A stretch of DNA of 61,906 nucleotides, counting the filler, from Sphacelaria rigidula (Eukaryota): the NCBI GenBank assembly GCA_964200075.2. It is 9 parts of 9 records of this genome, joined end to end, with 100 filler letters (N's around TTAATTAATTAA, not from the genome) between each part and the next. Parts side by side here need not be neighbours in the genome. Positions count along the whole stretch, not along the records: positions 55,118 to 61,906 come from CAXNAA020018074.1; 8 more parts are not named here. One strand, written 5' to 3'. The notes beneath the pieces are model-generated. The model had not been told where the DNA came from. It did no database searches and was given only the letters and a program-made list of their open reading frames with translations. Of this stretch, positions 1-61,906 are shown one piece after another (the first letter of the stretch is position 1; each line of letters opens with the position of its first letter). The position numbers were made by a program, and so were the translations under genes.

Positions 1-228
1 GCAAAGGAAACAAAAAAAAAAATATCGGTGGCTGGAAAAAACACAAACCCCCCCCCCCCCCCCCCCCCCGTCATACTATACAAAGTAACGATAAGTAGCG
101 ATATATTCGATATCCGCCGACCGCACAAACCCTTCTGTCAAGCAAGCGCACACCAAAACTCGGTGTCTCGGATCGAACAACATGTATACATCGGTATTCA
201 TATGTTCCGCCTCGTACATATGATGCAG

Positions 229-576
229 TTATGTGCTCGAGCACACTATCCGCACGCTCGCTCGCCTGGGATTCATGACCTTCTCCATGAACTTCTGTCC
301 CAGATTAGGCCTGGCGAGTCGCCTCCATCCCAACCCCCCGATTTGCGCTTCCAAGCTCTCGGCCGCAGGAAGACCCGGCGGCGGTACGAAAGCTCCCCCG
401 GGACCCTTAGAAATCTCGGTCAGAGACAGTGGAGGTACGCACGACTGTTTCGGCTGCTTGTTGCCGAAGCCCTCCTGCTCCTGTAGCGCGTCCGCGGCAA
501 GCACGGCGGCAACAACCGGCACGCACAGATTCGCGTTTTCAGTGAGAAGCAGGTTGATGACAACGTTTTGATTTTC
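229..576 (-). CDS. Putative terminal exon of an unidentified protein (ENQNVVINLLLTENANL...VCSST*)
   Basis: Open 116-codon frame ending in a stop, preceded by a CAG acceptor at 577-579. Phase 0 fits the candidate exon at 2534-2665. Confidence 0.4.
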   Translation of the reverse strand, partial: ENQNVVINLLLTENANLCVPVVAAVLAADALQEQEGFGNKQPKQSCVPPLSLTEISKGPGGAFVPPPGLPAAESLEAQIGGLGWRRLARPNLGQKFMEKVMNPRRASVRIVCSST

Positions 577-2533
577 CTGCCTACTGAAGTGTCGCACTCT
601 GTTTAATGGTTGCAAGCGATCTTCAACAGCAATACATGATAGGTGCTGCCATGACGCGGCCGTCTGCTTGGTAGAGCTGTAACAACTGAAGGCGGAAAGT
701 TGAGGGTTCGCATGTGGGCAAATTTGTGCCCCCCCCCCCCCCGGCAGAAGTACCTGGTTTCCGTCATCAAAAACGTGGGGACGGGGGTAGCGAGAAACAG
801 GTTTAACGGAAGCCGACGACGCCGGTGCGGGGGTGCTGACTCCATCCGCGATACCAAAATGTAAGGCTTGACCGGGGGCACTCATGGTCTTGCGTGCCGT
901 AGTCGTAAGACAATTGATCTTCCATGGCTACAAAGCGGAGACGAAGCATCCCAGGTTTTCGCCAGACCATGCTCGCAATCGCCAAGCGCGAAGCGCGGAG
1001 ATGTGTATGAAGCGTGAGCTTCATCCTGAGCAAATTGCTCGATCCAAAGAGTTCTATCTATGTTGCATACAGATGACAGTCTTCAATGAGTTGCATCATT
1101 TTCTGGCATCGTCACTTCCAGAGAGAGTGCCTCACCGTTTAAACACTACGTAGTACGATCAGCCCCTTTGCGTGGAGTTCAGGTTCTCCACCCCACACAA
1201 TTTGATCTCACTCGGCCACCGTCATGGTTACCGCAAAAACGCAAGCGAAAAATAAACGGTGACCCGGTTGCCTACCTTACGTAGTGGGCGGCATATTTTA
1301 CAGCGTCAATGCCGACCGACATACTCATTCATGAATAGATAGTTGGTGCTGTTTTGTTTTTCCCCTGATCGTTAAGCGTAGACATTGCAACCGCGTAACG
1401 TTAGACATTTCATGACCGGTTTGCGTGGACAAAGTACAGCGCCTTTGTTTGGATTATGACTGACCATCAACGTGGACTTAACCCCTTGGTATCGGTATGC
1501 GGTGCTCACGTCGTGTCCCGAAAAAATCGCCAGTCTTTCTGACCGACCACGGGCAGGGCACCTTGACATGGGATCCACCCGCTGTCTTGTTAATAGTGTC
1601 GTCGTGATTATTTTGCGTTGGCATTATGTCTTCAATCTGAGCGTTTTGGTTTGGTGAGTGCGGCGTGAAGCGTATTTTTGACGTCGGTTGTCGCGGTGCA
1701 TCGCCAACAGCGCGTCAGATGTATTGTCATATCTTCGAAAATAATACCTGCTATCGGGCTCCCACTTCACAAGGTCCATGTGTCTGAGCAAACACGCTGA
1801 TTATATTGGATGCTAGATGTTACGGCAGAAAAATCCTCTGGATATGGACATTGGAAATGCGGGGCTCAAGCTATGTTCCGAAACCCGACAACCTTGTTGA
1901 CCGACGGGCTTGGAAGATTTGTCCGTTGCAGTTTCTTCCAAGTAGCGAGTGCGACAAGAAAAAATATCGGAGCGACAAACGGGAACGATTAATGAAAGAA
2001 AAATATTTACAATGCCAACTGCACACGCATGCAACAATAGCACCACCAAAATAAACATCGGTACAGCATATTGACAAAGGTTGGTGTTGTGTTTTTTATG
2101 GGGGAACATCGTTAATAGGAACAAAAAGAGGATGAAGACAAAAATTGAAGAAAAAACGTTCAAACGATAACTTCAGTCTTGCGCGTTCACTCAACATTTT
2201 CTTTCGCAAATTTGAGAGAAAACCAACGGAAGGACATAAGTAATTATATGCATTGGGCACACCGTACGAAAGCTGGCAACTGTGGCTTTCCAACGCTGGT
2301 AGTTTCGTCCTCAGGCGTATCGTACAGCATGCAAGAGGTCAGGATGGTCATGACAGCACTGTTTTCCGTACGGGGGGAGAAACGCCGTCCCAACATCTAT
2401 ATAGAGGCATGCAAACGTCATATTTGATGAAAACCTTGGAATATGAGCGAGGGAGCTCTCGAAGCCGTTTTTCAGATTTTGAAGATGCGCGCAAGATATG
2501 ATAATAACATCTTGTTTGAAATGGTGCAACCAC

Positions 2534-2665
2534 CTTCAGTCTTCGTCGCCGCTTGGCAACGCGGATCTTGCGTTTGTCTGCATGATCCTGCGGCAGCGGT
2601 CCCGGAGGCTCGAGCGTATCTCCTCGCTCTCCGTCACTATCAGAAGCATCGTCGTATTCCTCGAG
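2534..2665 (-). CDS. Putative internal exon of the same unidentified gene (LEEYDDASDSDGERGDTLEPPGPLPQDHADKRKIRVAKRRRRLK)
   Basis: 132 nt, bounded by an AAG acceptor and a GTGGTT donor, phase 0-0. Encodes an acidic then strongly basic peptide. Confidence 0.45.
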
Positions 2666-5600
2666 CTTGACTCATGAAACGTTAACCCAGGTGCAGAGGT
2701 TGGCCGGCGGTGGAGAAGGGGAAAGGGACGGGCGGGGGGGGGGGTTGATACGTTGATATATTCACTCTCAGACGCCGTTCCGGCGCCTGACATAAGAATC
2801 AGATTGAGTTTGGGGTTCCAAGGGTAACAGAGTTCGGTTCGTCAAGTGCGGTGGGATTTCAGACGTAGCAAGTTTGAACGCACGAGTGCCAGCCTGATTT
2901 TTGCACCTAAATACCGTCAAGCCTTAGGTTTGAATCGTTGTAAGTCCGAACCCACCTTCACATGTTTTTCCGAGGAGAAGAAAAGATCGTTCAGAGTGGT
3001 CCTGACCCTATCACGACGGGTATGCGTAAAACTGCTGCCGGTCGCGGAGGTGTCCTGTGGTTCTCGTGAGTGTGTGTGTTGGAGCGTACTCATTTGTTGC
3101 TTGCCTTAGTTGTTTGACCATTGACCACGCATCCCTTTCGAGGCGGACCATTGTGTGTATGTGTTCGGGGGGGGGGAGGGGGAGGGTGTCCTCTGTTTGT
3201 TTCAGAGCGTCATTTTTTGTTCCGTCTCCAATTTATTTTCGTGAAGGAGTTTTTTTTCATCAGGTTTGGGAAGCATCGCACAGCGCACATGCACTCTTAT
3301 GTCCTCGTCCGATCAACATGATGGCGTTTGGCATAGCACAGAGCGCCGAGCGTTTCGGAAACCGCACTCCCTCGAAGACATACATTTTGGGACACAGGAT
3401 GGGCAAGACAAAGGGACAAAGGCTGGGTGAAGGGGCCAAACCTGTCAGTGAGAGGCAAGAACTTTCCCCGAAACGCTGACTTGATGGGTATAGCAGTGGG
3501 GGAGAGAAAATAGCCATCGGTTGGCCCAAGTGTTTGAAAACGTACGCCTTCATTTGAATTCGTACAATCGTATAGGGCAAACAGCTCATGCCTGGCGCCT
3601 ACAGACGTGCAAGTCAACTTCCCGGTTATCGTCCTATTGGCAGCGAATTGGCGCACAATGCTTCACCTGTGCAGTCATTTCTACCGGCAGCTTGTGAGGG
3701 TAGGTTAATACATCACTTGGCATAAATGTACCAAACTAATGGTTTTTACTGTCGGTGCCTCTGTGCTGTACTTGACTCGGGGGCTCGTGCCCTCTGACCT
3801 AGATGGGTTTTGGAGAACCACAAACTTTCGCGCCAACTACTCTCACGTCGTGATCAAACAACTGAAAACAAAACATCTCGTAATTCCGCACTAGTCTGAA
3901 CGCATATACAATGATGCTGATAAAAATGGTGTTCATCTCCACTCGATACTCCAACAAGATGCAGTACTGTGGTTGTTCGGCGCTATTTATTGCACCATGA
4001 CATATGACCATGGCTGAATTCCTAGCAGATCAGCTAGTGTGTGGCAATCATTCAATCAATCAACCAATGATCGATGCTGTAATATGAGAAAGATATACGT
4101 GAAAAAACATTTCTTTGCTTCATAGATGTACTTTACTTTTCCATGGTTAACTTTGAGAACCTTCATGGTATCCACCGATTCCAAGACTTGAAATACCATC
4201 ATTACCCTCCATCCCGACCAATTTCCAGGGGATATTTCAGCCGACCCAAACGAATAGCTCCGACGAAAATTGCTGTTAGCACACGCGATTTGTCTGCAAT
4301 GATAATGGTATTAATACATTCTCGATGAGATATTGAAATAAAAATATTAAAAAAAGCACACATACGCACTACGCTATCCTGCACCTACTGTATACTATTT
4401 ACGCCACTGCACACTGCACTGCGCTATATACGCTACTGCGCACTGCACTGTGTGTGTTGTGTGTGTGCTGTTGTCCCATCTATTCTGCACTGCACTTTAC
4501 TTTCCGTGAAATCATGCTATACATTATCTGAAGCATATGAGCGTACATGCTGCACTTTATACTATAATTAAGGAAGGTATGCTATACTGTGCCCCGACAT
4601 AGAAAGATCGCACACTATGCATGTGCCTATACCACAACTGCTTGCTGATCCCGATAGACCGCATCATTCATCCGATGCTAATGTCGAAACAACAGTTTTT
4701 CATGAGTACATTTGGACACGGAACTCTTCGCCACAAGCTGCTGGCAACAAGGACTGCATACCGCTGTCTAGTTCAAGACGTAAATACACGGCCGATAGGA
4801 TGACGGCGATACTCGGACGTTAACTCGCAATACTTCACGAGACAATCGTGAACTTTCTCGGGTATAATCTTGTCTAACTCGGAAATATGCCGCGGAAGCC
4901 CCCTCCTCCCCCCTCGGGAGGGGGAAGAAACTATCGCGAAGAAATAGCCATTGAGCGCATCGAGATGATGGATTGTTTTTCAGAGACAAGGGCTTGGAAG
5001 TTATCATGAAGAGCGCAAGTAGCTGGTTCCTGAAATCAGGTTTCTTGGGGATTATTTTAAATAGTGCAATCAAAGGCTGGTTTCAGGAACCAGGTATTCG
5101 AATTTGCGTCGAAGAATGCAAATACCGTTACCCTCAGAAACCAGATCTAAACCCCTCACATACATGCGAACTGTGACGGTTTTCTACTGACAAGTCAGCG
5201 CTGACTGGTCAGTAGTCTAGTTGGTTGTCTCTTAAACCGTCACAGAACCCTGCCTCGGTCCCCATTCCACTTTTCCGGGCAGGGGCTATCGCAGCATTAT
5301 TGCTTGATACACACAGACCCATCGATCTCACATACCCGAATGGAAGGCCTCCATGGACGCAGGTTTCCATGACTGCTTGCTCTGCGTACAGTAGTGACCC
5401 TTCTCTACATAAAATGAATTAGATGCTACCGACTGCGTCATATGGACTGAAGAGTTGGCAATCTCGAACCAGTCTTGCGGAACAAACTGTGCTCAATCGC
5501 ACAAGTTTGCTTCAGTGGGTAGGGGAGGGCCCAACAATGTCGAATGGTGCAACTGCAGTGTTGTAGATTGGAATGAAGCCGGTTCGATTTCCCGTTGTTG

Positions 5601-5961
5601 GATGCGTTTGAGATATTTTTGTCCTGAAAAGAAGTATACGCTTTTCGTCGTTAAAAATGCGAGGACGAGAGCAGTAAACCTGATTATTTCACGAGTGTCT
5701 AAGCGGTGCGGGAGGGGTGCTGATTCCATCCGCAACCCCAAAATGTATCGCGTGTGCTTGGGGTAAACTCGCGATCTTGCATGCCATAGTCATATGAACA
5801 CTGACCTCGCAGGCGTGTGCCGGGGCAGAGATGAGTTGATTCCTGGAGACCACGGGCCCGTCTCAAAGAAGGGGAAGGGTTTGAAGTGTGACGAATATAT
5901 ATATATACATACACACACCTATTGCGCTCAAGGTGTTCTGGCGCGGTCCTCAACAGCTCAC

Positions 5962-6063
5962 CTCTATCTGTTCCCTATTGTCGTCTTCTTCCTCCTCGTC
6001 TTCGTGGTCCTCTTTTTGTTGTTCGTTTTTCGGTCGCCGATGGCCACCACCGTCCCACGACAT
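5962..6063 (-). CDS. Putative first/upstream exon of the same unidentified gene (MSWDGGG...EDEEEEDDNREQIE)
   Basis: Strong GAG|GTGAGC donor at 5961 in phase 0. The acidic tract continues into the 2534-2665 exon. The 5' boundary is uncertain. Confidence 0.4.
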
Positions 6064-6791
6064 CACCGACACCACCGGGTTTCGAACATGGAACCAACAC
6101 ATGAAAAAGAGAGAACAGGTTATCATCGGGCAAGATGTGCTAACCGTAAGCAGGTACTGTATGTTTTTAAAACGCGGGGACCGAAACAGACGCAAGGGCC
6201 ATACCACCCCCTCCAGCGCTTCGGTCAATCCGCCGGTCTTTCGCGTTTTGTCCAGGAATATAAGCACCAACAAGTCAGGACCAGATTTCCTCACAGCCCC
6301 GTAAATTTGTACACAATGCCACGTGGCGCTCGTGTCGAAAATGCCACAGACATACTTCAAGATCCTGGATGTAACAACCCTCGGCAGACCAAACCCAAGT
6401 GAGCACCCACCATCCCGCTCTATCCCTTCGTGTTGGCGGGGCTGAAATCTGTGTATTATGCTCATAGTACCTACACGCGTCTCACTTTTCGCTCCCACGT
6501 GTCATACGTATCAACATTCTAGATAATCATTATCGCAAAAGGACAGCCTCAAACCCTGCCGACTCTCCCCTTCCCCCATGCGCACGCTGTCCTTACTCTA
6601 GACGACTGCAAGGTCCGCCCCCTGTTGGTCAGGCGCTGTAGACATTGGTCACGTACCAGCCATGGACCCTTGATCCTGACGCAATAATGTGCGGTAATCA
6701 CTGCTTCCGAGGAACGTATGCTCCTTGCCCTCCCCCCCCCCCCCCTGCCCGCGAAAACCCCCCGCCCACCCCCCCGCCACGGGCAGCCGAC

Positions 6792-6891
6792 NNNNNNNNN
6801 NNNNNNNNNNNNNNNNNNNNNNNNNNNNNNNNNNNTTAATTAATTAANNNNNNNNNNNNNNNNNNNNNNNNNNNNNNNNNNNNNNNNNNNN
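6792..6891. other. Artificial contig-joining spacer (N44-TTAATTAATTAA-N44); identical spacers at 13683-13782, 20573-20672, 27462-27561, 34351-34450, 41240-41339, 48129-48228, 55018-55117
   Basis: Eight identical 100-nt spacers carry a six-frame stop linker. The intervening segments are 6791, 6791, 6790 and then 6789 nt long, as expected for size-sorted contigs. Confidence 0.99.
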
Positions 6892-8320
6892 AGGGATGCG
6901 AGGTCAACGGTCTGATGACTGTGGCATGCATGATCATGAGTACCCCCATGCGAGGTCAATGGTTTGATGACTATGGCGTGCATGATCATGAGTACACCCC
7001 CCCCCTCCCCCCTCCCCCTCCCGGTACAGTATACAGTACATGCCTTACGCTTTGGCATGTATCGCGGATTGGACCAGCACTCCAGCACCCTTTCGTCGAT
7101 GTTGGGGTTGACGTGACCCTCGATACATTTTGTTTTTTTGAAGATATCCTCTTCTTTTTTTCCGCAGTCAAGTCACGACACGTGAGTGACTATTCTCGTT
7201 TTTTTGCTGGTGCTCCAGGGCGCGCGATCATTAAATTGGGTCTCGTACAGTGTAACTTCTTTTTCAACCGAGCAATTTTTTCTCCATTCGTTATATGAGC
7301 TGGGCCGGCTATCAGTAATATTTGAACGAAGAGTGGAGATGCGATTGGCAATTCGAAGATCAGGCGCTGTAATTTTGATTCGACATATTTATCATAATCA
7401 ATCCGCGCAATCCTGTGAGTGGAGTAAAGGAAACAAAACAAAAACAGGAAGTTAGAGCGAGTTGAAGGTACAGCGCAGTTTCAAGTAGTACTTCTCGGTG
7501 ATATACAGCAGTTGGCTCGGAGGTTCTCTCCCATAATGGAGCTTATGACGAGCTTGATGCCATATTCCAGCACTACCAGTGTGCTCTTACCTGGGCATGT
7601 CGGGTGTGCGTGTGCCTATGCGGCGCAACGCTCTATCGTAATCCCACCGCGTATTGTGAAACGAAACCTCTCCAGCCATGTTGTCACGCGACGGCAAGAG
7701 ATGTACCCGGTAGTCAATGCAGTACAATAACATCATCGCCAAAACTGCGCCAATCAAGCAGCGGCGGTGCCGTGTGTTACCAGGTTAGTCTGCAATTCAC
7801 AGCGATATGCTCAAGTCGCGCTGATTGGGTAAACTTGAGAAGTTGTAGTGCGGAGAGAGAATGTGGGATTTACTGCCGGTCCAGATCGTGGGAAATAGGA
7901 AATGCAACGCTCCGGGATACATGAAGAGTCAATTGCATATTCTATTTTCCGTACAAAGTGGAAGAGATTCGCTTCGTTAGGAACCGTCCTCATGCATTCA
8001 TTTACCCGAAGGAGAGGATGATGGGTTTGAAAGCAACCTGCACGTTGCACGTATTTATCACTTTATGCCTGTCTTGAATGTCGATTTTACGTAGAATCGT
8101 CTCGCTCGCCTCGCCTCGCCTCGCCTCGCCTTCGCGTGCTCTCATTTTTTTCCTTCTTGTATTTCGTTTCGTTTTTACTTGCTTTTCCTCTTCATATATA
8201 TATATATATATTTTTTTTTTCTTCGTTTTTCGATCTTTGTTTTCCTTTTATCTTCCCCCCCCCCCCCCTTTTTTTCTCATTTCTGTTCTCTCTTTTTTTT
8301 CTCTTGTTCTTGTTACACAG

Positions 8321-8467
8321 TTGGTACACCAGGACCCGAACAAGGCTCATCTCACGGCGGAGGTGGTGATGCCCGTGATGCCCGACGTTGCTCTGTGGCC
8401 CAATACGTACACAACGGTCATGTTCGACAAGGACCCCGCAGCCGACGAAACGGTCAAGGGATCAGAG
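8321..8467 (+). CDS. PAF1: RNA polymerase II-associated factor 1 (Paf1 complex subunit), internal exon
   Basis: LVHQDPNKAHLTAEVVMPVMPDVALWPNTYTTVMFDKDPA matches the Paf1 motif H..K....VEVMPVFPD...W.N....V.FD.DPA. Polypyrimidine tract plus CAG acceptor, GTGCGT donor, 147 nt, phase 0-0. Confidence 0.85.
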
Positions 8468-9900
8468 GTGCGTTACTTTGTTCAACGGGGTCCCCGAGTT
8501 TATTTTTCCCACGCTATTATTGGTCCGGCTTGTTTACATTGATCGGGTGCGTCCATTTTTTACCACGGCTGGATCCCCGGAGGGTCAGTCAATCGAAGAG
8601 GGTAGGGAACGAGGGGGGGGGCAGGGAGGGGGGAGGGTGTACTCATGATCATGCATGCCGTTGTCATAAGGCCATTGATCGCGCATCCTTTTCGAGGCGG
8701 AGCAATTTAGAGGGGGGGGTGGGAGGGAGGGGGGGTATTCATGATCCTGCGTGCCATAGTCATCTGAGCATTGACCTCCCATCCCTACAAAGCTGGGACG
8801 GAGCACGCCGGGCTTTCGCGGGACCAGGCTCGCAATTAATAACCAAGCGCGATTCGTGGTGATGTGTTGGGCGTGTTGCATGAAGGGTCATTATCGGTCC
8901 GAAGCATACTGATGATGTGGTACTGGGCGCATGAACTATTTTTTGTTCAGAAGTTTCTTTGTTCTCGTGACTACTCTTCGATAGAACTCGAAAGTGCTAG
9001 CGTGATTTTGGTCAAATAAACAGATTGTTTCCCCCGCCAGTGCCCAAGTGAGTGTTGGTTGATTGTATCGAGCGATACGAGTGGATACCCCGTTTACCAG
9101 GAGGGTGTTATTGACAGTAAAACACAGTTTTTCGGCTTTAGTGCAATGGGTAGGTGAAATAAAAATAAAAACTGTCTGCTTCTTCACAAATATGATTAGG
9201 ACAGGCTCGATCGACCGAAAATACTGATAAGTCAGAACGTGGGCTGAGACGTGTCAGGACCCCCGATGACAGGCCAGCCCGTAAGTCACTCACTCTATTG
9301 AGTATAGTTTTTTTTCTTCTTGGAATGTGGAGCGGATACAAGTGTCTTGAGATCCCCAATGTGATGAGCGGTGGCAAGCGAAAGAGCCTAAGGAAATCGC
9401 AAATTACGAAGAAATTACGACATGAAGAGTTCAGGCGCCCAGTACTGTATTACACTTGAATGTCAGTCTCCAATGAGTTACTTCTGGAAGGGAGCGGGGG
9501 GAGTAGGCGTACTCATTCGTTGCTTGCCGTAGTCGTTTGAGCATTGAATTCGCACCCCTTTCGAGATGGCTAAGAGAGCGGAGTGGGGAGGGGGGTCGAC
9601 GGTCAGCCCTAAGGTCCTCGTGCGGGGCACCAAATGGGTACAAAAAGCAACATCCATTCCTATCGCTGGACGGCTTTTTTGCAACTATCTGCGCAGAAGT
9701 TTAACCTTCTACAATGGGCATGAATTGAACATGTCGAGAACGATATATTTTGTACTGATGAATGTATCTGAAAATATGTTGTTTTTTCTGCATATTTTTA
9801 CTCTTTTTTGCCGGTGCTCACTACGCATGGATCAACAATGGCAGCATCATGCTACGACCTGGTTACGGCCGGAGTGGACGCTTTTTATTATTTTTTTCCC

Positions 9901-10198
9901 CACACTTTGAACCCCTCCCCTCCCTCGGGATGAGTCCGTGGTCGCACGGGATCAACCCATGTCTCCCCCGGTACGCGCCTAACATTTCGGTCTCGCGGAT
10001 TGGGTTAGCACTCCCGCACCGCGTCAACTCATGTTACACAAACCCAGTCGACTACTTTGTTTATTCACGTTCTCACGCTTTCCACGGTGGATATCATACA
10101 TTACGAAGAAAAAACTCAACGCATCGGGAACTGAACCCCCGTTCTCTCCACCCTAATGGCGACGGTTGGACCATTACTCCACCGGGGCGCGGCGGCCG
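9901..10198 (-). mobile_element. tRNA(Pro)-derived ~300-bp SINE-like element; copies at 36336-36585(+), 40748-41077(+), 52770-53071(+), 34770-35050(-), and partial at 818-878(+), 5703-5891(+)
   Basis: The head has an A box (TGGxGTAATGGT), a TTAGGGTG anticodon-loop-like segment as in tRNA-Pro(AGG) and a B box (GGTTCGATTCC). The shared body runs GACGCGGTGCGGG...GAGACCAAAATG...GGGTTCAAAGTGTG. Confidence 0.75.
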
Positions 10199-10299
10199 TT
10201 GGATGCTACAAGAGGATTTTACATTTCTTTTCTTGCATTTTTGTTTTTCGCGTTATTTTTTCGGTGTCATGATGCACGATTCGGACGAATCATCGCCGG

Positions 10300-10545
10300 T
10301 TCGAATAACCACATCCACGATTTTTCAGGTCTGATTGCTCGAAAGAGCGAAAAAAGTCGACCGATGGTGAAAAAGGTTCCTACGCAACTTTTGCGCCATC
10401 CCGCGTGCCTGGGCTGCGCGCGCGTACCTGGGTTGCAACGCTCAAAACAAAGCCCAAGGATTGATTCGTACGGTACGAATCACTTGCACTAAAATCAAGT
10501 AATTTCCAGACGAATCATTTATTCGTCCGACCCGTGTAATGATGG
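10300..10545. repeat. Dispersed ~250-bp repeat, second copy at 35105-35310
   Basis: Shared ACGCAACTTTTGC.CCAT.CC....CTGGGCTGCG...GTACCTGGGTTGCAACGC...GGATTGATT.GT. Confidence 0.8.
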
Positions 10546-11163
10546 GACCTACAGGGAGCTAGCTGCTACGTAAGCAACCATTGTCTCCCACGCGAGAAAA
10601 AAAAAAAGTGAACGAAGAAGAATTCGGTAATCATGAAACCGGACACCAATGATCGATATTATTATCTCTTCAGAAAAAAAATCTTGGTGGACCCCTGTAC
10701 ACCGTCACCGACGTCTCCTATGGAGAATGACGCTCATGCTCAAGCATTGTGAATCTCGGTGCCTGCATAGCTATGGTTTTCGGAACAGAAGCTTGTCCGG
10801 TAGAGGATGTTTGCCTAGGTTGACGGCGTTCCACTACAGTGAGCTCTCCAGCTCTCTAGAAGCTAACATATGGTGCACGATGATTGTAGTGCTTCTTTGC
10901 TCGAAGCATCCGACGTGATTGAGACAGGATTGAACGGGCGTAGTTCTTGTTGATCGTATTGCTTGTTTTCTCTGCTGATTTTTTTGTTGTTCCTTCTTTT
11001 TCTTTCTTTTTTCGTTGTTTCTCATTCTTTTTTCTCCTTTTTTCTAATTACTTTCCCAATTATTTTTTCTCATTATTTTTCTCGTATTTCGTTTCATATT
11101 TATTTTCATATCTCTTTTCATATCTCTTTTAATCTTTTTTCTTCCCTGGTGCTCGCTCTCCAG

Positions 11164-11241
11164 GATCGCAAGCGGAAACGGGCGAACGATGCTCTGGTGT
11201 GCAACGTAAAGAAGACGACCTTCGAGGGCAACGATCACGAG
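11164..11241 (+). CDS. PAF1: Probable next PAF1 exon (DRKRKRANDALVCNVKKTTFEGNDHE)
   Basis: Long polypyrimidine tract plus CAG acceptor, GTGAAC donor, 78 nt, phase 0-0, on the same strand and contig as the PAF1 exon. The peptide itself is not diagnostic. Confidence 0.6.
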
Positions 11242-11965
11242 GTGAACAAATAGGAACAAATCATGTGGAGTATGGCATACATGGAGCATAGCAGGCATGG
11301 AAAATAACGCACGCACGCATGCACGCACGCATGCACGCAAACATACATCGATTTGATTGTCTCACAGTCGCTGATTCGCTCATGTACGAATCCAGACTTT
11401 GTCGCGAAAGATTTGTATCCAATATGTCACGCAGGTATATTGAGTGTGGCGTACAGAAAATAGATGTAATCATTTCACAATTTAATTTTCTTGAAATTGA
11501 TGATTGGAAAATCGTACACCTGCAATATAATTAATTAATTCATTAACTGATTGGTTTTTGAGATTGGTTAGATGATTGGATGGTCGATTGAATTTTATTT
11601 TGGACGAGGGAAAGACGATACAACTAATTAATTATTATATATATTAATTAATTAGTTAATCAATTGGTTGTATGAGCGGAATTTAATGGTTGGAGTTTAT
11701 TGATTTTTTTTTTTGGACAAGGGAAATACAATATTTCCAGCGTGTTCGTTGGTCAAGCTACGCATGAGAATGCCAAGGTGGCGCGTTAGGAATATCCTGT
11801 TGGCCGTATTTGTCCACGTTGTCCATCTCTTAGCGGTAACAATGGTCCGCATAACCTACTCCGTATATTTTTCATGTTTGTGTGTTCGTGTGTTTGTTTG
11901 TTGTTTGTTTCAGGTCGAATTTTGTTTTGTTTCGTTTCTTCTTGAATCCCCTCTGCCCATACCGC

Positions 11966-13255
11966 CCGCAGAAACAAATAGAGACGGCGCTAGAATACAC
12001 TAGGAAATGGAGAGTGACAGCGAACGTCAACAAATGCGCGGTACTCGTATGTAATGAAGATAGAAAAAAGCCGGCCGAATTTCAAATGGAAGTGGCGAGA
12101 AGAGAGACTACCGACCGTGGGCCAATAAACATACCTTTGCGTAGAGATCTAAAATAACTGTTCTTGGGATGCACGCATAAATAAGGCAATAGAACAGGGC
12201 AAGGCACAGATAGGCAGGGTGGACGGGATACTCAGAGACTCGCACCCAGACACTGGGATTAAGAGATGTATCCTGATGAACGTGATCGTACCAAAGCTGG
12301 AATATGCAGGAGAAGTATGGGGGGGTAACAGGAAGCCGATGGAGAACTTTGAAACAGTACAGATGACAGCAGCGACGAAAATACTTCGGTGCTTGAAAAC
12401 GACGAGTGATACAGCTTCGAGAGCAGAGTTGGGAATGTATTCACTTGAAACAAACAGAGACATGAGATAATTGAGATGGCCGTATATCGTCAAGAACATG
12501 CAGAGGAAGAGATTGCCAGCCATAGTTGATAGGGCTATATGGAAGAAAATTACGAAAGCGCAGGCTGGAATAAGGTGGGATAGAGAAGTCGAGAAAGTGT
12601 GAAGGGATATAGGAGGAAATAGGCGACGGCGCGGGGTACAAGACAAAAGTAAGGGACATGATAGAAATAAGGGGAAAAAGAGCGCTTAGACGCAAAGTAG
12701 AGGAGGAAGAACACCTGAAGATATACGGGGGGTTGAGAGAAAGGGGATAGGAATGAGAGCATATCTGCATGGCCCACTGGACGCGGCGAACTATGATCTT
12801 CGGTGGGGGACCTGGACCTACCAGAAAGAAGAAATAGATATACGAATAGTCGAGAGGAGGAGGAAGTAGATGTACAGAATTGCCCCTGTGGCAAAGCAAT
12901 AGAGAGCAGAAGTCATATAGTGGCAGAATGCAAACTACACAAGGAGGAACGGGACGTGCTAGAGGGGGAAATGCGGGACATGAACGAAGGTGGCATTAAA
13001 TCGTTTAATGCATTAGACAGTATGGGGAGGAAACGATGCTTATACTAGGAGATTGATGATGGTCACAGACGGCGGAACAGGACGGGGATAAGATATGTAA
13101 AGATTCTTGTGTAGTGTATGGAAGAAGCGTGATGAGCACCGGAATGTTGGAGGTATCTCCATTGCGGGTAGGTAGGAACGGTGCTGCGTCTCGAAAGAAA
13201 TGCGTGGTCAATGGTCACACGACTAAGGCAAGCAACGAATGAGTACGCCCCCCCC
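11966..13255 (+). mobile_element. 5'-truncated decayed non-LTR retrotransposon (LINE family A), 3' end of the RT ORF and 3' UTR
   Basis: Frameshifted fragments KWRVTANVNKCAVL (late RT), IVPKLEYAGEVW, RAELG, GDLDLPERR and CPCGKAIESRSHIVAEC (CCHC knuckle). Ends ...AATGAGTACGCCCCCCCC. Confidence 0.9.
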
Positions 13256-13829
13256 GTCGCCGCCCTGCATTGTTTGTGACGACCATTTGCTTGCTTTCGC
13301 GAGCTACAGTTAGTACACGGTGGCGTTCGAGCGATTTCTTCAACTCTGAAAAAAAATGACAACCGGAAAAGATACGACGACCAGACTGTAACAATTCCAC
13401 CGCATTTTTTCGCCTTCTTTTTTCTCTAGCAAACATGACCTTTCACGTCAAGGACATGTATACGTGTTCCCCCCCGTCCCAGGAAAAAGGTATCGCGTGA
13501 ACCACCATTGCGTAGAGCAGCCAAGTGCCCGTTCAGGAGACGACATGGGTTAGAGGGTCCCAGGGGTGGGTCGAGCACGGTGTGTTCAAATAACCTCTGT
13601 GTGCGTTGTCGTCCCATTTATTCTGGGCACCAGGCTACACCTTTCGGTGTATGTGGGTGCATCAGCCGAAGTAAAACAGGAGNNNNNNNNNNNNNNNNNN
13701 NNNNNNNNNNNNNNNNNNNNNNNNNNTTAATTAATTAANNNNNNNNNNNNNNNNNNNNNNNNNNNNNNNNNNNNNNNNNNNNGTGTGTGGGGGGGGGACG
13801 AGGGGGGGGCGGAGGGGCAGCAAACGTGT

Positions 13830-14820
13830 TTCATTGCAACTCGGTCACATCCGTCGAACAACACGTTTTTGCGACAATTATGTCGAAACTAATCCCACTT
13901 GGTTGGGTAGCTCTGAACAAACAGAAAGCTTAGAGCTCTGCGAACGTATTCGTCGAGTTCGGCGTTACCAAACACGGAGAAGAATGCTCAACTTGCTTTC
14001 GAAAATCCGGGGATAGGCCAATTTATTCCACGAATTGCCTCTTTTCCCTCTTTGGTGCCAGAAAGTGATGCATCGTGAGGCATTGTGATGCATTGCGATG
14101 CGTAAAGGTTTGTGCCGGAGGATAATATCTGAAACGTCCTGGCTCTAGGTGTTCCATTTTCGCAGCATTGTCGATTTCTGGTGATTAGGGGGCATCACTC
14201 AACGTGCGTCATCATAGTACCTTAATCGTAAAGCATGAACACCAACTTCTGGGAGATTCCTGTCGAAACGTATCTCGATGGGTTAATAAAGCAGAAAAAG
14301 AAAAATAACATTTTTGTCGAGTACGGCGTTGCCAAACACAGAATTAATGGCGAAATTAGTTCCGCAAACTAGGGGATAGGCCATTTTCATCCTTGGATTT
14401 TTTTCTTTGAAATATGAACTGCACTAGTATCATACACATTTTTACCAAAAGAGAAGGCCTGAAACGTCCCAGGTGTTCAATTTTCGTAGTCATTATCAAT
14501 TTCTGGTGAAAAATGAATGATTAGCGGGCACCACTCAACGTGCGTGATACAGTACCTTAATCACAACCGATGAGAACGAAATTTTGGGAGCTTACTATCA
14601 AAACGTACTTCGATGGGTTGAAAAAGAAAAGAAAACTTTAGTTTTTGTCGAGTACGGCGTCGCCAAACACCGACTTAATGGCGAAGTTTGTTCCGAAAAA
14701 CAGGGGATAGGCGATTTTCATCCCCGGATTGATATATATATATATATGTATATTTGAAAACGGACCGCAAAAATCTAATAGACATTTGTACAAAAGGAGA
14801 AGGTCTGAGACGTCTAAGGT
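13830..14820. repeat. Diverged tandem repeat, about 3 units of 330-365 bp
   Basis: The marker GT(A/T)CGGCGT..CCAAACAC...GGGGATAGGC recurs at 13957, 14321 and 14652. Confidence 0.85.
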
Positions 14821-15113
14821 CGCGAGAAATCAACTGCTGCATAAAGTGTACCGTAATTGAAACAGAGGGTGTTTTGGCCGCATTTTTACGTCAATAGAGT
14901 CATACTCCACATCTACTCCTGCAATGTGGTTTGATTATTTTTCAATTTTGAAAAGCTTGGGTGATAGAGGATTAAATTTTCTTTCTCCGGATACTCTGGT
15001 CATTGTTCTACGTGTCGTGGTTCCCACGAACCAGAGTTTTCCCGTCAGGCGCCTTAAGCGTACCTTAATTGGTACATTTACCTCTAATATATGTTGGCAT
15101 CGATTTCCTGACC

Positions 15114-15262
15114 GGTTCGTGGTTACTCTCTTTTCTATCCCTAGGCAAAGCCTCACGAAACAATGAACCGGGAGGTCGATCACGGTTCGTGGTTGCTCTC
15201 TCCTCTATTCCTAGGTAAAAAAGCTGAAGCTTCGCGAGTGAATGAAGCGGGAAGTCGATCAC
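15114..15262. repeat. Tandem duplication, ~70-bp unit x2
   Basis: GGTTCGTGGTT(A/G)CTCTC...CCTAGG...AATGAA.CGGGA.GTCGATCAC starts at 15114 and 15184. Confidence 0.8.
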
Positions 15263-15734
15263 GTACTTCAACACCCCCTCCACCTCAGCCACGGACAACG
15301 AAGAAAGCAGCAATGAAGCTGAACCTTGTTGAGGGTGTTTAAAGTGATTCGGCGAGCCGGTTGTTGCGTGTGATGCCTCCAACCTCCAAAAGTGCCTCCA
15401 TTGAAGTTGCGACAGTCGAGTCTAAGAAGTTCAATCAAGACTCGCTCTGGTCAAAAGGGGTCGAAATGGGGGTTTTCTCGAGTGTGCCCAGAGACAGAAG
15501 CGAAACACAACGCCATGAGCACCAATGAAGCTGAAACTTGTTTAGGGCGTCTCGATTGATGTTACAAGAGCGATGGGATGGTTTTTTTCGCGCAGCGCGG
15601 CTTCGAATCAATTCGGGGGGGAAAAGTGCGTGGTTCAGAGCTTCGTTATGAGGCTCGGACGGATAGGACAGGAAAGTTTTAAAATTTCGGTTCAGTAGAA
15701 GCCCTTTTCAGCCCTAAGAGCCTCAAAGGAAAGA

Positions 15735-16140
15735 CAGCTCGATTTTCTAAACTACGTCCACATGATTGAAATGGCTCTTGTTACCTGAGGAAGGGGGGGC
15801 TTCCCCGCCCCCCCGCCAGGTATGAAAGAACGACGACAGAGTTTTCGCAAGCGCATATAACACTGAATGTAACACTGACGGGGGAACAGAGAGTTTCTCC
15901 TTTATGAAAGTCCGCGTTTCCCACCTGAAAATCGTTTCATGTCCGTTGCTTTCTAATAAGAACGTTAAACTGTCGGTTTCTGTTCAGTTCTGTACTGATT
16001 GGCGTAGGTCAATGCCAGCAAAGTTTGGTATTGCTCTTCGACAGTATCGCCACACGTTTGGCTGGACCCAAAGCGGCTACTTTCCCTCAGGTAACAAGAA
16101 TCCTTTCAATCATGTGGACGTAGTTTAGAAAATTGAACTG
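15735..16140. repeat. Inverted repeat pair (~56-bp arms at 15735-15790 and 16085-16140)
   Basis: ATTTTCTAAACTACGTCCACATGATTGAAA.G..TCTTGTTACCTGAGG and its reverse complement. Confidence 0.85.
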
Positions 16141-19100
16141 ATTTGTTTCTACAGCTGTTGCGAAATTCGGTACATGTTGTTAGGGTGGGTCACCTCTGTT
16201 CAGACGGCAGTCAGTACAAGAAGCATTTTCGTGAGATTGATAGTAGAGGATACGATTGAGAGTGAAAAGCGGTTGATTACTGAATGAATCTTGTCAGTTT
16301 CGAAGTGCCCCTCCACGAGGCCCGATATGCTTTCTGCAGTTTCTTGCCACTGAAGCCCTTGATATCCCTGAGTAGGATGTCGATGTGTAGATGTAAGCAC
16401 GCGCCAGTGTTTCAGACAAAGAAAAGCACACACAGCATGAGAAGTTGGTCAAGTTAAAGCGGATGATCAAACCCACTTTCAATCAACGCTCTACTCTCAA
16501 TCTCACGAAAACATTGTTTATAGTGGAGCAACGAAAGCTAGCTATGATCGGGTTTGCCTGCCGTACTACCGCCAGCGTTACTTGAAAGCCACAAGATCTT
16601 TGCGCTCGGCGATTAATGGCGTGGGTGTCAAATTCAACTGTCGTGGTCTGGCCACGAGGTGATAAGGATATCACTCTCAAGGAACATACCAAGCCAGGGG
16701 TTGCACAAAGCAAACGGCTAGCTGCAATGAATAACTGCAGTCGAGTGCAGTAACTCTCCAGCTCGTGGCTCACACACTCTTGAGTCCAAATCAGCACTGC
16801 ATCATAAGGCAAAACATAGACTCGCTTTCACGTGCAGAGAAGTGCTTTTGACTTGCTTGCAAGCGAGATGTCGCCAAGTGGTGGCTGATAGCTTTTGTTA
16901 TTAGGCGCTGCTAGGTAGCTGAAAAGTTGTGAGGGACCAGGGGGCCCGGTGAAGCACGCCAAATCGGAACACAACACCAACATGCGAATGGAATAAAACC
17001 TACTGCACATACATGCCACGCTTACTTCGAAACGCCTACTACATATACAGTCGGTATACGCTCTAACACCCCCCTCCCTTGCTTTGTCCATGATGCTAAT
17101 GGAAGGTGAGGAAAATCACAGCTCAATGCACTCTGAGGGTGATTCCCTTAATTCTGTATGCCATCAGCCTAATGTCACGTCAACGAAGAGAAAACCGCAA
17201 AATTTCGGGGCTAAGATTAACCGCTGGGAAAACTCGTCATGAAATCGGAAGAATGGAAAAAACCTGGTATTCAGGAAAAAGCCTCATCGCTTGGGGGGAA
17301 AAATCTCTCACGCCCTTTCAGATCATGGTGACTGCTTTCGATGTCCCATGTCTTCCCGAGATCTCAGTTAGACTGGAGAACAGAAATCACCGAAAATAGA
17401 ATAAGCTATTTTCAGATTGTAACGGCGCTTAGACACCCCTGATTGGTTACATCAATCCTGGGTAGTGTAGGACTCGCAAAGAGCTGACCCACTAAAAACA
17501 AACCACGAAAGCGTTTACTGGTTGATGGGAGCGCTGCACGCTTTTTCTCCTATCGAACAGTACCTGCTAACCTACTGGATACTTGAGGAAAGCATCGTAG
17601 ATCACCAGTTCAGTCACGATATAGTGTCCCACCAGGTACTCGGCGCCCACCCTTTTCTACAATGCTGACGCATGAATATTTCTACATGAGAAGGGTGGAG
17701 CGTACCCAAGTCGGATCAACGTTCACCGAGGACGAAGAAATGTGATAAATGGACTGGGTACCTGAAACAAAGGGTAGGATCAGGTCGACAAAATCAAGAG
17801 CAAAGAAACGACAAATAATCTCCATGGAATGCAAGACCGGAAAATACGAAAAGAGTGGAGCAAGATCGACCCCGCGAAAACGTGAAGGGGAAAAGAGAAA
17901 GCGGAAAGTCGTGCTAAAGGAACAATCCAGGCCCGCAACAGAAAAGGGGAAAGGGAAAAAAAAGAAAATGAAACATGAAACAAAAGTAGAAATAACATAC
18001 CAGGTCTATAATACGGAGAAAAACATCATGAACCATGAAAACAAGTAAAAGAGACTGACACGAGAAAGAGGATCAGGTCCGACGAACGCAAGAGAAACAA
18101 AAACGGAAGAGACAAAAAAAACACGTGGGATCCAGACCAGAAAACCGAGCAGAGAAAGCAATTAGGGCTCAATTAGGGCTAGAGGGACAACTTCCGACTC
18201 GAGAAAAAGGAGGCAAAAGAGTTCAGACTATGTCCCAAAAATCAAAATCGAACGTTAAAAAGTGAAGAAATAAAAACGGAAACGATAACAATATATCTAA
18301 ATGAGATCATGATCAACTGGAAAACACGAGTGAAAACAATCCCAAAAAGAGTAGAAAAAATACCGAACAGCTGTCCCAATGAAAATAGAGAAACAGTACT
18401 GAACTACTGCTTATTCTTGAAAAAAAAGGAAAGAACATACAAAGCTGCTGCTCGCTTCTGTTGTGCAGCACGAAACGGTCTCCTGCGCTCTCCTTCGTAC
18501 AACAATAATGCTTTTCTCTGCTTGGTTGATGTATAGGCTCGCTTGTCTGGGCCACTTGCTGGAGCTCTTTACGTGAAGATTCCTCGTAGTCTCCATCGTC
18601 TTGTCACTCTCCAGAAGCGTCTGCCGCCGTCGAACACTTGTGCTTTCTGCTCAGCTCCGTCAAAATCCTCTCAGAATGCGAAACCTATGGGGAACAAGTT
18701 TAGAGCACCACTGCATGACAGAGGGACATGGCGTGCTCGGGCGGGATGGCATACTCGATGCCTTTGCTGGGTGGTGCAGATGTCAAAGGGCGTGGAACCC
18801 GTCCACTCGTGGAAGTGTGAGGCATTCCAGGACTCCGCTTCCTGGTAGCCACTCCGACATTGCTCCATCTTGGGCATTCCCTCGCTATTTCTAACCCGAT
18901 TTTTTTTCTGGATTTAGATTCGCGACAGCCTTTCAGGGTGAGGAGATGGGGTTCGCAGACCATCTTGCGCGTACGTATTTTGTGTCCTTGCATCACCACC
19001 TCGAGACCGCGTGCCGTCATCGATCCTTGATAATTTTCCATGTTCTAGTGCTGCAGTTTCCTACCGTTGCCATCTCGATCCGTTGAGATCTCACTCTCCG

Positions 19101-21432
19101 GATCCATCACCAGTCTTACCTCACATAGGTGCTGTTTGCGCTGTTCTATGAAAGCGTCCAGTCCTATACTCAGTTATGCTTCTTGTGAGATAGGTGCAAG
19201 TCAGCTTAGAGATGTGCGTGGTTTTGCGTCGACCCGGTAACTCGTAGAGGGAAGCAGCGTGTCAAGCAGTGTTCACTTGATTCAAAGAGCCACTGAGGCG
19301 TACTCACCCCACCTGACATCATGACTTGCAAAACTCCGACAGCATGTCCAGCAGCCATCCTCGCGTGGGAGATTTGACGCTTCGGAAAATGATGCCCTCT
19401 TTGAGTAACCTGCACAAATGGATGACTACCTCTACGCTAAATTCTTCGCATCTGTTCAGCGAATCTTTTGAGGGACATCGGAAGTTAGGCACATTCCGCA
19501 GGGGCACGGACTACCCCGTTGGCTTGTTTCGATGGCTGTGGACAACCAAATAGGAATCGGGAAGCGAGGTAAACTGCCCGGCAGATGTATGTATGTGAAT
19601 GTAACATTACCTCAATCGTTGGCAAGTTGATCACCTCGTCCCATGGGTCCCCCGCACGCCCCTACCTCATGGCCGTTCGACGACTGCTTGATCTCTTGGG
19701 CCTCCTGCAACTGCATGGCAGCACATCTTGCCTGGTATCTTTCGTCTTCGTTGACAAAAGGAAGCGGTCACGCATCGTGGATAGGGTGGCGCCTACCGCT
19801 AAAACGAGCTAACAGGCCCGCGATCATTATTTTCGGAACCGCCGGCAGCTCCTCATCATCGACTCCTAGGTATTGCTTTTTTTTTTTGTACTCAGATCGC
19901 CTCTCGCCTACCGTTTCGGCAGTCGTTTTCCCCTCAGTTCCGATGGCACCTGCTCCCGCGAAGGGTGTCTTTGCTGGCGCTCAGATTGGATGCGTTAAAG
20001 AAGGTCTGCAGAGCACGATCATTTGCCACTGTGTGCAGTTGGAGGTCTGCGAATCAACAAGGCGTTTCCCCCCTTCGGAAAGCACTTTGCCTACCTTCGT
20101 TCGTTTGCTGTGCAGATGGCCAGGACTGACATCTGTTACGAAACCTCGATCGGTGCTGTGCGGGCGATCTCGGGTCCACCACTTGGGGAGCTACGTGACG
20201 CTACTCAGCAAAAAAGTGGCGTTGATTTGCTGCGAAATAGTCTACAGTACTCGTAAACGAGTGGTAATTTTAGCTCACCGTTGTGTAGTTCTAGCTCACC
20301 GTTGATGGTGACCAGAACCTACTTCGGGTCCGTGGAAAACAGTCCAGTGTCGAGACAGCCCAGCAGAATGTCCACAAGTTCCCATGTCTCCGACTCACCC
20401 ACCCCTTTTATGTTTGTTTGATACACTTACCTTGAAAAAAGTTCGACTCAACGGTCGACGAGGGGAAGGGACTGCTGAACACCTCTCGCAATATAAAATA
20501 AAGGCAAGCACCGCAGAAGGAAGGTGGGGTACTAAAAACAAATGAAAGTTAAAAAGCGTCTGTGTTGACCTTNNNNNNNNNNNNNNNNNNNNNNNNNNNN
20601 NNNNNNNNNNNNNNNNTTAATTAATTAANNNNNNNNNNNNNNNNNNNNNNNNNNNNNNNNNNNNNNNNNNNNCCCCTTTTACGTGGGGGGCAGCACCAAC
20701 CAAAAACGAAAAAAAACAAAAAAAACCCCCCCCCCCCCCCCCCCCCCCTCCCCTCCTATCGTAGCATGGCTCCTTCGTTTCCGAATATTCACCTCCCCTG
20801 CTCTACACGCCCCGAGCGCCACATCACGGGCTGGCGCTGAGAAAGAGGATGCATGAATTTGCTCCTCATGTAATGATAAGTAATAGCATTCTCTGTGGAA
20901 GTTGGTAGTGTGAGCCTGGAGAAAACATCGGCCTAAAACAATCTTCCCTGTTGCGCGAATGATCCTGTCGACTGCTCATGAAAATTATATTACAAAAAGA
21001 TGAGTGAACAAACCAGACAAGTTAATCGAAAATATCGTATTACGACGGGCACCATCAACGCTGTGCTTGCCCGTGAACCAGCGAAAGTCGACATGCGCAT
21101 CTATAGTATGATTTTGACGCACAAGCAGTCGTCGGGGAATGACGATTGCCGTGTTCAGTTCAACATAACATAACTAGCAACCACGTCCTTCGCCAAGTGC
21201 TTTCGGTGTAGCGCAACGACCAGGAGAGCCAATATGAAAAAACAACCAGCTGCTTCATTGACATCAATTGCCTCTGTGCGAACCCGGAATCAAGTCAATC
21301 TCGATCTCATGCGCAGACCAACGCAATAAGAGCCAGCTATGCACGCTCATACATCACAACACGCACCGTATTTCGCTCACAGTGCCAGCGAAGAAACAAC
21401 TGAGAGTTCCTGGAGTCCTTTCGCTGCACGAA

Positions 21433-22766
21433 TTATTCCCCACTCAATGAAGGATGAGACAGCGCCAACTCCAGCTTGACATTCCCTTCTCCTTTACCAA
21501 CCACCATTTTCGTCTCGACCCCCGAGTGTCTCGATACTGTCGGTGAAACTATACGATGCCGCTTGGGGCCTCGCTGACTGGTGGAACAGCAATCAGCACT
21601 GCGGCAGTCGCTCGAGGATGGAACAGACCACCCACTGGTCCTTTCCCCACTGCGCACGGGAGTGTGACGAGAGACAACCAGCTCTAGCTTCATGTCCGCC
21701 TCCTTCTTGGAAGTATCATCGTTCCCCGCGGCCGGTTTCCCTGAGGCTCCTGGAAGCACCGAGGCGGCGGGGCTGCAGTTTTCACGTACTACACGACGAG
21801 GACCAACGGCACTAGTTGCATCGAAACCAACGCCGGTACATTCTTCAAGGCTTGATTCTCGTCCGTGGATAGCGTTCGTAACTCCACTCTCGCCTGAGTC
21901 ATGAGTTGAGAGGGGCGCTTTATGGCCGAACGTGGACGTAGTGGGCATAGCAGCCATGTCGACAGCATGCTCGCGGCAGAAAGTCGTCTTGCTTTCACCC
22001 TCCAGATCGCGCATGATGTACTTGGAGCAGCCCTCCTGGCCGCACCTCTTGCTCTCGACATCCATTATGGCCCTGCCAGCATGTTGAGCACCGAATTTCC
22101 CCCGCCTGCTGCCTACCGTACCGTTTGATGGCTTTGAGAAGCCCTCCTGGCCGCGCCTTTTCTTCACGACATTCACCATGCCCGCGACAGCATGTTGAGC
22201 GCAGAAATCAGCCCGCCTGCTGCCTTTCGCACCGTATGACGGCTTGTTGAAGCAGCCCTCCTGGCCGCACCTCTTGTTTACGACATCCACCATGCCTGCG
22301 CCAGCATGTTGAGCGCAGTACTCCGCCCGCTGCTGCCTATCGCACCGAATGACGGCCATTTTGAGCAGCCCTCCTAGCCACACCTCCTGTTCACTACATT
22401 CACCATGCCCGCGCCAACATGTTGAGCGCAGAATTCCGCCTGCCTGCTGCCATTCGCACCGTAGGACGCTAATTTCGAGCAGCTCTCCTGGCCGCATCTC
22501 CTGCTTATGACGTCTACCATGCCCGCGCCAGCATGTTGAGCACATAATTCAGCCCACCTGCTACCTACCGTACCGTATGACGGCTTTTTGGAGCAGCCGT
22601 CCTGGCCGCACGTCCTGCTCGTGACGATTAGCATGCCCGTGCTGTCTACCGTAACGTCTGGCGGTCGCTTCGAGCAACCTTCCATGCCTAACGTCTCACT
22701 CAAGACACCCAACATGCCCGCGCTAGCATGTTGAGGACAAATATTCCCACTCGGACAACCAGCCAC
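21433..22766 (-). pseudogene. EsV-1-7-type cysteine-rich repeat gene, disrupted
   Basis: About six 38-aa (114-nt) repeats, consensus RCGQEGCSKxPSYGxxGSRRAEFCAQHAxAGMVDVxx, followed by a low-complexity C-terminus. There is an in-frame TAG at 22374-22376 where other units have CAG, and a 1-nt deletion near 22330 (unit spacing 113 instead of 114). Confidence 0.85.
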
Positions 22767-23849
22767 ACCACAGGAGGGCTCTATTGAGCACTTTACGGCG
22801 GAGCACTCGAGAGGTATCCCCTATACAGGGCAAGGAAGGAGTCGAAGTTCACACACGTCTTGTTGGCCGCAGAAATCCGCTCCGTCAGATCCGCTCCATG
22901 ATCAGGAGCTTACCAACTGTAGTTCAGAAGTTTGTTCCAAGCAAGGAGAGAAAGTCGGTCATTTAGCAGGGCGATACATACGGTGTGAGCTTTTGCTCAC
23001 TTGTTCGGTGCAATCAAGAGAGGGGAGCACATTTACATGTCCTCAGGTCGTCGACAGAAGCACCATCAGTACGGTTGGTCACAGTGAGCATCACCGCAGG
23101 TGCTAGAAAGTTCGGAAGCAGGCCGCATCTTGAGCTCAAGAACGGCTTTCCCGCCCACCGCCGGCAACAAATGGACCATACGTAAGAGTAGTCAATTTGA
23201 AACGTTGAAGAAAAGGTCAGAGAGTTCGAAGAGGACAGATTTCCTACCGGTTACCCTGCTGCTCGAGAAAGGGGTGAAACAGGGTTCAAACCGTGGAAAC
23301 TGCAGGTATCTACGCGGGAGCAATGCAACGATAGGGGTTGCACTTTTTGTTTGTGGGTCTCGTTTTAGTAGGAGCCCAGCTATATGGGGTTCACTTGGCA
23401 ACCCAAATCTCCGTGGACAGGACATGGAGATGCACACAGAGGCCTCTTTGTGAATCGGCATCATTTTAAGTCTTTTTTATTCCCAGAATGATCCGTGCAA
23501 CACCCCGAGTAACATTTTCGCTCAAAAAATGCAACCTTACCGTAGCATCACTCCGGGGTGAATTTCAATGGACTTGCAAGATATCGCAAAAATGTGATCG
23601 TCAGAATTGAGTGTTGGGTTAGTCTTATCAACAGGGTGGGTCGATTCCGGTTTTACCTGTTTATGAGGGTTGTCTTACCTTCATGTTTTCCCGAAAAAAG
23701 CGAGTGAGAGAGGGAACATAACGCATACGCGATGTGTCTACAGTTGCGTGTGAGGATGTATAGGGTCCCCGGTTCACCATGGGAAGATGACGCGAGGAGA
23801 CTTTCGTGCCGCCGTTCAGTACAAATCTGCTCTCGTGCAGTGTAGAGCC

Positions 23850-25715
23850 GGTAGAAGAAAACAAAATTCTCGGAACTGAATCTGACGTTTTGTCCCACCG
23901 GCCCACGCTGCTTCAAGGCCCCACGACAGATTTAGTGATATGGGGTTGTTGTGTGTGGTTATGATGAGATATAAACGAAGTTTCAGCGTCTCGCAGCGCC
24001 AACAGCGCGCCTGCTATCGTGTTTCCCGAACCGAGCCCCTCTACAGGCAATACGCACATGCGATTCGCACAGATTGTCATTATCCGGCGGGTGTCCCAGT
24101 ACAGATCAATATTCGTTTCTCAGCGCAGCGACATCCCACGTGCAGATGACGTCGAAGTAAACAGACGAGTACGTTTACATATGTATTTGCTGACGGTGCA
24201 CGCATTTCTGGGCAGCGTGCGGGCGATTAGAGTGCCTTGACCGAATTTGCCGAATTTTGGAACCAGGGTTATCCTTCCTCTATTCCGCACCGCAAGCATC
24301 GGGACCGGAGAATATGCTGCTTGTGTGCGCCCAACGATGTGAAAAAATGCACCTTCAGGCATGCGGACAAAATGCGGGGAAAGACACTGGTCAATCGTGG
24401 CGAGATACATGAGGTGGAGTTGCGCCGCATATCCCACGTGCGGGAACGTCCTTGCGGCATATATACTTTCCTGGGCACCACGGCACAGCTCCAGAGATTT
24501 GCACAAGAAAATATGACAGCGTCGCTGTAAAGATTCCGCATATGGCCACTTGACGCGGCGCCGTTGTGTTGGTATCCGCAGAATCGCTCGGTGCAAACAG
24601 AGGTGTCGTGCAGGTCCAAGTCTGGAGCCACCTACAGTCTGGATGCGTATATTTCGTCGACTGGCACGAGGTTGATGACTGCATGATTTTATTTGACGAG
24701 CTGAGCCAGCGGTAAATCCCGCATTTGCGTGTCACACCATAACTCATGAAGTCTGCCAAATCACAGCCATACTTGCGTAAAGCAGTGGCACCTATAGACC
24801 AACGTGGTAACGCACGGGACCGCCGCTGAATGAAAAAATCAAACGAAAAGAGATGTACTGCATAATGAGTCACCTAGCCGGCGGAACTACAACAAAAAAG
24901 GAATCAGCCGGGATTCGAACTCGTGATCTCCATCACTGGAGTCAACTGCATCACTTGGATGAAAGAAGCGCAGCCGTGCCACACGAAAATTTGGATGCTA
25001 CGCCAAATTTCTGTCTTTTTTGGCCGAAATTCAACCAGGATCTCCTTCACACAGACGCACAACTACACTGGGGATGCTCCCGTACTTTTGTTGTTCACTG
25101 AGTGATGGCATACTTCTAGTTTTTGCAGAAGCTTGAAGTCTCTGTTTCCTCCTGTTGTTCAATCTTTCCTGGCATCCCCAAGAAGGTTGTGCGTAGTTAT
25201 GATGAAAATGATGAGTTGAAAAATCAACACCCAACGCTCCGGATTACCCACCGCCCGGCCTGGACACATAAGCAAATCACTGTCAGCGGGCCCAGCTCGC
25301 ATATGTTTCGCGAGCTAGCCGGTGCTTGCGGCTCCCCTATTGTACCCGGTTCTGCGATTGTAACATGAAAGCGCCTCGAAGGATTAGAGAAGAGAATTGT
25401 ACGTCGGGATGTGTTACAAGTCACGATTGCTGGCCCAGGTTTAACCAACGCCCGCCGCCACGTGCTGCGGTCTCCCGAAAACTACAACTTCTTTTCTCAG
25501 AAGACTTACACGAGTGCTGCAGCTCATGTTTGGGAGCAAGAGCATCGCCCACTCACAATATTATCGCACACAGATATTTGCAAACACGGGATTCCCCGGC
25601 ATAAACGCGGTAGGGAGGAAATTGTTTTGGCATGCTACACCGCACATCCTCATGCGCGTCGAACATTCCACTCCGGTGATCTGCCGGAGCACGACGACGC
25701 GCTCCGATCACGACA
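23850..25715 (+). repeat. Unclassified dispersed repeat; 23850-24480 resembles 55645-56310(+) and 25120-25715 resembles 46950-47555(-)
   Basis: Shared blocks include GAAGTTTCAGCG...GCCAACAGCGCG, CGCCGCATATC.CAC.TGCGG, ATGTTTCGCGAGCT.GCCGGTGCTTGCGGCTCCCC and CCTCGAAGGATTAGAGAA. Confidence 0.75.
24892..24960 (-). other. tRNA-derived fragment (B box plus T-run), probably a second SINE-type head rather than a functional tRNA
   Basis: The minus strand reads GAGTTCGAATCCCGGCTGATTCCTTTTTT. No intact A box or cloverleaf is recognisable. Confidence 0.4.
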
Positions 25716-26646
25716 GCCGTGGTTCGACAGGGGATTTGCTGGTGAAATACATTTATTATTTTCCCCCCTTGTAAGCACCATGCATGAAGACGATATACTC
25801 TACAGGGCACTTGCTGAAGAAGTCCACCCTATGTGCTGCCTTCACCGTCGCCTGCAAGGACCTTACTCTCGAACATATCTTCGCATAGCCCTCGAACCGT
25901 AGCCACGAAAAAAACAACTGCGAGGTGCATTCAAAGAGCCTGCGCCATAACGGATTCCGCTCCGGCTTCGATCAATAGCGGGCTATTACGTGCGACTGCC
26001 ACCGCATAATCGCACGGCAAGGACGCACGGTAGACCTTTTGTCACCGACCCCGTAAAAAAAAACACGAAAAATCACGGCAAGCACGGGACGATGCAGTCG
26101 AACGATGGAACGAGTGTTGGCTCGTCTTCAAATCCTGCACCACCAGTGTTATACATGACGAGGATTCGGACATGGTCGGTGTCTCCATCGCTGCAAAAGC
26201 GAAACGACGCTGGAGCTCCCCTGCAATGACTCCTTCAGAGACGCAACTGCTTTTGTTCTCTTCCCCTCGGCGCAATCCTTCCTCCACTCGCATCACGTGT
26301 CAAATACGTTAGGTGCAGTCTCCGGTGCGATATGGTGCTGATGTCCCCTTCACAGAAACCTCAACCCCGCGACCACTTCCGATCCGTAGTTGTAAAAACA
26401 GTATCTGTGGGTGGAGAAAAGCGCGCTTTGGCAGTATGACGTATCACGAGGAAGGTGTCACGGAAGACGTCTGCACTTTTGAGTGGATCCGCATCATTCC
26501 CGCGACATTATTTGCCTCTCCGTGGCGTAGCTGATGCTCCTTTGTATAGAAGCACAGATAAAGTCCTGGGCAAATGTTTTCGTGGTAGTTCTTAAGTAGA
26601 TAGCCTTCACGATAGCCCCCCCCCACACACACACAAACGAGATAGA

Positions 26647-27263
26647 TATAAATAGGGGGGAAAGGAGCGCTCAGTCGCAAAGTAGAAGAGGAAGAACACC
26701 TGGAGATATACGGGTGGTTGAGAGAAGGGATCGGAACGAAAGCATGTTTGCATGGCCGCATAGACGCTGCGAAAAATATGAAATTGAGATTCCGGGTGGG
26801 GGACCTGCACCTGCCAGAAAGAAGGGAGATGTATACCAGTCGTCGAAAGGAGGAGGAAATAGATGCACAGAACTATTTATGTGGCAAAGGAAAAGAGAGC
26901 AGAAATCATATAGTGGCAGAATGTGAACTATACAAGGAGGAACGGGACATGCTAGAGGGGGAAATGCGGGACGTGAATGAAGGTGGCATGAAATCGTTTG
27001 ATGGATTAGACAGTAGGGAGAAAACGATGGCTGTACTAGAAGATAGATGGTGGCCAAAGACGGCGAAACAGGACGGGGATAAGATATAAAAAAAATTATG
27101 TCATGTATGGAAGAAACGTAGTGAGCTAAGGAAGAAACGTGATGATCGCCGTAATGTTGGAGGTGTCTCTATTAGAAGTAGGAACGGCGCTCCGTCTCGA
27201 AAGGGATGCGTGGTCAATGGTCACACGACCAAGGCAAGCAAAAAATGAGTATGCCCCCCCCCC
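26647..27263 (+). mobile_element. LINE family A, 5'-truncated copy
   Basis: High identity to 12660-13255 (KLRFRVGDLHLPERR, ESRNHIVAEC). Ends AATGAGTATGCCCCCCCCCC. Confidence 0.9.
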
Positions 27264-27561
27264 AAACCAGCCAAAGGCAGTGTAAAAGACGTGGCTGTCT
27301 CTAGAAGTGGCGATATCAGAAAAAAAAAAAAATCATTGTAAGCTGTCATCCAAATGCAAGATGATCAGTGGGCTTCAGACCGAACAATCTTAGCAGGATG
27401 CAGCTCACTCTTCATGCGACTCGCCGAACACACCATGGCGCTTCGCGCTTGGTGATTGAGTNNNNNNNNNNNNNNNNNNNNNNNNNNNNNNNNNNNNNNN
27501 NNNNNTTAATTAATTAANNNNNNNNNNNNNNNNNNNNNNNNNNNNNNNNNNNNNNNNNNNN

Positions 27562-27631
27562 CTTCTTCGGGCTGTCGTCGTTGAGCAACAACCCTCAGAT
27601 CAACAAGCTCGTGAGGTTCAACATGAGACAG
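27562..27631 (+). CDS. TIC20: Tic20/Ycf60-family plastid envelope translocon protein, exon truncated by the contig start (FFGLSSLSNNPQINKLVRFNMRQ)
   Basis: N..I...VRFN..Q|AI.LD is the Tic20 family signature; CAG|GTGAGA donor. Confidence 0.8.
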
Positions 27632-28914
27632 GTGAGAGCTTGTGCTTGGTTGGGTTGATGTTTACGGTTGTGATGGTACGTGTGAGGGACAGGGCTGTGG
27701 CTGCAGTAGACTGTGGAACATTGATACGGCACTCTGTGGTGTCGATTATCCCCATTGATATTGTATTCGACAGCTAGCCGACGTGGGTATCATTGTCACT
27801 GGAAGTATATTTGGCGCCTGACCTAATCATTTTGTGATTTCTTGTGAACTGGCGATTTTCCCGGACTTTTTCGCTCGTCACTGCTCATCGCATTTGAGTT
27901 TCGAAAATACCCGTATCCGCTCCAAATTCAAGAAAAAACATCAGAGCTCGATATCAGAGAGTTTCGGAAAACAAAAACGTGTCGGAAAAACTCGGGGAAA
28001 ATAACGTTTGATCAGATTTTAGGAAGAAGACGCGAATCATCCCCGAGTTTTTGACTCCGCATTTTGTCTTCCGAAACTCTTTATTGAATGACTTGCGGGC
28101 TGACCGGTCATCAGGGGTCTCGTCACTTTCGAGCCCAGATATTGATTCTCGATATTGTCTTCCCCTCTGTTAAAAAAATGCAATCCAGCCATCTTCATCA
28201 ATCTAATCATCCATACACAATCAACCTTAACCTAATTCATATTTTCATTATTATCTTATTCCGATATTCCTATCGATTGAGCCTATTTCGATCGTATTTG
28301 TGAAAAAACTGAAGGGGTTGTTTCTTTCTTTCATCTATTCATTGCACCAGAGCCGAAAAACTGAATTTCACGGTCAATGACACCGTCCATATGAACGGGG
28401 TATCTACTCGTATCGCCCGATAACACAAGTATCACACCAACAACTGCCTACTCTGGCACTTTCGAGTTCTATCGAAGCGTACTACGCTAGAAATGCCTCA
28501 AACAACCCGGAATAGTCCTGATGCTAAGCACCATAGACGCAGCCCTCTCTGTCACTACTTCGGACGTATTAGTCGACAGACCAGCATCGCCTCTATCGAC
28601 ATTCGAGTCCGAACAACAAGCTCACCCGCTTTCCGGTCACTGATCAGTTGTGAGCTTTTGTCGTTAATGATATACCCGTGAAAGCTGCTTTCATTACCCT
28701 GCCCGTGTTTTCGATTTGATCCCGAAGCTGTCCAGTGCGTTGTGCAATCCCTGCTCATGATGTTGTTGTTGTAGACTCTCGACTGATGGGCCATTCTAGC
28801 GATCATTTTCTCCCCTCTCAGCCCCCATCTACGTGACGCTCCCGTGTTTTTTTCTTTCTTTTCATGTACTTTTCATTCGAGTTGCTCGCGAGTGTTCCCG
28901 TTCTGTCCACCCCC

Positions 28915-28996
28915 GGTGTGTCCATCTTGTGGCTGCAGCGGGATCCCCCAACGACGGTGTGTCCATCTTGTGGCTGCAGCGGGATCCCCCAACGAC
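28915..28996. repeat. Perfect 41-bp tandem duplication in the Tic20 intron
   Basis: GGTGTGTCCATCTTGTGGCTGCAGCGGGATCCCCCAACGAC occurs twice. Confidence 0.95.
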
Positions 28997-29102
28997 AGCA
29001 CAACGTGCGACAATCATTGAATCAATCGATCAAGCAATACACATCGTCCGATCTTTCATGCTCCTGTCCTTCCTCCCGCCCTGTCCTTCCCCCCGACACC
29101 AG

Positions 29103-29348
29103 GCGATCAACTTGGATATTGCACTGATCGTGCCCGGGATTCTTGGAGCCTTGGCCTCCGCTTCTCTCGGCAATGATGCGTACAAGTTGGCACCGTTGAC
29201 CGGCGCCGGATCTGACGTGATTTTTGTGGCCCTTTTGGCGGCTGTAGCGTACTCGGTGGGATCCTCCGCATTTGGGGAGTTCCCGAACAAGCTGCCGTTT
29301 TTCGGGCGGATCAACCACGAGAACCCAGAGCAGGAAGAAGAGTTGTGA
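29103..29348 (+). CDS. TIC20: Tic20/Ycf60-family protein, terminal exon (AINLDIALIVPG...GEFPNKLPFFG...EEEL*)
   Basis: CAG acceptor in phase 0 continues the RFNMRQ-AINLD motif. Two hydrophobic segments, the G..P..LP motif and a TGA stop follow. Confidence 0.82.
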   Translation, partial: AINLDIALIVPGILGALASASLGNDAYKLAPLTGAGSDVIFVALLAAVAYSVGSSAFGEFPNKLPFFGRINHENPEQEEEL

Positions 29349-30101
29349 TTTTGAAGGCAAATTTGGTGTAAGGTTTAGACAGCGGGTTTGAATTTTCTTC
29401 TCGGTCCGTGGTTCTCTCTTCTCGTGTATTTTGCTGTGGACGGTGCAGTGCGGTGTAACGGTAGTGTTTGTTGATGATCGGGGTTGTATATGTGAGTATG
29501 GACAGACGGACCCATGATCTGTACAGTCGTGGACAGTGTGTGTGTGTGTGGGTCGTCTCTTTTAGAAGAGCACTTGCCGATGTGGTGGATGAGCATTTTG
29601 TGCCCGACATTCGAGCGTTGGCACCTTTCGTGGACAGGTTTATTTCGTGCACGCGTCAATTCGTGTTGTTGGATGCCGATATCACCTGGCGGATCAGGAT
29701 TTAATGTTGTGGTGCCGAGTTCTTGGTTGTAATTTCGATAGATGGATGTGTTGTGTGAGGGTAGACGGTTGTGGTACGACGTTCCTCGTTTTGCTGTTGT
29801 AAATCACCGAGTGTGCATGAGTGAAGAAGCCATTTCATTAATCGAATGTCTTCCAACATTTCTCCAGTTTGGCGGGAAGAGGTTCACGGGTGGTACGAGT
29901 ACAGGTCGGCTTCACATCCTGACACCGTCCGAACATGTTTGCCTCGGTATTCTGGCCTCCTGGTGATCCAGGACGGCAAGAACATGTGCTCTTTACGCTC
30001 GATGTTCTAGAGAAAATGTAGTTTCATTCTTCAAAATGAATTACATGACATGTTGTACATTTCGAGACGTGTTGCACGTGAGGCACATGTTGTCCCATTT
30101 C

Positions 30102-30740
30102 GTCTTCCAACTTACGGTGTTTTCCGCTGACGCTGAAATCTCCTGCCAAACGTCGTGTGGGGGCGGACGTCCGAGGCATTCGTATGCGCTGACTGCGGCA
30201 CAATCCTTCGAGTGTTACGTCCGTAACCCCAGCACTCATCATTTCTGCCCACCCTTACACCTGAACCTATTTGTCATCTTCTCCCCATGGGGCCACGACA
30301 AGACGACTGGTTGTCCATCAGTCCTTCAACTTACGGTGTTTTCCGCTGACGCTGAAATCTCCTGCCAAACGTTGTGTGGGGGCGGACGTCCGAGGTATTC
30401 GTATGCGCTGACTGTGGCACAATCCTTCGAATGTCACGTCCGTAACCCCAGCACTCATCACTTCTGCCCATCCTTACACTTGAGTGTATTTCGTCATCTT
30501 CTCCCCATGGGGCCACGATAAGAACGACTGGTTGTCCATTAATCTTCCAACTTCCGGTGTTCTCCGCTGACGCAAAAATATTTTGGCAAAAGTCGTGTGA
30601 CGACGGACATCCGAGACATTCGTGTGCGCTCACTGCGACACAATCCTTCGAGTGTCATCATTTCTGCCCATCCGAACGCTTTAGTCTATTTTGTCATCTT
30701 CTCCCCATGGGGCCACGATAAAAACGACTGTGGTTCATCA
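30102..30740. repeat. Tandem repeat, about 3 units of ~220 bp
   Basis: Units start at about 30102, 30321 and 30541 and each ends TCATCTTCTCCCCATGGGGCCACGA. The third unit has an internal deletion. Confidence 0.9.
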
Positions 30741-31067
30741 GAGTGGACATTCTTCCCGCAGAAATATGACGCCACATGAGCAAAAACGATTCAAATGATT
30801 TCCGGTGATCCATCACGGACGAATGAAAGTCTTGCATACATGAGCCGTGATGGGGCGGTGGAGCACCGTATCCTCCATGCGCGCAGGCGACGCAAATCGT
30901 GTTGGTTGGACGAGGAATCTATTCATGCTTCATTCACTCGAGATACCGTACGTGATTTATGTCCTGACGATCCTTCGCGAATATTGGACTCACAATAAGT
31001 GAGCGGGTAAATGAAACGCACCGTGCTGTCGTGTGGCCAGTAAGCAAGTCACATCCTGCGACTGGTA

Positions 31068-31400
31068 AACACGCGGCCATTTGGCTACCTCCAAATTTTC
31101 TCCAGCTGGGTAAACTTTTCGAGCCTCCAGAGGAATTAAACGCCTCCGGAGGGGTGCGCGGCCCTCCAGAGAATATTTTGTGATTTCCTCCAGAGGGGTT
31201 AAGCGCCTCCGGCGGCTTATTTTTGCCTCTGGAAGACCGCGCATACCCCCAAATTCCTCCCGAGGGGTGCACGGCCCTCCGGGTCGGTAGAGTTGGGTTC
31301 CCTCCAGAGGGATTGAAAGCCTCCGGGGGCTTGTTTTCCTCCTGGAGGGCCACGCATCCCTCCGGAGGCATTTTGGGGTGTAGCCAAATGGTCGCGTGTG
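31068..31400. mobile_element. MITE, Tc1/mariner-type (TA target duplication)
   Basis: Terminal inverted repeats (A/C)ACACGCGRCCATTTGGCTAC, with TA on both flanks (31066-31067 and 31401-31402). The interior is built of CCTCCNGAGG palindromes. Confidence 0.8.
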
Positions 31401-32596
31401 TATGGGTTGGTTGAGTCACCCAATACCATTAGAAGGAAGCCTTGCAAGCATTTTGCGCACGTACCTCGACACCTTGGGTTCTGTTTATGAACACTGAACG
31501 ACCCGGAAAGAACACGCGGACAAAAACTTTTGGAACACGAAAAGCTCCGCACCATCAGCCTTCGACAGTATCCGGTATAAAAGCGTCATGCTTGACTGGA
31601 GAAATGACAGGTGTCGCGCGACTATATATTTTCCGCCGTCGCATCCATCCGTTTGTTGCTTTTGTTGCCCCGAGATGAACAAGCTCAAGAAAGAAAACAA
31701 AAATACTGTGTAGTAACGCCTTATTGCACCTGGAAAACTGAAATGACAGTAGAAGGAATACAACATATTAGGTTCTAATACGCAGTGGACGGAGGTGTGG
31801 CCACAAGAAAATGAGCGTACTGGCCGGCTCACGCATTCGACCCAAAATTCACTCATCTGCGAATGTTCACGCCGATTCGTGGAGTTAGACTCTGAAAATT
31901 CGCACACATACTCTATAGGGCATTTCGAAACTATTAAGGGATGTATTGTTCCGATGTTTCTTTTTCGCCCTTTATCAGGGGTTTCAGGGTCTCGGGGAGT
32001 AACATATCACTCTTGGAACCCCGAAATCCGGCGATAAAATGACCAAAACAAAAAAATCTCATTCGTCACGAGTTCTGTAATGCCCCCCAGTATCCATGTG
32101 CAAATCTTCAGAGTCCAACTCCAAGAATCGGCGTGAACATTCGAGATTTTGTGCGACAATGTGGGCTTGAACGGTACTAAGTCCCAAAGCACTCCGTTTT
32201 AGTCTTGAAACGGCTTTTTTCGAGTACGTTTAGTGTTGTCTTCCCCTTGCCCAACCTCCCCCCCCTCCCAAGAGAAAAAAAAACACCCCATCCCTTTCAA
32301 CAACAACCAAATACCGAACAACCGAACAGTCCTTTATTGGTATGTCGAGGCCATTCCCAAAACGATCGCAGTGCAACGTGTTTTCACTTACTGAACGACA
32401 CTTCGTATACGAATGTTCCTTACACTGCGCCGGGACGCTTCTCTTTTGGAATTTTGAACCGGCTTCCGGGGGTCGCCGCATTAAGACCCGGGAAGTCGTT
32501 CAAGAGCGGAGAAACTTTGAAATATTTGCAACAATCCACTCTGTCCCTTCGGACTATCAAAGTCTACCGAGCTGCCCAGCTTGAGAGCGGTCGGAG

Positions 32597-33396
32597 ATTT
32601 TCCAAGACATACTTCCTCTGTCCCACAAGATAAGCCCGTTTGGAAAATTTCATTGGATAAGCCCGTGGAGAAATTGCGATAATGTGCCCAATACAGGTGT
32701 TTTCGGCATACGGATCTCCAACATGTCTTGCACACATGGTTGCCATCATGTAAAACAAATGCCCCAGGGAATCATATGTTATCATCCCCGGCGTGAAAAA
32801 ATCACAAAGTGAGCTTATGTGGTGAGATTTTCCGAAGGAGAGCCAGGGTTTTGTCAGAACGTCGGCTCAATGTGTGATACGGGGGGTACAAAGAACCCTT
32901 TTTCCGATGCTCAGACCCACGGTAGTGTGTTTCATCGTCGACCGCAGTCTGGTTCGTCGACATGATCTGTAATGCTCGAGAAGGCGGTCCGCAGGGTGTC
33001 CTCGCTTGTTGACGGCTGCTACCTTTGGGAGCGTGGACTGCTGCGTGCTCAAATAGTGCTGTGGTGGCGGCAGACGGAAAACTGACGGTTTTGGGCGGTT
33101 CTCCGAAACGCCTCGGGAACCATGAAAAAAATCGTGTCTCCAAAAATCGATGGAAAGACTGTCAACCGGTAGATTCCGGTTGTGCATGACCGACACACTT
33201 CGATCGCCGTGAGTGCAGCTGCTTGCCTATTGGGGGCTCGGCAAAAGCCTCGGTTTTGTGTTATGCTCCAAAACTTCATGAGAACAACAACAACAACAAA
33301 AAGCTCGGGGAAAGCCGAAAATACGCACGAGAAATGCGGCAAAACCTCCAAACAAGCTTATCTTGTGGGACAAGGGAAGTATATCATAAGGAAACC
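32597..33396. repeat. Inverted repeat pair (~55-bp arms at 32597-32650 and 33340-33396)
   Basis: ATACTTCC..TGTCCCACAAGATAAGC..GTTTGGA and its reverse complement. Confidence 0.75.
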
Positions 33397-33920
33397 CGCG
33401 TCGGAAGTCTTTCTGCGTCTTTGGTGCGTATCATCAGTAAAAAAATCCGACGACGTCGGAACCCCACATTACCGAGATTCCACGGTTTGGGGTACAATTC
33501 GACTTCATGGAAATCGTTCTCAAATCCGTTTTTCCTGTTAGGTTCCCGGGTTGCTGGCGGTCACTGCAATGCGAAGCATGTGGAGATTAGGCAGATATTG
33601 AGTTGGGGATTCGCATCTTGAAATTGAGAACAGTATTGAGACCGCTAATTGATCGAGGTACCCTTTCATTCTATCAAGAATTTCATGTTGCATAACATCT
33701 GTGAGTCAACGTTCGTTCAGTGGCATCAAGCTAAAATACGGAGGTTTGTTCACTGAGTAGCAGGCGGGATATTATGCGGGACACTGGGAAACTATTGGAG
33801 TTGTTAAGCAGCCTTCGAGAATGTTGCGGTGTGAACGTCGTCCTGGGAAGATATCATTTACTTGGAAGGCGGGGGAGAATTGTTTTGGGCACGTAGCCCC
33901 CCCCCCCCTCCCCCCTCCAA

Positions 33921-34350
33921 TTGCATTGTCAATATAGCGTAAAGAACATGCAGATAAAGAGATTGCCAGCTATAGTTAATAAGGCTGTATGGAAGAAAAC
34001 TACGAAAGGGCGTGCTATAAGGTGGGATACAGAAGCCGAGAAAATATGGAAGGAGCTAGGCGGAAACCAAGAAGAAATTCTGTCCATACATGAAGACGCG
34101 GGGTGCAAAGCAATAGTGAGAGATATGATCGAAATAAGGGGAAAAGGAGTGCTCAGACGCAAAGTAGACGAGGAAGAACACCCGGAAATATACGGGTGGT
34201 TGGGAAAAGGGATACGGATGGAAGTATATTTCCATGTCCCAATGGACGCTACGAAAAGTATGAAACTGCGATTTCGGGTGGGGGACCTGGACCTGCCAGA
34301 AAGAAGAAAGAGATATAAGAGTCGTCGAAAGGAGGAGGAAATAGATGGAC
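33921..34350 (+). mobile_element. LINE family A fragment cut by the contig end
   Basis: KRLPAIVNKAVWKK...MKLRFRVGDLDLPERR is homologous to 12470-12870. Immediately preceded by a C tract (33897-33918). Confidence 0.88.
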
Positions 34351-35757
34351 NNNNNNNNNNNNNNNNNNNNNNNNNNNNNNNNNNNNNNNNNNNNTTAATT
34401 AATTAANNNNNNNNNNNNNNNNNNNNNNNNNNNNNNNNNNNNNNNNNNNNTCTCGACCCCTCGGGGCCAAGCGAATCTGAAGGGCAGACTAGGCTCCTCT
34501 CTGTGGGGTGGTGCAAAGTGTCCGAGACGTGTGTTGGCGGTTTTGCCTGTTTGGGGGTCAAAAGGTGGGTCAAACGTCTCAAAAGTGAACAATCCGTGGG
34601 CCAAAAATCTGTTTGCCATAACATCTGGCCTAAAGGGTGTTGTTTGCTATTTTCCACAATTTTATTTTTTATTATTTCTTTTCTTTCAATTATTATGATT
34701 TTACCTTCTATTCTCGTTCTTATACTCCTCCTCTGATTTTTCATAGTATTTTTTTTCTTTCTCATTTTTGTCACAATTTCAACCTCCCCCCTTCTTCTCT
34801 CGAGACGAGTCCGTGGTCTCAAGGGGATCAAACCATCTCAATCTCTCCTCCGGCACGCTACACACGCGCGTTGCATGCTGGTCTCGCGGATATGGACTAG
34901 CGCTGACTCCCGCGTCATATCGACTCTCCTCGAACGGACTCAGTCGAACAAACTATTTTTGCTGCCGCGTTCTCCCGCTTTCAACGGCGGAAATCGTCAA
35001 AAAAACAAGAACAAAAAAACAAGCGTATCTGGCGGGAATCGAAAGGGCTCAAAATTTTCGCACTCCTAACTACTGGTGCGCGTTAAGGACATATCATCAT
35101 GACTCAAAATCACCACATTCACGATTTCTTCGGCCTGATAATCCAAAAGGGAGAAAAAAAGATGATCGCTGGTCCAAGGGCTAATCACGCAACTTTTGCA
35201 CCATTCCACATGTCTGGGCTGCGTGTACCTGGGTTGCAACGCGGAAATAAAGCCTAGGGATTGATTTGTCACGAGTCGAATCATCGATTTGTCCTACCCT
35301 TGTAATGGTGTCACTTGGACCATTGGGTCCCCGGGGCTCATGTGCCCCAATATACTGTAGCACCGTAAGTACTGGTATCCACGGTGCCAAACATACCCGG
35401 AAAAAGATATGACCCTCGAGGTTGCTTTTTAGGGGCATGATGTACCATGTACCCCGATATACCACTGCAGCACTTGAGGTAGGTACTGGTACTGTATGAT
35501 GCCGAGAAAAGCCGAAAAAACATTATCCAGGGAGTTGTATTTCGCGTACGGGTGATGTACGCCGTATCCTGCGGTGCTCGCTGGAAGTTTGCTGCCGATT
35601 TTGTTTTAGAGCAAGAAAAACTACGCCCGAGTCACGAGCCGCTGTGCATACATAATCCATGCCTGCAGAACACGAACTGGCACATTTTCGTCGCGCCCAG
35701 CGTTTTTGTCCATTCGCTGCTCCAAGCACAAGATAGGTGGATCCTTTTGTTATGACG

Positions 35758-35960
35758 TTCTTCTTCTTCTTTTTCTTCTTTTTCTTCTTCTTCTTCTTCT
35801 TCTTCTTCTTCCTCTTCCTCTTCCTCTTCTTCCTCTTCTTCCTCTTCTTCCTCTTCCTCTTCTTGCCCGTCATTATCCAGCGGTCAAATTTTGGTCTCTC
35901 ACTAAGCATGCACGTCGTAACTTTTTGCTTGTTGTTGTTGTTGTTGTTGATGATGATGAT
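35758..35960. repeat. Microsatellites (CTT)n/(CTTCCT)n and (GTT)n(GAT)n
   Basis: Directly visible simple repeats. Confidence 0.95.
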
Positions 35961-37364
35961 GTTTGGAATTGCGTGTGTCGACCACACGCTGTACCTTTTT
36001 GTCGTTGTATCGAGTACGACTGTATCATGTACCCTTTTTCGAATCAACCACACAAACCGAAAGAGTGCATGAGTCGTACAGTAGGATATTTTCCCGTATA
36101 ATACTTGCCCTCTGTAGTAAGAAGCTTTGTGGTGCATGGCCCATGGGACACGTGTTGGCCTTGACCCGCTTGATTTCGGGGCGGACGGTTTTTTACCCTG
36201 AACACGATTAACTAAATATAAAGTGGGTTTGATGATTGATTGTCGCACATGAAGTCACCCGCTACGAATCATGATCTAGACGTCGTCTCGAGAACGTGAA
36301 ATATACGGAACACCCTGGTGCTGTTCCTTTGCAATGGCCGCCGCGCTCTGGTGGTGTAATGGTCCGACTGTCGCCATTAGGGTGGATAGAACGGGGGTTC
36401 GATTCCCGATGCGTTGGGTTTTTTGTTCGTTATGCATGATCTCCACCNNNNNNNNNNGTTGACGCGGTGCGGGAGTGCTGATCCAATCCGCGAGACCAAA
36501 ATGAAAGGCGCGTGCCGGGGCAGAGATGGGTTGGTCCCTTGAGACCACGGATTCATCCCGAGGAATGGGAAGGGTTCCAAGTGTGAGGGAAGGAAAAAAA
36601 ACAACTAAGGAAGCTCAAGAAGGGCAAATGTGAAATATAAAGGAGAGCGCGATTATAGGCAAGGGAGAAGGCCAAATGTATACATATACAAGGGGTTCGG
36701 CGGCTTACGCCGCCACGGCTAGTGAGATGGACAGCCAAGATACATGAGAGCCGGTCATTGTTGCTCGCATTGCGTAACGGCACAGGTCATAGTTTTAAGT
36801 GGAGTACTTTCGGCTGTGTGCGTATGGTGACACATGTCTAGGGAGCAGGATATGAAAAAGAGTTTTACTGACGTTTGATAATCGCACCTACACGGGCACG
36901 TAAACGACAACCTCCACCGTCGAAGAACACACACGGAGACGCGCATTCGAGTTTTACACCCACAGCAACGAATAGGAAACATCGTCCACCGTCGACGAAC
37001 ACACACCCGGGGACACTCGTACCATTAACCAGATGTTATTGCGCCGCGGAGTAAAAAAGACGAAAATAGATGCTGCGACGGTGAACGAACAGTGCTGGGT
37101 TGTGCCTGTGACGAATATCCCCGTTTCCTCTCCTTATCTCCCTTAAAGCAAACATTTTTTTAATTTGGTCATTATCCAGATGAGGGATTTACTGTAGGTC
37201 TCTACGCGTGTCGCAACGCTTGCTCGAGAGTTGTTCGAAATTTCGTGGGTGGGTTAGTTGTTTTGTCTGTTTATCCATATCTATGCATGATGGAGACCAT
37301 GTGCCTTCCCCTTCCCTCCCTCCCTCCCTCCCTCCCGTTGTGTTTTTTGGTGGTTTGTGGCTAG

Positions 37365-37439
37365 ATCGGAAGGGAGGTTTTGGATGCGGCCGGAAAAGCG
37401 GTGCGTGCAGGCGTAACCACGGACGAGATTGATCGAGTG
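37365..37439 (+). CDS. METAP1: Methionine aminopeptidase type 1, exon (IGREVLDAAGKAVRAGVTTDEIDRV)
   Basis: Matches the MetAP1 motif REVLD.A...V.PGVTT.EID; TAG acceptor, GTGAGT donor, 75 nt. Confidence 0.9.
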
Positions 37440-38539
37440 GTGAGTTGGTGATGCTGTTGGTGGTTTCAGTAGTGTGGTCACGGGCAAAACCAGTAGAGAA
37501 AAAAATGTGCTTTATACTGTAGCCAGTACAAAATAGGTTAACATGCTCAGTTTGCGCCCACTGTAGTAGTAGTGGTAGAGTTATCCTACGGTAGGGGTGC
37601 ACACATATTTTCTGAGGTTAGAATTGTTGGGAGCCCCATATCTCATCCAAAACACGACTGATGGAATAGGTTGAGAGTACGCCAGGGTTACTATTCCAAT
37701 GTGCTATAATAGAGATATCCCGAATGAATTTGCAAACGGGGATACCCTGGCCCATATTCTTGTGCATCTTGAATCGTGAGGAGCCCCTGAGGCAGACAAC
37801 ATTTTGCGCAAAAAGAGCACCCCTACCGTGGCATTGCTCAGTAGTACTACTTCTACTACAACTACTAGTAGCAGTAGTCCCGCCGACGTTGCCAGACGCT
37901 GGCATTGTCGGGAGGATGACTTGAAGTTCACGTTGCAGGAGATTCTTTTTTTCAGCTCTGAGTGCTGCTACTTCGCGCTGCTGTAGTCGGTGCTGATGGG
38001 TGCCCTCCGCAAACAGTGCGGTTTTGGCACTTTCGGGCACATTGTAGGGGTTCTGGCAAAAAAACGCTTTAAAAAAAGCGTCAACCGGCATGACTTATGC
38101 CGCTAGAACCTCAGATCCCAGCTATACTCGTCTCAGCTTATCCTCTGAACTTTCTTCCGGGGCGGCTGACCCGACCCCCATATGGGTTAGTGCCGGGCGT
38201 GCAAGCGTTGTCGATGTGTGTCAGGATGAGTGAAACTGGGTACGAGGTACATTTTCCTGGCAATTTTGTGAAAACCGGGGATGGCACCCAAATATCCCCG
38301 TGTGACCCGGGAAAAATCTCCCCCCCCCCTCCCGTGCGTGTGGTAATGCTATCGAAACCATGTTGGGACCCCAGAAACAGACTGCAGGGCCACGAACAGC
38401 TATTTTGTACATATCCCACCTATATTCCCGTCACTTCAAATCCCAGCTATATTTCCGTACAGAGTGGTACATGTTTATTTTTGTTGGTGACTTCTTTTTT
38501 TCGAGACGTTTTACGCGATGTCCTTTGGTATACCAGTGT

Positions 38540-38644
38540 ATGATGATGATGATAGTAATTATTATTATTATTAGTAGTATTATTAGTATTAGTATTATTA
38601 GTATTAGTATTATTATTATTATTATTAGTATTAGTATTAGTATT

Positions 38645-38677
<33 letters not shown>

Positions 38678-38775
38678 ATATATTCTTGCTCTTGTCTTTT
38701 CTCGCCACCACTTGTCTTGTGGTTACTTCCGAACGAACGAACGGGCGAACGGGCGAACGAACGAACGAACGAACA
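38540..38775. repeat. Microsatellites (ATT/AGT)n and (GAAC)n in the MetAP1 intron
   Basis: Directly visible simple repeats; (GAAC)n abuts the splice acceptor. Confidence 0.95.
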
Positions 38776-38777
38776 AG

Positions 38778-38972
38778 ACACACGAAGCGACGATCGAAAG
38801 GAACGCGTATCCTTCGCCGCTGAACTACTACAACTTCCCCAAGAGCGTCTGTACGTCGGTGAATGAGAGCATCTGCCACGGGATCCCAGACATGAGAGAA
38901 CTTAAGGACGGGGACATTGTCAATGTCGACGTCACCGCCTACTTCGGGGGCTACCACGGCGACTTGAATGAG
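38778..38972 (+). CDS. METAP1: Methionine aminopeptidase type 1, exon ([38 protein letters not shown]...[10 protein letters not shown]...GYHGDLNE)
   Basis: Diagnostic YPSPLNY..FPKS.CTSVNE.ICHGIPD motif and metal-binding DVT/HGDLNE motifs; AAG acceptor, GTGCAG donor, 195 nt. Confidence 0.95.
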
Positions 38973-40032
38973 GTGCAGTGTTTCATACACCAGACGGCTC
39001 ATGAGCAATAGTGCAATTGTCAAACTTTCAAGCAAAGCATTTTCGACTCGAATGACGGTTTTTCCGGACTATAATACTTACTCATCACGGTTTTTGTTTG
39101 ATCCCAAACTCAAGGAATCGAGAAGCATGAGCACCCAAACAAGTTTTACCATAAAAAATGCAGTAATCCCTTACCAATTTTGAAACCGATACGGGCTCAC
39201 CGGGTTTTTGGGGCCCTCCGAGTTGTACAGCCGCCGGTTTTCGCTCTTTCAAAATTTCGTTCGACCGAATCGATCCGGATTGTTATTAAAAGTAGAAAGT
39301 ATTTGCCTTTCCGCTGTTCTTTTTCTTGGCATTCACTTCGCTAGGGGCGCAAAACCGTGTTTCTGGGCCTCATACGGTCAACAACACCCCCTGTATGAAG
39401 GGCTTATTACTCTGTATCGTTTCGACAACACGAAATTCCCACGATCTTTTGTCTTTTTTCTCGATTGGGAATGAATGCGTGTGCTGTTGCGCAAGGTCTT
39501 TCCCTCCTGAAGCAACGGTGTAGAAGCCGGCCATTTCTAGCTTTTTCAATTTGTTGTACGGTGTACTCTTTCTGTCTTCTTCACTTTTCTTCAGAAAAGG
39601 TTTCCGTTTAGTTTTGTTCTCATCTCGGGGACGTCTTATGTATGATGACGACTGGATCCCTAGGGGATCCTTTGACGTGCGACAATCAATCAATGAATCA
39701 AACCAGTCAATATACTGGTCATTCTCCAAACTTGGTCACAAGATGAACATATGAACGTATTACATTGTACGTCGTCAAAGTACTGTATGCGCGGGGACAA
39801 TGGGTGAAGGAAATGCTGTTTGATTGGCTGCTTGGTTGCTTGGTTGTCGCACATTATGTGACCCAGTACGAGTCATGATCCAGGCATGGTCACAAAATAG
39901 ACGTACCTACCCGAGATGATGAATGAGAGGAAACGAGAGGAAGCAGAAATGTGATTCTGAAAGAAAAAAGAAGGAAGAAGGAAATAAATGAGAGTAAATT
40001 GAAGAGAAAGGGAGAAGAGGAAAGAGAAGGAC

Positions 40033-40410
40033 GGGAGGGGGGGGGAGGGGGGGGGGTTACTCATTCGTTGCTTGCCTTGGTCGTGAACACCCTGGACAAA
40101 ATATTTCAGTGTCAAGAAATCTACTGCGCACAGTGTGGAATCCTTTGTCTATTGCAATAGACCCAACAGTAGATACTCTATGCCGCAGACTTTTTGACAA
40201 TGGAATCTACTGTCATTGTCCAGGGTGTGTAGTCTTTTGACCATTGACCACGCATCCCTTTCGAGACGGAGCACCGTTTCTACTCCTAATAGAGATACCT
40301 CCAACATTCCGGTGCTCATTACGTTTTTTCCGTACATTACTCGAAAACTTTTTACATATCTTATCCCCGTCCTGTTCCGCCGTCTGCGGCCACGATCTAT
40401 CTCCTAGTAA
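40033..40410 (-). mobile_element. LINE family A 3' fragment interrupted by a MITE; shorter A tails at 3081-3146(-), 9496-9569(-), 41147-41230(-), 60031-60110(-)
   Basis: Reverse complement of 27045-27263, flanked by G tracts on both sides. Confidence 0.85.
40086..40229. mobile_element. ~145-bp MITE with (TTC)CACACCCTGGACAA inverted termini; copies at 49077-49226, 53621-53760 and 61831-61906 (cut by the window end)
   Basis: ACACCCTGGACAA ... TTGTCCAGGGTGT termini; four dispersed copies with related interiors. Confidence 0.75.
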
Positions 40411-41419
40411 AGCCGCGGGGGGGGGAAGGGAGAAAAAAGCAAACAGTAAGAAAAACGAACAAGAAAAAAAACGAAAGAAAGAGGGAAGGGAAGGAAGAGA
40501 GAGATCATGAGAAAAATCCAAGGCTAAGAAATGTAGTGCTTGCCCGGGAAAAAAGAACGGTGAGCTTCTACCGCATGGCTTTAGGTGAGGAGACTGTACA
40601 CAAACCAAAACAAGACAAGGAAAGAAAAAAAAGTTGCGGATTAGCTATCTCTATCTATTTGTGTTGCAAGCAGGTTTTCATCCGACGTTCCAACCGCATG
40701 GTTCTTTATCCCTTCCGGGAATAAACCACCAGTAGCGCAGGGGCCTCACCGCGCCCCGGTGGTGTGAAGTAAAAACGATCTAACTGCCATCATTAAGGTG
40801 CAGAGAGCGTGGGTTCGATTCCTCCGATGCGTTCGGTTCTTTCTTCGAAGTATCTGATTTCCACCGTCGAAAGCGTGAGTGAGTACGTACCTGAGTAAAC
40901 AAAAAGTAGTTGACTGAGTTCGTTTGACAAGAGGTGACGCGGTGCGGAAGTGTTGGTCATGATCCAATCCGCGAGGGCAAAAATGCAAGGCGTGCACCGG
41001 GGAGGGATAGATGGGTTGATCCTTCTGAGACCAGTAGACCACGGACTCGTCCCGAAGGAGAAGAGTTCAAAATGTGACGAGAGAAAAAGAAGGATGTTTT
41101 TTTCATCTCAAGTACGCCCATCACTATGACCGCGGCTAGATCCCTTGGGGGGAGGGGGGGGGGGCGTACTCATTTGTTGCTTGTCTTAGTGGTTGAACCA
41201 AGAACCACGCAGTCCTTTCGACACGGAGCATATGGAACANNNNNNNNNNNNNNNNNNNNNNNNNNNNNNNNNNNNNNNNNNNNTTAATTAATTAANNNNN
41301 NNNNNNNNNNNNNNNNNNNNNNNNNNNNNNNNNNNNNNNTCCCCCCCGCGGGCGCGGGCGGGGGGGGGGGGGGGTGGGGGGGGGGGGGGGGGGGGGGGTG
41401 GGGGGGGGGGGGGTTCTGT

Positions 41420-43200
41420 CCAGAAGGCTGCGTGTTCATTTCGCGGCACGTTCCCTGCGAGGTTCTCTGAACTCACTCAGGTGCTGAAACTAGTCAAGGC
41501 TATATTGCCATAAAATCTCCTGGGGCGTGAATTACGCGACCTAATATCAAGCGATGGGCATAATCCAGGTTATATAACCGTATAAGCTCCCGTAACGTGT
41601 ACCAGTGGCCACCCGTGTACGATTGGCACATGGCATCCGACGGGACAGTCTGGTGGCCTACCCCCAGAGTACTGGAAGCTCCGAGATTGGATTCTGGATG
41701 GTGGTCCGCGAAGCCGACATCGGTTGCGACACCGAAAGAACAAAGTCGCTGTACAGCACTCCCTTCCGTGCTGCGATCGAAATAACTGGTCAAGCACCGC
41801 TCCAGATCACGGTGTAAAGCCGGGCCTGGCTACCCCGAGGGGCTGCCCAGATCCATGAGGGACCTGAAACCATCAAGAAGTTGTGTCAGAGCAGCAGCAT
41901 TGTCGGGCGAGCAACACTCGATGGAGCATGTGGAGCTGTATAACAGAAGTCTACCAAGCATCAACCCAGTCAGAATCTTCAAAGCGCTGACTACCCGTAC
42001 GATCGACCAGCAGAAGGATGTTTTGAACAGTACGACGTATAAATGTAATTAGGGCGGAAGTGTATTGCCGCGAGTCTTCGTTGTCGGCTGCAGGCATGGT
42101 TCTAACGTGCCAAAGTTTCTTCACATCTATCCGAAGGCATTGTCTCTGAATGAAGCCGACACGGGCGGATTCAGCCTGAACGGCGGCCGCTGCTGCACGA
42201 GCTGCGGTTTGCTCTTGGTCGCCATCGGTGACAGCCAGAGTGCGAACCGTCCAGGAAGAAAATGGATCATATGAGTTGTCGTCATCTGATAAGTCTAAAC
42301 TCTGACCCGACACGGCCACCAGACGTGGTGTAGCGTGACTGAGGGTGGTGGGAGCCGACGGCAGCGGATCCGTGGCAGTCTGAATCTCGACCCCTGTTGT
42401 GTTCTGTTCAGCCCGCGAGTGTGGCGAGTCACACGGGATGGTTGGGTCCGCCCAGAGGAGGAGCTTCCACCTCCGTGGAAGCCGCGAGAACCGGCACCGC
42501 CCTTGCGATCATGGCCGTCAACATCATGCCTCTGGCGTCGGCGACGAAGGGTCACTTGGGACCAGCCGTCATCACCTTGGGCTGTGGCGGTCTGGAAGGC
42601 GGTGTGCAACGCGACGAAAGCTCTACAGTGGACAGTTTGTAAGGCGTGGCGGATTGTGAGATGTGACGGACGAATAGGCCATTGGTGAGCGAAAGAGGAT
42701 CGTGGGCGGGACAGACCCCATTATTGTCCAGCTAGCATGCCACTGCACCGTGGAGTGGCCAGGAGAGCTCTGGTCAAGCCTTACGAAAGCTTTTGAAAGG
42801 GTTTGGTAGAGTGTACTTGTCAGAAAGGTTCCGCACAGAAAGCGAATATCAAGGTATTTCGTCGTATTAGATGGAGAAGCGGCGCGGTATAGCGCTGGCG
42901 TCCGAGCGGATGGTTGAAGTAGGCGGGAGCGGGGATGGGTTGAGGTGAAAGCGAGGAGCGACTGCGGCGACAGAGACTCGGTACTGCTCAAAGCGGGAGT
43001 CAATTTCCTGCAGCCATGCGGCAGTGCGCTGTTTCTGGGCTTCCTTACTGGCGACCTTACGAACCCATGCTTGCGTCATCGCGCGAATTTCCGTCGACGG
43101 ACGTCGAGCAGCTGTAGTGGGAGTCGCCCGAGCGGGCAGTGCTCCGGACCCAACTGTGAGCAATCCTGCTGCGGCGAAGGTGCGGGAATGGGGGTGGGGT
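41420..43200 (-). mobile_element. Decayed CRE/R2-type (RLE) non-LTR retrotransposon, region upstream of the RT domain
   Basis: Broken frames contain DDGWSQVTLRRRR, WVDAW...LHMLHRVLL, AVQRLCSFGVA...HHP and SAP, recalling the pre-RT motifs of CRE-clade ORFs. No RT core is visible because the contig ends. Confidence 0.4.
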
Positions 43201-43934
43201 GTTCGTAAATATAACGTAGTGACTTGACAAAAAGGGCTCAGCTTTCAGCGTCGCACGGCTATTCAAGTAGCGAAGAAAAACAGTAGCAACCCGTGAGCTG
43301 AGAAGAGGGGCTGTGCTCCGGATTGAAGGAGAAAGACGTATGAAGTGGGGGTAAAAGGAAACGACTCCAACAATACTGTTTATTGTTGGGCACGAAACAC
43401 AGAGGAGCGGCAGAAATCTGCGCACAACCGAATGGAAGTACACACAGGTACACGGACAAAAGTAGGAAACCAGAAAAATATATATCGCAAAAATATCGCC
43501 GAAAAGCAAGAGAGGGGTTCCCCGGAAATCAAAAGCCGACAAACGATTTGGCAGGGACAATACTGTTTGTCACACGTTCACCCAGCGTACGGGGTCCGCG
43601 AAGTAACTCTGGTCTGTGCTGCGCTGGATTGGTATAGTGCCACAGTACATATACCTCGAAGTATCATGTTAATATATTACAGACAGAAATGATTGTCGCC
43701 CGTCTTTTTCTTGAAAAATGAATAGGAATCTTTTTCCTTTTCCCCCCCCAGGGAACACAAAGCCGCCGTAAGTACACAACACCGAGTCATGAGTGAAATA
43801 CACCCTCCTCGTATACGCATATCCGCCTGAGAGAGACAGTACTCACAAAACTCCCGAGGTGCTGGGGTATGCTGGTGTGGCCTGTTTGCGGGTGTGCGGG
43901 CGACGTGATACGCCGCTGTTGTACAACGGACGTG

Positions 43935-44540
43935 AGAGCAAAACCTCGGCAATGTGGACCGACGACAACCAACATGTTCCACTGCTGTCCTCGCCACCAC
44001 AGACCCCAAGTCCTCAAATACGGGTCTACAGCAGTCGCTAGTGGTACCAACTACAGCTGTGGACCCGCACAGGGCGTGACTTATGGAGAACTACGCAATC
44101 TGCGCACGGAAAGCCACCAGCGAACAACATGTTCCACTGCCGTACTCGCCGCGACAAACCAAAACATTGTCACTGCTGTACTCGCCACCTGACCTCTGCT
44201 GTACCTTCACGGGTGCTATGTGTAGAAGACAGCCTAAAAACGGGTGTGATGCGTGTTTACATGCTTATATCTCTTGCAAAGAATGAGTTATCGAGAGCCG
44301 CAACAGTACGCAGCAGTAACGTCTCCAGAAATCCGTAACCTGAACCCACAGAATATACCTTGCAGTGCTGTACTTGCCACCACAGACCCTAACCTGCTCA
44401 AGTACGGGTCTCTAGCAGTAGCTAGTGGTACCAGCTACTGCTGTGGACCCGCACTTGAGGAGGTTGGGGTCTGCAGTGGCGAGCACAGCAGTGGATGCTT
44501 CCTGTCGTCGGCCCAGATCTGCGGAGTTCTGACCCACTGC
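43935..44540. repeat. Foldback/palindromic repeat cluster
   Basis: Imperfect ~123-bp palindrome at 44367-44489 centred on GGTACC, a direct partial copy at 43975-44070, and shorter arm copies at 44130-44190. Confidence 0.85.
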
Positions 44541-45619
44541 TGCGGCTCCCAACAACTCCGCCCCAGCAGCAGATCTGCACATGCCAACACGCGTCACACC
44601 CTTCTCCATGATGTCCTATTCTGATATAGCCGGGTTTTGTCCAGGAAATCTCAACCCGAACCTTGATATTGGAGTCATCCTACGATGGGGGGGGGGGGGG
44701 GGGGCACTTGATTGAACGAAAAAATAGGCTCAAAAGTGTGTCAGACGACCTGCCACACTCGCGGTGTGCTTGTATCTGGTTCAAAACGGTGTCAATCGGT
44801 ATATCCGAGCGTTTTATATCTATAACAAGCTCGTTCGAGCAACCGTTGCTCCTTTCAAAGACGAAGTTGGCTTAAAATTTCGTGCAAGAAGTGGCCCAAA
44901 ATACCCCCCCCTCCCTATCGTAGGATGACTCATTGACGCCCGCATAATGGTCTGTTTTGTCTCGAGTTTTGAGATGGCGCAAAATATATCTTGATTCCGG
45001 ACCACATGCGGAACGTGGTATCCTTCATGATACACATGTAAAGAGTCGTCCCGTTCGTCGCTGTGTGAGCGAATCAACAACTCTCGTCTTGCGCAATACT
45101 TCCCTACTGGTCTAGTGAATCTGTTGTGTGGTTGGTGTTTGCTTTCCCGGCCATTTTTAAAATGCCCAACTCCAATTATCGGTCTCTCCTTTATCACGAT
45201 TCTTTCTAGAGCTTGAAGTCCGAATACGACGAGGGACAAAGTAGCGGCATACATATGCATAACCTTTCTACGATCAGCTTCCGCGGTGGCATGCCGACGT
45301 TCCATTCAGTGCCTTGCCGCCGATGTGTGTGTCTTGCATTTCCGTCTTTCATCAGTGTCATGGGCTTACGGCGCTGTATATGGCAAGCACAGGCTCACTA
45401 GGCAAGGCAAGTAGACAGTCGAGAGACCGTACAGCCAAGCCACAAGGTATTGCTCAGTTTATTCTCATACTATGCACCAGTCCCACACAAGACGTGTTCA
45501 GATAAACCAGTATCTCACGCGCAATGTCTACCTTCCTCTTTATACTCTGATCCCGACCTTCTAGTATCCACTCAATCAATCCAATCTTACGCTCAGTATA
45601 TCAGTCTCACCGTGTTAGA

Positions 45620-46300
45620 CCTCTAGCTAAGAGAGGGGCTATAGGCGGTAGTGACAGAGGGTGGCCCTCGCTTGCACAAGGGCACACTCGAGCCATCATC
45701 GTCTCTGCCATATACAAATTCACACTCGGGCCAACTCTGAACATACCTGAAGTCTTGGGTCTTAAGATATCCTAAAGGCAAAACCCCAGACTCACCAATG
45801 GGTCTGAAGCGGCATGACAACAGGCTTATACGGGTCTTCACGACATCAGTAGGATACACCATTTGTTCCGTTTCTTCTACAACTTGAGAGGTTATATGGC
45901 ATAGGTGCTACATTTGGCAAAAAGGGTTCTTGTTCTGGGGGTCTTGGGTTTACCCTTGCACCTGGGTTGGTTTTCGGTTCTGTGGAGATATGCTTTCGTG
46001 AGGGTTTTTTCCCCGATACCCAGGTTTCCCTTTGCATTTCACTTCCGGTTTCCTACCACCTACAATCAATTACAAAGACCGCGGTTCTCCTTCCTCCTGT
46101 CTTTCCCGAATCATCTCTCTCTTCAGTCTTCAGGCATCTTTTCATTGGTTCATATCTTCCGTTCAGAAATATGTGCTTCATGGCCAACACATCACGCCCA
46201 TCTCAAGTCTGCTCTCCATCCTCCCCCGCTACGTTGTCTCCACTCTAACCAACAACACACATGATGCCTACTTGGAATCATCACTAATGGGAGAATTGTC
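45620..46300 (-). mobile_element. Possible highly decayed 3' fragment of a third LINE family
   Basis: Purine-rich minus strand with broken KAYLH and C..REDP...LLSC-like remnants resembling a LINE C-terminal knuckle. Confidence 0.25.
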
Positions 46301-49300
46301 ATGAGGACCATATTAACCTGTTATCGTGCCGCCTCTGACTCGTTGGCTGGTCCAGCTAGAGTGCATGGCATTTCAAGTTATTTCAAGACTGCAAGTCTGT
46401 TCAGAGTTGGTCAGATACGAATATGAACTCGTATAGAGCGAGGGATGATCGTCGATGGGTTTGCCCTTCGTGATCATATCGCTTCATCTCGACAAGGCAA
46501 CCCTCACATCTGCGGTGAGGCTGATTGATTGAGCGAGAGAGATCGAGCACTGAGAAGTACCCGGGAGATCGAGGAATTTAGCTACCAAGAAGTGATACTG
46601 TCATATCTACCCGTGAAAATGATTTGATAACTCGGATACAGAACATCAGCGTCGTACGCTTCAGAAATGTTGTTTGCCTCTCAGCTGGTGTTTCAGGCCA
46701 TCTTATTTGGCCCTCCTGCCGTGCTGGTGAGGCGTGTATACCATACACCCAGCGTACCCCCCCTACACTGGCGGTTGACGAAGGACTCTCTTCTCCTGAT
46801 TTTGTGTTTCTCCTTTGAAATAGGTTGTTCTCTCTGTCGCATCTTGTGCGTGAGGTCCCACTCGACAAATCTGCAGTTTGTGCGATTTCGGGCCTTGTTA
46901 TTGTTGCGTAGTCCATTTTACCCTGCTCGGTAGTCCGTGGTGCACAGTTGGCGTGATCGGAGCGCTCCTCCGTGCTCCGGCAGATGATCGGAGTGAAATA
47001 TTCGACGCACATGAGGGTGTGCGTCGTTGCATGCCAAAATAATTAGCCCCTTTCTGCGTATATACCAGGGAAGACCATGTTCGTAAATATCAATGTGCGT
47101 TAATATTGTGATGGGGCGGTGCTCTTGCTCACATTCGTCCCCCATACATGAGTTGCAGCATTCGTGTAAGTCTTCGTCGAAGGTGAGTTGTATTTTTTGA
47201 GAGACCGCAGCACCTGGCGGCGGGCGTTGGGTACATCAGGGCCAGCAATCGTGACTTGTGGCACACTCCGACGTACAATTTCATTCTCTAATCCTTCGAG
47301 GAGCTTCCATATTACAATGAAAGACGAGGATCCAATGGGGGAGCCGCAAGCACCGGCGAGCTCGCGAAACATGGACAGGCTGGGCCAGCTGGCAGTGGTT
47401 TGCGAATGTAGCCGGGCCGGGCGGTGGGAAATCCGAAGCGTTAGGCGCTGAAATCTCAGCACAACATTTCGACCATCACTACGCACAACGCTCCCGGGGG
47501 CGCCAAGGAAACAAAATTACAGCAGAAAGTTAGAGGGATTTGAAGCTTCTGCATAAACTGTATGAATGTTGTCTGTGACGCTAGCAGGTTTGCTAGTACT
47601 GCAGCGTCTAAATGCTGTTGAGGGCCTCCCCAGCTCCACTGGCCTCAAGGTTCTCAGTTGCCAGCCTTCACAACACCTTATCATTATCTCGGAGTGAAAC
47701 CTGTAGCATACCATCAGGCCTGGGCTACACAGCAAGGGTCTTCATCCACAGGATGCCCTTGTCCCCTGATCATCATCCAGGATCAACTATTTACTGAACC
47801 GTGACGGCGTGATTTCGCCACCGCACCCCCAAAGCGCGTTGAATGAGAAATCGATCAACAAGCTTGACACTCAGAGAACGAACGCCAAAACGATTGAGCA
47901 AGTCACAACTGAATCCCAAACTCACGCGTAATGCAAGCAGCAATGGAATGAGTCACTCGCACCTCACGCAAGTCCTTCTTGAGAAATTCCGAAGCTGCCT
48001 CAAAAATATGTTTCAAAGGCTCCCGCATACGCTCCTCGACCTCAAAACCAACCCAGTCGACCAATACGATCAACGAACGATCCTCTGCCTCTGCCACGCG
48101 AATAATCCCAGCCATCTGAAATACCCCCNNNNNNNNNNNNNNNNNNNNNNNNNNNNNNNNNNNNNNNNNNNNTTAATTAATTAANNNNNNNNNNNNNNNN
48201 NNNNNNNNNNNNNNNNNNNNNNNNNNNNATGAAAAGAGCAATCGATTGGACCCGCCACCTGTGCTTTTTACATGCATACTGCCTGAAAAAAATGAGAAGA
48301 GGTGCGTAGGTTTGGTCATTTTTCCCAGACAAAAACGAAAACGCATTTTTTTTTTGGGGAGAAAAAAGGCCAAATTTAGTCTTGATTAATGTGTTCCTCC
48401 GTAAATAGTTGCAATACAAGAAATGGTACTGCGTTACGTATAGGCCTATTGCAACCGTTGACCATATTTTGCGCATCATGTGATGAATATATATATATAT
48501 ATATATACAGATGTATGCGTGTGTGATTGTTACAAAACATTACTCTCTCGCCCCATTTTGGCTAGTTGACCCGCAGAGTGGAGATGCGGGCCGTTTGTTC
48601 TTCCGAAGGTGGCTATGCGCGTGTTATTCCGAACTCGAAAGACACCACGTATGCTGCCACGGAAGACTGGGTACGACGGGTGCTTTGTCGCTACTCCAGT
48701 CTTTGCTGTGTCTGGGGTCGTGGATGCGGTGCATGTGAGCACGCACAGCAAGTTGATGTTGTAGTTTTAGACAAGGAGTAGGTCTCTCGTTGGGAATCAG
48801 GCAGCTAGCGAGCTATTGACCATGGAGAATGACCTATCGAGGGTATTGTCGAGGGGGACCGGGAGTGAGGAGCGTCACAAACCATGAACGTGCTCTCTGC
48901 ACGATGATAACGGTTTGACAAACCCTCCGATTTGGATTTTTTGTTGGATCTTTCGCCGCATGCAGGCAGAGCATTCGTACAGTACGTACATTTCATGAAG
49001 AGTCGAGTTATTTGTTTTTACGGGTCGGCCCCGATGGGCTCAAGATTGCTGCACTTCGTAGTAAGGAAGAAGAATGTTCCACACCCTCAATATTAGCATT
49101 ACATTGGCAAAAAGTGTACTGTATATATCGAATATATATATCGTGTGTTGCAGTACATAATAGATTCGATACTGTACGCAGTACAATTTTTGATCAAGGT
49201 AATACGTTTTGTCCGGGATGGGGAATATTGTCCGTGGTGAAGCACGCTTTGTGCGCGCGAGTAAATGACTGCCCGCGTAGAGTAGCGTAGTGTTCGGCCA

Positions 49301-49779
49301 TTTGTGCTTGTGGTGCACTTTGCTCCATATGTTTTCATCGTCGTTCCGTGGCGCATGGACGTACGTGCATGGTCAAAAAATGAAAACAAGAATCACGGTA
49401 GTGCATATCGGCCTGGAGTTCAGGACGGAGACCTCCTTTGAAAAATTCAGTAGTCATGTCGACGTGGAACAAATGTATTGTCACATCAAGGTATTCAAAG
49501 CTTCACATTTTGTGTTTCTTTCTCTTGGTGTGATGGCACTACCACTGCTTAACGCTTGCTGCATACAGCGTTGGATTAAGTGAAGACAATATCGGGTGCT
49601 TGCTAGAAGGATGGGTCTAATATTTCGTTGTGGGTGTCTGTTTTCAACTTATATATTTTTTCATTTTCGTTGTGAATCGAGAGCCAGATTTTGCTGTTGT
49701 TTTTTCCCCCGTTGAACCGCCCTTTATTTTTTATTGTTTGTTCCCGTTGTTTCTCATTGTTTATTGTTCATGTAAACAG

Positions 49780-49875
49780 GCGGATTTGCAGGCGATGGAC
49801 CGCGCCCACCGAATCGGACAAAAACGCCCGGTCAGCGTGTATCGTCTCGTCACGGAGAACACCGTGGAGGAAAAA
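49780..49875 (+). CDS. ISWI: ISWI/SMARCA5-type SNF2 chromatin-remodelling ATPase, exon with helicase motif VI ([32 protein letters not shown])
   Basis: Canonical [11 protein letters not shown] motif; CAG acceptor, GTGAGT donor, 96 nt. Confidence 0.93.
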
Positions 49876-50594
49876 GTGAGTTGGTTCACATCGCATCAAT
49901 TTACCTGCAGTTTTTTCCCCAATGTCAAGTATGATTCCGCGCCGTAAATGACGGCGGACAAGACCGGTACGTACTTCACCACCCCCCGTGGATGACATCC
50001 CTGGGGGATGACGTTCCTTGTATTTCTTGTTTCCATGCTGGGTTCTGTTGTGCTGTATAGGGCGAGGTGGTACGTCACACCTTCCGCCTTTCCCCCAACT
50101 AGTACCGGGCGGTCGTATACAAGGTTACCCACGTCACTCACATATTTTGAAAATTTTGGAAAGGTGCGCGACGGGTCCGTCAGAAAACAAGAAATGGTTG
50201 CTCTTCTCTTGCTTTTCTGTTTTTTTTTTTTCTTTCTTCTCGTGGGTAGCGTGTTACTGGGAAGTACAGCACATGTTTCTGTTTGTGTGTGCGTGCGTGT
50301 ACCAAGCTTCCAGTCCGAGTGAATTTTTTTCAAGTTCCTCCGACTACGATCCCCCCCGAAGATAATTAGCACGCTTCGGATCGAACAATCTTAGCGGGAT
50401 GCAGCTCACCCTCATGCGACTCGCCGAACACACCACGGCGCTTCGCGCTTGGTGATCACGAGCCTGTTCCGGCGAAAACTTGGCGTGCTCCGTCCCGGTT
50501 TTGTGATGGATACAAGGTCGATGGTCTTGTGTCTACGGCATCAAAGATAATGAATGCACTCCCTCCCCGTAGAAAATGGAGTAACTCATTCAAG

Positions 50595-50810
50595 GCTGTC
50601 ATCACTGTGCAAGATAATCAGTACTCTTTAGGGCGAACAATCTTAGCAGGATGCAGCTCACCCCTCATGCGACTCGTCGAACCCTTCGCGCTTGGTGACC
50701 GGTTGCGAACCTGGTCCGGCGACAACTCGGCGTGCTTTGTCCTGGCTTTGTAGAGATGCGAAGTCAATGGTCTTATGACTACGGCATGCGATGTCATGAG
50801 TACCCCCCCG
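50595..50810 (+). mobile_element. Retroelement family B 3' end; other copies at 874-995(-), 5764-5811(-), 6892-6947(+), 6948-7022(+), 8638-8702(-, A/B chimera), 8735-8857(-), 27343-27461(+), 50378-50568(+), 58075-58116(-)
   Basis: Dispersed copies are variably 5'-truncated and share the 3' terminus GGTCAATGGTCTxATGACTAxGGCATGCATGATCATGAGTAC(A)CCCC. Confidence 0.8.
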
Positions 50811-52314
50811 TCCCCCGTCCCCCGTCCCCCGTCCCCCGTCCCGTGAGTATCCCTTTGGAAAACAGTCGTCGCTGTTCCCACATGTAGTTGAGACAGAGGA
50901 TATTTCAGTATCATTATTTTGCGTGTTTCGGCCGTGAGGTCCTTGTACTGAATCGTCGGTAATCGCCGGTCCGAAGGATATGACGAGGTTTGCCACCCCA
51001 TAAAAAAATGCTCGTGGTTCCCATGTAAACCTACGTAGGCATATCAACCACGACCGCAGATCCTAAAATAGAAATATATTCCGATTTGGCCAGTCTGAGT
51101 TTTGACCTCCCAAGGAATCGGCGGTTCTCGCCGATTTGTCGTCACACAGTAGTGCAGTTATGGGGAGTTAGGCGTGCATATTCTCATGTTTTAGCGTGTT
51201 GGACGCACCGGGCATGCACTACGATGGATAACACCCCTCCCCCACCATGACGATATATTGTATTGTCCCAATGACTCAATTTGTTCACAAAAGGAAGAGG
51301 TATCATGTCGTGCCAAAATTTTTCCCGTATAGTAGATGGGGGTTCGAAATAGTCGCCGATCGATTGATTCCGTTGGGCGGCAGCCGCTCAAATTACTTGA
51401 AGCGTTCAGCATGGACACTTACGGTGCTATTTTATCTATAATCGAATCGTGACGCAAGGGCCCTTCTCAACGAAAGGAGAAGAACGAGGATGATTATGAC
51501 TAAGGGCCCACGCGTGGTGACCATTTTACGCTCCTTGCCTCATCATCGGATTGTTCCTCCGTTCTCACCGAAGAAGAAAAAACATTTTTGATTTTTTTTT
51601 TTTCTATGAAAATGAGAATGAAAATGCAAAAGGGAACGCGACTTTAGATTTGTTGCCATGCTGCTAGCGATGAGTGGTGCTGTGGTAGGGGGTGGCCCCA
51701 AAATGTGCCAAATGTTGTCGTTTAGGCGTATGATGCATCATACCATAGTAACGCATAGTATAATAATCACAAGGCTCTTCCGACATGGTGCAAGACAAAG
51801 CATTATACGCACATAAAACTGTCGAAATTCAACCCACGGATGTGACTGAGAGTAGGCATTTGTGCTGTGAGTGACAGAATAGAGGACGCTTATCCATGGT
51901 ACAGGCACATTCATGCCAGCCTCGCAACGTTTCTCCGCCGTAGTAGTTGAACATGCACTCATGTATCCTATACCCCGAAAACGACCCGCCACCGTCACCC
52001 CTATTTTTGTGGTGATTTTGTTTTTTCTTGTAAGGCCGCTTCTTATGCGAAACAAATATACAAATCCGGAGCACTGCCTTCATGAAGCTTCTGCGTCGTT
52101 TCACGCCCTGAAAGAGAGCTAGGCGGATGTTGAAGCCTTGGAATGCCTTGCTGTACTTGGTGAGACAGTCTCCGAAATACTTATTTTTGCCATGAGAAGC
52201 GGCCGAAGTCATCGATAAACATTCGAGTTTCTGCTCATGTCCGAAGATCCCGTAACCCCCTCCCCCCCTTATGTTGGATCCCCCCTTGCGCGCGATGGTG
52301 TGATGTGGCTGCAG

Positions 52315-52395
52315 GTGGTTGAGCGTGCGCAGCAGAAGCTCAAGCTGGACGCCATGATCGTGCAGCAGGGAAGGCTCGCAGAAAACACCAAAAAG
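52315..52395 (+). CDS. ISWI: ISWI/SMARCA5, exon (VVERAQQKLKLDAMIVQQGRLAENTKK)
   Basis: ERA..KL.LD..V.QQGRL is the ISWI post-helicase motif; CAG acceptor, GTTAGA donor, 81 nt, phase 0-0. Confidence 0.92.
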
Positions 52396-53969
52396 GTTAG
52401 AATGATGGCGCAGAACGTATCCACCTGTAGTTGTATTTGGGGGGTTGTTTCTACGAATGCGTAAACTATTATACGCTTTGGGCCGTCCCATGGGGTCCCG
52501 AAAAATGAAGTCAAACCTCTGTTCCAGAAAGTTTGGGGCTGGGTTTTCAGATATTTTTCTGAAACCGTCTTCGATGGGGTTTTGTTCTCGGAGATATGTT
52601 ATTCGAGATCGGGAGTGTTTCGTTCCCAGAGATATGCTTTTCCCGTCCATCTCGTCAACAAAAGTAGGCTTTTTTCGGAGAGATTAAGTTTTGTCGGCGA
52701 AAGGTTTTATCAAAAACGCCTCCCATCGAGCGCGCTGCAACAAGATGTGCAGACAGTACACAGATGAGAGCCACCGCACCCCGGTCGTGTAATGGTCATG
52801 ATCCAGCTAACACTATCAGGCAGAAGAGAAGGCGGGTTCGATGCCCGCGATATGCGATTTTTTTTTTTAGAAGAATCTGATTTCTGCAGTTGGAATTGTG
52901 AGGCTGTGAGCAGCCGAGAAGAGTTTGAGTTTGCTCGGCGGGAGTTCACGCGGTGCGGGGGTCATGATCCAATTTGCGAGACCAAAATGTAAGGTGTGTA
53001 CCGGGGGAGAGATGGGATAATTCCTTGAGACCATCGACTCGTCCCCAGGAAGGGGAAGGGTTGGAAGTGTGACGGGGAAGTAAGGAAGGGGAAAATGGAG
53101 CACAGCCCGCACGTAGCACGGTACAGATCGAGCACGCGGCAAACTGTACGATGAGGCAACAGAAACATGTATAGCACCAGTACCGCTGTGCATGAGGACA
53201 GACGGTACAAGCGTGCATGCACGAATGGCAGCAGCATACTATACGGCACATTCAAAAGTGCGCGAAGACAGACCATTGTGCTAATACACACTTCGTACAA
53301 GCACGAGTTACGGTAGGGCAGTACAAACAACACCCGTCAAGGATGCGGGTCAGGGCACCCCTGTGCGATAACGCCGGACTGTGCGTTCGCTCCGATACCT
53401 TTTGCTTCTTTCGCGCACCCCTGTGCGTTTGCTCCGCACTTTGCCCTGACCCCGAACCGTGCCTATAATCGCATCCTTACGGTACATAACTGTAGATAAT
53501 GAGCAGTACGGTGGCCGCTGCTTCGTTCTCAAATTGATGATGGCAGATATCATGCGGACGGGTGCTCCCACTCTTCGTCTAAGGCTCGCCAACGGTTCTC
53601 GAGTCATCTTGTGAAATAAGCACACCCTGGACAATGGATTACATAGTCAGAAAATGTACTGGGTACAGTACATAATCTATTGTCTGTTGCAAAAACGCAA
53701 TCGTCAATACTGTACGCAGTACACTTTATGCCAAGACAATCTATTGTGCAGTGTGTGGAAATAAGAGTATTCGCGAGGTCTCTCTTCTCTCTCTCTCTCT
53801 CCCTTACGAGATGAGAGGGGAAATAATATATATGATTTCTTCAAAGGGGTCCGGCCTCCAATGGTGAGACATAGCAATCGCGCGTAGCACCTGTACGGGG
53901 CACAAAAAAACCACGAAAGGGGAGGCAGGCGGGCGGGCAAGAAGACACGCGAGGCGAATGTAAATAAAT

Positions 53970-54092
53970 ATAGTATATATATAATACATTTAATTAATTA
54001 ATTTATATATAATACATTTAATTAATTAATTAATTAATTAATTAATTAATTAATTAATTGGATGGATGGATGGATGGATGGATGGTTGGTTG
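53970..54092. repeat. Native (TTAA)n and (GGAT)n microsatellites
   Basis: Simple repeats without flanking Ns, so not the artificial linker. Confidence 0.9.
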
Positions 54093-54577
54093 GTCATTTG
54101 ATTTTTTTTTTTAGCAAGGGAAAGACAATATGAGATAAATAAAAGGGGGTAAAGAAAAAAGAAAAATACATGTAAACGACACGTGTATCATAGTTCTGTA
54201 GCTATTATGTCATCACTTCCGTCGAAGCTAAACACCAAAGCTGCGAAAGACGAAACACGGCGATAACCTCCGTGACACATACACTTACATGCGCGCACGC
54301 ACATACGGCATCTGTCTCTTTCATATCCAGAATAAAATGCTATGTCGTCTTGCCTTGACAACGGGGTTGTGAAGCGTTTGTCTTTTTTGGCAAGAAAAAA
54401 TATGGCATGTGAAACATAAAACTCGGTTCCAAGCCTTCTCGGCGGTCCCTCACCCCGCTCCCCCCCGTTTCGCAGTTCACTTTGTTTTGTTTTGGTCGTT
54501 TTCGCCCCCATTGTTTTTATCGACCCGCAAAAATTGTTACGGTACACGCGCACACGTACTTATGTATGTATATGCAG

Positions 54578-54691
54578 CTGGGCAAGGAGCAGCTGCTGGA
54601 CGCGTTGAGGTTCGGTGCGGACAAGGTGTTTAGGAGTAAAGACACCTCCATCACGGACGCTGACATCGACGCCATTATGGAACATGGCAAG
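54578..54691 (+). CDS. ISWI: ISWI/SMARCA5, exon (LGKEQLLDALRFGADKVFRSKDTSITDADIDAIMEHGK)
   Basis: K.E.L...RFGA..VF.SKDS.ITD.DID.I...G is the ISWI NegC-region motif; CAG acceptor, GTACGG donor, 114 nt. Confidence 0.92.
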
Positions 54692-57600
54692 GTACGGGCG
54701 TGTAGAATATTTTGTTGTGGTGCGTTCCACATTTTGTTTCGCATTTCTCACGTTTTTTACGTCATGGAACATGACGAATAGCAGCAGTAGTATGTGCATT
54801 GATATCTATTGTTTCATACTCATTTGTGAAAATCTGCTCGATATTACGCTGGACCACACAACTAACTTAGTTGCCTTGGTGGCATCTATCTCCGTTATGT
54901 CATTCCGTGATTATGTTTTCTTTTTCGGGGGGGGGGGGGGGGGGCTCAGGGGGGGGGGGTCTAAGCTGTTGTTTTTGGCTGTTGTTTTGTATTTTTGTTT
55001 TTTTTTGTTTTTCTTTTNNNNNNNNNNNNNNNNNNNNNNNNNNNNNNNNNNNNNNNNNNNNTTAATTAATTAANNNNNNNNNNNNNNNNNNNNNNNNNNN
55101 NNNNNNNNNNNNNNNNNGCCATCGCAATTTGCGAGAGGAACTTTCTGCCTATATATGAACGCACCTTAATTGTTCACGCGTCGCCTCCCCCCTCCTGGGC
55201 GATGCTGTCTGGGCCGCTCTTGAATGCACAGCAGGTGCGGACTGGGCTTGCGAAAACAGGATATTTGTCATCATCCAAAGCTTTTCACCGTTTTTCGCGG
55301 AGGCGTTTTAAAGACTATTAAAAAAATGAAATTTTCCCCCGGCGTAACACTGGATACGAATAGAAGATGTTAGTATTTGGAACATGACCGATAAATTTAT
55401 TTCAGACGTTTTACTGTGCTCCACAACCCATACTCGTGTGTGCGCACCATACATGCTAAGGTCGTCAGTTACAATAGAACTGTAAAGAGGACAGATGGCT
55501 GTGCACTGCTGCAGAACGGAAGGTATGGGCATAAGATGGTATTGTGATATCTGTTTATCATTTTTTTTTCGAAGTTGCAAGCGTACCTATCCGTGCTACG
55601 GTAGGTAATGCCTGCTGAAAGAACGAAGAATGTCACCCTTTGTTGCGCCGAAAAAAAAAGGTTTCGGAACAGAATCCGACATCTTTTCGCCTCGAAACGC
55701 ACGCACCGACAACACAACCCCGGATGAGGCAACATGAGGTTGTTAACCATGGTCTACATGACATGCAGGCGAAGTTTCAGCGCGTAAAAGTGCCAACAGC
55801 GCGTGCACGGCCGTGCCTCCTGAATTGAGGATCTCTACAGACAATAGGAAGATTTGTACCGCACGGCATGTCATGATCCAGAATGTGTGCCAGTACAGAT
55901 TGATGTTTCTTTAACGGCGCAGAAGCTGCGTAGTAGGTTATGATCTAGAACTGAGCGCCCCCGCGTGTCAGTACATCCATGCAGCGACGTCTCACGCAGT
56001 CTGGGCTGCAGAGACGTCGTTTTCAGGGCGTATGGACGGCATAACCCAAAATCCGTGTTCGCTCTGTGTAGAATCCGCCCGCCCCTTCACGTGCCACCGA
56101 ACAGCGTATATGCTGTCTCTGTTGTGCTGTACCTCTGTGCCAAGTTTGAAACAGGTTCGTGTGGACACGGGAGAGAAATCCTCAAACAAAGCGACGCTTC
56201 CAAAATTGAAAATGCAGTACTGAACCGTGCAAAGATACGTGATGTGCGGTTACGCCGCATATCTCACATGCGGTGAGTTACCGCCGTCCTATTTGCACCC
56301 CTTTGGCCACCCGCCACCCAGTACGATGGCAACAAGTGCAGGGTCCGCGAACGTGTCGGATTTTTGATGCGATAGCTCACCCTCCGATGGTTTCTTGTAC
56401 TCATGGTGTGTACAGAAAGAAGCACTGCGGGCTGGCGGATCGCGCAGATGCGAAACTGCGCCCCAGTGTGTGTGCGTATGTGTGTACGCGAAATATTCTG
56501 TCGATGCCGTCGCAAAGGTCAGGTTTAACGAACGGCTTTTTTCGTACGTCTTTGCTGTACCCACGACAAATATCTCTGTTTCGCCACTTATCGCATGTGA
56601 GAAAGTGTCTCGGTGGAAATCGCGCGTTGGGCGCTCCCATGAGTAACTATCCCGAACATAACGTTTAGACGGAGCTTGGCACCTCGGGGTGATCGCATCC
56701 CTTCGCTGATACCGTTCTGCAGCCATTTTTCCGTTTTAGGGTCATGTCACGGTAGTAGTCGCGCCCAAAATTGCTATCTCAGCAAGAAGCGGTCGACTCA
56801 ATAAAATGCCTGAAGCAAAAAAAAATTCGAATTTGCTTTCAACCAAATAAAAAAATAGTTAGCAACAACCTTTGATCGTTTTTTATTGGAATCGCAACCT
56901 CGGCCGTAAACGAAACTGTCGCGTGCACGAAACGCGGAATTGCTCGGGTCTTGATTTTTCTTCTTACGTGACCGCCCTTGTGATGGAAAGTGCGGGTTCG
57001 GCCATAAACAAATTGATGTGGGGGCTATGAAGGTCCTCTACAAGGGTGTCGACGAAAAAAGTTTGTCATTGCCAGGTGCCAACATCAGCCCAACTCGCTC
57101 GGCGGCTGAAAATCGACAGCGAAATGCCAATAGTCAACCACGTGAATCCTTGACACATCACAAATGGCCTTGGGGTCAAGGCTTGAATGTAGGACTTGCA
57201 GCGGATTTCGTGAAGAACGAACTATAACGTTTGTCGGATATTGCAGTTCCGCAATAACTGAAACACGTGCTTAGACCAACGCCAGCGAAAAACACGCATA
57301 GCATTTTTTTTTCCAGGTGGTACCGGCCCCCTTAATTGCGGGGCCTTTACTGCACTCATCCCCGATAACCACTCCGGAGACAAGATGAAGTCTAAAAAAT
57401 ACTGTGATGAGACATCGCAAGAGGTCACCTCGACAATACTTTTTGCTGGGGACGGAGGACGCGTGATTCTCGCAATCTTGCGCCGGATGTTTTGGCTATT
57501 TCTAGGGAGTAACATATTGGAGGAGCCTGCACACGTGCTGGTGTCTCTTGCAAAACGCCCAATGTCCGCAGGAAGAACACCTGCCCTCAACACACGATAC

Positions 57601-58653
57601 CCTGGTGGTATGACTACTGCATCCTGCGCAGCGGCGGCAACTTCAGCCCGAAAAAGTGTTCGAGAAAATGCCGGCCGCCCACATCAAGACGCACGATGCG
57701 CCGGCGTCGTTTGACATCCAACCTATCCTACGACTTTCTATGGGGAAAAACCCGACAGAAAATCGCGCCCTTTACCCCTCCAGCGCAGCCACTACGGGCA
57801 CATCTGCACATATCGCACGGAGATGTCAAGCGCATAATGTCACCGACAACCAATCCTGCCATGAGACCACATTACATCCTGCGTTGTACATGATCTCCAT
57901 CCATCCGCGATACAACCCCTGGCGGCCTCGCAGTCTGGGTTCGCCGCTGTTGGTGCACCTGAGGCGAAATATAGCGCACGCGGTGATAAATATGTGCAGA
58001 GAGGATCAGCGAGCCAGAGTCATGTTTCTTTCGACCCCGGGGAGGGAGGAAGAGAGGAGGGGAGGGGCGGGGGGTGTACTCATGATCATGCATGCGATAG
58101 TCATAAGACCAACCATGGAGGGGAGGGGCGGGGGGGGGGGGCTATCTCACGATCGCACCGCAAAGGGGGGGGCGGGGCCGGGCCGCATGACTGATCGGCG
58201 TAANNNNNNNNNNGTTCTCTCTCTTTATACTGCGCGCATCGTGCGGCACTGTCGTTAGCGGCCTATCTCACGATCGCACCGCAAATGGGACGGCGTCGCC
58301 GCGCAGCATGACTGATCGGCATAAGTCTGATGCAGCATGTGCGCGAAAGTCCCACGAGGTCTGGTTTCCCGTAGCCCACTCATCGACAGCCAGATTCCAA
58401 TACCATACACGACAGCCACACCGCGCTCCCCTCATCACACAAAATCACGGATTGCAACATCAAAATTATTGCAACCCCACCGCAGCCCCTTCCATCCAAC
58501 TTTATATCATACGGAAAAAGAATTACCCGGGATTGCGGTCGATACACGGACCTGGGGATCATAATAAACGAGGGGGGATAGAGGCGCGTGACTACTGACG
58601 CGAACCTGCTTCGCCGAAGCTCTTGGTATCATACCTGTGCGTTGACCACTCTC

Positions 58654-59685
58654 TCACACATCGTTCATCCGGTTCAAGTACAATTCCAATAAGTCCTTGC
58701 CCGTGTCTCCGTACGAAGCAAATGACTCCTCCGATGACGTGCTACTACCGCACTCACACTCTTCATCCGAGCTCGTCTCTGCTTCGTCGCCGCTGTCACC
58801 TCCGGGATTCACTTCATTGCCCATCACCAATTGCAACCCTTCGCCAACCGGTACGCTTTGCGCGTGGATAGCCGGATTGCACCCCCCCATGCACCCACAT
58901 AATATCGGATGGCAATCCTTCCCAAGCTTGGCGCATTTGCAGTTGCGGTCGCACTTGTGTATCTCAGCCGCCGATGGGTTGCACCCGCACAGAAGACGAT
59001 TGATCCTCCCCGTGGGGTCGATGCGTGCGTGTTCCGATAAGTTGACAACAACTTTGGCCTTCGTCATGGGCGTTTGTGGGTTGTCAGACGTCGTACTCCA
59101 ACCGCGATTGTTGAACTCCGCGTCCGCCATGGACTCCTCCATATCCCCCATCCAATATTCCAACACAGCTCCAGCTCGCTGCGCTTGGAAGCGAAGCGCA
59201 TCCGCAGGCGGCACGATGTCTGTTGGCCTCCTGCCGCCCACCTTCCACCTCAAAAATCTCACCCAATTCACGAAGACTGTCACCTTCCCCCCCGCCAGGT
59301 GGTGGAGGATATACTCCGCGCTGGTGCCGGCCGTTGAAAACGCCACTTCCTTCTTGTAGAAGAAAGCGACCCCCAGAAACTTCACCACTTCCTCCTCGTC
59401 CACAGACATCACCTGGCCCTCAATCGTCAACGGGGACCTCGAGAAAAAACCCGGCACGCGCAGGTCTTTCAGAAGCGCGTTCCACATAGAGATGAAAGGT
59501 AGCCCGTGGAAACAAGGGGGGCGGGGGGCGGCGCGGACAGACACCATGCGACGGTGCGCGTTCAGGTGGACTTTATATGTGTGGCGTTCGAAGTATGGGT
59601 TAAAAAAACATACGCCCGGCATCGAGCAGATACGCCACCAGTATTCCTGAGCAAGGAGCGAGTCTGTCACAGTGTCAGCATGCAC
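58654..59685 (-). mobile_element. Academ(X)-like DNA transposase C-terminal fragment (XPG/PIN-like region plus Cys8 zinc finger), 5'-decayed
   Basis: Intronless 343-codon ORF with DT.TDSLL, then VPPADALRFQAQRA....YW, RGW, CGC-x8-C-x3-CKC-x6-C-x4-CGC-x3-C and an acidic tail. The same frame upstream has stops (about 59738 and 59822) and a LINE-tail insertion at 60031-60110. Confidence 0.6.
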
Positions 59686-61906
59686 GATCTGTACCTGCGC
59701 ATTCGGCGGCGTCTTCTGAAGAATATCCCGCTGCCACTAGTCGGATATCTGCGAGGCTTCCGGGCGCCGCCTGCTGTCGGCGTTGATGACGGCGGCGATG
59801 AAAAAATGGAGGGAGATAGGTCACGGCGATGGCGGCGAGATAATGGAGTGTGCGGTGCAGTATTCATGGTGCGGTTCTCGCATGTGACCGTCCCGTTCCG
59901 AACACCACTCCCACCGGGAGCATGGCCTGAGGTCACCGTTATGTTGCGTATATACTTTGTCGGAGCGTTTTACCGACACCGTGTACTACCGCCGTGGAGC
60001 CAACCATCCATATTTTGCGTCGATATGTTGGAGGGGGGGGGTAGCATACTCATTTGTTGTTTGCCTTAGTCGTTCGACCATTGACCACGCATCCCTTTCG
60101 AGACGGAGCATGATATGTTAGTAGGGGGTGGGGAATGAGGGGTCAGCAAGAGTTTTGGCCAGCGATGGGAGCTCACGGAGTCGGTAAACCGCCGTGAATG
60201 AGTACCTGTGCGATGGAGGAACATGATGCCAACACAACAAGTTATCGTAGGTGTTGGGGGAAAGCACTGTTTTTGGGCGGGAGCCTCATTTTTGCGGTCA
60301 ACGTCATCTCTACAATCGGCTGTTGTTAAGGTGGACGTCGGGACACGCTGAGATAATGCCCCACCCGTTTAACCTGCGTTCCCATCACGAACACAGCCGA
60401 CATGAAGACACAGGCTTCACACATCAGGTGCCTGACCAATGTGGTCTAGCGCCAGGGCACCGGTGGTTGCGTCGCCCGCTGCATGCGTGCTTAGGGTTAG
60501 GCCGACATTACAGCTAGCAGCAAACATGGTACACCTCTACAGACCGCACCGTACGGGCGCTGCAAATAACACGAGCGGATCGGGGTGCAACGTGTGTTGC
60601 AGCCCGACACCGACGGTGTCGGCGTGCGTGGTCGCCCTGTGGGTCAATTAATGTGCCCGGAAGGTGTCCATGTCCAGTACATTGTACAGCATTGCAACCA
60701 AGTATACACGCTACGTGACCCTTCGGTGTATACTGACACCCGCAGACAGTATTCAACGGTCCAGTAAGTGCAGCACCACAATGATGGGGAACTGGGCCCA
60801 CAGATAGGGGATGGGGGAAACATTTATGAGTTGCAAAGTTTCTCGACCAATCAGAGTCTTCAAATACACCATAATGCGGTGACCTTTCTTCAATCAGATG
60901 AGAGATATTAGTAGCAATAAAGTCAAAAACCAGCTTTGATTGGCCGACACATTGCGCCGCTGCGGCACAGACCGCTGCTACCGGCAATAAACGAGGATAC
61001 AGCAGCTCCGTGCTGACTCAGTTTGTTCGTCACAACATGCACCCACCCGCCCGGCGTGTCTTCCCCGATCACAGCACCCGACTATAGCTGAAGTACCAGA
61101 GGAGACACAACAGACAGCTGTACAGCCGTCACGTGAAGATTGTTTCAACCTTTCTTGTTTCAACAGCACCTTGATCCCACCCTAATTCTGTGCAGCCCGA
61201 AACACGGCATGCAGCAGTACGACTGCTCAGGCACTCTCAAGTGCACATCGCACCGTGATCATCGTAACGTGTTTAGATGCCCAACAGCACAGCGAGAACT
61301 ACAGCATAGAAATGATGGGTTTGTGGAGTGCTTTATTCCTTTGACTCGAGACGAAACAGCCAACACACCGTGAGCGTTTCAACGGTGTGTAAAGAGCATT
61401 GCGTGCCGACAAGAATATTTTTCATACGTAAAGACGAACGGAATGTCAATGTAAAGCAACTCAGGCACTCCCAGCGGAGATCGAACCGTCTCCACAAAGG
61501 CCTGAAACGCCACAGCACAGCGACATCTACAGCACACAAGGTAGAGCATGAGTGTGTTTTTGCTACAGCACAGTGGTACAGGACATGTCCCATTCGATAG
61601 TTCTTTCCCTGATCTCCGGTGGGTCCTTGATTTTTGCCCAGTGGCGATTTTCAAACGCTCGGCCATAATCGCGAAGATTTTGAAATTCACTTTGAGTTAC
61701 TGTACCCCTATCTGTGGGAGGTGAGCCCAATTTTTGTACTGCAAATACACTATAAAAAAATAACCTACATCAATTACAGTACAGTAAATTCAGAAGGGTG
61801 CAGCGTTGGGATGGCAGTGTTTATATAGGGATTCCACACCCTGGACAATAGAAGGCATCTATTGATGTAGCAATAGAATTCACCGTAATAGACGAGTATA
61901 TTCTCT

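Follow-up and report, generated by a model that had tools for sequence, protein, structure and literature searches.

A conserved 3′-terminal module shared by a LINE and its dependents

A module of roughly 70 nucleotides, followed by a run of C residues, recurs in the genome of Sphacelaria rigidula, and we consider it most probable that module and C run together form the 3′-terminal cis element of a very abundant brown-algal LINE, whose RTE-X-like nature is read from a (C)n end, targets rich in C and partners standing in tandem rather than from a tree, and that the same element is also borne by a short non-coding partner (family B) and by units that consist of the tail alone. Judged from its sequence, the module would be the approximately 70 nt that the LINE needs at the end of its RNA, where we infer that its reverse transcriptase (RT) uses them. 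The DNA analysed here, a stretch of 61,906 nucleotides that we call the window, joins nine pieces of about 6,790 nt through linkers of the form N44-TTAATTAATTAA-N44 (at 6792–6891, at 13683–13782 and at six more places), and the copies of the motif therefore come from separate loci of one genome. Because they meet linkers, the tails at 6892 and 41231–41239 are cut by construction. Two gaps of 10 N (36448–36457 and 58204–58213) are separate from the linkers.

The initial annotation had described the motif in two families, A and B, as a fold of three stems, here called P1 (GTGCTC with the terminal GAGTAC), P2 (CGTCYC with GGGATG) and P3 (TGGTC with GACTA). The family A motif is present where it had been placed, at 13181–13246 (+), 27187–27252 (+) and 60042–60111 (−), and family B has the sequence that had been given for it, at 8731–8806 (−), 50732–50807 (+), 6892–6947 (+) and 6948–6999 (+). 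Allowing up to one mismatch, the 11-mer at the core of the motif occurs 10 times against 1.34 expected, a count reached in none of 100 shuffles. A covariance model built from ten A-type tails (R1) returned 21 matches at E ≤ 1 from the window and four metagenome loci together, and 16 at E < 0.01 from the window alone. These searches added copies at 3082–3151, 41162–41231, 9505–9573, 8635–8705 and 40230–40277 (with 40038–40085), as well as further copies at 874–949, 50485–50561, 58072–58116 and 5761–5831, all of them absent from the initial annotation.

Outside the window, a pattern scan of metagenomes gave 76 loci, 4 of which are LINE tails; the other 72 are not, and their sequence does not continue as a tail. 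These 72 loci, within L011–L086, have the exact 19-nt tail core in bacterial contigs, inside a gene encoding ...MGCVVNGPGE..., which we take to be ispG-like; the occurrence of the 19-nt core in this bacterial gene is a coincidence of the peptide GCVVNG. A scan of genome contigs found one more LINE tail in L087, which belongs to a genome deposited as that of an uncultured bacterium; the LINE 3′ end in this contig looks intact. Its tail is identical to that of locus L022, and that bacterial bin therefore contains algal DNA. Among viral contigs, two pattern scans gave chance matches only, and a scan by protein gave no match.

The reading frame of the LINE ends inside the module

Family A represents the 3′ terminus of a very abundant brown-algal LINE. 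Upstream of the tails at 13181 and 27187 are decayed frames of a type found behind LINE RTs, with a C-x-C...H....C motif. One of these frames, of 145 amino acids (26652–27086), has 6 longer and 94 near-length homologues. In the homologue P0003 (655 amino acids), an RVT_1 domain spans residues 36–285, upstream of the tail, and the shared tail directly follows the RT ORF of an autonomous element. The parts of the LINE seen are the RT and the C-terminal part (P0003), the 5′ half being absent from the window, and the named relatives of its protein are from Sphacelaria rigidula only.

In P0003 and many of its homologues, the frame continues through the motif and ends ...GGVSIRSRNGAPSRKGCVVNGQ(T/M)TKASNK. 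The family A frame through the motif reads ...NGAPSRKGCVVNGQ(T/M)TKASNK*, and its stop codon falls in the 3′ strand of P1. In the window, the C-terminal part of ORF2 with its CCHC motif (26652–27248, +) reads through the tail as ...NGAPSRKGCVVNGHTTKASKK*, with the TGA stop at 27246–27248, and at locus L022 a frame stays open for 133 codons up to the same ending. The peptide encoded by the tail is covered by 38 of the 100 homologues retrieved. As the LINE frames run through the motif, the module comprises the last 21 codons and the stop. This coding nature had been missed in the initial annotation: the TGA overlaps a strand of P1, and the supposed GAAA tetraloop is part of R-K codons. Constraints on protein and on RNA would therefore act on the same bases, because the module overlaps the end of the ORF.

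The LINE ends in a C run of about 8–11 bases or in C-rich short repeats. In the copy at 27187–27252 (+; R1 95.3 bits), the two strands of P1 lie at 27187–27192 and 27247–27252 and are followed by (C)10, shortly beyond which a family B element begins. The tail at 13181–13246 (+; R1 90.6 bits) is the 3′ end of a 5′-truncated LINE of about 1.3 kb, whose ORF fragments begin near 11855, and is followed by G and (C)8 at 13247–13255. Although the motif is present in this copy, first described at 13180–13255, the intact stems ascribed to it are not: it reads GTGCTG and GAAATG, and three stem-breaking changes in P1 and P2 leave no junction fold. In another LINE copy, truncated about 190 nt from the end, the 5′ part of the tail is at 40230–40277 (−) and the remainder at 40038–40085. 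An insertion of about 144 nt with terminal inverted repeats CACACCCTGGACAA...TTGTCCAGGGTG (40086–40229, −) splits this tail inside P3. BLAST found related stretches near 49098–49220 and 53621–53760, elsewhere in the window, for which reason the insertion looks like a member of a small MITE family.

Just upstream of P1, a stretch of about 45 nt (...GTTGGAGGTGTCTCTATTAGGAGTAGGAAC...) is well conserved between 27140–27186 and the loci L022, L030, L039 and L065, with an identity of 0.79–0.92 per 20-column bin. This stretch is absent from B and from the tail-only units, and would therefore not be needed for mobilisation in trans.

Family B is a non-coding partner of the LINE

Families A and B had been introduced as two different retroelement families. 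They are indeed distinct ahead of GTGCTC, where BLAST detected no similarity between them, but as lineages they are not independent: family A is a LINE, with B as its non-coding partner. By BLAST and alignments, the likeness between them is confined to the tail and begins at the first base of P1. Elements of family B are about 300 nt long (a 5′ end not fixed from two copies), are truncated variably at the 5′ end and often stand in tandem. ARAGORN found no tRNA genes in the window, and Rfam at E ≤ 10, applied to two stretches, gave chance-level rows only over the B heads. A strict SINE has a head derived from tRNA, 5S or 7SL RNA and a polymerase III promoter; since no tRNA or Rfam head was found, B fails this strict definition, although it behaves like a SINE.

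A 5′-truncated B copy at 8731–8886 (−; BLAST, alignment) has its tail at 8731–8806. Two copies form a tandem pair, the first at 50359–50561 (+; R1, BLAST) with its tail at 50485–50561, and the second at 50571–50810 (+; R1 39.7 bits) with its tail at 50732–50807, followed by (CCCCCGT)n. Another copy, whose 5′ end is not defined, spans 874–1127 (−; R1, BLAST) and has its tail at 874–949. At 6892–6999 (+), two B-type tails are in tandem, one cut by the linker (6892–6947) and one starting inside P2 (6948–6999). The B-type tail at 58072–58116 (−; R1) is truncated within the junction and flanked by a C-rich duplication, CGCCCCTCCCCTCC, and the one at 5761–5831 (−; R1 23.4 bits, E 0.0015) is degenerate. 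Finally, directly next to the (C)n of the LINE copy lies the 5′ part of a B element (27283–27461, +), which breaks off where the window piece ends. The same sequence (...CCTTACATTTTGG...TCGCGGATGGA..CAGCACC...) follows three B-type tails, at 760–873 (−), 7000–7115 (+) and 5650–5760 (−), which means either that B sits at one position of another repeat or that the two form a composite unit.

Tail-only units have a uniform 5′ boundary

A third class, previously unnoted, consists of tail-only units of about 72–75 nt, which occur both solo and in tandem and make up five of the eight A-type window copies with a visible 5′ end. The starts of four such units (60111, 3151, 41231 and 8705), at TGCTC or TGGTC, agree to within one base. 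The solo unit at 60042–60111 (−; R1 95.2 bits) starts TGCTC and carries an 8-bp target duplication, AACATATC, on its flanks. A second solo unit at 3082–3151 (−; R1 87.6 bits) starts TGGTC and has a C-rich tract about 20 nt upstream. The unit at 41162–41231 (−; R1 79 bits) starts TGCTC and has (C)n behind it, its upstream flank being cut by the end of the window piece. A decayed unit at 9505–9573 (−; R1 50.5 bits) lies behind a C-rich tract. The unit at 8635–8705 (−; R1 69.2 bits), which sits in the C-rich tail of an upstream B copy, is mixed, with an A-like GAAA loop and a B-like 3′ half.

We also matched Logan contigs from four runs, which may include the window's own sample, to 26850–27300 at 80% likeness, and obtained 27,773–54,779 matching contigs per run. 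Summed contig depth was 14–21 million in the tail versus about 5 million in the ORF part (X1), values that give no copy numbers, as contigs of high-copy repeats can provide neither these nor RNA ends. Loose ends before 27189 were found in 415–512 contigs per run, and their consensus is C-rich, (C)n+GT; units therefore begin GTGCTC directly behind C-rich DNA. Other contigs contain joints that go back 72 or 75 bases, and thus head-to-tail units. Along with the 3′ end at 27263, the 5′ boundary of the tail-only units is the best-supported boundary. In genome annotation, such units and their tandems are easily taken for satellites or overlooked. The LINE copy itself carries a local duplication of about 18 nt at 27100–27130 (+; GGAAGAAACGT... 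repeated), which accounts for contig breaks at 27087 and 27130.

The module as a candidate recognition site

The module had been proposed to be recognized by an RT and to be shaped like an acceptor stem followed by R-CC. Such a shape finds no support in ARAGORN or Rfam, but the anatomy and the precedents agree with the remainder of the proposal, in that autonomous and dependent elements have a common 3′ end. Because of this common end, the module is likely to be an RT recognition site, and we rate its role as a shared recognition end much higher than the three-way junction. As the LINE, B and the tail-only units carry the same module, all of them would present the same RNA end to the LINE protein.

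The anatomy, copy classes, coding overlap, target duplications, tandems and abundance were observed here, and RT binding, a fold and priming on the C tail are what we infer. The LINE protein would bind the module in cis on its own RNA and in trans on the RNAs of the partner and of the tail-only units. The bound module would probably adopt a fold in which P1 closes two hairpins and the conserved joints stay single-stranded. An endonuclease would nick beside C-rich DNA, and the G-rich nicked strand would then pair with the C tail of the RNA and prime reverse transcription. New copies would often insert in the C tails of older copies and so give rise to tandems; they would pile up behind old copies because the tails of these offer C-rich targets. 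Piled-up copies are found at 8635–8886, 6892–6999, 50359–50810 and 27187–27461. Marks of target-primed retroposition are a variable 5′ truncation, with copies of about 1300, at least 600, about 190 and about 72 nt, and the target duplications AACATATC and CGCCCCTCCCCTCC.

Several routes could produce the uniform start of the tail-only units. The template might have a fixed 5′ end, set by RNA processing or by a transcription start of its own; priming might take place on multimeric transcripts, with an upstream C run paired to the target; or the RT might jump between templates. That the enzyme simply halts on reaching the border of the fold is hard to reconcile with the B-type tails truncated inside the module (6948 and 58116). 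Partners and tail-only units represent a natural deletion series, in which the common part starts at the first base of one putative helix, and the module offers a small, well-bounded target for work on template choice by RTE-X-type enzymes.

Evidence for and against a three-way junction

On folding predictions and sequence comparison, we give a three-way junction about an even chance or slightly better. For the consensus-like tails L022 and L039, as well as the 60110 copy, the predicted minimum-energy and centroid folds (about −19 to −20 kcal/mol) are both the initially described three-stem structure, which is matched by one compensatory pair and by pair-preserving variants. Only two positions separate the copy at 6892 from the B consensus, and their combined effect is to replace the outer U-A pair of P3 by C-G (CGGTC/GACTG). 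At the fifth pair of P2, the main LINE lineage has U.G, B has C-G and L039 has U-A, which parsimony also assigns to nine proteins reading RKRC; pair variants shared by a lineage are not independent events. Among the 38 proteins, the recurrent stem changes P>L (5), G>R (9) and C>R (7) keep the pairing by parsimony, and pair-breaking changes are singletons. The A and B consensus sequences differ at 2 of 34 stem positions versus 12 of 36 unpaired positions (Fisher p 0.006), a test that is post hoc because the stems were defined on these same sequences. Relative to A, B has a P2 loop of 9 rather than 4 nt, through a 5-nt insertion, and a replaced P3 loop. Across six LINE ends, four of which had been chosen by an exact 19-nt match inside the tail, identity is 0.92 in the tail versus 0.80 upstream, and third codon positions are no freer than the others.

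Other results count against the fold. Folding z-scores relative to shuffles were −0.4 to −1.9 for intact tails and positive (to +0.7) for some copies, and none was significant. Given ten A-type tails, RNAalifold returned a covariation term of +0.94 and a structure that retains P1 and P3 but has a shorter P2 and extra UGC/GCA and GUC/GGC pairs; on the 21-row model-fitted alignment it predicted no pairs. Pair counts come from an alignment that was fitted to the model and its structure and that includes misaligned rows; no plain alignment of A with B is usable for them because MAFFT placed the B 5′ strands five columns off. The copies at 3082–3151 and 8635–8705 have a C.A mismatch in P2 in common, and the unpaired joint CGWGGTCAA is conserved as much as the stems, with one of its nine positions differing. 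The conservation of family A could in part be at the protein level.

Rfam 15 gave no match at the gathering score in the whole window, and at E ≤ 10 no row overlapped the tail in 27100–27461; by eye, the module contains no hammerhead or HDV-like core. The suggestion of an acceptor stem followed by R-CC receives no support from ARAGORN, run on the window, or from Rfam. The description of the motif as not yet catalogued holds for Rfam, whereas the sharing of tails between LINEs and partners in brown-algal RTE-X elements is already in print (PMC12477816).

Alternative explanations

The motif might be conserved simply as the C terminus of ORF2, with B and the tail-only units carrying a captured LINE end, primary sequence or the C tail being sufficient and the stems being coincidental. 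Such an account would fit a module that is coding in the LINE, whose folding energies are no better than those of shuffles, for which RNAalifold finds no covariation and in which an unpaired joint, differing at one of nine positions, is conserved like the stems. It is harder to reconcile with the non-coding B and tail-only units, which keep the stems while their loops change, including the 5-nt insertion in the P2 loop, or with the radical changes G>R, C>R and P>L, which recur exactly at sites where pairing is kept. The third codon positions of the tail are moreover conserved like the first and second, one P3 pair is compensatory, and the homology between A and B and the tail-only units both start at the first base of P1. 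We regard conservation of the protein end alone as unlikely.

A different possibility is that the module is a processed RNA domain whose precise 5′ end, at the first base of P1, would be made either by an RNase P-type activity acting on a tRNA-like three-way junction or by self-cleavage of an uncatalogued kind. The discrete boundary at P1 (415–512 contigs per run), the tandem joints, the four window copies that start within one base and the single purine plus C run after P1 would all be in keeping with this, but ARAGORN finds no tRNA, Rfam gives no ribozyme or tRNA match even at E ≤ 10 and no hammerhead or HDV-like core is visible by eye. The points at which B-type tails are truncated within the module vary, RNA ends are beyond what contigs of high-copy repeats can reveal, and a multimeric template primed at internal C runs could yield the same boundary. 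We think it quite improbable that processing sets this end, and assign a similarly low probability to a free mobile RNA of about 75 nt that undergoes reverse transcription by itself and forms head-to-tail joints through template jumping; if real, this unit would be the smallest retroposon class in this genome. The abundance and uniform boundary of the tail-only units could instead stem mainly from recombination that amplifies satellite-like tandem arrays, rather than from repeated retroposition. Joints going back 72 or 75 bases, and the C-rich sequence that precedes most unit starts, might be read in this way, yet solo units are dispersed over separate window pieces, each with its own flanks, and one has a clean 8-bp target duplication; we consider this explanation very unlikely indeed.

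Relation to known retroelements

The preferred reading, a 3′-terminal cis element common to a LINE and its dependents, is of a known kind, because it matches the RTE-X LINEs of Ectocarpus and their RTEX-N partners in the sections of PMC12477816 used here. According to these sections, Ectocarpus RTE-X LINEs have '(C)n 3′' ends and C-rich target duplications, and RTEX-N1, of 607 bp, 'can be present in tandem' and is 83% like RTEX-1/2 over its last 60 bp (PMC12477816). Compared by description only, RTEX-1_Ec32 and RTEX-2_Ec32 resemble the LINE studied here in their brown-algal host, their (C)n terminus and their target duplications rich in C, and RTEX-N1_Ec32 and RTEX-N2_Ec32 resemble its partner in being very abundant short elements, of unknown 5′ origin, whose likeness is confined to the last 60–100 bp and which can be in tandem (same sections of PMC12477816). 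The (C)n end, C-rich targets and tandem partners described there for RTE-X were found here as well. The partner is about 300 nt here versus 607 and 188 bp in Ectocarpus, and the tail-only element of about 75 nt seen here is not listed in supplementary part 1 of PMC12477816. The main text of that paper does not contain 'secondary structure' or 'hairpin', nor do the supplements examined contain 'stem-loop' (PMC12477816). A literature search found no paper on the structure of RTE-X tails. What adds interest to the present elements is that the module overlaps the end of the ORF, that it may form a three-way junction and that discrete units of the tail alone exist.

Tails of the UnaL2/UnaSINE1 type belong to the 3′ UTR, consist of one hairpin with an internal loop and have short repeats at the end. 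In contrast to UnaL2 and zebrafish L2, the module here shares bases with coding sequence, possibly forms a three-way junction, is followed by a C run and is known from its sequence alone. The likeness is that a LINE and its partner have a conserved 3′ tail in common, an established principle for stringent LINEs and their SINEs; for eel UnaL2 and UnaSINE1 and for zebrafish L2, the sections of the reports used here describe such a tail, common to LINE and SINE, and an RNA structure that mobilisation by the LINE's own protein requires (PMC1636434, PMC4176376). By analogy with R2, template jumping would give head-to-tail tail units. The R2 protein binds a structured 3′ RNA, and its RT can pass directly from one template's 5′ end to the 3′ end of another; R2 is site-specific in rDNA, and we know of no short R2 partners of the tail-only or B kind. 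The RT of the Mauriceville retroplasmid uses a tRNA-like 3′ end. The module resembles that end in having a closing helix, an unpaired base and C residues at the 3′ terminus, where cDNA would start, and differs from it in that ARAGORN finds no tRNA-like fold, the C run is variable rather than CCA and the enzyme would be a LINE RT with target priming.

Other features of the window

At 21436–22820 (−), two frames match the EsV-1-7 cysteine-rich repeat family (E 8.5e-28 and 1.1e-33), which is characteristic of brown algae and of the viruses that infect them; such repeats point to a brown alga. A frame at 8078–8539 (+) matches Paf1 (E 6.1e-07) and another at 38679–39008 (+) matches Peptidase_M24 (E 6.7e-14); both are probably exons of host genes.

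Follow-up and report, generated by a model that had tools for sequence, protein, structure and literature searches.

C-rich 3′ ends and C-tract junctions of RTE-X-like LINE fragments and their non-coding partners in the brown alga Sphacelaria rigidula

The window, by which we mean the whole stretch of 61,906 nt of Sphacelaria rigidula DNA that was analysed, is made up of nine stretches of 6,789-6,791 nt separated by spacers of the form N44-TTAATTAATTAA-N44, and two N10 scaffold gaps are found within it, at 36448 and 58204. The stretches are almost equal in length and descend in size, as entire contigs of a fragmented, size-sorted assembly might. A Pfam search of its 117 ORFs of at least 110 aa matched host genes only (EsV-1-7, Peptidase_M24 and Paf1), the EsV-1-7 cysteine-rich motif being present in two ORFs at 21436-22820, and gave no match to a reverse transcriptase or endonuclease domain. 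Among named proteins, those closest to the two EsV-1-7 ORFs belong to Sphacelaria rigidula (72% identity), Ectocarpus and Pylaiella. Over the whole window, neither Rfam at gathering score nor ARAGORN returned a match or a tRNA. The window also harbours two related 3′ tails, referred to here as families A and B, which both end in ATGAGTAY (Table 1). A profile trained on nine window tails, with matches kept at E < 1e-4, yielded 17 matches on six contigs. These represent 16 copies, since one interrupted copy was matched as two halves; the copy at 40058-40413 is split by a 142-nt insertion (40088-40229) with 12-nt inverted ends. An earlier note on this DNA had counted about 16 copies on seven contigs. 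The number of copies was reproduced, whereas tails are confined to six contigs and the seventh carries only a family A body fragment from which the 3′ end is missing.

When a C-rich 3′ end is defined as at least 8 C in 10 nt no more than 25 nt past the tail, the tail leads into such a tract in 12 of the 16 window copies, while the remaining four 3′ ends (3086, 6943, 880 and 5775) are followed by merely 2-5 C. Poly(A) was found after the tail in none of the 16 window copies, and no A run there was longer than four. The statement that every intact end is C-rich and never poly(A) is accordingly correct in its second half and slightly overstated in its first. G followed by C8-13 is also the ending of every one of the five relatives found in other public assemblies (L020, L037, L057, L108 and L120). 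The base after GTAY is fixed by family, being G in family A and A or none in family B, and beyond that base the C run is variable in length and may be interrupted by sequences such as GCT, GCTA or GCCTA. A metagenome scan with a 17-nt pattern gave 119 loci, four of which contained a real tail; the other 115 were matches of 17-21 nt only and were excluded. A 30-nt pattern had one match among genome contigs and none among viral contigs. Public contigs from three studies showed a hundreds-fold pile-up on both tail-bearing bins of contig 9, a depth that is not equivalent to a copy number, and this shows that the tail repeat is very abundant. Past 60110, the public contigs continue either into LINE body or into G-rich sequence.

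Runs of G or C in short-read assemblies may be poly-G artefacts of two-colour Illumina chemistry, and the distribution of the longest runs in the window lends this some colour: 8 of the 12 G/C runs of at least 12 nt have a contig end or scaffold gap no more than 75 nt away, in keeping with the earlier remark that contigs break at such tracts, and the substitutions at one contig end are biased towards G. The runs at element junctions, however, are internal and lie between stretches of unique sequence, the tail with its C run recurs in five contigs of other public assemblies, and G runs precede 60047 in public contigs from three separate studies. Further, (C)n ends are recorded in a curated Ectocarpus repeat library (PMC12477816). 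We consider an origin of the runs in sequencing chemistry to be extremely improbable.

Table 1. Positions of family A and family B copies and of the direct repeats at 58056-58135, numbered along the window
Feature	Position	Strand	Remarks
Family A, LINE fragment	11957..13246	+	Residues 926-1360 of P0002 (tblastn), then G + C8
Family A, fragment	26645..27252	+	P0002 residues 1174-1358; C9 20 nt upstream (26616-26624); G + C10 after the tail
Family A, body fragment	33918..34350	+	P0002 residues 1096-1237; C12TC6 directly upstream; 3′ end lost at contig end
Family A, fragment	40058..40413	-	C9 upstream (40417-40425), C10TC9 downstream
Family A, 65-nt tail-only	60046..60110	-	Duplication 60112-60132 / 60022-60041, 18/21, unique part AACATATC included
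Family A, 65-nt tail-only	3086..3150	-	Duplication 3152-3165 / 3067-3080, 12/14
Family A, about 62 nt	9509..9569	-	Duplication 9572-9591 / 9488-9507, 15/20
Tail-only, 66 nt, A-like start and B-like end	8639..8704	-	Duplication 8710-8734 / 8611-8633, 22/25
Long family B element	8735..9486 (limits approximate)	-	Head AGAAGTAACTCATTGG right after the C tract of 9509; tail 8735-8810
Two family B tail fragments in tandem	6892..6943 (cut by contig start) and 6948..6995	+	CCCC joint; C tract 6994-7023 after
Family A, 65-nt tail-only	41166..41230	-	G + C11 after; 5′ flank only 9 nt to contig end
Short family B (about 236 nt)	50568..50803	+	Head TAGAAAATGGAGTAACTCATTC; (CCCCCGT)5 after
Degenerate family B	880..1127	-	Then only GCCCCC
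19-nt direct repeat GGAGGGGAGGGGCGGGGGG, 3′ side (target-site duplication)	58056..58074	-	Exact, 19/19, against 58117-58135
5′-truncated family B tail	58075..58116	-	58076-58111 aligns to the profile, nhmmer E = 3.7e-6
19-nt repeat, 5′ side	58117..58135	-	Runs on into G12; 62 nt from the N10 gap at 58204

The identity of family A becomes apparent from its relatives. In the metagenome relatives L020 and L057, a frame of 346 aa enters the tail and stops at a TGA inside ATGAGTAC, 4 nt before the end of GTAC. The family A tail is therefore the end of a single EN-RT ORF, made up of its final 24 codons and the stop, and only GTAC and a G are left between that stop and the C run. A protein search identified full-length relatives of 1,360 aa (P0002) and 1,328 aa (P0003), each with a single ORF. 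P0002 has an Exo_endo_phos domain at residues 170-414 and an RVT_1 domain at 740-989, the same order is found in P0003, and RVT_1 was matched in the full-length relatives at E = 1e-31. The reverse transcriptase of the relatives matched the human L1 ORF2p and R2 structures at E = 1e-20 (phmmer). The full-length relatives have the C-terminal peptide ...NGQMTKASNK in common. Two of the relatives are named Ectocarpus proteins, among them P0004, which ends in ...ASNK. Identity between the Ectocarpus LINE proteins and the metagenome relative is 47-71%.

The window copies are degraded, with amino-acid identities of 35-67% to P0002 (tblastn) and of 30-65% to the other four relatives. They cover residues 926-1360, 1174-1358, 1096-1237 and 1291-1355 of P0002 (tblastn); the window thus holds LINE protein only from residue 926 on, with no complete reverse transcriptase, and the AP-endonuclease is seen in the relatives only. 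The 5′ boundaries of the family A copies were placed at or before 11957, at 26645, 33918 and 40413, and at the start of the 65-nt copies, corresponding to truncation depths, counted from the 3′ end, of at least 1,290, 608, about 800, about 205 and 65 nt. Residue ranges of this kind are the 5′-truncation series expected of a LINE. On the strength of these sequence comparisons, family A is classified as an APE-type non-LTR retrotransposon (LINE), the full-length picture of which derives from its relatives.

Family B has a non-coding body of its own and shares with family A only the last ~65 nt, beginning at about GTGCTCCGTC. From a reading of the sequences, the family A reading frame through ATGAGTAC is not kept in family B. 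The family possesses a defined head, TAGAAAATGGAGTAACTCATTC, and comes in two sizes, a unit of about 236 nt and a longer element of about 750 nt (8735-9486). Tandem arrangements were found at 50300-50803, where the short copy starting at 50568 stands behind an older family B copy ending at 50556, and at 6892-6995. Family B behaves as a non-autonomous partner that would borrow the last ~65 nt of family A.

The C tracts are not restricted to the 3′ side of the elements. The 5′ junctions were set by aligning the copies to longer references, and nine were definable. In eight of these nine, a strand-specific C tract was present no more than 35 nt upstream, as compared to 2.2% of random window positions; the lone exception, the copy at 6948, is situated behind the CCCC of the preceding tail. 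The paired G-rich flanks listed in the earlier note (8611/8710, 40033/40417, 9496/9584 and 60031/60124) were all recovered as strand-specific C tracts. Duplications of about 14-25 nt that extend from the C tract into unique sequence were found at 3086, 9509, 60046, 8639, 27245, 40058 and 58076. The flanks are ordered as C tract, unique bases and element, and past the tail the C tract is followed by the same unique bases. The recurring flank is CC-AACACAYACAC at 3086, a C-rich stretch plus AACATATC at 60046, CCGCTCYCTT at 9509 and a C-rich match of 25 nt at 8639.

Since C-rich flanks easily align with one another, the flank pairs belonging to the same copy were tested against swapped pairs by permutation. 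Own pairs scored higher both with plain scoring (mean 12.75 versus 10.5, p = 0.028, n = 8 pairs) and with composition-weighted scoring (mean 15.9 versus 11.6, p = 0.007, n = 8, on low-complexity flanks). Six of the eight own pairs outrank nearly all swapped pairs, and the pairs at 40058 and 6988 match no better than swapped ones. The order of C tract, unique bases and element on the 5′ side fits a target tract that existed before the insertion and does not fit C-tailing, and the same order is a prediction of an L1-like mechanism in which the first nick is made inside the homopolymer. These results support insertion into existing C tracts accompanied by target-site duplication, the presence of the tract beforehand being judged from the duplications alone.

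Could the C residues instead have been added without a template at both ends during integration, with no choice of target? Some reverse transcriptases are capable of untemplated base addition, and a C run is almost lacking in 4 of the 16 copies. Such tailing is nevertheless most improbable, because 3-20 unique bases stand between the C tract of the 5′ flank and the element, and these bases recur past the 3′ C tract (3086, 60046, 9509 and 27245). In L057, moreover, the post-tail C run gives way to a 15-nt motif that forms the ends of a different, inverted-repeat element, and this element has a C run of its own elsewhere in the window. This unrelated element is a 260-bp unit at 44672-44931 with 28-nt inverted ends consisting of the 15-nt motif and a G/C run. 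The occurrence of the motif past the post-tail C run of L057 suggests that the LINE was inserted into a C run belonging to the unrelated element, and the C runs are not all derived from LINEs.

Insertion at existing C tracts is also reflected in the arrangement of copies in trains, formed by 9509, 8735-9486 and 8639, by 6892 and 6948, and by the family B pair at 50300-50803. In the train of 9509, the long family B element and 8639, each copy starts at the C tract that ends the previous one, and copy 8639 is inserted in the C tract ending its neighbouring element.

The locus at 58056-58135 had been put forward as an example of a target-site duplication, a 19-nt direct repeat around a family B tail of about 42 nt, and the repeat proved to be exact at both sites, enclosing a tail fragment of 36-42 nt. 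Read on the minus strand, the intervening 42 nt are ATGGT-TGGTCTTATGACTATCGCATGCATGATCATGAGTAC-A. The aligned part ends in ATGAGTAC followed by A; this A after GTAC is position 58075, and the 5′ junction has five additional bases (58112-58116). Slippage or a local tandem duplication within a low-complexity, G-rich stretch, or a mis-assembly by the scaffold gap, could produce such a pattern without any insertion. Units of tail and C tract do occur in tandem (6892/6948 and 8639/8735), the locus is only 62 nt away from the N10 gap, and the segment 58056-58141 is bridged by none of the public contigs listed (unitigs of about 120-420 nt). The 62 nt before the gap (58142-58203) are a near-duplicate of 58260-58324, and in one 20-nt block of this near-duplicate six of the seven differences are changes to G, a pattern in 58142-58203 that resembles two-colour base calls of low quality or the collapse of an allele. 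No second tail is present upstream of the 5′ copy of the repeat, however, the 19-nt repeat is an exact and specific pattern, and the same arrangement is seen in seven other copies within clean sequence. We judge a duplication or assembly error unlikely to explain the locus. Among the eight loci this one is nevertheless the least certain, and the general claim of insertion at C tracts is independent of it. One public contig (X2) joins 58021 to 58383, with just 24 nt on one side.

As far as anatomy is concerned, the earlier proposal of a C-tract-seeking LINE/SINE system is borne out by the LINE identity, the C-run 3′ ends, the truncation, the C tracts at the junctions and the flank duplications. 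Most probably, the repeats are the 3′ ends of a brown-algal APE-type LINE (family A) and of its non-coding partners (family B), inserted by target-primed reverse transcription at C/G tracts. The endonuclease would nick the G-rich strand at a position that we infer to lie inside or at the edge of the C/G tract, and the freed 3′ end, which ends in G, would then prime on the 3′ end of the RNA. Reverse transcription may frequently stop early, very often exactly 65 nt in, and a second nick 14-25 nt downstream would generate a duplication that starts in the C tract and reaches into unique DNA. Because a new copy would itself end in a C tract, later copies could land there and build up head-to-tail trains. 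The RNA might carry an oligo(C) end able to pair with the nicked G strand; an identical anatomy would result from the specificity of the endonuclease by itself.

Reverse transcription by R2 starts at a fixed internal site. The same LINE system may operate through the specificity of its endonuclease alone, with an RNA devoid of oligo(C), reverse transcription from a fixed internal site after GUAC(G) and a post-tail C run that consists wholly of target DNA. As would be expected of such a system, the base following GTAY does not change within a family and everything beyond it varies in length and interruptions, and at copy 3086 the 3′ side has GCT and then CC alone, the long C tract being left on the 5′ side only (3165-3188). 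The constant base and variable C runs, however, fit the annealing version just as well, and RTE-type tails are generally copied from RNA. Published views can be aligned with either side, in that endonuclease specificity is thought to be the major factor for microsatellite-targeting LINEs (PMC3812793, in the part consulted here), while the Ectocarpus curators count (C)n within the 3′ end of the element (PMC12477816, library entries). An endonuclease-only system is possible, though we would not expect it to be the case. Target-primed reverse transcription at C/G tracts is common to this version and to the one with annealing.

A further feature of these insertions is the recurrent length of 65 nt. 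Of the nine 5′ ends that could be defined, four to five coincide at one base, TGCTCCG, at a distance of 65 nt from the end of GTAC (3150, 60110, 8704 and 41230, with 9569 off by 3 nt), and public contigs branch at the same 65-nt point. The 65-nt copies are a discrete tail-only class and not the outcome of random truncation. The consensus fold of 13 tails had an energy of -7 kcal/mol and contained no compensatory or covarying pairs, and hence no supported structure. Two ribozyme candidates were considered and dropped: a hammerhead in the tail (GAAA and one CUGAUGA), the motif of which is not conserved, with CUGAUGA present in one copy only, and an HDV-like ribozyme where the 65-nt module begins, for which no P1 partner was found on reading the sequence.

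Homopolymers of at least 14 nt in the window are skewed towards G/C, with ten such runs against none of A/T. The suggestion that the elements seed or lengthen G tracts is only compatible with this. Somewhat speculatively, the system might be self-feeding, in that every insertion would copy or lengthen a C tract and thereby make the next target, which would drive the excess of long G/C homopolymers in brown-algal genomes, the trains and the fragmentation of short-read assemblies; the 65-nt copies would then derive by retrocopying from an RNA core that is processed or protected and that is the minimal module recognised by the reverse transcriptase. We advance this combination as a tentative idea that is rather less probable than its opposite. 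If true, the 65-nt copies would be about the smallest mobile retroposon units known.

C-tailed LINEs associated with C tracts and belonging to the RTE-X group are already recorded for Ectocarpus in the library entries of a published annotation (PMC12477816). The entry for RTEX-1_Ec32 reads 'single EN-RT ORF; (C)n 3'' and gives the TSD as 'C-rich' (PMC12477816, Supplementary Material 3), and RTEX-2_Ec32 is listed as '(C)n termini/TSD' (PMC12477816). RTEX-N1_Ec32, of 607 bp, has a 60-bp 3′ end in common and 'can be present in tandem', and RTEX-N2_Ec32 is a second partner element, of 188 bp (PMC12477816). RTE-X is the most abundant LINE group in Ectocarpus, with 16,418 copies (PMC12477816, Table 1), and the other autonomous LINEs listed differ in their tails, RTE (RTE-1/2) having '(CAA)n 3'' and CRE an RT-EN order with a (CA)n tail (PMC12477816). 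Most likely, family A is the counterpart of RTEX-1/2 and family B that of RTEX-N1/N2, as matched by the curated descriptions and by the Ectocarpus relatives. The two sets have in common a single EN-RT ORF, a (C)n 3′ end, C-rich TSDs and tandem-prone partners sharing about 60 bp. They differ in the host, Sphacelaria rigidula as opposed to Ectocarpus, and in the size of the partners, about 236 and 750 nt here versus 188 and 607 bp there. Since all testable features match RTE-X, the elements are provisionally filed as RTE-X members in another brown alga. As far as its main text and library entries go, the Ectocarpus paper analyses neither targeting nor the stop codon within the terminal motif nor a class of 65-nt copies, and in the main text the term 'c-rich' has no occurrence and C tails are not discussed (PMC12477816). 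Literature on poly-C non-LTR retrotransposons and on microsatellite-targeting RTE-X, judged by title, had nothing on C-tailed LINEs beyond that paper.

Waldo, Mino, Kibi, Koshi and Dong are LINEs of other clades, the R1 and Tx1 groups. According to the part of the source consulted, these APE LINEs target microsatellites, namely (ACAY)n for Waldo, (AC)n for Mino, (TC)n for Kibi, (TTC)n for Koshi and (TAA)n for Dong (PMC3812793), and the present elements resemble them in being APE-type, in inserting into simple repeats and in having repeat-bracketed, stackable copies. Unlike the Waldo-type targets described there, the target here is mononucleotide C/G and looks loose, with any C-rich tract and no strict repeat unit. 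In L1 and Alu, the poly(A) end of the RNA pairs with the T-rich nicked strand (PMC3812793, same part), and the likeness to the present elements extends to a 3′ homopolymer that matches the start of the duplication, 5′ truncation, duplications of variable length and non-autonomous partners. The differences are that the homopolymer is C and not A, that a 3′ UTR is essentially lacking, and that the partners share a specific tail of ~65 nt and not a homopolymer only. Partners with such a specific common tail we take to be of the 'stringent' type. RTE-clade LINEs are characterised by very short 3′ UTRs and simple-repeat tails. The present elements agree with them in the single EN-RT ORF, the minimal 3′ UTR, the short-repeat tail and the SINE-like partners with a common 3′ end, and depart from them in their (C)n tail repeat and C-rich duplications.

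C-tailed, C-tract-seeking LINEs, putatively of the RTE-X kind, populate a second, distant brown alga as well as marine metagenome contigs, and their presence beyond Ectocarpus implies that the trait is probably old within the brown algae. Thousands of near-identical tails next to long G/C homopolymers also provide a reason why short-read assemblies shatter. A homopolymer of C is impossible to obtain by polyadenylation, which makes these elements a clean natural case for how the 3′ end of a LINE RNA is defined. The same system poses the question of whether the target is set by the pairing of primer and template or by the specificity of the endonuclease.

The stop codon of the LINE open reading frame of family A is a TGA that lies within the terminal motif ATGAGTAC, both in L020 and L057, two metagenome-contig relatives of this LINE, and in the tails in the window. 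The LINE 3' UTR thus amounts to about 5 nt ahead of the C run, and what appears as a conserved LINE "tail" is therefore coding sequence. In the non-coding partner elements of family B the same frame continues through ATGAGTAC without stopping. Among the nine definable 5' ends of tail copies, four to five share one starting base in the element (TGCTCCG), 65 nt upstream of where GTAC ends, and the public contigs aligned to the window also branch at 60110-60114. These 65-nt tail-only copies are a discrete class and not the outcome of random truncation.

Coordinates of the features discussed (window positions unless a contig is named)
Feature	Position	Strand
LINE stop codon TGA, L020	694-696	minus
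LINE stop codon TGA, L057	119-121	minus
Shared 5' end of tail copies	3150, 60110, 8704, 41230 (and 9569)	
A-rich or (CAAAA)-like stretch with C18-23 run, contig ends	1-72, 20673-20756, 54925-55017	
260-bp unit with 28-nt inverted ends	44672-44931	
142-nt insertion with 12-nt inverted ends	40088-40229	
Pair of overlapping frames carrying EsV-1-7 cysteine-rich motifs in tandem	21436-22820	minus

The sequence that follows a tail is not always a plain C run. After the family B tail ending at 50803 the run is replaced by (CCCCCGT)5 at 50804-50838, which may reflect reiterated copying at the junction or may be a microsatellite. At three contig ends a C18-23 run is immediately adjoined by an A-rich or (CAAAA)-like stretch, with an 89% match between 36-72 and 20714-20750, and a further family of elements may have its tails here, adjoining C tracts. 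Near-duplicate segments lie on either side of the N10 scaffold gap (58142-58203 and 58260-58324), and in one 20-nt block the left-hand segment has changed to G at six of the seven positions that differ, which points to either poor sequence quality at the contig end or the collapse of an allele.

The 260-bp unit, which has GAGTCATCCTACGAT followed by a G run at one end and a C run followed by ATCGTAGGATGACTC at the other, is bordered on either side by ATTG and looks like a small inverted-repeat transposon with G/C runs of its own at the ends. Related end motifs were seen after the C run at 20758 and, likewise after the C run, in the 3' flank of the L057 LINE copy. The 142-nt insertion, with inverted ends CACCCTGGACAA and TTGTCCAGGGTG, interrupts a family A tail and resembles 53622-53747 (72%).

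The EsV-1-7 frames, with internal repeats at 22021-22642, have their best named match in Sphacelaria rigidula and represent a gene family of brown-alga and phaeovirus type.
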